From Antedon mediterranea (taxonomy: Eukaryota > Animalia > Echinodermata): DNA of 64,000 nucleotides. Shown here piece by piece: positions 1 to 64,000 of the stretch. Within the stretch, counting starts at the first letter, position 1. Each line of letters starts with the position of its first letter. The notes under the pieces were generated by a model that saw only the letters and a program-made list of their open reading frames with translations, did not search any database and was not told the DNA's origin. A program made the translations under genes and the position numbers. The stretch lies in NCBI RefSeq assembly GCF_964355755.1, contig NC_092678.1:8882422-8946421 (forward strand), read 5' to 3'.

Positions 1-286
1 TAAAAATTATTAAAACAAGGATTATTCTAACTGAAACAAAGTTATGTAAACACATGTGTGCCCAATGCAATGTTAAAAATTATGGCTGTAGGAAATTTGC
101 TCAAGACGACTGTATGGAGACTAAAATGAGCACATGTATCCGGGTTTGAGATGAAGTTGTTTTATTCACAGTCTCATTCAATTCTAAAATATAACATACA
201 TCAAACTGATCAAATAAAAGAACATAATCATGTCATTACTACATTTCGTTAACATGTTAAACTTGTCTATTCTTATCGAAACTTAC

Positions 287-362
287 TACTTTGCCAGATA
301 CAGACACTCAGAATAGCCAATACAAGCTGGTTTGCAACAGTAATCACAATGACTTCTTTCAT
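287..362 (-). CDS. Possible first coding exon (hydrophobic, signal-peptide-like) of a gene running off the left edge
   Basis: An acceptor-like tttag precedes ATG at 362. It reads MKEVIVITVANQLVLAILSVCIWQS and ends at a phase-1 A|GTAAGT donor at 287, the same phase as the signal exons of the Kazal genes. The rest of the gene is not visible. Confidence 0.4.
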
Positions 363-687
363 AGCCTAAACGAACAACATACAGTACTATTTATTATGAC
401 TCCATAAGTTACTCAAAAAGGTGAAATCACTCAAGCGTGACCAGTAAATTTACAACAGATTAACACATATAAAGTTAAGCAACAATTCTTGCAATCTTAA
501 TGAAAATACATTCTGATGATTTATGGAAAATACTGTAGTCTGTATCATGATAACACAATCTTAACTCAGTTTTAGCTATGTATAATAACTCATCTGGTTT
601 GTCCTATTCAAACTCTACAACTACAAGATGATGGCGTCCATCATTACCACGTTGTTTAGACTAACCAAGCAATTATATTTAACACAA

Positions 688-2141
688 TCTATATATAAAT
701 TTACGTAAGGGCAAAATTCGGTAAATCGCGCCTTACTTTTAGAATTTTTACTCGATGGTATATAAAGTTGGTTCGTACTTTCGGTACGGATTTTAACCAC
801 CTGATGTAACCCTGTTTACTAATTAAATTAAGTTAGATAATTAGTTATTGACGATTAAAACGAATTTAGGTTCAACGATTTGCCCCAAATAGGGGTGTTT
901 TCCGATCGTCGTATACACTGTCTAATGGATGTCCATCTTGAAAAATACCCGCCACAAAAATGCGAGGAGGCTTCGCATTTTCCTATCTCCTCCTACGATA
1001 ATTGTTTTTAATAGCTGAAAATCGGTTGAACAGCTCGAGTACAGTATCATAATGTTGAAGACAGGCCGATTTTCTTTAAAAAATACTATTTTGATAGATT
1101 TAATATACGTTTATGCAAATGTATTGATTTGAATGAATGGAACATTCCAATCTCTGTTCCACAAGTGTCTATTCCCTCAGGCGTCGTAAAGGCAAGTACT
1201 GTATACTTATAACAGAAATTCGATCCATTTTTTTTTTCAATCTGTGCTGCAGAGGTTGGATATAGATTTTTTTTAACGGATAATGAGCTAGCGTTTTCAG
1301 TCGCCGTATATTATGTACAAATCTTTATTATTGCAGTTAAACCACCCATGTGACATCATCACCCTTCCCTCACTGGCATGAGTAGCGTTGTAAAGCCAGT
1401 AGAGGATAGGCCTACGGTGCATCACATGCCCTAAACGCAGAACAACTTTGGTGGGTAGGGTTAGGAACCAACTTAAGTATGAATTGGCTCTAAGAAACAA
1501 TTGAAAACCATTAGGCCTACTAATTAAGTTGAGTTAGATAATTTAATATTTATTGACGATTAAATCGAATTTATGATTTGCCACGAATAGGGGTGGTTTT
1601 CACAAATTGATATACATTATATAAACATATTATAAACGTCGTAGTGATGTATCGTTACATGTACTATACTATTTATTTCAATCGACTAGGACGGTGATAG
1701 TTTCAACAAAATATTACATCGCAATGTTTTACTGTGTTTAGTGGTATATTATTTGTAAAACATGAAAACAATTAATATTTCGTTACTACATGGATAAAGA
1801 ATATATTAAAAAATTGTTCCTCTTTGCACCCATCCTCTTTCCCATCCCTCAACCCTAATGTTACATACAAAACACAAATTAAGTGTTTAAATTTGACTTA
1901 AACAATTGGTCTCATTTTGTGACAAGTTTCTCTTTCGGAAGTAATTCCCAGGGTGCTAATTTTAGTTCAGTACATAAATCACAGTGTCTATTTATTCGTT
2001 CCTGTAAACGACATGTATTATTGCCCTGCAGTACGTACATTTGAAATCGCCAGTTTTTTAACGCTGAAATTATTATGTATTCGAGAACCATCTGTGGGCA
2101 CGACCTAGATGGTACGCTCGCTTCGCTCGCGTACCATCTAG
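688..2141 (+). mobile_element. Non-autonomous Helitron (copy 1, both ends intact)
   Basis: Starts A|TCTATATATA and ends CTAG|T, preceded by the hairpin CTAGATGGTACGC-loop-GCGTACCATCTAG. Inserted at an AT site with no TSD. Homologous copies at 16662-17954, 21232-21800 and 44759-45635. Confidence 0.8.
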
Positions 2142-2598
2142 TTACTAATAATTATGATAAACATCATTGAATAATTTCAGATTCATACATTGAGTGAATT
2201 AAACAAACTTATGTCTTTCAACAATGACCAAACATTTATTTCTACTTGCTTTTAACTAATGTTTCTTAGTAATTAACTGCAACACACTCACAGTAGCGTT
2301 TTCGACGCTCATCTGCCTCAAATCCGTTGGCGGCGCCATTTAAAATTAAACTAAATCTTACAATGGCCATTTATTGTGTAAAGTACGGAAGCAAATGATA
2401 TAGATTGTTTAAATTAACTGAATAAATATATATCGATATATTCTACTTGACGCAATGCTCCCGGATATCGCTTCAGGCTCGGCATGCGCAGCAATCAAAG
2501 TCAAATTACACACTAAATGTTATTCTTTCATTTATCTTGTCTGACATGTCAATGTCGAGCTAATGTTCTATCACCGGTCATTCAATAAATTGACGTCA

Positions 2599-3705
2599 AA
2601 ATTATCTGTTTTTGTCCCATTTAAAGTGGAGCTCCACCCAGAAAATTACTATTTTTCATACATTTCAACTATTATTTAAAAATATCATCCCTCATACTTC
2701 ATATTTTTTTGAAATTTTGTTTAATGATTACGATTTTCTTGAAAAACACGCCTTTTTGCGTTTTTTTTTTTTGGGGGGGGGGGGATACCTTGTAATTTCC
2801 TATTCTGTTACATGCAAAAGGGGGGTATATTTGAAAAGTCCTTAATAATTAATTTCTTCACTAAAAAAAAAAATTTTAAATGTAATTTTATTTAATTTTT
2901 CCAGATCTTTTTATTTCTGGTATTTTTATCGCGTATACATTGCGCAATTTTGCGTAAATATATACTTTCCCCCGTTCGGGTCCGATTGGGCTTTTTATTT
3001 TGCTAGGGAGTATGATCACGTGACATTTTTCACAATAACACTACTGCAGCTGGCGATGTGTTATTTTATTGTCGCGATGTTATTTTTGACGGGCGAAATA
3101 TATATTAAAACATTCTGAATGTGACCCTATCATGTTTCACATTTTAAAAATTTAAATTATCTGTTTTTGTCCCATTTAAACTGGAGCTCCACCCAGAAAA
3201 TTACTATTTTTCATACATTTCAACTATTATTTAAACATATCATTCCTCATACTTCATATTTTTTTGAAATTTTGTTTAATGATTACGATTTTCTTGAAAA
3301 ACACGCCTTTTTGCGTTTTTTTTTGGGGGGGGGGGGGGGGATACCTTGTAATTTCCTATTCTGTTACATGCAAAAGGGGGGTATATTTGAAAAGTCCTTA
3401 ATAATTAATTTCTTCACTAAAAAAGAAATTTAAAATGTAATTTTAATTAATTTTTCCAGATCTTTTTATTTCTGGTATTTTTATCGCGTATACATTCCGC
3501 AATTTTGCGTAAATATATACTTACCCCCGTTCGGGTCCGATTGGGCTTTTTATTTTGCTAGGGAGTATGATCACGTGACATTTTTCACAATCACACTACT
3601 GCAGCTGCTGGCGATCTGTTATTTTATTGTCGCGATGTTATTTTTGACGGGCGAAATATATATTAAAACATTCTGAATGTGACCCTATCATGTTTCACAT
3701 TTTAA
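2599..3705. repeat. Direct tandem duplication, unit about 555 bp
   Basis: About 2599-3146 is repeated almost identically at about 3154-3705. The twin ORFs at 2612 and 3167 are 555 bp apart. Confidence 0.95.
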
Positions 3706-4564
3706 TAATGTGATTATGAGACTATTACTAAAATGTCAAATTTAACGAGATTTGAGAAAGACGTGGCTATATATTCAATAAAGCTAGGCCTAGTCTTAAT
3801 AGAGTGTTAGGTATGTACCGATGCTGCTTGGCCTGTAGCTAGGCTGATAGCAGTGAAGTTTGTTCTGCTGACACCCAACCTCGGCCTACCCATGGGCCAT
3901 GATAGGGTGCCTCAATAGTTGCTTTTCAGTCAGGCCTAAGCTTCCACATCGCTTTACTAGTCTTGTTCTGTATAGGATTTTGTGCTTCACAATTCTTGTG
4001 AATGTGCGAGAAAACCCAGGAACGATAAATGGGGCGAAACGACCAAGCATTTCCAAACCCATGAATGCATAGGCCTAGGCCTTGACAAAAATTAAAGGCT
4101 AGCTAGGCTGAGCAGACGGCTTAGCTAGGCCTAGGCCTAGCTTAAAGTTATTATGCTGTTTTTGTACAGTGCAAATAATGAGGTTACATGTACATTATAC
4201 TGACATTTTTATCGAAAATATTACTTAGGCCTAAACAAATTGTATTAATTGTGTGTATAAAATTTATTCCCCATTTGTCGACACATAATTTACCAAAGGA
4301 GAGACATTTCACCAATGAGTTCACCGGCGACTAAAACGCGTCAGTCGCTAAGTGTAACGCGTTTCGCGACGTATTGTAAACTAATAACCCCTAAGTTACT
4401 GAAAAAGTGTAATGTATTAAAAAACACTATTTTCTGACCGATTTTTTAGAAATGGGTTTTTGGAAAATATTTCCGTATTTTCCCTGTTTTTTTTTATGTA
4501 ATCACTTTCAATTAAACATACTTAAACATAATATAAGCTGAGAAAGTCTGAGTGTAGCTCCACT
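2625..4564. mobile_element. Non-autonomous TIR DNA transposon, Kolobok-like, with a tandemly duplicated left end
   Basis: Left end TTAA|AGTGGAGCTCCACCCAGA; right end TCTGAGTGTAGCTCCACT|TTAA. A TTAA target with AG termini fits Kolobok. No transposase ORF. Confidence 0.65.
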
Positions 4565-5386
4565 TTAAATGTTTCGGTTGTGACGTCACTAGCAACAATG
4601 GAATACAAATAAGGACACGCTGTGAATTACTTCATTGTTTTGTCGGTTACGCATTACACAGTGCTGACGTACTAAAACAATTATTGGATCGTAGCACTGG
4701 CAGAACACGCCGCTGAATTTTAACACGTTTTAATTCATTGCGTATTCCACTTAAATACTACTTTAACTCATTAAATCTCACATAACACTCAATTACTTCG
4801 TATTACAATACTGTGAAACATGTTACATTAGTTTATTCAAATATTTTTGTATTTAACATAATAAAGTACATAACATTGTAATTGACAATGTATAAGTAAA
4901 AAATATATAAGAAATGTTATTTTGTATTATTTCCACCTGTATTTACATAAAAAACAAAAGAAACTGTTAATTTTTTTTAAAAGTAACTTGAAGCATTGTA
5001 TAAGCAATACTTTTAAATTTAATAAACATTGTTTATGAAATAGTATTGTTCTATATGATAAACTACTAGTATATACTGTATATGCTTTACTGTTTCCTGG
5101 AAATAGAATATGATATACTACCGTATTATTATTATTATTATTATTAATATCATTATAAAAATAATTTCATTTTTAAAGGTGCGATGAAATCAAGAAAAAA
5201 TAGAAATAATGTAAATTTAACAATTACAAGAACATTTTCAAAAAATTAAAAACAAAAAGACTGGAAACAAATTTGTTAACGGTAATGAAGATAGAATTAT
5301 TCATAAAATATTTCATAGAATACTTTGTGTATCATTGATATTATTAATAAATGTAGATTGGCTCTATTCCACGGCGGTAAAATTAC

Positions 5387-7248
5387 TCAGCATTCCCCAC
5401 GATAATCTAAATCTAAATCAGGATTTGCCGTACATGCAAGTGCATTTAATACGCATAGGCTTGGATATGTCACGCCATCTGTCCCACAGACTGGGTCAAA
5501 CTCCAGAGGGCATGATTCTCTGCATAATTCTGTTGTTGTCGTCGCATTTGTTGGAAGATCGTAACTTTCTGTTGTGACTGAAATTTCGAACATGGTCGTC
5601 TCTGGAACATCTGATTAAAAACAAACAGGTTCATTCATTCAATATGGAACGTTTATATATTCACTTTATTGCCGTCTGCAATAATATAACTAAGTCAGGT
5701 TAAACATTTCTGTTGGTGTAAGTTCAAGTAAAAACATCAAAACAATTTCCACGAAATTGTTCACGCATATTATATTTTTTAAACTTGCAAATGATGAACA
5801 TACATTAATGAATAAATTAATGTTTATCTTTTTATTTTTAAAATACATGCGCAGGGACAGGATTTATTCATATCTAATATTTTGAATACGCCGAAAACGC
5901 CAAAGTATTCAACTAACCTGTATACACTTCTGGTGTCGTCCTGGGTTTTACACCCTCTATCTGGGTAGTTTGTGGTATGTCTGTAGTAGGCTGTACCTCG
6001 GTGCTAGTTTCTTCTTCTTCGCTTTCATCTGAGCATGGGTTTTTATCAACAATTGTTAGTCCTTTGTTTAGTATGTTTAGCTGTTTAAGTTCACACAGCG
6101 TGTATGTCTTGCCGTCAGAACAGCACACTTCGATTGGTTTAACTTGTCTTTTTCTACATTCTGACAACAGAAATAATAATATTATAATTACTTTTTTGAC
6201 GATTTGTTTAAAATTTTTTTTAGTTTCTTATATTTTAATTATACATCCAACAACCATTGGCAAATTACAGAATGTTATAATAAAAATAGTAGTTAATTTT
6301 ATTCAAAACGACTAAACTAAACAAAAAAGCCGTCTTACGTTGTCTAGTAGGGCATCTGTGATTTGAATCAATTAGAAATAATGACTCATCACTCATTCCT
6401 TTAAAATCACGAAGTGAGTAAGTCCTTAAATTTGAAGCGCAAATTCTTTTAATTCGTTTGTGTCCATGTTTTCTGTTTTCACCTCTTTCATCGTCGTCTT
6501 CTTCACTGTCATCTGACAAACAAAAACAATATTACTTATATGATCTAAACTGTATATTGTAAATCAATTTTAATCGAAATACCCATTCAGTTAATATAGC
6601 AGGTATATTGAAAAAGAGGAAATATAGGCCTACTCGTTAATACTATATTGAAAATAAGTAGGAAACCCGCATAAGTATTTTTATATATCTAGATATTAAG
6701 AACATAAAATAAAATTTCGATTGCAATTTCTTTTTGATATTGATTAACTTAGACCATAGTAATAAAAACTCGAGTTTTCGAAAGGTACCATTTTTCTTGA
6801 AATTTCTTTTGGATAATTAAAGTATGAAAAAGTCGTTTTCTTTTTGACAATTAACCAACAGTGTCTAAGCATACTTAAAGTGTTGATATGTACAGATACT
6901 ACGGTGCGTTAATACCAATAAGCATCAGCATTTTGATAATCCGGGCAGATAAACAATAATGACAACATCCTTAACTTAAAACAGAGACTCTCAATGCCAG
7001 AAACAATGGGTTAAAATGAAATTAAATAAGCCTGGCTTCATGTGCGAGGTCATTTGAAACATAGATTTCGACATGAAATAAAATTAATAATAAATACATT
7101 CATGCAATAATTCTTTATCTATTATTAGCCCTTATATTGTATTACAAATTAAGTAAGCCTCATAAATTATTGACAAACCTGCTTTTGAAAATTGTACTAT
7201 GGTAGAAAGGCAGAATAACAAGATCAGCGCATGTATAACGACGTCCAT
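5387..7248 (-). CDS. Gene A: secreted Kazal-type protein (about 236 aa) with two degenerate Kazal domains, a Thr-rich linker and one canonical Kazal
   Basis: Exons: 7248-7179 (signal MDVVIHALILLFCLSTIVQFSKA), 6512-6339, 6160-5918, 5610-5387. All introns are phase 1 and GT-AG, total 711 nt. The last exon encodes CRESCPLEFDPVCGTDGVTYPSLCVLNALACTANPDLDLDYRGEC. Confidence 0.85.
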
Positions 7249-8176
7249 TTTCTATAGGAATGTTTATAAAGTGAATTTTAATGACTGTTCCCTGTTCCGC
7301 AGGACATGACTGTTTCCCTTATAAACGGATAAGGATTGTCTTATCAACGTGTATAAACCGGGCATTGATAATCTCCTGTATATTTTGATATGGAAGTTAT
7401 CATCATATTGATCGTGCATCATAATACGATCGATTGTTGTGATTATATATAAGCTATTTTTTATCTTAATACTTAACTATAATACTGAGAAATTAAACTA
7501 CTTAAGATAGTAAAGTACGTTACAAACGTGAAGAGGATAATACACAAACGTAGCTGATAAGCGTACACGAATGTATACATAAAGAAACCTACTTTGTAAG
7601 TTTGTAAATAAAACTGCAGAAATTCCGACTTTTTACAACTAAGCATCACACTTTATGTCTATTCTGTATCTAACTATAACTATATAATACCACATATTTG
7701 AAGGAACATAACACAACTTGAAATTACATAAAATGTCTTAATTTGGCATAATTATTAAATGTTCTGTGAGTGACTCAAACGTCCTAAACAATAGTTGGTC
7801 TAGAATTAAAGGAAATGAGACAAATATTACATAGGCACAGAAATGTGCTATATTTCAGATCAGTCGTCGTAATGGTCAAGATAGGCTTTTAGTCTGTTTT
7901 CCAGTCGTCGTAATTGGCCAATATAGGTTTTTAGTCTGTTTTCCAGTCGTCGTAATTTGTGAACCATTTTGATTCATTAGATTTAGGCCTAACGATCGTA
8001 AAGTTGAACTCACAATTTTTAGAGAATTTTATTTTATTTTTAATTAAAAAAACAACATATAATCCAAGACAATGGTTCAGTGCCCTGTGGAGTGCTAAGA
8101 CTATCGATTTGGGTCTCCATACTACACTTTGAACATATACAAGTAAAAATAAAAAATACATATAGGATATTAAATT

Positions 8177-8283
8177 GAACAAGGCCATATACATAGCTGC
8201 AGTCGCGTGTTCAAGTTTGTGTTTACCGACCAACCGACCGACCAACCGACAAACCAACCGACCGACATAGTGAGCTGTAGAGT
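8177..8283 (-). mobile_element. DINE-1/HINE-like (Helentron-associated) short element
   Basis: Same family as 18761-18858, 26075-26770 and 47226-47322: (ACCG)n microsatellite, CGCGACT subterminal repeat and a terminal hairpin. Confidence 0.6.
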
Positions 8284-9464
8284 TAAAAATATCATAGTGT
8301 CAAAACCGAACAATCATAACAAATATTAAAAACATATATCATTTACAGTTAAAATGGTTCATGTGTATAATTATATTAAAGATGCCTGCTAGTCTACAAG
8401 ATCGGAGAGCTGTCACAAATGTGTTAAAACTAAATAAAGAATGTTCCCTAATATAATTAAGAAAATATTGCCATGCACGGGAAAAATTAGTATACAATGA
8501 ATATTTAAAAGAATTTGTTTTGCCATGTTTGTGTTTAATGATGTATTGTCCCTTTGACCAATTCCAACAAAATTTTAAAAAAAAAACGATTTCGAAAAAA
8601 GTGGGTCATTTTGACGTATCATAATAGTTATTAACTTTCACCAAAAATTAGTCGAAAAAAAAAATCATTTAACTGAAATACAGACGTTTTTTTGTTCAAA
8701 AAATAACTTTGACTTCCAGTCAAAGTTTTCGATCAAAACATATCTCATAATGCAACGCGCTTGTTTGGCTACTCTGTAAACATAATCATAAAATTTCCTC
8801 GCGATCACCTTCTCAACCGTGACGAGTTGTAAACAATCTTAATTAGCATCATGCATAATGCATACTCGTGGTTTGAAATCTTTGTTTACTTTCGCTCGCG
8901 ACGATTTTCCAGACGAAATGTAATCAAATTAATTTACCTGTTAATTACGTAAACTTGTTTTTAGCTCGAATTTTCGACTTAAAGTGAATAACTTTATTAT
9001 TACTTTGATATGGCCAATTTAAATTTAGAATATTTTGACCTTCATTTTTTGTGTTTCAACGAAAAATACATCTTTAAAGAAAACTGATTCAGTATATCTT
9101 GGATTAAAATCAACCAAATCATGAATAAATATAAACAGATAAGAAAATACACTCTCTGGTCGATAGATGGTGGTATATGTAAATGTTCGAGCTGCTTCTC
9201 AAAATCCACAAAGTTTTGTGATCATTCGAAGAGGTGTGTTTATAATAATAGTCTGTTCTTATATAGCGCATATAAGCAGGCTCTCAATGCGCTTAATGCT
9301 ATTAATATGCAGGACCCCTAGTATATCTAACACGTGAGGTATATCAAACATTTACTGTTTTATTCGAAACGTGATTGAAATACATTTTTGAAGTAACCCT
9401 CAACCCAGTCTTCATCTTATAGACCTATGTATTATGTAACTATTATATTAGGCTTATGATATAA

Positions 9465-10852
9465 GGGTCGCGTCATCACGAAAGGAGCCTTGTGTCGCAA
9501 AAGCTATATTGCTATAATTAGCTTTGAAAGTTGGAATAGTCAATTTTGACTGAAAATAATTTTTTTTTTTTTTACATATTCGACATATTCAACTATTATA
9601 GTTTACTTTTCCTTAATTATTAAAACTTAATTTTGTTCCAAAATACATAAATTTTGACGTTTTTATAGACAATGTTGTAAGGTTTTGTGTGGAATTCTGA
9701 CGATTTCAGTCGTAAACGGCCAAAAATCTACCCTATTTTTCAATCGAATGTTCTCGGCTTTCCAACATTAGAAACCCGTCACAACTGGTATGGTTTTAAA
9801 GCTTGAAACGTCATCTTTCAGAATATCATGAATAAACATTTGTATTTGCAATCATAGTCCAATCACAATCACTTTTATAAAGGCTTCGGCCTTAGATACA
9901 GCCAAACAAAAGGGACTAATCGCGTCCTCTGATTGGTCAATCACATGTGAGCATGCGTAGACGTATTGTTTACTTCCTTGGTAAGCTGTTCGCACGAGGT
10001 TTACAGTGTGCTACATTATTGTCCTACTTTCGTGTTATAATTTACAATCTTTTAATAAACTATACTATAATTCTTTTGCATCATTCGAATTAGTAGTTTG
10101 ATATAATTAATAGAAATGTCTAATTCTGATAATGAACGATCGGAAAAAGTCATAGCTGACGCTTTAAATGCTGGCCTTCTTGCTAATGCTGACGATGCGG
10201 CCCGGCCCCTGTTCAGCGACTAGGCCTACATACATTCAGGATTTTTTTACTCGGTGAGGGGCTAAAGAAAATGGGGTAAGTGAAGATGATGATGAGGATA
10301 CTAAAGACTGGATGGGGATAGACGAAGATTCTTACGGCGAGGATAGTTATTGAAAACGAATAAGAATGTGTAAGAATTTGTATAGGCCTAATCATGATCT
10401 AGAGTAGAAGTGAGTTATGTTAACAGATTGTGTGCTCAAAATAATCCATTAATCAACATAATTATGCATTTTTAATTGTTGATTTTATATATGAAGATGA
10501 TAATAAAATTGAAAGAAATTAAAGTGTAATCTTTATTCGTATTCATTCTTTAAGTGTGTAAAATTTCATGTAGATCCATTAATAATAACTAATGGTATCC
10601 AAGGAGAATGTGTTGTGGATATTGAATAGAACCAATGTAATGGTCCACTGAACTTCAAAGGCTGTTTTCTAATTGTTGATAATCTATTGAATTCGGAAGT
10701 GCTTTGTTGAAATCGGGTCATATCTTAATTGCCTTGAAAGAAATATAAAGCAAGTTACATATTTTTGGAAAGCTTAAAGAATGGAGATTAATATTATAAT
10801 AATAATAAAAAAATTTTAATTTCAACACAAGGCTCCTTTTGTGGTGACACGA
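9465..10852. mobile_element. Degenerate TIR DNA element with an internal ORF relic
   Basis: Inverted ends TCGCGTCATCACGAAAGGAGCCTTGTGT and ACACAAGGCTCCTTTTGTGGTGACACGA. A broken acidic ORF starts near 10116 (MSNSDNERSEKVIADALNAG...). Superfamily not assigned. Confidence 0.65.
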
Positions 10853-11091
10853 ATTAAATTTCATTTAATGATTGTTAAAAACCTTCAAACAATTATTATC
10901 AAATACATAATATTCAAGTTACCACATAAAAGCGGTGACATGTATATGTAACATGTATTAACTACAATTATCAATTTATCTTATTTTCCTGTTTAAAAAA
11001 AAAATAAATAACATAGATTAGTAAAACCTATATATATTAAGCAGCAAAAAATATAACAATTTATTTGTGTCAGGAAAGATTTTGAAACAGT

Positions 11092-14000
11092 ATGAAGTAT
11101 ATAATCTTACTCGTAACTCTGTTGGCTGGAACTGCTAATTCAGAAAGTTTGTAACAATCTTTTATCTTACTGTATTGTTTTAAGCTAATTAAAACATTTA
11201 GTATGATTGTATGTCATATCTTTATGTTGTTTATATTATTTTAATGCAATGTGTGCTGGACTCTGTATTTTATGGCTACAAAGATTAGATACATTGTATG
11301 GGTAGTATCAGGGAAGAGTGAATGGTAGTATTAACTTTGTTTAAGTGATATTAATTAATAATGAAGTAACATTACCCTTTATATAGTACCTTTACAATGA
11401 TCAAAAAGTAAAAATAACCAGATATGATTCCAATAATTCAATCTGTAACTGGATATAGATTGATTACATATCATATCACACGTAATAACTATCGTTAAGT
11501 TTGTCAGAATGACACCATCTGTGAGAATGGAGCAAGTTGTGTAGGAGCACTGCGAAGTACAATATATACTTGCCAGTGTACATTTGAGTGGCAAGGAATA
11601 AACTGCAATGAACCTTTAATACAGTTCAATATTCGAAGTAAGTACATTTTATTAACATTATTTAAATACTTTACAGTTTTAATAAATAATGTTATCTATT
11701 TTTTTTTTAATATGCCTTTTCAATGATACATAATAGTTATACACTTTGACACAAAATTAAATCGCGAAAATATATATACCAAAATACTGTAATTTAAGGC
11801 AAAACATAATTGATTTTTGGCTAAATATATCTGTTTACTTCTTATAAGTGAAATCAATATCTGAGTTTTTCTATCTAATTAAATAACTTTATCACAAATT
11901 CAAAATGGCCTATTTAAAATCTGATTTTAATAATCTTCTTGCGCTGTTCATGTTTTCGGAGACAATACATTTTTAATCATTGCTGTACCATTCTATTCCG
12001 CACTTTTAACATTTACATTTATTTATAGGTGATGGTTTTTGCGGATACAATCAATATGAAGACCAAGGTGTTATAGAAAGTCCAAACTTTAACAACTCTG
12101 ATACGTACGAAAACAATCTGGAATGTTACTACCTTGTTCGTGTCCACAATGCTCAACAAATTACATTTACAATAGAATCTTTTGAAACAGAAGTAAGTGG
12201 CTTACCCTTTTAATAATATAATATACAAGTTGTTGTATTACCGACGAATTACCAAGATGTAACATGTTTCAAGTTCATGATCAGAGGCGTAGGCCGGTTG
12301 CTTTCTGGGTTGGGGCGATGGGGGGGGGGGAGATGTGAACACAGTAAATGTGAAACTACGCCCCTGATTCTTAGGCCTACCCCTAAAGGTCACGTCATGT
12401 CAGTGCAGCCAATATGTAAGGCGCTCTCTTATCTGTCCACACGTCAGTGGCTATGTTAACTAGCACACCGGAGCAACCTCCTACTCTTCCCGAAAGATTA
12501 CTAGGCTTTGTTACACTAGATTCTCGTACGGTATTAATGATAATAGTTTGCTACATCTATTTCTGTTTCACATGACTTACTGTACATATTTCCTGGAACT
12601 TGAAAAACACCTTTTAACTCATAAAATAACTACAATTACAATCAAGACACTAAGAACTTAAATGTTTTATCATTATATCAATTGTAGATTAATAAAGATT
12701 ATCTGGAGTATGGGCAAGGATATTCCAAGAGCAGTGATTATTATTTTCTGGAGGGTAATATTTCTTCCGCTACCACCTTTACTATCAATGGAAGCTACGC
12801 GTGGTTTTACTTTTTTACTGACTTCAATATGCAGAGAGGCGGGTTCTTCATCACGTATATAGCAGGTAAAATGGTCACTATTAATATAAAATGTTGTATT
12901 AAAGATGTCGATGTAGGCCTACATTTTGATCTTATTAATGATGGGATAGTGATTTGTCAGCAATTAATATCAAAATATACATCTTATTGATATTACAGAT
13001 TATAACGAGGACAGCTATGGTATAATGTAAGCCTGGCCTATAGTATTGAAAGAATGCATTTATGAGTTATCTGGTATAAATAATTTTAAGAGGTGAAAAT
13101 ATGACTTTTCATCTTTCCCGAATGAAATTATTTGTACCATAGCACGAATATAAAAACATTTATTATTTGTGTTTAGTATGTTCATCGTCACTCGCGACAG
13201 GGAGATCGATCTTATTATCTAATTATTATCTTATTATCGTGGAGGTCACCAGTAGTTCCGGGTCTTCAACCGGTTAAGAGTGATTCACCACGCTCTCGCT
13301 GGAGTATGCGCAAAGTAGCGTTGTTATGGTGTCGTGTCGTTATGGGGGTTGGGCTGTCCGGCTTCATCCGGGAAAATAAGGTGATTGATAGGGAACATAC
13401 TTTTTACCATGTGATCCACAATCTTCCAATCAAATAACAGGAGCTCTTTAAGTAGTAAACCAATACTAATTGTTAATATATACTGTATCATGACTATTTT
13501 GTAATATTTACTTAACATTTTTTGAAAACCTGGACAGTTATTTTAACTCCCGTCACGCCATCATTGGCCTAATAGTTTAAATTTATCAATCTCGATCTAA
13601 CTAAAACTTATTATTTAATTTCACAAGACTGTAAATAAACCACAAAATGACTTTTCAGATATAAATGAATGTGGATCCAATCCATGTGAAGCTGGTGAAA
13701 TATGCACTGATGGAAATGGAACGTACACGTGTACATGTCCAGAAGGCACCCAAAGACCTGGATGTACACGTAAGTGCTCAACCACAGATTCTAATATGCA
13801 GTACTTATTTTATAGTTTCGCATGCGCTTGCACACGGTTAGGCTGATTGTATTGTAAAAATTGTCTAGTTAACAGTAGGCCTAATTATTAAATCGAAGCT
13901 ATAAACCTCCCGAAAAGAAAGGAGGAGCTTTTTAAACACCGAGTCAAAGCAGGGAGTTGTAAAATAAGTCCCTGGTCAAAGTTACGCTTACTACAGTTTC

Positions 14001-16103
14001 TCTTGTTGCCAAAATCGGAATCCGACACCAATTTAAAAATAGCTTATCATTAATTTTACTGTTAATATTAATGTGCGTATACATATTATATCAGTGACGT
14101 CAGTAACTGATTAAATGCATAATTATTTTAGCCTGTACAAGTGAAGGATGTCATAATAGATTGCGATTGAAGTGTGCAAGTGATGGAAGAACTTATCGAA
14201 ACAGATGTTACCTGAATCACGCCGCCTGTCTTGATCCTACTATCAGGATAATATCACGTGGACCATGTAGAAGCTTTGGTAAAACGACAGGCAGATAGAT
14301 AATCATTTTCCTCTGGAGTTATATAACAAACTGACATTTTAAATAAACACAACAAAATTCTATTTTAATACCATTGAATCAGAGACATATATTAAATAAT
14401 TGTGCATCATTCCCATGTTTACGATATCATGCAAAGGGTAGAGAAAAGAAATGTAGCGCCCTCTTAAAGATGTGTTGTCCCCCAAAAACATGAAACATGA
14501 AGATTAATTAATTCAGACTTTGAATATTTTATTTTGTAGTTTTAATAAAGGTAATCACTTCCATAGAAAAAAAACGAAAAATATAATGTGTTCACTTGTA
14601 AAATAACAAAATAAATGGTTCAATTCAATCAAAAATCTATTAGTAGCAAATTTGACAATTTTTTGCTTTAAACTACATTTTTTTCAGGTAAATACATTTT
14701 TTTTCTCGATCCAATTTTTTGTCAAAATGGGTACGTAACTATTATGTTACATTAAAATGGAGTAGGCCTATTCAACAAAAATTTGTTTTAAGAATTATTT
14801 TTTCAGGGCGACAATACATCTTTACGTTAAAAAACATATACAAACTGCATTTACTTCTCTTGCCAGATGCTAATTTTAATGGAGTATGCCATTCTAAAAT
14901 CAAGATAATTTAATAATCGTTAAAGATAATAAGACATATGTTCAAAAATACTTTTCTTTCTCTAGGTACATTTGAAGTAATAGGAGGCCCTCGCATTTGT
15001 TTGGGAATAGAAGACAGTAGTAGTAGTGAAAGTTTTGAAAGAACAATTTGTCCACCCACTCAAGGTAATTCGGACTATGAAAATGCCTTTATCTGCAAAT
15101 AATTTCATAATTAAATTATTTGTACCATTGCATTATTTGTTTGATAACACACTTAATATGATAACAGGCGAAACATATTCTAAGGCCTAGCTATGACTAC
15201 ATGGGCTTGGTTAGACTACATAGGCCTAGTTAGACTACATAAGCCTAGCTAGACTACATAGGCCTCACTAGACTACATAGGCCTAGTTAGACTACATAGG
15301 CCTCACTAGACTACATAGGCCTAGTGCACCTGGCAACTGAAACTGATCTGATGCAAATTCTGTTTCTAGTTCTTTTATAATTTTTCCCATTGATTAATAA
15401 CAAAAATTATACGATCTGAAGCTAATTTTAAAGTGCATACATATCGCTCGATAAAAACGGTTCTAATTTAATAGTATTTTAACAAGAAAAATAGATGACG
15501 CCGCACAATATGTTTTTTAAATGAAAAAATAGTAGGCCTATCACACAATACAATGCGTCTAATACTACCGTCAATTGAACGCCATGTGATCCAGTGACAA
15601 GCGTCTAACAGTCAAATGACAAGAAATATTTAGGTGATGTGTTATATATTTTATTATCATATTACCTAATGTTTGTTGAGATATCTATATTAGTCTATTT
15701 AGAAGATTTATTTCAGATTTGACTCAACAACGTTAAACACTGCCTTTTTATGTTAGATAATTATTACTTATGAAGCATCCATTCATTGTTTCTTATTGAC
15801 ATTGCTATTTTTATTATTGTTGCTATTGTTATTATCATTGTAGCACCGACGAGTGAAGCAACAACTGTGAATGATATGCCTACTACCACAGCAACTGAAG
15901 CAACAACTGTGAATGATATGCCTACTACCACAGCAACTGCTGCCATTGTATGTCAAAATGAGTGCCCTCTTTCATTTGAGCCCTTGTGTGGCGGTAATGG
16001 TGTTAAAAACACAACTTTTCCAAATATATGTGTATTGGAAGCTATAAAGTGCAACAATGACCCAGAATTAACTGTTATACACGAAGGTGAATGTATAGTT
16101 TAA
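11092..16103 (+). CDS. Gene B: fibropellin-like signal-EGF-CUB-EGF-Kazal-Cys/Ser loop-Thr-rich-Kazal protein (about 383 aa)
   Basis: Exons: 11092-11146 (signal MKYIILLVTLLAGTANSE), 11500-11637 (EGF), 12029-12192 and 12688-12865 (CUB: CGYNQYEDQGVIESPNF...ECYYLVRV...FETE/INKDYLEYG...WFYFFTDFNMQRGGFFITY), 13659-13769 (EGF DINECGSNPC), 14132-14278 (Kazal), 14966-15064 (99 nt), 15844-16103 (Kazal, stop). Phases are consistent, total 1152 nt. Confidence 0.85.
15195..15325. repeat. 19-bp minisatellite (GACTACATAGGCCTAGTTA), about 7 copies
   Basis: Direct tandem units in the last intron of gene B. Confidence 0.85.
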
Positions 16104-16661
16104 CGCTGACAACATATTACTGTATGATTTTTATTCATTTCTATGTGTGCCTATTATAGGAATATATCAATGAACATTTTTGTTTAATTAACGTTAAAAT
16201 ATTAAATCAAGTATAAATTTATTCAACCATATCAAAATAATAAATTCTAAACATGTGTACAAAAATATTGGCGAGGGCGATTATAAGAGAGAAGCTCGTT
16301 TTGCGGTCACCACCCATGGTGCTGAGACACTACATAACATAGTGATACTATTATTATAAACTCGATTATATTTCTTTTGAAATGAAAATAATTAATTGTT
16401 ATTAAAATAGTCTATTTTAGGTAATCTCAACAATAACTTATTTACTGACACTTTAATAAAATCTATATAGTATACAGTTTTTCTTTTGAATAAAACTAAA
16501 TAATATTCTCAATATTTCTATTTTTTAAATATAATAATACCACATTTATATAGCGCCCTTTTCGTGAGTAATCATGCTCAAGGACGCTTTACATAGTACT
16601 AAATGGTAAATAAAAATAATCAGTAAATATAGGCCTACCATAACCAACCAACCATCCCAAC

Positions 16662-17954
16662 CTCGCTTCGCTCGCGTACCATCTAGGTCGTGCCCACAGA
16701 TGGTTCTCGAATACACAGTAATTTCAGGGTAAAAAATCTGCCGATTTCAAATGCACGTACCGCAGGACTATAATAATACATTGTCGTTTACAGAAACGAA
16801 TAAGTAGACACAATGATTTATGTAGTCAAACAAAATTAGCACCCTGGGAATTACTTCCGAAAGAGAAACTTACCACAAAATAAGTCCAAATTGTTTATTC
16901 ATTTAAAGAAACCCAATTAGGGTTGAGGGATTGGAAAGAGGATAGGTACAAAGAAGAACAATTTTTAAATATATTCTTTATCCACATCAGTAACGAAATA
17001 TTGTTTTCATTTTTTATAGGCCTATAAATAATATACCACTAACGGTGACTAAATATAGTAAAACATTTGCGATTTAATACTTTGTTAAAACTGTCACTGT
17101 CATAGTCGATTGAAATAGTAAAGTACATGTAACGATACACCACTACGACGTTTATATTTTTTGTAATTATTAATTAATGCAAACGTTGAGAAGCAACTGT
17201 CAGTAATAAAGTTTATTTGTATATTACGTGTGTATATATCTAACAGTAGAGCCTACCCATAATCACAGTAATAAAGTAAATACTAACAGTATTCACAGTA
17301 AGAAATGTTTGTATATATCTTTTTACATCTAACAGTATTCACAGTAAGAAATGTTCGATTCAAATGACAACCAAAAATGGTTAATAGGTAGGTATTTGCA
17401 GTACTGTATTGTCAAAGTATTGCAAGTTTATTCTCCAAGGGCTCATAAATTTACCTACTTGTGTTAAACAAAACTGGCAGACTGAGAGATTGGAATGTTC
17501 CATTCATCGCAAATCAATACATTTGTAAAAACGTAAATTAAATCTATCAAAATAGTATTTTTTAAAGAAAATCGGCCTGTCTTCAACATTATGATACTGT
17601 ACTCGAGCAGTTCAACCGGTTTTCAGCTATTAAAAACAATTATCGTAGGAGGAGATAGGAAAATGCGAAGCGTCCTCGTATTATTGTGTGCGGGTATTTT
17701 TCAAGTTGGACATCCATTAGACAGTGTATACCACGATCGAAAAACACCCCTATTTGGGGCAAATCGTTGAACCTAAATTCGTTTTAATTGTCAATAACTA
17801 ATTATCTAACTCAATTTAATTAGTAAACAGGGTTACATCAGGTGGTTAAAATCAGTACCGAAAGTACGAACCAACTTTATATACCATCGAGTAAAAATTC
17901 TAGAAGTAAGGCGCGATTTACCGAATTTTGCCCTTACGTAAATCTATATATAGA
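16662..17954 (-). mobile_element. Non-autonomous Helitron (copy 2, inverted)
   Basis: Reverse-complement match to copy 1 over several hundred bp at each end. The 5' TC is at 17954 and the 3' hairpin near 16662-16686 is incomplete. Confidence 0.85.
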
Positions 17955-18644
17955 TTATTACCCCGGTCATTATTTGGATGGTTGGTTATGGTAGGCCTAC
18001 ATTTACTGATTATTTTTATTTCTCTCATAGGCATGTTAAGTAGAAGTAAGTAGACTAAACTATACCTGGACATGTATATCAACCCATCGTGATTTCATAA
18101 TTTGATTAAGAAATATAAGTCACCGGAACAAGACGTTCGTTCATTTGAATTGTTAACAAAGTTAAGGTCAACTGGGATAAACCACCAAGGTCATACATTA
18201 TGTAAAACATAACAATATGATAATATTACAACAACGTACTTGACATTGAAACTGAACGCTGAATTTAAATGTAACGTTTAAAAACATAAACTACGAATGA
18301 AACTACTGTATAATAAGAAGGAATGTACTCGGTTTATTGACATTTTATAAACTTTCGAATAATAGTTTTCGCTTAGGGTCATCGCTTAGGGTCATCGCTT
18401 AGGGTCATCGCAAAACTACAGAACTATGCCTGATTTTAAGTAGACGATTTAGTATTATAAATGATTTGTTATAGTTTTTAAAAATGCATTTTAAATATTT
18501 AACACTTTTTTTATTTGGACACTGACACTCATTGTAATGTTGGGGTTATTAATGAATATGCCGTGCTTGTATTTTTTCTTCTGTCTGAATTCATGTTCTG
18601 TCTTTGACTGAAGAAGGTGTCATGTGTAATGAACATGCTGTCTT

Positions 18645-19030
18645 GCCATAAATAAAATGAATTACATAATTCTTATTTTTCGTGAATAATAGAGATTATC
18701 CACCACCTACAGTATACCTAGTCAAAGTCAATTTTGAAGGTTTATATCAACGTCACTATTAACAAGGTCATATACATGGCTGCAGTCGCGTGCTGAAGTT
18801 AGTGTTTACCGACCAACCGACCGACATAGTAAGCTGTAGAGTCGCGTTGCCCGCAACTAATCCCCATAAATAAATCGAATTGCATAATTCTTATATTTCG
18901 TGAATAATAGTGATTATCCACCACCTACTATATACCTAGTCAAAGTCAATTTTGAAGGTTTATATCAACGTCACTATCAACAAGGTCATATACATGGCCA
19001 CAGTCACGTGCTCAAGTGTTTACCGACCTC
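18645..19030. repeat. Tandem duplication of about 217 bp that includes HINE-like element pieces
   Basis: GATTATCCACCACCTAC...GTCAAAGTCAATTTTGAAGGTTTATATCAACG occurs near 18694 and again near 18912. Confidence 0.85.
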
Positions 19031-19529
19031 AAATCGGATTAGCTTTTTGCAGCATATGTGCTCACTCAGTTTTGTTTTTATTTATTTCCAAAATATAGTA
19101 TAATTTACTGGCTGAAATTCAAATAACAGCGAACAATTATGGCTATGCAGAGCCCATGTGTTGCGATTTTAATAATAAAACTCTCTTCAAAATACACAAA
19201 GTAAAACTGAGTATTATATATTATTAGAATTGACAGTAGGAAGGTCCCCTGAATAGGATGTCCTTGTCCAAATATCAATTTGACGTAATATAGTTCGCAT
19301 ATTTGACATACAGTACATGTGTCATTTATGAAAAATGTTCTGTATCAAAATGTAATTTTCAGGTCCGAGAAATAAAAAAATATTATCAGGTAATACGTCA
19401 TCTGATTTCATTTTATTTGTCTTGTTAAAAGGGTAGAACGCATTTTTTTTATATTAAATTTGTATTTTTTCAAAAATTATAATTCATAATTTTGGACATT
19501 GACATTTTGGTAGCTAAAAGAATTATTGT

Positions 19530-20030
19530 TATTTATTTGGCAAAAGTTCATAAAAGTACATTTCACAATTCATCTTGCCAGGAGCAAGTAGGCCTAATAG
19601 GCATGAGCCCAAACAGAAAACTGCTCTTACTCCATCATTACTTATAAAATACAAAAGTAAGTAAGCACAAATTAAGTAAAAACAAAACAAAGTTATAATG
19701 ATACACCAATTAAAAATAAGGTGCATTGAATAAACAATTACAACTTAATATTTTGAGATCAAATGTTTGGAGTTGGGCTTTAACGTCTGAAATTGTGGCA
19801 CATTGTTTAATTTCATTGGGAAGTTGCTCCCATAATCTAGGGAAAATAACAAACGATGAATTTAAAAATGTATTGGTCTTAGCCTTCCAATGTATTAACC
19901 GCCCTTCACACCTCTTACTTGATTTCACAAACTCATTAAAGGATGAGGGACAGAGGCCATGTATTATTTTAAAACCAAATGTGAGTCTAAACACTTTAAA
20001 TATATCTTCAAAAGTTAAAATATTCTGACG
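19530..20030 (-). mobile_element. LINE (CR1/L2 group) 3' fragment
   Basis: The ORF FKIIHGLCP...NSSFVIFPRLWEQLPNEIK is typical of the C-terminus of CR1/L2 ORF2. Confidence 0.7.
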
Positions 20031-20345
20031 TTCTTAATAATAATAAATAATTATAAGATTATCCTAAAACATAATTATACTTCTTCCAATTACTAAACAG
20101 CGGAGGTGAAAGCTGGTTTTATTGATTATTCGTTTACACAAATATTTAATGCAAACTAGTAATAGATGTATTGTGGTCAGGTAGAAAATTACTGTCAAAT
20201 TGTCACGTATGCTTTGCTTACCGTCACGGGGGCTTAGTAACTTAGGTTGAGATAGCTTCCTGGAATCGGAAGCTGTTCTGACGTTTTTAAGAAACGGATA
20301 TTTAAATACAAGTTTTGAGAAGAATACAAAACAAACATCTCTTAA

Positions 20346-20744
20346 ACTTGAATCAGTAGACCTACTAAGAAATCAACAATCATCGACTTGAATCAGTAGA
20401 CCTACTAAGAAATCAACAATCATCGACTTGAATCAGTAGACCTACTAAGAAATCAACAATCATCGACTTGAATCAGTAGACCTACTAAGAAATCAACAAT
20501 CATCGACTTGAATCAGTAGACCAACTAAGAAATCAACAAACATCGACTTGAATCAGTAGACCTACTAAGAAATCAACAATCATCGACTTGAATCAGTAGA
20601 CCTACTAAGAAATCAACAATCATCGACTTGAATCAGTAGACCTACTAAGAAATCAACAATCATCGACTTGAATCAGTAAACCTACTAAGAAATCAACAAT
20701 CATCGACTTGAATCAGTAAACCTACTAAGAAATCAACAATCATC
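20346..20744. repeat. 40-bp minisatellite, 10 copies, directly upstream of the gene C start codon
   Basis: Unit ACTTGAATCAGTAGACCTACTAAGAAATCAACAATCATCG, copies nearly identical. Confidence 0.95.
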
Positions 20745-20762
20745 AGGTAGCACGCAGTACTA

Positions 20763-23700
20763 ATGAAGAAGACATCTACGAAAATGAGATCTTTGAGTAT
20801 TATATTATCTTTATCTATTCAGGTGCACATCGCTATTGGACAAGGTGGGTGATTGGACATCAATTATTATTAATACTTTCAGACAACTTATTGTACTGTA
20901 TGTCATTCAATAGGCCTACTACTAAATTTTAACAGTAAAATACAAAAATGTTGTTTCTTTCTAAACCATCCGTAAACATATATTTGGGAAAAATTAAACG
21001 ACGGTTCGTTTTTATTGTTATGTTATGCATAGGTTCTTTGATCTGATACAAAAGTGTAGCCTTACACACATTTAACTGTGGATATTTGCTTTCCAAAACC
21101 ATCCGTAAAAGTATGATGGAGCTTTTATTTTATGTGATGTATTGCTACGGTTGTCTAATTTGTAAATCGTACTATTATTCACCATATGGAAATAAGCTAC
21201 CAAGCTTCTATAAATGTATTTCTCTGTGTAATCTATATATAAATTTTAGATAATTAGTTATTGATGATTTAAATGAATTTAGGTTCAACGGTTTTCCGAT
21301 CGTGGTATACACTGTCTATAATGGATGTCGATGCTGAAAAATACAAGGATGCTTCGCATTTACCTATCTCCTTCTACGATAATTGTTTTATTAGCTGGAA
21401 ACCGGTTAAACAGCTCGAGATCAGCTGCATCAAAATGTTGAAGACAAGCCGATTTTCTTTAAAAACTACTATTTTGATAGATTTAATAATACGTTTATAA
21501 AAAAGGATTGCTTGGCGATGAATGGATCTATCGGTTCCCCAGTATAAGTATTTGGTATAACGCACGTAGGTACATTTATGAGCCCTTGGGGGATAAACTT
21601 AAAACCTTTGACAATAAATACACATAAACCCTTTTTTTTTTGGCTATTTTAAGCGCAAATTTCTTGTGTGGGGGTACAAATAAACTTTATTACTAGCAGC
21701 TGTATTAAATCGCAAATATTTTACTGTGTTTAGTGCAGTATATTATTTATACAACACAAAAGCGAATATTTCGTTACGGATAAAGGATATATTAAAACTT
21801 TTCCTATTTTCCAAATAAATTCAAATTAAATCAAAATGTTATTTCTACAGATTTCAATGCGTGTGGTAACCCTAATCCTTGTCAAAATGGAGCAGAATGT
21901 ATAGGTATTGTCACAGGCGATTACACATGCCAATGTCTCTATGGATGGGCCGGGAAGGACTGTGAAGTGGCCACAAGTAAGTATTTACATTTATTTCTAG
22001 AAATCTCTCATGCTATTATATATATTTGAATAAGTAATTTTAAGAATTGTTTGTGACGTCACTTTATCGGACTAGGATGAAAGAATGTCTAAATTCCTTA
22101 ACATGTGAATTTATGGTCATTGTTTATCTTGCGCAGTAAAAATTGGCCTCAAAATATCTCGAATTTCTTTCAAAACGCACTATAGACTTCTATCTAATTT
22201 GATAAATAATAAAATACTGATATTATAACATTAAACACATCGGCGGTAATATAAACTTCTATGTCGGGTGCATCAAAACTAATTAAAAGCTTTATTTAAT
22301 TATGTATTTATAATTAAAAATTAGAAGAAGCATGGAGTTTGCACTCTTTCTTCATGTTCGAAAACGGAACTGTCGCGAGAGGGCGTGCGAACTAGGAAAT
22401 CTATAAACGAAAAAAAAATAATTTTCTAATACATTTCCTACTATGGGACTTTGCTTAACTCACTACAGTATCTTGATAGAAACCATGGCAAATAGTTATT
22501 TTTTAGAAGATAATGAAACATGTATTAACGAAAGTTGAATCCAAGTTACTTAGGCCAACATAAGAATTTTGAACGAGTGCTGGATATTCCAATCATCATA
22601 TTCTCATGATTGGCCAGGTTCTCAAAAAGCGCGATTACGGAAATAACTGAACATGACATTCGGGGAAATATTCTATACTATAACTGTACCGACCCTACGA
22701 TTTTAAGTCAGCAGCACATATTAGGTCTACAATAAAAAATAATTTTAAATATTATTTTTTTTTTTGTCTTGTGTGAGTTCATCTCACGTTTATTTAAATT
22801 CTCATTGGTGAATATATTATATACATATAAGTACATTTGTGACAATTAAAAGTAAGTGTTTAAAGTAGTTAAAATACAGCTATATTTACATAATAAGATA
22901 CTTGAATTCAGTATTAACCATATTTGTTTTCATTAAAATTTTAGATACGATGTTAATTAAAATGTAAAAATGAAAAATGGTGGTAAAATACATTATCAAA
23001 ATTTTCTTGTTAAACTATCTTATTTGTGATCTTATTTGTGTTCGAGTAGAGAGGCTATAAACTCAGGGGAGGAAAATGTAGTATCCTCCCTTTTCACCAA
23101 GATAAAAAGGATGAAATGAAAAAAGAGGAATGCAAAAGTTTGAAAGTTAGATATTTAGAATGATAGCATGCAATGATATATTTAATGAAAACCTTAAGGT
23201 TAGAGTCCATACACTGTGCAAGTCCAAGATGCGATTTTGGCTCTGTGCGTATGTGAGACGCTTCATACCCGATGTCACCTTGGTACAACTACTACTTACA
23301 ATTTGTATTTACGATATAAAATATTGAAAATATAAAAAAAATATATATATTGGACAAATACAAATACATGCAGATAACATTGACATGTATACAATATGAA
23401 TATTGCAAATATAGAAAAATATATATATATTAAAAAATAAATACCAATAATTACAGATTTCATATAAGTTATTAAAATTGTCTAAAAACATAATCAAGAG
23501 TTACATTTAAAATCACTTGAAATAAAAAAGGGCTACACATTTATATTAAACTTATACAGCATATGTCACACTAATATAAAATACAATTGTAGATAGAGAT
23601 CTCCAGCACATATATATTTTAATTATTCAATAGGTCAAATATCCTGTCTTTACTATTTTTCCATTTCTGATCAGCAGTATAAAAGTTATGCGAATACTCA

Positions 23701-26700
23701 TTATTTATGAGGTTTATAATTTCATTTTTAAATAGCCCCCAAATATTTGCAGATTCTTTTTTTTTCTGTCGTTTCTAGTTCTTTATATATTATGGAGGAT
23801 TTATATATACAAAAAGTAAAAACTGAAATTAATTCGTTTACAAGTTTGTTTGTTGTTCCCAAAATTACATTACCCACTTTGGAATGTCTTGCTGTACTGT
23901 AATCTCATTTGGAAGACACTGAACAACCAGCATATCTTTAAACTTTTTCCAGACTGGTTGAATAGTTTTACATGCCATTAATAAGTGTTTTTCATTTTCT
24001 ATATGATTCTTATACACTTATTACATTTGTCTGTTGTGGATAATTTCCATCTTTTAAACAGAGCGGATTAATTGAATACTTTGCAACAATAAATGCAATA
24101 CCTGATATATGGAAAGAACAAATAAGGTTGGAAAATGCACGCATAGATATACAATTAAGAGAACATAATATATTTCATAATAGGATAAGATCGTCTTACT
24201 ATTATAAGCAGTTTATAAATGATATATGCATTATTCCAAATCCTCAAATGAAATGGGAAGTAGAATTTAGAGATGAAATCATTGACTGGAATGAAATATG
24301 GAATAGAAAAGTATGTAGAATGAAACACATGGAAAGTAGCTCAATTTAATTTTAAGTTGTTACATCGAATCCTTATAATTATGTAATTTTAAATATTAAA
24401 TGAATAAAATCAATTATACTCATGGAGTATAAAATCTGTTTGTATTAGGCCTAAATTAATCAATAAAAGAAATAGTTTTATCTGTAATATCAAATATATA
24501 CAATCAGCCAAAAGCCAAATATCCAAGTTTAACATACTGCTAAACTATTTTCTCAATGACATGGTTTACTGAAGGGGGACAGTTAAGGATAACATTTTAA
24601 TATACACATTTATCTTGGCATAATAATTGATAATTGTTTATGTCTTAAGTTGTTAAGTTAATTTACTTTTGCTTAACCTTTAGATCAAAATTGCGGTTAT
24701 AATTTATTCGCAAGAAGTGGAAATCTAACAAGCCCTAACTATCCGGGTAACTATAGTAACAGTGATGAATGTCATTACTATGTACGTGTCCATGGTGCTA
24801 AGCAACTAACATTCACTGTAGAGATGTTTGACACAGAGGTACGTAAAATCGAATTCAAACATTTTAAATATGCAATGGCTTAAAAGTAATAGTAGGCCTA
24901 ATAGCGCAACAATAAAAATAATAATGAAACTTGTCAATAAATCCTTCTCCTAAACGTTCCTTAACTAACAAATGAAAAGAGCCATACCCTACTACATATT
25001 GTGCTCAGTCAAGGCGAACTCTTGTCTGGACATGGAAATGTGCACATTTTTGATGGCACTAAAGTTTATTAAATTGATGGTGAGATGCTGAATAGGAAAG
25101 TTTGCTTGTCCAAAATTGCCCTCTTACACTAAAAATCTCTATACGACACCAGAAAACTCATAATAGGAACTATAAAACTGATGTTAGTGTTCCAATTTAA
25201 AATTAAAACCAGCCATAGCATTATTTTAGGTGTGAAAATTAATAACGTTAATATGCAGTACTTGCATGGAGATTGCATCCATCCTTACACTAAAAATGTG
25301 TAAAAAAAACACCACTCAATAAAACAGGATCAAAATACTAACTAAACTGAAGGCCATTGTACATTTTGAAACTGTAAAAATTTAAAACCTGAGCTGCAAT
25401 ATGTTAACACAACATAAAGGTCTGTTTGAATTTTTGTACACAGATTTTACTACTATTATTAAACTTAATATTATTCATATTTTCTAATTGTAGTTTTCAA
25501 AAGATGTGTTACAGTACGCCCCTGGTGTTCGATGGAATTTTAGTGCAAATACTGCACTGGACGGAAACTTGACAACAGTTCCAGGGCAGTTTACAGTTGA
25601 AGGAAGCGACGTGTGGTTCGTTTTTGAATCCGATAGAAATATTGTAAGACCAGGATTTTTAATATCTTACGTAGAGAGTAAGTACACACCAGAATAATGT
25701 TATTATACATGAATTAACGTCATTTTTAAACGATAAATTTAACTATATTAGCCTCCATGAATGCACAGCCAATAACAAATCATTTCATATCCTTGCTGCC
25801 TATCATTGGTTGATATCTTATTACGTTTATTACTAAGTTTGTTAATTAAACAGTAAAGGTACTTTTATATGGTTGCATTAACAACCAGCTCACTTTTATT
25901 TTTTCTGTAACGCCGTCTATAAATTGTAAAAATATAAACAGATTGCAGATTTATTTTATTATTTTTTTAATGTGATTGAAAAATTGTTTAACATAAAAAG
26001 TAGTCTTTCAGACAATGATTTTTTTCTTTCTATTCTGTTTTTTTTTATAAGGGAAAGAATTATTTTTGCTCGTCTTTTTAGTGGACGCGACTCTATAGTT
26101 CACTATGTCGGTCGGTCTGTCGGTCTGTCTGTCGGTCCGGTATCACTATGCGTTTTATCGCTTTCTGACCTTATCTTGATATCAGTCAATTTTTCACAGT
26201 ATATTCCTTATGGCTAGGAATCGATGTGGTTATGTTTTCACGGTGCGCAATAAAAAATTACGCGGTCTACTCACGATTTAACGAAATCACGTTTGTAATC
26301 ATATCTTCACAACCATGAATCACAATTAAATAAAATTTGGTACTCATAAATTTCAGGGCATAAATCATCATATGGCAATACAATTACGTGCGTAGCGCAT
26401 GTAACGCATTCGTACGCGCGCTTAAAATTTTCAAAATTTATTTTCGATGAAATAAGGGTACGTTTCAGGCAATTTTAAGCGTTTACAAAATTGCCATGAG
26501 TACAGGTTTTTGCGTGCGCGTCAAATGTTATCTCACACTCTTTTTGCCCGATTTCTGTTTTCTTGACTTACTTTTCAACTCGAAATTACCTTATACGAGC
26601 ACGTCAAAAGTGACAGGCTACTCACGTGTAAATTAAAAAAATATAAATGATTTTAAACATTTCAACATTTTTAAACATGTTCAGTAATTTCGGTCAGTTG

Positions 26701-29700
26701 GTAGGTTGGTCGGTCGGTCGGTAAACACTAATGAGCACGCGACTGCAGCCATCTATATGGCCTTGTTTTTGCTACAGAAGTGAATAACAGTAATCAAACT
26801 GTAAAATGGCCTATTCAAAGTATGATTTTATTAAAACAATATTGTAATTTACTGATTTCTATAGTTACAAAAATAAATATTTTAACAGTCAATATTTTAT
26901 TTTGATTAGCTAATCCAAGTAACTGTGCATCAAGTTTGTGTCAAAATGGTGCAGTTTGCACTGATCTTACAAACGGATACTATTGTGACTGCCCAGCAGG
27001 ATATGAAGGATCGAATTGCGAGATTGGTAAGTTTGTTCTTTTACATTGAAACGCACTTGAATTAATATCAATCAACATTTCAACTCTTCTCATACTACTC
27101 GTTTTCTTCACTCTAGTCTACCTCACTCACACTCTCACTCGCTCAATCTTTTCATCTTAACGTGTCTTCCTCTTCTGTGCTTGACATTAAAACTGCCCTT
27201 AAGATGTAGGCCTAACCTATAATTTATTACACTTTTATTAATTATTATAATAACAATAACAATAATCATAATAACAATAATTACAATAATTTAAAAAATA
27301 AGAGTAATGACTATAATTTTTATATGTTTTAAATGTAAATATGTTTGTATGATGTAGTATGTTTAAGCGGATATTGCCCTTGATGGTATTTGCAGCAATA
27401 AAGAAATTGAATTGAATTGAATTGAATTTTAAAACAATCTACATAGAGCATTACTGTGTATGTTCAAAGTGTATAATTAAATTTAGTGAATTATTGTTCT
27501 TCTTTCAGACACTAATGAATGTGAAGGTGTTGTGTGCACAAATGGTGAAGTGTGTGTAGATCGTGTAAATGGTTACGTATGTCAATGTCCATCAGGATTT
27601 ACCGGTCCAAATTGTGCTGATTGTAAGTTATTTTTAATGTTCGATGAAAAAAAAATAAAATACAAATATTATAAAATACCAGCTAGTGTATTTGATTGGT
27701 TTGATTTTGTGTAATATATAGTGGTATTGGTCATTTTGTCCCATTACGGCAACAGTTTTGTCCAACAGCCGGCTAATTGCCATATTTCAAGATTTTTGTA
27801 TAAATGACAAATACATAATATAATAAATAATATAAATGATGCGACATCGAAAAGAACTTATTTTAATGAAGTAGTTTGTATTTAATTACAGCATGTATGA
27901 ATACAAATTGTCCAATTCGTCTTCGTCCAAAATGTGGCAGCGATGGACAAACTTACCGCAACAGATGTTACCTACTAAACGCTAGATGTATGGACCCAAG
28001 TTTAACTATGGTTTCAAGAGGTGCATGTCCTGGAAGAGGTACTAATGACATTGATTTGTTTATGAATCAACGGTCATTCATTCATTTATTTTTATTCACA
28101 AAATACTCAGTTTTTAATCCTGGATTATTAACATTTACTTTGCTTTTAGTATAATCTCTTTTGTAGATTAACTTTATAATTTCAGGAGTTATCCAGGGAG
28201 AGAATCTATTTTTTATTCTTGAATTTTTTATAGGCCCATGTTTATTACTTAAATTTAGAAAGCAATTTTTAAACGTACCCCATGCATTGTCAACGTTATT
28301 AATATTGTGAATATTTTGTAATTTCTGAGAATGGGAAATATCATGTAAAAATGCACCTTCATCAAAGTTGTTATAATCTCTATAATATATTGTTTTATGT
28401 TTAGCTTCTTTTTCCTTAAATTTTAAACAGCTGTAAACCATAAAATGGTCGCTTAAAGCTATTTTAGCAACACCACTTAAATAGTACTGATCTGGAATTG
28501 TTGTTAGTATCAAATCAATACAACTTGATGAGTATGACGTAACTCTTGTTTAATCATGAATCAACTGGGTCATTACAAACATGTTTTCGATCATATTGAT
28601 AGGATTTTTCGAGAGGTTCTCATTTAAGACATAATCAATATTAAAATCGCCGAGTAGTACAATTTCAGTGTTTTCCATACTAACTTTTTCAAGTAAATCA
28701 ATAATTAAGTTAAAATATTCATAATTTGCCTTTGGAGGGCGGTATAAACAGCATATTAAAATATTTTGAATTTTTGTCCTAATAGCTCCAGCCCTACAGC
28801 CTCCAGATCATTTACATATAAATCAGATCTTTCTTTATAAGATATGGTATTCTTAATATTTAGGGGATACCCATATTAAAGAATACATACCTGTGAAACG
28901 AAAAGAAGAACCCGGACACACATCGCGTCGGTCTTAGATATATTTCATAGACACACACACATAAATTATTTAGCATCATAATACAATAGATTTTAATGAT
29001 GCAATAATATTAGTTAAAATGGCAATACAATGTGCGTATACACATGCATTTCGCAATTGTCACGGTGCATTTATTTATTTTTGTTGTTAAAGGACCTATC
29101 GCAATCATTGGTGGAAACCAGCGCACGTGTATTACAGGTGGGGATAGTGACAGTAGTGATTCAAGCATCGAATTTACTCAATGCCCTGCAGGTATGTAGA
29201 TCACAAATAACTTATTCTATCAGTTATTCTATCTTTCAACTTACACTTAAACCCAGTTACATTTAGTACCAGTTTCCGTTTCCAGTTAATCGAATTATTG
29301 ATATGGTGATGATATAATCACTTCTCTTTTTTTTTCTTTGTTATATGTATTAATTATTCTTGTGAGAGTACTGGAACCTCTGTGCAAAAACCTTTTTAAA
29401 GTAATGTTTTGGTTATGTACTAGAATATCTATGTCACACCATCGCCTGTGATAATGATATTTCAGCACTCCACTTCCAATGTGTAGATTATCTGCTGTAT
29501 GCAATGTTTTGCTGAAACGAAGAAATAAAAAAGTCTTTTATTTACTATTATAGTAGTAAAAGGTGTAAGTATTAAAATAAACAAAAATAAAATAAATATA
29601 TTTCTCAGCAACGACCCACATTTCACCATTTAAAAAATATAGAAGTCGATTCCTCCTAACTAGTAGTAACATTCTGAATAAATAGTTTTTCCTTCTTTTT

Positions 29701-29948
29701 TTGTAGAAATTACTACTGCACTACCAAATCCGATTGTGACGAATACTCCAACTCCAGAACAGTGTATTGATAACTGTCCTTTAATTTATGAACCTGTATG
29801 CGGTAGTGACGGACAGACCTATCCAAACCTTTGCAAATTAGACGTCGTGAGATGCTTAAATGACCCAGCACTAATTGCACTTTATGTCGGAGAATGTGTT
29901 GTTATGACAACTCCTTGCCGTGGAGATTGCTCGGCAAATGCCCCATGA
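20763..29948 (+). CDS. Gene C: fibropellin-like signal-EGF-CUB-EGF-EGF-Kazal-Cys/Ser loop-Kazal-CRGDC protein (about 421 aa)
   Basis: Exons: 20763-20844 (signal), 21851-21976 (EGF), 24684-24838 and 25494-25677 (CUB: NCGYNLFARSGNLTSPNYP...FDTE/FSKDVLQY...DGNLT...FTVEGSDVWFVFESDRNIVRPGF), 26910-27026 and 27509-27622 (EGFs), 27892-28038 (Kazal), 29093-29191 (99 nt), 29707-29948 (Kazal, stop). Phases are consistent, total 1266 nt. Confidence 0.9.
21232..21800 (+). mobile_element. Degenerate Helitron copy 3 in intron 1 of gene C
   Basis: Starts A|TCTATATATAAATTT and has collinear patches matching copy 1. Confidence 0.7.
23520..24375. mobile_element. L1/Tx1-type LINE 3' fragment with an internal inversion
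   Basis: The plus strand at about 24062-24375 encodes KWE...IDWNEIWNRK...AQFNFKLLHRIL. The minus strand from about 24060 encodes the following Cys/His region: KRWKLSTTDKCNKC..IENEKHLLMACK..QPVWK. Confidence 0.65.
26075..26770 (+). mobile_element. DINE-1/HINE-like element (long form)
   Basis: T-run at the start, ACGCGACT motif, (GTCG/GTCT)n microsatellite, 3' GCACGCGACT, hairpin GCCATCTATATGGC, then a T-run. Confidence 0.7.
28082..28860 (-). mobile_element. LINE ORF2 apurinic endonuclease fragment (CR1/L2 group) in an intron of gene C
   Basis: Motifs CLYRPP, LLGDFNID, CIDLILT, SDHFMVY and PWITPEI. Confidence 0.85.
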
Positions 29949-31630
29949 ACTCTATAAGTTTATAAACAAAGCAAGTATGTAAATTATAACAATTATTATA
30001 ATGCTATGCTATTAAATTTAACATTGATGTAACATTTTTTTCGTTTAGGCCTAAATCTGTATTTTCTAAATTGTAAATTATATCAAAAGTATAAAAAAGT
30101 AATATGTTTTGCAGACCCTTTAGTATAATAAAATTAGATAAGCGTGTAAACTAAACAAAGTTTTTATACAGTAGAAAACGAACCAAGGGTACCGCGCATC
30201 AAAAACACATATATAACACATCTTTCCTATTATTATTATTATTATTATATTAATACTGCATAAGATCTCAATCATTCATAATTATAATGTTTCTGTATGG
30301 TTTATCTTTAAATGCAATAATAAAGTTCAACTTAAATCAACTTCTTGTTTCATGTTTATTTATGTATACAAACTTCAGATGGTTACTCAACAATTATAGT
30401 ACGTATTCAACATTATTATAACATTTGGACACATTTCTTTCTGTGATTTACATACGTACTTTACTTTAGTTGTACAAACGCCTGGGATTTATAAATAGTA
30501 TTGTCTGCCCTCCCTGAAAGCCCAGGTCGTCAACAGTAATGTGACAACACATTATTAATAATTTTATAGATTGTATGTGTGAAAAAAAATGTGGGGTTCG
30601 ATAACCATGCAATTATGAATTTCCCATCGGAGTTAATTCCCAGAGTGACAATAACTTTTGACAAATTTAAATTTATCAGGTGGCTTTAAATTAATTATAC
30701 ATTTTGCACTTTCCAGTTATTTACACCAATGTTTAGCCTACAAGTTAAAATATACGCCCTACCCTCACAAACAATAACACGGTAGTTTTAAGAAACGTAG
30801 CGTTTTGTTAGCACGAAAATAATGTCTCAAACAGCTTTCCTGAAAATCAGCAAACTCACTCATGAAGACAGTGACATTTATTTACTTTAATACTAAAAAC
30901 TAGGTATCAACTAACATTTGGGTAAGTATGATATCAAGGTAATATCCAGGGTATAACATTAGGCTACATTGGGTCGAACTGTGAGCGATGCCTGGCCTTC
31001 TAAAAAAACGATTACGTCAAACCTCGCCTATATAAGAATGAGGTAGGGGGGTATTTGTAAACGATACGGGAATAAAACCAAAAGCTGAACAACCTATATA
31101 ACCCTGAACAGAATTCGTTGGTGGAGGCTTGGTTAAACCTATTTTACTGTTGACGTTGAGTTCCGTTTAGATTTCAAATCATAAAGCCTGTTTTACTGTC
31201 GAAGTCGTTGAGTTGCGGCGAGTTACGCTGCATTGCGTTGAGGGTTGTAGTTGAGCTGTACGTTTTTTTTCTCAAAAATTATGAATTTGAGTTGATTGTT
31301 CCCCCTTCTCTAAACAAAAAAAACAAAATCTTTCTTGAAATATACGCTTGTAATAGTGTTTGACTCAAATATACGCTACTGCTGAGTGCTATTGAACAGA
31401 GTTATAGGCCTACAGCGTTTTAATTAATATTAATACACCATAATTTAATGATTTATCAAACGACAAATGTTGACTGAGTCATTGTGTTGTTACGTAGAAT
31501 GAGTGGAACCGCGTATTCCTAAAATGGATAGACAATAAAAAGAATTGTGATTGCAGCAATTGTGCACACACCAGCAGTATAACCAACCCACCAACACACC
31601 ATATCGTACAATTATTAGCTACAGACTAGG

Positions 31631-34600
31631 ATGATGGCAGTCATAAGGATGAACATTTTATTTTATGTTTTGACGTTTTTGATGTTGTCCGATGCTCATA
31701 ATTATAAAGGTATGATCTCTCTTTAAAAATCCTGTTTATGTCTTCAAAACATTAATACTGTATGTTATACTTCTGTTCATGTTTCTTGAATTAATTTGTC
31801 TCTAAACTGAAATGTAAAAAAACGAGGCCTGCATAACGAATATATTAATGTATTTAATACACCAATATCTTGTATTGGTGAAACTGTTTTCTTCCGTTAG
31901 AAATGTATGTATTATTTTGAACTGTATCAAATATATAATATTATATACAAATTTGTGGCTTTATTTTGTATTGTTTTCACGGCATGATTTACCAAACTTA
32001 AATTAGTTCTCTAGAAAATTGAAATTATTCTATCTGGCCTTCCAAAAAAAGTATTATTTAATTATTATTATTATTTTAAATTATAATGGTATATTTAGGT
32101 ATTTAACATTTCATACACTAATTTTAATTTCTCTTAGTAACCGATCCTAGATATTCAACTATCGCTACCTCATTCTCGAGGTACGGTAGTTTTTAACATG
32201 CACGATTGTACTTCATGCTTATATTTAATCAATACAAAGAAATGACAATTAACAATTATTTTAACATAAACTGGTTATAACATATGCAATAACATGATGT
32301 ACATGATTAATGTATTGACAGGTTGTAGGAAGAACTGTCACAGCAGAAGTTCTCCAAAATGTGGAAGTAACGGTGTGACGTATCTAAACAGATGCTATTA
32401 CATGAATGCAAGATGTGATGACCCTTCGATTTATATTGTTAGTAAAGGAGAATGCCAACAGTCAAGTAAGAGCAACTTGTATTTATTTAAATGTTATTTT
32501 GATTGATATATAATATTACCCGTGATTAATTATTCACGTTGCGCAATATAATATTTTAGTAATCCGTTTGATAGGCCCATATAGAATTATTTTAAGCTCC
32601 ATGAGTATTACATTCTATAAACTGTAAATATGGTATTCTATATACTGACATTGTTTGCTAGCCGACAGGCAATAATAATATCATGAATGATTCCTGATTT
32701 CTGCATTAACCTGATCGGAGGAAAAAATAATACAGCCGTCTTCTCTTGGCCAAGAAAAACAAATAGACAAATTATTAATACAACAAAATAATACAAATAT
32801 TTTGGGGAAAAAAAACAATTACAATATCGAAAGAAGTTACAAATTTGCTGAATTTTTAGAGTGAAATATTCGAATAGTTTAAATGGTCTATATCTATAAT
32901 AATGGTGACGGGAATGGAGATCCGTAAATTAAAGTATACAGTACAAATCAATAATATTGTTAAATTGAGTAGTTTGATAAGATTTGTACTTAATTTTGGC
33001 CAACTTAAAGTTCACATTTTTAAAATTATGTTACATGTGGTGGTGTAGACCTCTCACAACCCTACCCTTGAAATCGGCTTGGCCCATTGAAAATTTAAGA
33101 TTCAAATATCTTTTTAATTTGACACAACAGCAATTATAGAAAATAATAATAATTTGATTGTCAGAAGCAAACTAAAACACTGTATGACGACTATTTTATT
33201 TTTTAACATAAATACAAATAAATTAAAAATATAATTTTTAATAATTTAAAAGAAAAATAAGAGAGAAAAGAAAAAGAGAATTTAGGTATAAACAATTCTC
33301 GAAACTTACAAAAAGAACAAGGTCCCTTAAATCTGAGGGAAGACCATCCCAACGTTTACAGCATCTATGAAAGAGTGAGGATTGGAAACAGTCCGAGCAA
33401 AGGGTTGCCTGAAAAGAAGATCAAATGTGTGACGTAATATAGGAAAAAAGAAGGAAGAAACATCATAATCAATAAAACTTAATGTTTATGTTATTCAATT
33501 GATTCCAAATTGGAACTTTGATACCATTTTTACTTTTCTATCTATATCGGGTCTATATTCTAAAAATATTCTTTTCTCGGCCCCAACCAACACCCTCTCA
33601 GTCACTACCATTTCCACTGAAAACCAGCATCCACCAGGTCCAGGTGTATTCCACATTAGTCTCTCAAACTTTTATACAATTAACGTAATTAATTGGACCA
33701 TCAAATGTATGGTTACCAAATTCGACACCTTCCATTAAACTAGTTACATACCTGGAGTACCGTAGTATTCCACGTGCAACACATTTCAGTTTGACATATC
33801 CCAGAAAACAATATCTTTTCCTAAATCTATACTTTAGCCAAATGTATATATGCAAAAGAAGTTAACATGTTTAGCATTACAAAATAAGATTGGTGGAAAT
33901 AATTACAAGAAAAATTTATTACAAAAAAACGCCGCTCACTAAGGTCGTCGACACGCCGTTTAGAGGAAAGAATGTTTTGACAATTATTCAATGATAAATT
34001 GATGGTATTTTTTATATCCGGCTTCCTTCGACAGCTAGCCTACAACAGACAGACTATACTATAGCTGTCAGTGTCAGTCTGGTGCACACATTTTACACTA
34101 TACATATAGACTTTCTGTTACCTGACGTGCTTTGGGTCGTAGTATAGACCTATAAATTAGTCGAGTTTACACATTTTTCAGTTCTGTCAACTGTAGTACT
34201 AAAGCTTCGCGTGTGATAACTAACTTCTTCCTAATACTCTGGGAATATAACTGCCTAAAGGCCCGGCACGAAAACTTGTTTGGGTAAAGAAAAATAAGAG
34301 CCTTGAAAATGACAAAGATTATCCGTATGAATTCGGATAACAAATTATTATAAAAATATTTCGAGTATTTTATATTTTTGTCATGGTAAAACACTAGGTA
34401 TCTTGATGACTGTCACTCAAGCCCAGTAATGTATGATTGTTGGTGATTTTATTGCCAACTTTCCTTGTATCGCCAACCGTAAAACTATTTCCTATAATGA
34501 TATTGTAAATATCAACCAATTATATGGCAACATTTCATTATTGGTGTGTTAGAATCTAGTACACTATGATCTGAAGGGAAGCGTGTTAACCAAAAAGCTA

Positions 34601-35877
34601 CAGACCCCGTGTATCGGATTGGTAATGTACGTTTTATTAATTTTCACTAGAAATTGAAGAAGAGCATTCGAGAGTCAGACTGTGTTTAAATGTTGGGGGA
34701 AGTGATAGTGGCAGTGATAGTGGGGAAGCAATGTTTGTTGACTGCACACGTAAGTATCAATTAAATATTCGATTTTATTAGATTGATTATTTATGCACAC
34801 TGGTATGACTGTATGAGATAATAATGATGTTTGGTTTCACAGTCAGTCTTTCCGAACAACATATAATGTGAGGGTAATGCTAATTGTTAATTTGACTCGG
34901 AAAGCAGGAAAAAGACATGACCAATACTATTTGTCCAGCGATTCTAGATTATCATAATTCGCTACATTTCGTGATGGTTATATGAAGCCATGAAGAATTC
35001 AATTCTATAGTACTGAATTAATAAATCTTAATGGTTATGTTATATAAGCATAAATAATTGTAATTCATTTTCAACTCAACTCAAATTTAAATGCTTATTA
35101 TGATGTAAATCAACCATTCAAAATAGGTGCACATCTTTATTTGTTAATTGTTTTCTGATGGCTATGGTGTGTTGTCAATTTGTATTTCTTTCTTCCTCTT
35201 AAGATGTTAGCGGTAATAACCGAGATAGAAAAACAGGTAACTTGGGCAATACAGGGGCTGGTGGTGGTGGTGACGGCACAACCAACAACGGTGGTGACGG
35301 TACTTTCATCAACAACAATAATGGTGGTAATGGTGGAAATGGCAACAATGGTGGTAACCAACCTGACGGTGGTGATGGCGCTAACGGTGGTGATGGTGCT
35401 AACGGTGGTGATGGTGCTACCGGTGGTGATGGTGCTACCGGTGGTGATGGTGCTAATGGTGGTGATGGTGCTACCGGTGGTGGTGGTACTAACGGCGTTA
35501 ATACTGGCGGTGAAAAAGGAAATGGGGAAGAGAATAATATAAATGACGTTACTCCGTCCAACGGTCTAGGTGGTAATGGTCGTGGAGACGTTGTAACTGA
35601 CCCCAACAGTTATCCTAATGGTAACGGTGGCGTTACGGCAGATCCAGCCGGTACATTATCTTATCAGCGTGGTGAAACCACTAACATTAATTCAAAAGCG
35701 TTAACTGAAAGTGTTTGCCCTGATAACTGTTTAGCATTTGGCATCGCTTGGGTTTGTGGTAGTGATGGGATTGATTACAGCAACGAATGTCAATTGAACT
35801 CTATAAAATGCTCAGTTAAGCCTTACCTATACAAGGTTAGAGATGGCAGGTGTCCACCACCTCGTGGAGATATTTAG
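31631..35877 (+). CDS. Gene D: secreted Kazal-Cys/Ser loop-Gly/Asn/Asp-rich repeat-Kazal-RGD protein (at least 331 aa)
   Basis: Exons: 31631-31709 (signal), a possible micro-exon near 32138/32151-32180/32185, 32322-32465 (Kazal), 34651-34749 (99 nt), 35204-35877 (GGDGAN/T repeats, Kazal CPDNC...VCGSDGIDYSNEC...C, PRGDI stop). All introns are phase 1. Confidence 0.85.
33388..33615. repeat. Dispersed repeat of about 220 bp, second copy at 36494-36700
   Basis: CAGTCCGAGCAAAGG...GAAAAGAAGATCAAATGTGTGACGTAATATAGG...GTCACTACCATTTCC is present at both sites. Confidence 0.85.
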
Positions 35878-36205
35878 TATACTATGGTATACTGGATACA
35901 TATACATACTTTCTGCGTTTGTTATTTGATGTGGATTTTTTATTATTAGATTAAGAAAGTGATGGTATGGCTTATATTTTGTTATAAAATGTCGTATTCA
36001 GCAGCATTGTTTTTTTATAGTGCATTATTCTGTTACATAAAAAAAAACCTGTTTTGCAACCCGACCGAAAGTGTTGTTTTTTTTATATTATTATTTATTT
36101 ATCTGGTGCGCGTGTGTACAATTGACGGACTAGTGCTGTTGCGACGTACCACGCCGAGAATGTTAAAGAGTCGCTATTCAATCGAGTTTGAACAATACCA
36201 TGAAA

Positions 36206-36279
36206 GCCCCCAAGTTGTCTAATGGTTAGGACAGCTGCATATCAAGCAGAAGATCCGGGTTCGAGTCTCGGCTGGGGCG
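36206..36279 (+). pseudogene. tRNA-like sequence (Asp-like, anticodon ATC): tRNA pseudogene or repeat head
   Basis: D arm GTCTAATGGTTAGGAC, anticodon arm CTGC-ATATCAA-GCAG, T arm CCGGG-TTCGAGT-CTCGG, acceptor GCCCC/GGGGC with extra bases, followed by a T-run. Confidence 0.6.
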
Positions 36280-36384
36280 ACTTTTTCTCATTCTCACAGA
36301 TTTCCTCATCTTATTAATTAATTAATTAAACTTCAGTATATCACCGGGCGGTTTAGAATTAATGTTCTTTGCTTTGTATCAGTG

Positions 36385-36497
36385 GCTGGATCTCATTGGA
36401 GATACAAAAAAAAAGCGAAAAACTAAATGAAAACGATAAAGTCAAATAGCCAGAAAAGTTAGCATAGCTTTCGGTCAACACTAGCCCTTCATCAGTC
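36385..36497 (-). mobile_element. Penelope-like element terminal fragment with a minimal hammerhead ribozyme core
   Basis: The minus strand reads CTGATGA-AGGGCTAGTGTTGACC-GAAAGCTA. A related copy lies at about 51238-51480. Confidence 0.55.
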
Positions 36498-39061
36498 CGA
36501 GCAAAGGCTGGACTGAAAAGAAGATCAAATGTGTGACGTAATATAGGAAAAAAGAAGAAAGAAACCTAATGTTTATGTTATTCAATTGATTCCAAGTTGG
36601 AACTTTGATACATTTTTTACTTTTCAGCTTAATATTGGGACTATATTCTCAAAATATTCTTTTCTCGGCCCCAACCAACACCCTCAGTCACTACCATTTC
36701 CGAGTTTTGTCTCTCCATTATATTTGACATCGTGGTCTAAGTATCTCTTATGAGATCCCGCTTCATGAATAAAATACTGAAAGATGAGGGCAAGTAACGT
36801 AGAACTAATGAGTGATAATGATTGGATTTTTCTGATGATGGCCACATTGGGAATTAGACAATTATCATGTAATCACTACTGTAATAATTATTTCTCTCAC
36901 TATTGTAGTATTAAAATTATTGTTGTGAATAAGTATACACCACTTTACAACTAATTGTGAGAAATCTTAGGAGACGATTCTTGCAGGGGAGGAATGTGGG
37001 ATGACGCTATTCGTTACTCATCGTATGCATGAGTAATTTATAGAATTATGACGTAACGTTTTATAGTAAGAGGGCATCGTTATTAATACATTACAGATGT
37101 TGTTGTTAAAATGTATTTTCGTCCATAATATTATTGAATGACATAACAATTCTATATCGAATAAATAGTAGGTTAATCTATGTTTTATTGATATTTCTGT
37201 GAGCCGTTATTCAGACACCATTCTTTCTGAGATTTTCTCTAACCTTTATGTGGCAAAACTCATCTCATTCCTTTATAAGAATTTTCAAATATTTCGCTGT
37301 GCTTACTAAACAACTGATCAAATTACAATCAGGTTGATCTTGCAAATGTTGATATAATTTAAGTTAAATATTTTGCCTTGTTTGTCCAATATAACCTCAC
37401 TCAGTACTACCATCCAATCAAGTAAGCGTGTGTCTCTAGTCAGTATGGTGAAATATAACTATCCATTGTACACAAGCCTAATAAAGATAAATGTATACGT
37501 CCTCTTATACGTATAATAATTCACAGGGCGGGATATTTTGACATGTAGATAGAAAACAATACCACCTAGTGATATATTGGAAATTAATTTTATTGATTTG
37601 TGAAGATAAGAAAAAACTGTGAGCGTGGGAATAAAATCATTACTCTCCAATACAGTAGACCAATATCATTATTTATATCACAATTTCTTCAAGTTAAATG
37701 ATGCACTATATTAATAATAGTCTTAAATTGCCCCTTATACACGTTAATAGAATCAGTTGTTAATTTAATTTCCGTCGTTCGCGTGTTCAAGTGGATAATA
37801 CGACTAACAACCAATCCGTGTGTATCCTGATCGTTTCCGTTAAACTTGAATTTAAGAAGCAGCTTTAAAGAATGTTTAAAACTTCTGTAATCATATTACT
37901 AGAAACCACTTGGACGCTAACACAGTTACATTAAAGCATAGTAAAGGTAAGTGTCACTGTTTTGTTGTCGATATGTTTTAACTTTCATGTTATTATAGAT
38001 GACACCGAGTCAATGTATTTAATGTGTTAAATTAAAGAAGATAGAGATTATAATATCACAACGCTTTCCTGATTAAACATGAAATATGTTTTTAATGTAT
38101 TACAAAACTACGACATGCAGTTTCATAATACTGTAAAAATATGCAATATAAAGATAAAGTCCATCACGGTTTGTTTTGTTTTTCTATGATTATTATAATA
38201 CAATTAACATGTTATTAGGTGCGTGTGTTTTTAAATACTAATGTATCACAATGCTTCAACAGCAGATACGATCCAGACAACTTTTAGAAATATAAAAGTA
38301 GTAGTTGTTTAGATCAGCAAATCGTAATACAAAATGCTGATTAGGCTTGAACTGATATTTCCAAATATGAAACTAAAATTACGGAAAAAGTCTAAACTTT
38401 ACACTCGATTTCCAAATCAATAATAATATTTTTATTTTCTATTTTAATATATGTATAATCTTATAATTGTAAATAAAAATAAATATACAAAGACATTTAT
38501 ATAGTTCTACAAAACAAAATTTCAATTGCAAAGAAAGCGGTTTTTATTATTAAAATCAAATAATAAAAATCAATAATAATATTTGTATGTTATATTTTAA
38601 TATAGGCCTATTATATGATATCTTATAATTGTAAATACAAATAAAAATGAATATAAAATACATTTATATATATAGTCTTACAAAAACAAAATAAGAAACA
38701 AAAACAACAATTTCGGTTGCAAAGAAAGAGGTTTTATTATTAAAATGATATGTAACAAAACTGAAATGGATATAAAGGTGAGGAAAAGTCTCAGTGCAAT
38801 GAGTAAAACATGTAGACTTTAATAACAAACCATCCTGCCCAAAACAGAACAATATGAAAACAAATCGTGGAAAGCGTAATGTCGGAATGACGGAAAGGTT
38901 TCAAGAGAGAGAGAGATGATAAACAAATAGTTACAAAATATTTTAGATATAAAATAACTATATAATACTACTTACTATACTAAAATAATTGATGATTGTT
39001 ACTACATATTTGCATGTTTTATTTTTAAGCAATATATTATAGTTTGTATTCAGAATTATGA

Positions 39062-40220
39062 TAGGTACGTGACATTATATTGACCACATCCCCAATAACA
39101 AGTATGTGGCGCTGTAGGTACGTGACATTATATTGACCACATACCCAATAACAAGTATGTGGCGCTGTAGGTACGTGACATTATATTGACCACATACCCA
39201 ATAACAGGTATGTGGCGCTGTAGGTACGTGACATTATATTGACCACATACCCAATAACAGGTATGTGGCGCTGTAGGTACGTGACATTATATTGACCACA
39301 TACCCAATAACAAGTATGTGGCGCTGTAGGTACGTGACATTATATTGACCACATACCCAATAACAAGTATGTGGCGCTGTAGGTACGTGACATTATATTG
39401 ACCATATACCCAATAACAAGTATGTGGCGCTGTAGGTACGTTACATTATATTGACAACATACCCAATAACAGGTATGTGGCGCTGTAGGTACGTGACATT
39501 ATATTGACCACATACCCAATAACAAGTATGTGGCGCTGTAGGTACGTGACATTATATTGACCACATACCCAATAACAAGTATGTGGCGCTGTAGGTACGT
39601 GACATTATATTGACCACATACCCAATAACAAGTATGTGGCGCTGTAGGTATGTGACATTATATTGACCACATACCCAATAACAAGTATGTGGCGCTGTAG
39701 GTACGTGACATTATATTGACCACATACCCAATAACAAGTATGTGGCGCTGTAGGTACGTGACATTATATTGACCACATACCCAATAACAAGTATGTGGCG
39801 CTGTAGGTACGTGACATTATATTGACCACATACCCAATAACAAGTATGTGGCGCTGTAGGTATGTGACATTATATTGACCACATACCCAATAACAAGTAT
39901 GTGGCGCTGTAGGTACGTGACATTATATTGACCACATACCCAATAACAAGTATGTGGCGCTGTAGGTACGTGACATTATATTGACCACATACCCAATAAC
40001 AAGTATGTGGCGCTGTAGGTACGTGACATTATATTGACCACATACCCAATAACAAGTATGTGGCGCTGTAGGTACGTGACATTATATTGACCACATACCC
40101 AATAACAAGTATGTGGCGCTGTAGGTACGTGATATTATATTGACCACATACCCAATAACAAGTGGCGCTGTAGGAACGTGACATTATATTGACCACATAC
40201 ACAATAACAAGTATGTGGCG
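39062..40220. repeat. 53-bp minisatellite, about 22 copies, each with an internal hairpin
   Basis: Unit TAGGTACGTGACATTATATTGACCACATACCCAATAACAAGTATGTGGCGCTG contains the inverted pair CCACATAC/GTATGTGG. Confidence 0.95.
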
Positions 40221-40502
40221 CAGCTGTATCACAGAACTATCAAAAGAAAAATTAACAAGAATCACAGATCACAGTATCTCGGAATCAGGTGGTTCAAATA
40301 CACCAAATGAATACTATTTAAAATTCCTTGCATATTTTAAATATTACTATTTAAGTTAACAACGCGTTGTACGTATGAATATGTATATATTATGAATATT
40401 ATATTTATTTATCATTTATTATTTATCATTGTCTGCAATTATTACCATTTCCTTGTCGTTTTGTCATTTTATTAAATAAACACATGTCTATTTTTGTTCT
40501 AG

Positions 40503-42018
40503 ATGGGAAAATTACTGGCAATAACAGTATCACTATGCATCATCGTCGTAGTAGAATCAATATGTAAGTCGTCTATTATTAGGGTCAGGGGATGTTGATG
40601 TATTATAAGCAAAGTAGTATTATTCAATAACCAGAACAAGTTTCGTGGGAACAGGATACGATGACGCATTTAAGGGATTTAAAAGTGTCGTTACTAGTAA
40701 AACACAATCACTGTAAGTCTATTAAAAGATTTTCCAGAAGAAACTTCTTTCTACCTCTAACTCTTACACGTCAGTATCTAAATAGATTTTGCAAAATGCA
40801 GAGTCCAAAAATATTTAAATTCACACTACTTCATCTACCAATATCATGATAGACCGTCATATAGTGCATGTATCTGGCTCGATAGGCCCTACAGGTCATA
40901 TGTGACAATGATACACATGTAGCACACTGGACAAATTGTGCTGCATGTCGTGACGTAGTTTGGCTGTACCTGAAAACCAGCCATAATAATAATCTTAAAA
41001 TTGTATGCTATTTTGTTATCTAGTTACATGTGACAAAATCTGCCCAAGACGAAGAGTTAGAGTTTGTGACCAGAACGGTGTTCGATATCGAAATCTCTGC
41101 GAATTTCAGAAGGCAAAGAAGTGTTTTGGGGGAGATCCACGACTAATCAAGAACAATTGCAATAAATTTGGTAAACTTGCTTTTATGTATCTAAATTAAC
41201 ATTATCACTATCATAATCCTCATCATTATCATAGCATCGGATTATCAAATAGCAATCTCTATTATACTACTTTTTCTGATTATAGAACAAAATCAGCAAG
41301 TTAACGTAGCAAACTGTGCTTTGTCATCAAGTGAAGAAATGCCAGCAGGATGCCGAAGGAAACATGGCAATAAAAAGATACCATGTAAGACACTGTCTGT
41401 TATTAATAACAATTATTTCTATCTGTTTTAAATGTTTGAAGGTGACATATTAATCTACAAACAGTACCATGTAATATGTTTTATGTGGAGCCAAAAACGT
41501 ATTATTGTTTTAAATAGATATTTCCTGTATTTTGCATGATTCTGAAACAGTAATCTGTTTTATAATTCTTATAATCTTTTCAATGTTTGTTTTTCTTGTT
41601 GCTAAATTGTCTCTTTGGCACTAATAGGTTTCAGGTGTCTATAGATAATGTTAACACTTATTTATAGAGATATGAAAATGATAGCAAACAAATATTCTTA
41701 TCTTTTTTATTTAAAACAGAATATATGATGTTATCTATTTCCATTCATTCTTATTTAGTTGTGACTAAAGTACCAGTGATTCCAACAACCGAAGCAACCG
41801 CAGGTGTGTACTGTGAAGAAAACTGCCCTCTAGTATTCGAACCCGTTTGTGGAAGTGACGGAATTACTTATCCATCGAGATGTGTTCTGGATGCTCTGTC
41901 ATGTTCAAGAGAAAGGGAAGCCATCCTAAGTGGACAGACCAATCACATCAAACTAATACCTGTATCCGTCGGTCAATGTCCAATTCCTTCTGCTAATCCA
42001 ACACCGATAATAGGCTAA
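40503..42018 (+). CDS. Gene E: secreted two-Kazal protein (about 188 aa)
   Basis: Exons: 40503-40563 (signal MGKLLAITVSLCIIVVVES), 41024-41170 (Kazal CDKICPRRRVRVCDQNG), 41286-41384 (99 nt), 41759-42018 (Kazal CEENCPLVFEPVCGSDG). All introns are phase 1, total 567 nt. A probable 5' UTR exon donor lies at 37946. Confidence 0.85.
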
Positions 42019-42726
42019 CTAAAGTTAACATGAAAATGCAGCTACTGGATAGTTGCTAATAAAATTGAATGGTTTTCTTTGTAAAAAAACTATAAATCTA
42101 GACTGATTGTTATCCTAGATTCATTTAAATAAAATAGGCTAAAAGCCCATTCATACTATGACTATAACAATCGACGATAAATAGATAAACGTATATTTTA
42201 CATGCATAAAAGAAAAAAGGAAATTTAAAAAGATTTCTTCATTCTTCATTTCTTTTGTTTTAAGTAGGGAAATGTATATTTATCTAGTAAGTAATCGTTG
42301 ATTGTTACCGTCCTAGTATAAATGGCCTTAAGTTGCACAGTAATTGTAAAGTGTTGAACTTCTGTCTTCAGTACTACCGTATTAATTGATTTACTTGCCT
42401 TCAGCATGAATGTTTTCAGCTGCTGACAAGGCATTACGAGCCCATTGAAAAAGTAGCCACTATCCCTCTAGTGGGACATCTATTTCGGTAATGCATGGAT
42501 GGACATAAATACAAGGGAAAATTGGTAATTAAATAATGTTATTCTTAAATATTAAAATATCGGTTAATTAATATATGTTTGAAGTTGAAGTTAGGTTGAC
42601 AGTTGGACGCAACACAATATGGTAGACGCACAACGTATCAAAGCAAAGCTCAGTAAGAAAATACCCTTGCGTGTCACAAGTGAAAACCGCAAAAAGGCTG
42701 CAAAATATTTCAGGAGGGTAATCCAC

Positions 42727-43170
42727 GGAGTGTTGACAAAGTGCGAAGCAGCGAGGCAAGTGCGGTATGCGAGGCAAGCGCGGTATGCGAGGCACGCCAA
42801 ATATTTGTGTGAGGCATCATTTTATCTAGTTTACAATTTCAAATTATATTATGCTATATTATAGGCCTAATAATCAATTATTCAATAATTAATTATTTTT
42901 ATAATAGGCCTAGCGTATCTAAATAGATTCGTGTATACACTCATCATGTTGTTTATTTTTATGTAATGATTGTTTTTTTTTTCATTCAAGTCATATCGTT
43001 TGAAATTTGTCTGTCAATGTCGGTGATTTCCTGACTCGCACTTTTAGGAAATGATAAAATGCCTCGCATTTTTTGATGATGGTAAAACGATGCCTCGCAT
43101 AAATGTCTTACTTGCCTCGCTTGCCTTGCCTGCCTCGCGTGCCTCGTTGCCTCGCACTTTGTTACTACCC
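42727..43170. mobile_element. MITE with an 8-bp TSD (Merlin- or hAT-like)
   Basis: TSD TAATCCAC at 42719-42726 and 43171-43178. Imperfect TIRs start with GG (ACAAAGTGCGA...), with subterminal GCGAGGCA repeats. Confidence 0.8.
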
Positions 43171-44758
43171 TAATCCACGTGGTATTTCAGCAACATTGTA
43201 CCTACTTTCTGTAATTCGTTCCTTTGCTTTTGTAAATTAAATTCATAATGCCAAATAAAAAATCTCCTCATAACATTTCTCTAGAAAAAATTAAAAGGTA
43301 TATATAGGATTTATTTGTCATGATATTGAACGATTTAGCACCTAAATTATGTTCATATACATGGTCTAAAATTGGATTTACCAATCATGTTCCAAAATAG
43401 GCGCCATTTTGAAATTCAATATATTGACCGCCGCCAAAAAAAAATGTAGTATAGTACCTGTGCTCTTCAGTCCGAATCCTGTATTTTACTACTAAATATA
43501 TAATACTGTAGTAGTACGAGGTACAAATTGTGTCATGACGGACATCCACTCAGACACCAGAAAAGTTTTAAGCTCGATATTTGGAAAAAGGGACGATCAC
43601 TCTAGCGGTAGACCAAGTCCACTAGCAGGAGTCTCTCTGGGAACATCGTCATCAGCAGTAAAGCTAAAGAAACATAGAGTGGCGGGAAAGATACAAACCA
43701 AAGACATCCACTGGAGGTAAGCGGAAGGTAAGACCAAAATGTAACCATGTAGTCAAAATGAACGACTTAACAATTAATTTAAGAAACGGAAAAGATTATT
43801 GAGGCCACCTCAATTCATAGTCTAATGACCTGTCACCAAGCAAACTATGAGGATGGTTAATATGTCTTAATATTACTTATTACAGACAGGCTATAAAGGC
43901 TCAGGCTAAAAGCTAAAAAAAATGTACGTACTGTTATTGTGAATTGAGCAAGCGTGACGAACATTACCTTGTTTGGTATTCTACGCGTAAAGTTCGCCCT
44001 CAATGTGTTACTATACCCGGTCCGACTGTGACTAAGAAATGGTCTAACAGGGGTGGCTTTAGTAAGACCAACCATCTGATAAAGCCGGCTTTAATCTGGG
44101 AGTTCAGACTATCTGTTTTATATAGTAATTTTTCATTTAATTTACGCCACACAGAATATATCTCCTTCAGACATGCACAGACTGTTGCTCTCCAATACAC
44201 TGTATTTCACTAGTTCCCGGTCCTCAGGAATTACAGATTTATAGTGGCCTGGCTAGGTCGCTTATTGTTTTTTCTGACCTTTTTTTATTGTTGTTTGGCC
44301 AAATAAATAAATGAAAATGAAATTAAACTTATAGCGGCAAAGTTAGCGTCACCTGTAAATGTAGGTTCGCCAATGGAAACGGTGATTGCAAATACTGATA
44401 AAAGTAAACTTGAGGAGAAAATTGTAGAATGAAAACTACCACTTGAGTGAACACTAATAATTGATTGTTAAATGATGACGCCCTCTATTTGATTGTATTA
44501 TTATAGGCCTAATTACAAGCCTAATATTAGATTTATTGCATAACCTAGAATTGATTATGATAGAATACTATATTTTACTTTATACGCCTTTTTCAACGAC
44601 AAGGAGGACATCTTCGATCGAATACAATCCATGCTGTTCAATGAAGCAAAAAGGACAATTTACACAGACGAACCGGTATGCGAAAAAACGCGCAGCTTGT
44701 TCTCTGTATCTATCGTGAGCTATCAACCACCCGCCGTCCGCTCCGTGTTTTTTGTAAA

Positions 44759-45635
44759 CTAGATGGTACGCGACCATAATAAAGTTTGAACGGGCTCTGT
44801 GATGTTATCTAACTTCTAGAAAACCAAGAATAATGTATTTATGCACTGATTGATTACGGCAGAAAAGCTTGGAAGAGAGACGGGAATGTTCCATCAACTC
44901 ATTTGAATAAGAGAGACGGGAATGTTCCATCAACTCATTGGAATAAGAGAGACGGGAATGTTCCATCAACTCATTTGAATAAGAGAGACGGGAATGTTCC
45001 ATCAACTCATTTGAATAAGAGAGACGGGAATGTTCCATCAACTCATTTGAATAAGAGAGGCGGGAATGTTCCATCAACTCATTTGAATAAGAGAGACGGG
45101 AATGTTCCATCAACTCATTTGAATAAGAGAGACGGGAATGTTCCATCAACTCATTTGAATAAGAGAGACGGGAATGTTCCATCAACTCATTTGAATAAGA
45201 GAGACGGGAATGTTCCATCAACTCATTTGAATAAGAGAGACGGGAATGTTCCATCAACTCATTTGAATAAGCGCATATTCTAGCTATTAAAATATTTATA
45301 ATTTCTGTATTTTGTTCAACATTATGATGTTCTACTCGAGCTGTTTAACCGGATTTCAGCTATTGAAAACAATTATTGTAAAGGGACGTGTTATTCTGTG
45401 CGGGTATCTTTCAGCATCGACATCCATTAGATAGTGTATACCACGATCGAAAAACACCCCTATTCGAGGAAAATCGTTGAACCTAAATTCATGTTAATCG
45501 TCAATAACTAATTATCAAACTCAATGAGTAAACAGGTTTACATTAGTTGATTAAATCAGTAACGAAAGTACGAACCAACTTTATATACTATAGAGTAAAC
45601 ATTCTACAATTTTGCCATTACATATATTTGTATAA
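44759..45635 (-). mobile_element. Helitron copy 4 carrying an internal 36-bp satellite
   Basis: CTAGATGGTACGCGA at 44759 is the reverse complement of the copy 1 3' end, and 45310-45635 matches the copy 1 5' region. Confidence 0.75.
44872..45271. repeat. 36-bp minisatellite, about 11 copies
   Basis: Unit GAATAAGAGAGACGGGAATGTTCCATCAACTCATTT. Confidence 0.95.
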
Positions 45636-47225
45636 ATGTAGGCCAAGATGATCATAACATAGATTCTATATTGTTTGTTTTTCGCTTACCGTTACAGCTT
45701 CTTTTTATTTCTCTCTTTCGTAGCGTAAACCACCACTTTCTTAATATCATAATCAATACATTCAACATTAATCAGTAATATTTTTCTTTTAGTTACACAT
45801 CTTCATATATGTTATTTCTTTATATTCTATTATTTTCCTCCATTTTTTAGTTTTTGCGCCGCGCCTTTAGGCAGTTATATTCAAGAGAATGGAATCATTA
45901 GGAAACTGTATCACATGCAAAGCTTTAGTACTGCGACTTGACCGTTTTGTGAATGTGTAAACTCGACTAATTTATAGGTCTATGCTCGACTCAAAAGCAA
46001 GTCTGAGAAATCTAAAATCAAAATACCTATACTTGAAGATACGGTATTAATATTTATCCAGATAGTAATGAGAATAATATAATATAACATTTTTGCAAAT
46101 CCCCTTTTAAATTTAAAATATGTATTTAATGTTTTAAACAGTGTGATAACTCCCCTTTGATGTTTCCATTTCCAGCAGAATACCCATGAAATGCCCCATG
46201 CCCTATAAACTGTATTCTTCATTTGTTTTAATAATGTGTTTAGTAGTTTTTAATTCTTTAGTACAGTATTGTGTAGGCCCTATAGGGGGTACGCATAATA
46301 GGTGCCTGTTATATATTATATATTGTGTGCTATTGAAATAAACATTTGCTCAAAATATAAGAAAACCCGCTCGAAAAAGAAACACCAATTCTTCAAATCA
46401 TAAAGGTAATGTATTTTATGAAATTTCAACTTTAAATTCGTAACAACACTAAAATCATCGTAAACGCGCTTCATGTTAAAACTCAAAATGTTAACTTTCG
46501 GGGGCCTGGAGCGGCTCTAAACAGTTTTCGTGCGGCCCAAAACGAACTTTACAAACGTCATATTTGTTTCAACTTTGCATAAGAATCGTATGAAACGTTG
46601 AAAATTATTCAAAAACCAGCCTTAAACGTCAAACAATGACACGTGTATGTTTTTAAAACTATTTTTATCTGCAACAATTGTTACTATACTATAATATTAA
46701 TATACACACTTTAAAAACATTTCTCAAAAACAATCACTTAAATGCAATACTCGGCAAATAATTCGCATTTAAGTAACGTGGACAGCGTGTCTATGCAATA
46801 TATTTTGCTTATCATCTTTTTTCGGTAGATTTTAAAAGATCAAACAATAATTTTTTCAATTTTTTATTTTTTAATCATAGAGTGATGTAGGCTAATCATT
46901 TTATTGCGCAAATTATGTCCATATGACTTTCCGTTAAATAACTTTTTCTTTTTGAAATCACGACTACAATCTTAAACAATCCACAACAATAGACACGACA
47001 TCTCTTAATATTGACAATACTGTATGCTAATAACTGAAACGCTGTAGTGTTTCTATTGATTGATTGGTGATCTATTGATTGAAGCATATAGACCTGTCAG
47101 CATGTAATAGTAATAATATTATCGAACAAATTACCAAGTATGATAAAAGTACTGAGAGTGATGTATTTAGAAAATTAGTTTTAAACAATCTCGCATCGAA
47201 ACGACATAGCATCTAAATTTAATTT

Positions 47226-47322
47226 GTAGTCGCGTGCAACGCGACTCTACAGCTCACTATGTCGGTCAGTCGGTAAACACTAACTTGAGCACGCGACTGC
47301 AGCCATGTATATGGCCTTGTCT
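47226..47322 (+). mobile_element. Minimal DINE-1/HINE-like element (about 95 bp)
   Basis: 5' AGTCGCGTGC plus partial inverted ACGCGACT, GTCG microsatellite, 3' GCACGCGACT and hairpin GCCATGTATATGGC. Confidence 0.7.
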
Positions 47323-47724
47323 TCTTTATTTAAACTTTGTTTTAGCTCAATCAAGGACTCCAATGTGAGTTAATGGTTTTGAACGATCCAGAATCACTTT
47401 GTCCCCCTTTTATTTATCTTTTTATGAATTTTTAACAGTTTTTGAATATTTTAGAAATATTTTAAACATAGTTTTTACGGTTTTAAATGTTTGTGTTGTG
47501 TTCATTCATGCATGAAATGTGCCAATAGAGGGAAGTTGTCAATACTATACTAGCATGAAACATGGAATACACACCAGTGTGATGAATGGCGTGCACGATG
47601 GAGTTTCCATGATTAATACACATAATGAATGAAAGTACAATGGTACAAATCATTTCATGAGGTGAAAGATGAATGCCTATTTTTCTCGAGGGGAAGAAAA
47701 GATCTTCTTTAAAGAGTCATGAGA

Positions 47725-48625
47725 AATCAAATCAAATCAAATCAAATCTTTATTCGTTCCATATAAAATAAATTGTACATGGAAAAATTGTTTTCCTCGA
47801 CAGAAAAATATGGTAAAACATTCATAATTACATCATACATAGAACAAATTTACAATTTAAAAACATTAATTAAAACATCCATCAACAGTAAAACTTTAAA
47901 ATATATATTGCATGTGCGCTATTATGATCTAACAATCTTTGAGTTAAACATATGAGTTGAATTTGGTACAAAAGACAGTCGGTTTCTTGACGTATCAGCT
48001 CTAGGAACCCGTAACCGGCCTGACTTGTTCTTAAAATATCTCATATGTAATGGATGTTTCTTATCTTCTAAAATTTTACTTAATTTACTTAGGACCTGTT
48101 TTTCATAAAGATATTTTAAATCATTAACCGTACAACCAATTATATTTGATGCTATCTTAGTAATTCTAATGAGACCTTTCTTGTGTGTTTCATTTAAATT
48201 ACCGAACCAAGCAATAAAAGAGATAACTAGTACTGATTGAATAACTGTTTCATAGAATAATTTTAAAGTACCACAGCTAACATTAAATTTATTTAGCTTT
48301 CTTAGGAAAAATAACCTTTGGTGACCTTTCTTAATTATCTCGGCCGTATTTTTTTCAAAACTAAGTTGATCATCAATATGTGTACCAAGATATTTGGTTT
48401 CATGAACACGTTCAATTGTCTGATCATTAACTATCAGATAATTTTTTTCTTTTTTCTTTTTCCTAAAATCCCATATAATTTCTTTAGTTTATTAAAATTA
48501 ATCTTAAGGTAATTGTCATTGCATCATGACATTAATTTAACATATTCAGCCTTATACACATGATCGTCAGCATTTTTCAATAGACCAATCAGTACCATGT
48601 CATCTGCGTATTTGATTATATGACT
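47725..48625 (-). mobile_element. 5'-truncated LINE (Rex1/Babar-like) RT fragment
   Basis: The minus strand encodes KYADDMVLIGLL, YLGTHIDDQL and QRLFFLRKLNKF, and ends in AATAAA plus a (GATTT)n tail. Confidence 0.8.
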
Positions 48626-51600
48626 ATAGTGTTCCAGAGAAAAGTGTTGTGATTGGTATAACGGCAGTCATACAAGCATCACAAACAAATTTGAAATCAT
48701 AACACTCAAGATTGCTCCAAACTATTGATTATCAGATTTTAACTATAATTATTATTCATAGTTTTTAACTATTTCATAATAGATCATCTTTTTTCCATCA
48801 AGGGGAGCGTACTGATCGTCAATGACAGATAACATGTTCTATTTGCCTTTATGACAACCTTTCTCATCATTTAGCAAACAATATACCTAGATAAAAAGAG
48901 CAAGGGTCATTAACACACCCTAATCATTGATAAATTGATGAAATCAATCTTCAAACAATAACTTGAAGTTAAGTGACAATGTGTAGCAATGGCGTCGAGA
49001 TATTCGATTAAGATATTGAAATGAAATAGTAAAATAGTTTTTCTTCTTCTGGCGTTTCTCGCGCTTTCTTCTTCTCCTGCTAGATTGTGCTACAAGTAAA
49101 TACGATTCTCTATTTATTTATTTGTATTCATTTACTGGCATTATCAATGTTGATTATGATTATGTCTTTGAAAAAAAGTTTCCGGTCCGTTTTTGTTGAT
49201 CCTATGTTTAAAACTGTAACAATTAATCCAAGCAAGCGTGCTGGGTTAGTGTTTGCTCCTGAAAATTGTATACCAACCAGTATATGTTTTGTTTTGTATC
49301 CAAATTCTGGCTAGAGAAATCAAATAATTCTGAAGTATAATGCATGACGCTCATGTGTGAGTTATGGGTACGCGTCTATCTGCTCTATGTGTTATTAATA
49401 ATAAAATATTATTGTTATTTAATATTAATACTTTTTATTGATAAGATTTTCTTATAATAAAACCACGATGTTTTTAAATTGACTGATTCATATGAATGTA
49501 ACAATGGGTCTTTCGTCACACTGACCGAATTGTCGCACTTTGTAATAACTGCACTCTTGTTTTTAAACAAGGATTCAAAACAGCCCTGCTAGTCTCCTAT
49601 AATTTTTTAATATTCATTTTTTTTTTATATTATGTCTTTAGGCAATGTGACCAAAGATTACCAATAGTGAATTGATCACTGTCCTATCAGATATGTGGTA
49701 AATCCTCTGATACAGGGGTTATTTTGTGAATCAGTTCACCGGGGTAACCCCCTACTTCTTTCGAATAATGAACTGGGTTCTTTAAAGTGCATACAGGCTA
49801 TAACTGTGTAGACTGGACCTACAGTTTATAGTCCTATCCGAAAAGACTGTTCCACAACCAGAACTAGGAGCGAGTCGGCCTTGAATGCAAATGTTGTTGG
49901 CTCTTATAGGTAGGGTAAACGGCGCCTCTACCTTAACCGCTCGGTCATATGACCCGTTTGAATAAAATAAAATACATGTTTCCTGAAATACCACCCGATT
50001 CTCACTGTTGCATCCTTTTTATTAACAAATTGAAATCATTTTCGTTTTGAAAACTTTCTTTTAAATGAAAGACTTAGCATACATATTATGTATAACAAAC
50101 ATTGGTATCAAAGGTAACAACGTTAGGTTAATGTCATTGCACAGACAACAACAAAACAAACATTTGATAATGTCTTTATTATCATAGCATAAACCAGGTG
50201 CACCGACACTGATGTTTTACACTGCAGTACGTATAATATATGTACATAAATATTTTGCTTTTGTTTACTGACCAGGAGTAGATCCAAGTGGGGGCCCATC
50301 CGGGCCGTTCCCCCTAAATTTCGCAAATTGTAATGCAAAAGATAGGATATCAAATTACGCTCAGCCCTTCAATTCACCCTTAGGCCTTGGCGCGTCACCG
50401 TACCATAGAGATTTCAAAATTCTGCATCCGCCACTGTTAACACTAAAAAAATACCATTTATCGTTTAATTAGTTATCAAACCATTGCGTGGTTTAGAATT
50501 TATTCTGTGCCTGTCAATTTATACTATAAAATGGAATGAGATATGAGTAACACTACATAGAAATAAGATGAAGTAGTTTAAGATTACCATAATATCAAGG
50601 AAGAGTGAGATTAACAAATTGTAATATATCAAATAAAGGGAGCAATACCTTTATATACCGTAGTATAGGTAAAATATAATTGTTTTAAATGTACATAATG
50701 AAATTGTATGTACAATTTAAAATAAAGGAAATATAAATGAAAACATTACAAGTTATTTAGACACTCTGTGCATGGCGGTATGTGCATTGAGGTATGTTCA
50801 TCTCTGTGTTAACTATGTTATTGTGTGACACGCTCAAAATAGAAAAACAGGTACTTTGTTTTGTTGTCATGCGGACATTGATGATTATTAACATCCACAA
50901 AACTAGACTAATATTAATAGTCGTCAAAGACAATTCCTTCTTCCGATATATTATATTTTTATAAAATGTATTCAAGTGGAAGAAATATCACTATGAACTT
51001 CAATGTGCCAAACGTAAACGGCACATAAATACTACTGTTCTTTCTATTTAATTAGTAAATTAGAGCTAAAGCGGACAACTTCCACAGTCACCCGACAATT
51101 GTTTTACAATTAACATAACTTATATAAAATACTGAAATTCTTTTTAATGACTGAATATATGATTTTCAAATAATATACATAATAAATTATATAACTTCAA
51201 AGGCAAATTACTGGAAAATGACAATGGGTCTCAGTGGATGGATCTCAGTGAAGATACAAGATAATAAACAAAATGCTAAATCAAAACGATAAAGTAAAAC
51301 AGCCAGAAAATTGGCAGAGCTTTCGGGTAACACTGGCTGGGTTCCAGACGATGTTTTGACTTAATTATTAGAAAAAAATCGACACGCCCACCGGACTAAC
51401 AAAAAAAGACAACATACAGACTTGTGGCAAGTCTAGGGTAACTAGCTCTAACTAGCCCTTCATCGGTGCAAGTGAGATTACTTGATAATTGAGAATATAA
51501 AGCATTCTCATTGACTGTTTAAAACATGTCTTTAAAATGCTGACTGACTCCGCTCTGCACACGTGGATTTGTAAGTAATTGTTTATGTATGTTTACTCCA

Positions 51601-52224
51601 GTGATACGACTTGTAACGTTGAGGGCGCATGACTTAATTCGTATGTTTGAAACAGCTGTGAAGCGCTGCCTGAGTGGACTGGAATAAAAGAAATAAAATA
51701 AAGGAGGCTTAAATTTATGTTGTCACTTGAATAATTGTACCGATCTTGGATTGTGTTTTAATGTCCTAATGTTAAGTTATAAATAATTTTAATACATAGG
51801 AAAGTATAAGGCTCACTTAGTATAGAACGCGAACACGAAATATTGTTCATGTGTGCTAGAGAAAGTTTGTACTTTAATTCATTGGCCGAAACTGTCATAA
51901 GCAGCCATCTCCTTTAAGTCTGATGGTAAAATTACGTCATAAATGATTATTAAGAAGTTATAAGGACGTCCTCTATATGATATTATGGTTTACGTAATGT
52001 TCAACGCAGTCACAGGTAATTGTACAAAGGAAGCGTGATAGATAATAATAGGCATATCTGTAGGTGAGGAAAATAAAGTCCAAAGTTCAAGACACCCTTA
52101 TATCAGAATTTTGTGACATATTACAGTGATATAAACGATTTACCAATCATACCGTAAACATCGTTCATTGAAGACAGAACTATCTTGAGAACGCAAATCG
52201 ATTCTGTTGTTGTTATTAGTAAGC

Positions 52225-64000: not shown

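What the first reader, a model, noticed from the sequence alone, without database searches (positions are those of the whole stretch)
11092..29948. Fibropellin-like genes ending in a Kazal cassette instead of avidin
Seen: genes B and C splice to signal-EGF-CUB-EGF(1-2)-Kazal-loop-Kazal. Known: sea-urchin fibropellins (apical lamina ECM) are signal-EGF-CUB-EGFn-avidin. The CUB here (CGYN..., SPNYP, F.TE..KD, GNLT, WF.F.SDRNIV..GF) matches my recollection of the fibropellin CUB closely. Inference: a phase-1 exon shuffle joined the fibropellin N-terminal module to a Kazal cassette that also exists alone next door (genes D and E). The result would be a matrix-anchored protease inhibitor or adhesion protein, an architecture I do not recognise as described.
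Basis: partly seen in the sequence, partly recalled or inferred. Interest (0 to 1): 0.85.

Follow-up and report, generated by a model that had tools for sequence, protein, structure and literature searches.

The report
Feather-star fibropellin heads with Kazal tails
Two neighbouring feather-star genes join the front half of a sea-urchin embryo-coat protein (fibropellin) to a pair of protease-inhibitor-type domains and a serine-rich loop; counterparts of both exist in a second feather star, and the proteins likely work as matrix-anchored, calcium-binding protease guards, which is untested.

Summary
Genes B (383 aa) and C (421 aa) splice cleanly to signal-EGF-CUB-EGF(1-2)-Kazal-loop-Kazal. C is identical to an uncharacterised Antedon mediterranea RefSeq protein, and one intron-less contig from a probable RNA run shows all 8 of its junctions. 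B's EGF-to-Kazal junction is supported indirectly. Orthologues of both lie on one scaffold in Anneissia japonica, auto-named 'fibropellin-3-like'. Their CUB groups with sea-urchin fibropellin-3; tolloid and cubilin placements are rejected (AU p 0.0005 and 0.001). They lack avidin, so they are fibropellin-headed proteins rather than fibropellins. 'Kazal replaced avidin' is not shown: the same head carries a transmembrane tail in another crinoid protein, and the order of events against stand-alone genes D and E is unresolved. New here: Kazal-1 is always strongly basic, Kazal-2 is mostly acidic with P1 Leu, and the 99-nt loop exon is a Cys-bounded serine cluster ending in S-x-E, the Fam20C kinase motif. 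Most likely role: a matrix-anchored phosphoprotein and protease guard at the skeleton-matrix interface, like the Kazal phosphoproteins of urchin teeth. Function is untested. Not found in ten literature searches. A new variant of a known kind, of moderate interest.

The parts
11092..11146 (+). Gene B exon 1: start and hydrophobic signal peptide (judged by eye)
   Evidence: not covered in run X1
11500..11637 (+). Gene B exon 2: EGF-1
   Evidence: Pfam EGF E 0.0037, under cut-off; X1 depth fits splicing to the CUB
12029..12192 (+). Gene B exon 3: CUB first half
   Evidence: Pfam CUB 6.9e-09; joined to the next exon in an X1 contig
12688..12865 (+). Gene B exon 4: CUB second half
13659..13769 (+). 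Gene B exon 5: calcium-binding-type EGF
   Evidence: depth fit 6.15 vs 6.15
14132..14278 (+). Gene B exon 6: Kazal-1, basic (net +5)
   Evidence: Pfam Kazal_2 1e-07; X1 contig
14966..15064 (+). Gene B exon 7: 99-nt loop, two Cys around a Ser cluster with S-x-E
15844..16103 (+). Gene B exon 8: Thr-rich stalk (2 x 42-nt repeat), Kazal-2 (acidic, P1 Leu), stop
20763..20844 (+). Gene C exon 1: start and signal peptide
21851..21976 (+). Gene C exon 2: EGF-1
   Evidence: Pfam EGF 3.2e-07; junctions
24684..24838 (+). Gene C exon 3: CUB first half
   Evidence: Pfam CUB 2.6e-10
25494..25677 (+). Gene C exon 4: CUB second half
26910..27026 (+). Gene C exon 5: EGF-2
27509..27622 (+). Gene C exon 6: EGF-3, calcium-binding type
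27892..28038 (+). Gene C exon 7: Kazal-1, basic (net +5), follistatin/agrin-like
29093..29191 (+). Gene C exon 8: 99-nt Cys-bounded acidic Ser loop with S-x-E
29707..29948 (+). Gene C exon 9: Thr/Pro stalk, Kazal-2 (acidic, P1 Leu), short two-Cys tail, stop
31631..35877 (+). Gene D: stand-alone signal-Kazal1-loop-(Gly/Asn/Asp-rich)-Kazal2 (exons 31631-31709, optional 32151-32180, 32322-32465, 34651-34749, 35204-35877)
   Evidence: 3 junctions in X1
40503..42018 (+). Gene E: stand-alone signal-Kazal1-loop-Kazal2 (exons 40503-40563, 41024-41170, 41286-41384, 41759-42018)
   Evidence: no reads laid on it
5387..7248 (-). Gene A: divergently oriented cluster member, signal-degenerate Kazal-acidic/Thr-rich-Kazal2 (P1 Leu)
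   Evidence: no reads laid on it

Best explanation
Genes B and C are spliced feather-star genes that carry a fibropellin-type EGF-CUB-EGF head on a Kazal-loop-Kazal tail, and their products likely act as secreted, matrix-anchored protease guards whose serine loop is likely phosphorylated and would bind calcium at the skeleton-matrix interface. Steps: (1) shown: gene structure, one transcript for C, fibropellin-type CUB, orthologues in Anneissia. (2) Predicted: secretion, from the hydrophobic N-terminus. (3) Inferred: the head binds a matrix partner through its CUB and calcium-binding EGF; without avidin it would not oligomerise the way fibropellins are reported to. (4) Inferred: Kazal-1, basic in all six copies and closest to agrin, ovomucoid and follistatin domains among solved structures, binds sulphated glycans or the phosphorylated loop rather than a protease. 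(5) Inferred: Fam20C phosphorylates the disulphide-closed Ser cluster, giving a compact Ca2+/calcite-binding patch. (6) Inferred: a Thr/Pro-rich stalk holds out Kazal-2, whose P1 Leu fits a standard-mechanism inhibitor of chymotrypsin-, elastase- or subtilisin-type proteases.
For: Structure and expression. Orthologues XP_033120074 (C) and XP_033120064/66 (B), both on a 376,009-bp Anneissia contig; B and C CUBs each pair with their orthologue (100/89 and 100/98). Kazal-1 net charge is +4 to +8 in 6 of 6 copies, against 0 of 90 Kazal domains from six other proteins reaching +4. Kazal-1 is 64-73% identical between orthologues, Kazal-2 52%. The loop exon is 99 nt in B, C, D and E, and has a Ser cluster ending in S-x-E in 6 of 6 copies against 86 of 10,293 background blocks (pattern written after seeing the loops, copies related). 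Kazal-2 has P1 Leu in A, B, C and E (P1 numbering recalled). Analogy: urchin tooth matrix holds secreted Kazal proteins with acidic Gly-rich blocks under consecutive gene numbers Glean3:17587-17590 (PMC2614417 section 11), some of them phosphorylated, with a FAM20C-like protein in the same matrix (PMC2830187 passages). Kazal proteins also occur in brittle-star and sea-star skeleton proteomes, one listed with CUB, sushi and Kazal (PMC4336488, PMC5460417 passages). Fam20C targets S-x-E (PMC5824888 passage).
Against: There are no data on tissue, protein, phosphorylation or inhibition; run X1 carries no tissue label. The skeletal link is an analogy: homology to the urchin tooth Kazal proteins could not be tested because the supplements were unreadable. 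Fibropellin did not occur in the main text of the urchin-tooth or brittle-star proteome papers. Kazal-2 is not constant: the Anneissia C model ends after the loop, the Anneissia B orthologue has P1 Thr, and D has P1 Ala with an insertion. An Anneissia B isoform skips Kazal-1. Kazal-like domains of agrin and follistatin type often do not inhibit proteases (recalled). In Anneissia C and gene E the loop is only weakly acidic.
Confidence: 0.4

Rival explanations
1. They are components of the crinoid apical lamina or adult cuticle, the fibropellin compartment, adding protease resistance to the outer coat against microbial or hatching proteases.
For: The CUB sits in the fibropellin clade. Fibropellins form the apical lamina and their flanking domains aid assembly (PMC10336842 passage). 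P1 Leu would suit bacterial subtilisins (recalled). No avidin-bearing crinoid fibropellin turned up among the 17 hits, so these could fill that role.
Against: They have only 1-2 EGFs after the CUB, against 7 matched in S. purpuratus fibropellin-3, and no oligomerising avidin domain. A longer crinoid EGF-CUB-EGF9 protein (P0078) is a closer structural match. This reading does not explain the conserved Ser loop.
Confidence: 0.27
2. They are adhesive or cement proteins (larval attachment pit, egg brooding on pinnules); phosphoserine and Ca2+ cross-link the glue, and the Kazal domains protect it.
For: EGF-rich, CUB and Kazal proteins are enriched in an anemone adhesive disc (PMC6626399 passages). 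Fam20C is discussed for tube-worm cement (PMC12621633, search listing only). The protein has a basic domain next to an acidic, phosphorylatable loop.
Against: No localisation. The phosphorylatable stretch is short (3-5 Ser) and not repeated, unlike bulk glue proteins.
Confidence: 0.12
3. They are follistatin-like growth-factor binders: EGF followed by Kazal-1 mimics a follistatin module that binds heparan sulphate and sequesters TGF-beta/BMP ligands in the matrix.
For: Follistatin is among the best PDB matches for both Kazals. The Atlas structure search lists tomoregulin and follistatin, all at TM under 0.5. Kazal-1 is basic.
Against: The EGFs are full six-Cys Notch-type EGFs in separate exons, not follistatin N-subdomains. 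Scores are ordinary for any Kazal. D and E have the cassette with no EGF.
Confidence: 0.08
4. They are secreted immune or wound-response proteins of the coelomic fluid, regulating serine-protease cascades as complement CUB-EGF proteins do.
For: CUB-EGF heads dock MASP/C1r/C1s, which are the nearest Atlas and Foldseek classes, all at generic scores. Tandem Kazal clusters are common in invertebrate immunity (recalled).
Against: The CUB groups with fibropellin in the trees; MASP/C1 CUBs were not in them, and their profile scores are weak (44-57 bits) against 151-174 for the fibropellin group (that profile was built from the group, so the gap is inflated).
Confidence: 0.1
5. The fusion is a gene-prediction artefact: read-through between a fibropellin fragment and a Kazal gene.
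For: B's key junction is inferred from depth arithmetic only. B's protein was not among the hits.
Against: All 8 C junctions are seen in X1 at one depth. Neither half has its own stop or signal exon. The fusion is modelled independently in two paralogues in two species.
Confidence: 0.03

Closest known systems
Sea-urchin fibropellins (S. purpuratus fibropellin-3, P49013 = P0157; Lytechinus orthologues)
   Same: Signal-EGF-CUB-EGF order; CUB 44-48% identical and in one clade (99/87; 83/80); second CUB disulphide absent in all 9 (also absent in 98 of 242 other CUBs).
   Different: 1-2 EGFs after the CUB instead of 7 or more; no avidin domain; Kazal-loop-stalk-Kazal tail; localisation unknown.
Anneissia japonica 'fibropellin-3-like' XP_033120074 and XP_033120064/66 (automatic RefSeq names)
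   Same: Orthologues of C and B: CUB 69% and 60%, Kazal-1 73% and 64% identical; same loop exon; same scaffold.
   Different: The B orthologue has a duplicated EGF-CUB-EGF-EGF head and an isoform without Kazal-1; the C orthologue model lacks Kazal-2. Not characterised in any paper found.
Anneissia 'fibropellin-1-like' XP_033121758/59 (P0078)
   Same: Same fibropellin-type EGF-CUB head.
   Different: Nine further EGFs and a hydrophobic, likely transmembrane, tail; neither avidin nor Kazal.
Sea-urchin tooth-matrix Kazal proteins Glean3:17587-17590 and 22278 (PMC2614417, PMC2830187)
   Same: Secreted, apparently clustered, one or two Kazal domains with acidic Gly/Ser-rich blocks, phosphorylated; gene D resembles this layout.
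   Different: No EGF or CUB described; Ala/Pro-rich blocks; homology to the crinoid cassette not testable here.
Kazal-type inhibitors and follistatin/agrin Kazal-like domains (ovomucoid, rhodniin, Anemonia-type elastase inhibitor 1y1b, follistatin, agrin)
   Same: Six-Cys Kazal pattern with six residues between Cys4 and Cys5 in 10 of the 11 domains tabulated (seven in E Kazal-1); PDB matches.
   Different: Fused to a fibropellin head; basic and acidic domains paired around a Ser loop; activity untested.

Membership tests
Fibropellin | Signal peptide, one EGF, then a CUB (C1s-like) domain at the N-terminus | tested here: met
   (signal peptide judged by eye; no predictor was available)
Fibropellin | CUB belongs to the fibropellin lineage, not tolloid or cubilin | tested here: met
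   (best non-crinoid hits are fibropellin-3); 99/87; 83/80, AU p 0.0005 (tolloid) and 0.001 (cubilin); no echinoderm tolloid/BP10/SpAN CUB was in the set
Fibropellin | Long run of EGF repeats after the CUB (up to 21, PMC10336842 passage) | tested here: not met
   1 in B, 2 in C
Fibropellin | C-terminal avidin-like domain | tested here: not met
   no PF01382 hit in P0001, P0002 or P0026, present in P0090; no tblastn hit in the window
Fibropellin | Forms the apical lamina of the embryo | not testable with these tools
   needs localisation
Kazal-type serine protease inhibitor (MEROPS I1) | Six-Cys Kazal domain above the Pfam cut-off | tested here: met
   all four Kazal exons of B and C exceed the Kazal_2 and Kazal_1 gathering scores
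Kazal-type serine protease inhibitor (MEROPS I1) | Canonical reactive loop: 7 residues between Cys2 and Cys3 with a usable P1 | tested here: inconclusive
   spacing met; P1 Leu in Kazal-2 of B and C, Asn and Ile in Kazal-1; the AlphaFold model is below pLDDT 50 over Kazal-2
Kazal-type serine protease inhibitor (MEROPS I1) | Inhibits a serine protease | not testable with these tools
   needs an assay
Follistatin/agrin/tomoregulin (FS-module proteins) | Ten-Cys follistatin module (FOLN subdomain plus Kazal) | tested here: not met
   no FOLN or FST_N Pfam hit in P0001 at E 1e-5 or in single exons at E 0.05; the EGF before Kazal-1 is a separate six-Cys exon
Tolloid/BMP1 and cubilin | Astacin protease domain or a long CUB array; CUB groups with them | tested here: not met
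   single CUB, no protease domain; AU tests reject
Fam20C-substrate biomineral phosphoproteins | Secreted, with S-x-E clusters | tested here: met
   6 of 6 loops; motif only
Fam20C-substrate biomineral phosphoproteins | Phosphorylated in vivo and present in mineral matrix | not testable with these tools
   needs phosphoproteomics of crinoid ossicles

The most novel reading that the evidence does not exclude
The fibropellin EGF-CUB head is an ancient echinoderm docking module that took on different tails in different classes (avidin in urchins; transmembrane and Kazal-phospholoop tails in crinoids). The crinoid Kazal form is a dedicated skeleton-matrix protein whose 99-nt exon encodes an undescribed disulphide-closed phosphoserine 'mineral clip', which would make this cluster the first identified crinoid stereom matrix family and link embryo-coat and skeleton matrices.
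Probability: 0.15. Interest if true: 0.7.

Novelty: new variant of a known kind. Interest (0 to 1): 0.4.

Why it matters
Crinoids are the sister group of all other living echinoderms (established knowledge), and none of my searches found a paper on their matrix Kazal or fibropellin proteins. The cluster shows that the fibropellin head is a portable module and that the avidin tail is not a fixed part of it. That bears on how the urchin apical lamina arose. It also gives specific, testable candidates for crinoid skeletal or cuticle matrix: a basic Kazal, a Fam20C-type loop and a P1-Leu Kazal. Domain shuffling of CUB, EGF and similar modules in echinoderm matrix proteins is already recognised (PMC5460417 passage), so the kind of event is ordinary even if this product is undescribed.

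Tried and rejected
No genome is held for this window, so I could not look for an avidin-bearing fibropellin elsewhere in this species. The look-up of sequencing runs listed no run on record as RNA; X1 is RNA by the tool's guess and by its intron-less contigs. B's signal exon had no X1 cover (no inference drawn). The whole-protein search of 50% representatives was swamped by EGF-repeat proteins (150 listed of 18,751), so it cannot show absence of the architecture outside crinoids. Atlas searches gave no hit at 0.9 or above (best 0.86 and 0.77). The AlphaFold model was poor (mean pLDDT 56, pTM 0.35, residues 308-421 under 50); its Foldseek hits were generic CUB and EGF proteins. The Kazal-cassette tree could not order fusion against loss. 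The missing second CUB disulphide is a weak character (also absent in 98 of 242 other CUBs). A search of the window for leftover EGF, CUB or avidin exons near D and E found none. Six look-ups of earlier findings returned nothing that bears on this. Yanai 2005 on the avidin domain is not held (title seen only in a reference list). The seven .doc supplements of PMC2614417, which hold the tooth-protein details, could not be read and may bear on the homology question. No complex prediction was run: the host protease is unknown, and a Kazal-subtilisin pair would pass by likeness to solved structures.

Full report
Observation. I rebuilt the genes from the sequence. Gene B (11092-16103, 8 exons, 383 aa) and gene C (20763-29948, 9 exons, 421 aa) are open from start to stop with GT-AG introns. 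All domain junctions are phase 1, and the intron inside the CUB is phase 0 in both genes. Stand-alone Kazal-loop-Kazal genes D (31631-35877) and E (40503-42018) follow, and a related gene A lies on the minus strand (5387-7248).

Is it one transcript? Searching with C's second CUB exon returned 2 proteins of 11 candidates: P0001, an uncharacterised Antedon mediterranea RefSeq protein (XP_071960596.1), and an Anneissia japonica 'fibropellin-3-like' protein. P0001 equals my model of C letter for letter. In run X1 (RNA is the tool's guess) all 8 of 8 junctions of C appear, each in one contig at depth 149.6, the depth of a 1,573-nt record whose listed pieces run from exon 1 to the last exon. The DNA-like run X2 shows none of them, which argues against a retrocopy. 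The EGF-Kazal junction is the predicted 27622/27892 with one synonymous change. For B, one X1 contig joins the CUB exons. The 13769/14132 joint was not among the rows shown, but a spliced model of two contigs overlapping by 30 nt reproduces the bin depths on the EGF2, Kazal-1 and loop exons, where an unspliced model fails. One bin of 12 is under-predicted, and B's first exon is not covered. B's own protein was not among the 17 hits.

Conservation. Anneissia has an orthologue of each gene on one 376,009-bp contig. XP_033120074 matches C (CUB 75/108, Kazal-1 32/44 identical), and its model ends after the loop. XP_033120064/66 matches B (CUB 63/105, Kazal-1 28/44, Kazal-2 23/44), with a duplicated head and an isoform that skips Kazal-1. 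Of 186 proteins held, 46 had a CUB, 20 a Kazal and 5 both: gene B, P0001 and three Anneissia records. The searches are word-based or swamped by EGF repeats (2 of 11, 3 of 36 and 17 of 7,993 candidates; 150 of 18,751 listed), so restriction to crinoids is suggested, not shown.

Is the CUB a fibropellin CUB? Against 253 non-redundant CUB domains (12 redundant isoform or near-copy proteins dropped), B and C score 93-110 bits with urchin fibropellin-3 (44-48% identity) and at most 69 bits with anything outside the group. In a 71-row tree (the 9 group rows, the 30 best-scoring others, and chosen tolloid, cubilin and other rows), the five Kazal-fused CUBs form a clade (98/88). They join three urchin fibropellin-3 CUBs and an Anneissia EGF-CUB-EGF9-transmembrane-like protein at 99/87, with two starfish CUBs as sister (99/93). 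In a 26-row tree the same groups appear with weaker, unstarred support (82/92 and 83/80). AU tests reject grouping the Kazal-fused CUBs with Ciona tolloid-like CUBs (p 0.0005) or with the cubilin-type set (p 0.001). No echinoderm tolloid, BP10 or SpAN CUB was in the set, and the alignments have only about 120 columns. B and C each pair with their Anneissia orthologue, so the B/C duplication predates the split of the two species.

Membership and history. Fibropellins are described as up to 21 EGFs flanked by a C1s-like domain and an avidin-like domain, the flanks aiding assembly (PMC10336842 passage). B and C meet the head criteria but have 1-2 EGFs and no avidin, so they are not fibropellins. 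'Instead of avidin' describes them but is not a shown history. The same head ends in a hydrophobic tail in Anneissia P0078, the starfish sister proteins have no avidin hit, and the only avidin-bearing members I found are from urchins. Whether D and E are donors or reduced copies is open: the cassette tree gives the fused genes 43/33, and D with C is not rejected (p 0.34). No leftover EGF or CUB exons lie near D or E.

Kazal-1 has net charge +4 to +8 in 6 of 6 copies, while 0 of 90 Kazal domains from six unrelated multi-Kazal proteins reach +4. Its P1 varies (Asn, Ile, Ser, Arg, Lys, Asn), and its best PDB matches are agrin, ovomucoid and follistatin. Kazal-2 is acidic to neutral, with P1 Leu in A, B, C and E, Thr in Anneissia B and Ala in D (P1 numbering recalled). 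The loop exon is 99 nt in all four Antedon genes and holds two cysteines around a serine cluster ending in S-x-E in 6 of 6 copies, against 86 of 10,293 background blocks. I wrote that pattern after seeing the loops, and the copies are related, so this shows conservation and gives no probability. S-x-E is the Fam20C motif (PMC5824888 passage). Gene E's run of three serines and two glutamates matches the casein phosphate cluster (recalled). A Thr/Pro-rich stalk precedes Kazal-2. The CUB shows Glu and Asp at the positions I recall as the calcium site (read by eye), and the last EGF has a calcium-binding consensus in B and C.

How it most likely works. Shown: genes, transcript of C, CUB ancestry, orthology. 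Inferred: a secreted matrix protein anchored by its head and by the basic Kazal-1, carrying a phosphorylated calcium-binding loop, and presenting Kazal-2 as a tethered inhibitor of chymotrypsin-, elastase- or subtilisin-type proteases. I place it at the skeleton-matrix interface (0.4) by analogy. Urchin tooth matrix contains secreted Kazal proteins with acidic Gly-rich blocks under consecutive gene numbers (PMC2614417, section 11 read). Some are phosphorylated, and a FAM20C-like protein is in the same matrix (PMC2830187 passages). Brittle-star and sea-star skeletons also hold Kazal proteins (passages). Against this: there is no localisation or activity; homology to the tooth proteins is untested; fibropellin is not mentioned in the main text of two of those proteome papers; Kazal-2 is absent from one orthologue model. 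Rivals are apical lamina or cuticle (0.27), adhesive (0.12), immune or wound response (0.10), growth-factor binder (0.08) and artefact (0.03). The structure model, Foldseek and Atlas added nothing beyond the domain calls.

Novelty. Ten searches of the held library found no description of this architecture or of these crinoid genes. Four of them bore on other questions, and most subscription journals, including the original fibropellin papers, are not held. I saw passages only of PMC10381214, PMC5460417, PMC10336842, PMC9325501, PMC6626399, PMC2830187, PMC4336488 and PMC5824888, passages plus section 11 of PMC2614417, and only listings of the rest. The proteins are in RefSeq under automatic names. 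Shuffling of CUB, EGF and similar domains in echinoderm skeletal proteins is a recognised pattern (PMC5460417 passage). Verdict: real, conserved in two crinoids, a new variant of a known kind; interest 0.4.

Noticed in passing
window 5387-7248 (-): Gene A: a fifth cluster member, divergently oriented, with signal, a degenerate Kazal, an acidic/Thr-rich linker and a P1-Leu Kazal; the open model is 235 aa, and its second exon boundary is a guess.
   Followed up: partly
window 32151-32180: A 30-nt phase-1 mini-exon candidate in gene D; the X1 contig skips it (joint 31707 to 32320).
   Followed up: partly
window 35204-35877: Gene D's last exon has an acidic Gly/Asn/Asp-rich tract with an 18-bp repeat (7 copies) before Kazal-2, the closest layout to the urchin tooth Kazal proteins.
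   Followed up: partly
window 41759-42018: Gene E Kazal-2 has an insertion of about 11 residues between Cys5 and Cys6; E Kazal-1 is the most basic (+8) and most divergent.
   Followed up: partly
window 20346-20744: A 40-bp tandem array (10 copies) ends 19 bases before gene C's start codon; the X1 contig for C begins at 20689, inside the array.
   Followed up: no
window 39062-40221 and 44873-45271: Minisatellites of 53 bp (22 copies, just upstream of gene E's start exon) and 36 bp (11 copies).
   Followed up: no
window 52189-59290 (+): Multi-exon gene that looks like an SLC6 sodium:neurotransmitter symporter (motif recognised from memory, not tested); a possible synteny marker for the cluster.
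   Followed up: no
window 61749-62315 (+): A 189-codon open stretch with a helical-looking, leucine-rich sequence; not identified.
   Followed up: no
window 724-1150, 17447-17960 (inverted), 21240-21540; 2620-3700: By eye: dispersed copies of a transposon-like repeat, and a direct duplication of about 520 bp.
   Followed up: no
window 28085-28549 (-), 47925-48488 (-), 24044-24346 (+): Open stretches resembling LINE-type retroelement fragments (judged by eye), two of them inside gene C introns.
   Followed up: no
P0153/P0026 (Anneissia XP_033120064/66): The B orthologue has a recent internal duplication of the EGF-CUB-EGF-EGF head (the two CUBs nearly identical) and an isoform that skips the Kazal-1 exon.
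   Followed up: partly
P0078/P0154 (Anneissia XP_033121758/59): A crinoid protein with a fibropellin-type head, nine more EGFs and a likely transmembrane tail: a third ending for the same head.
   Followed up: partly
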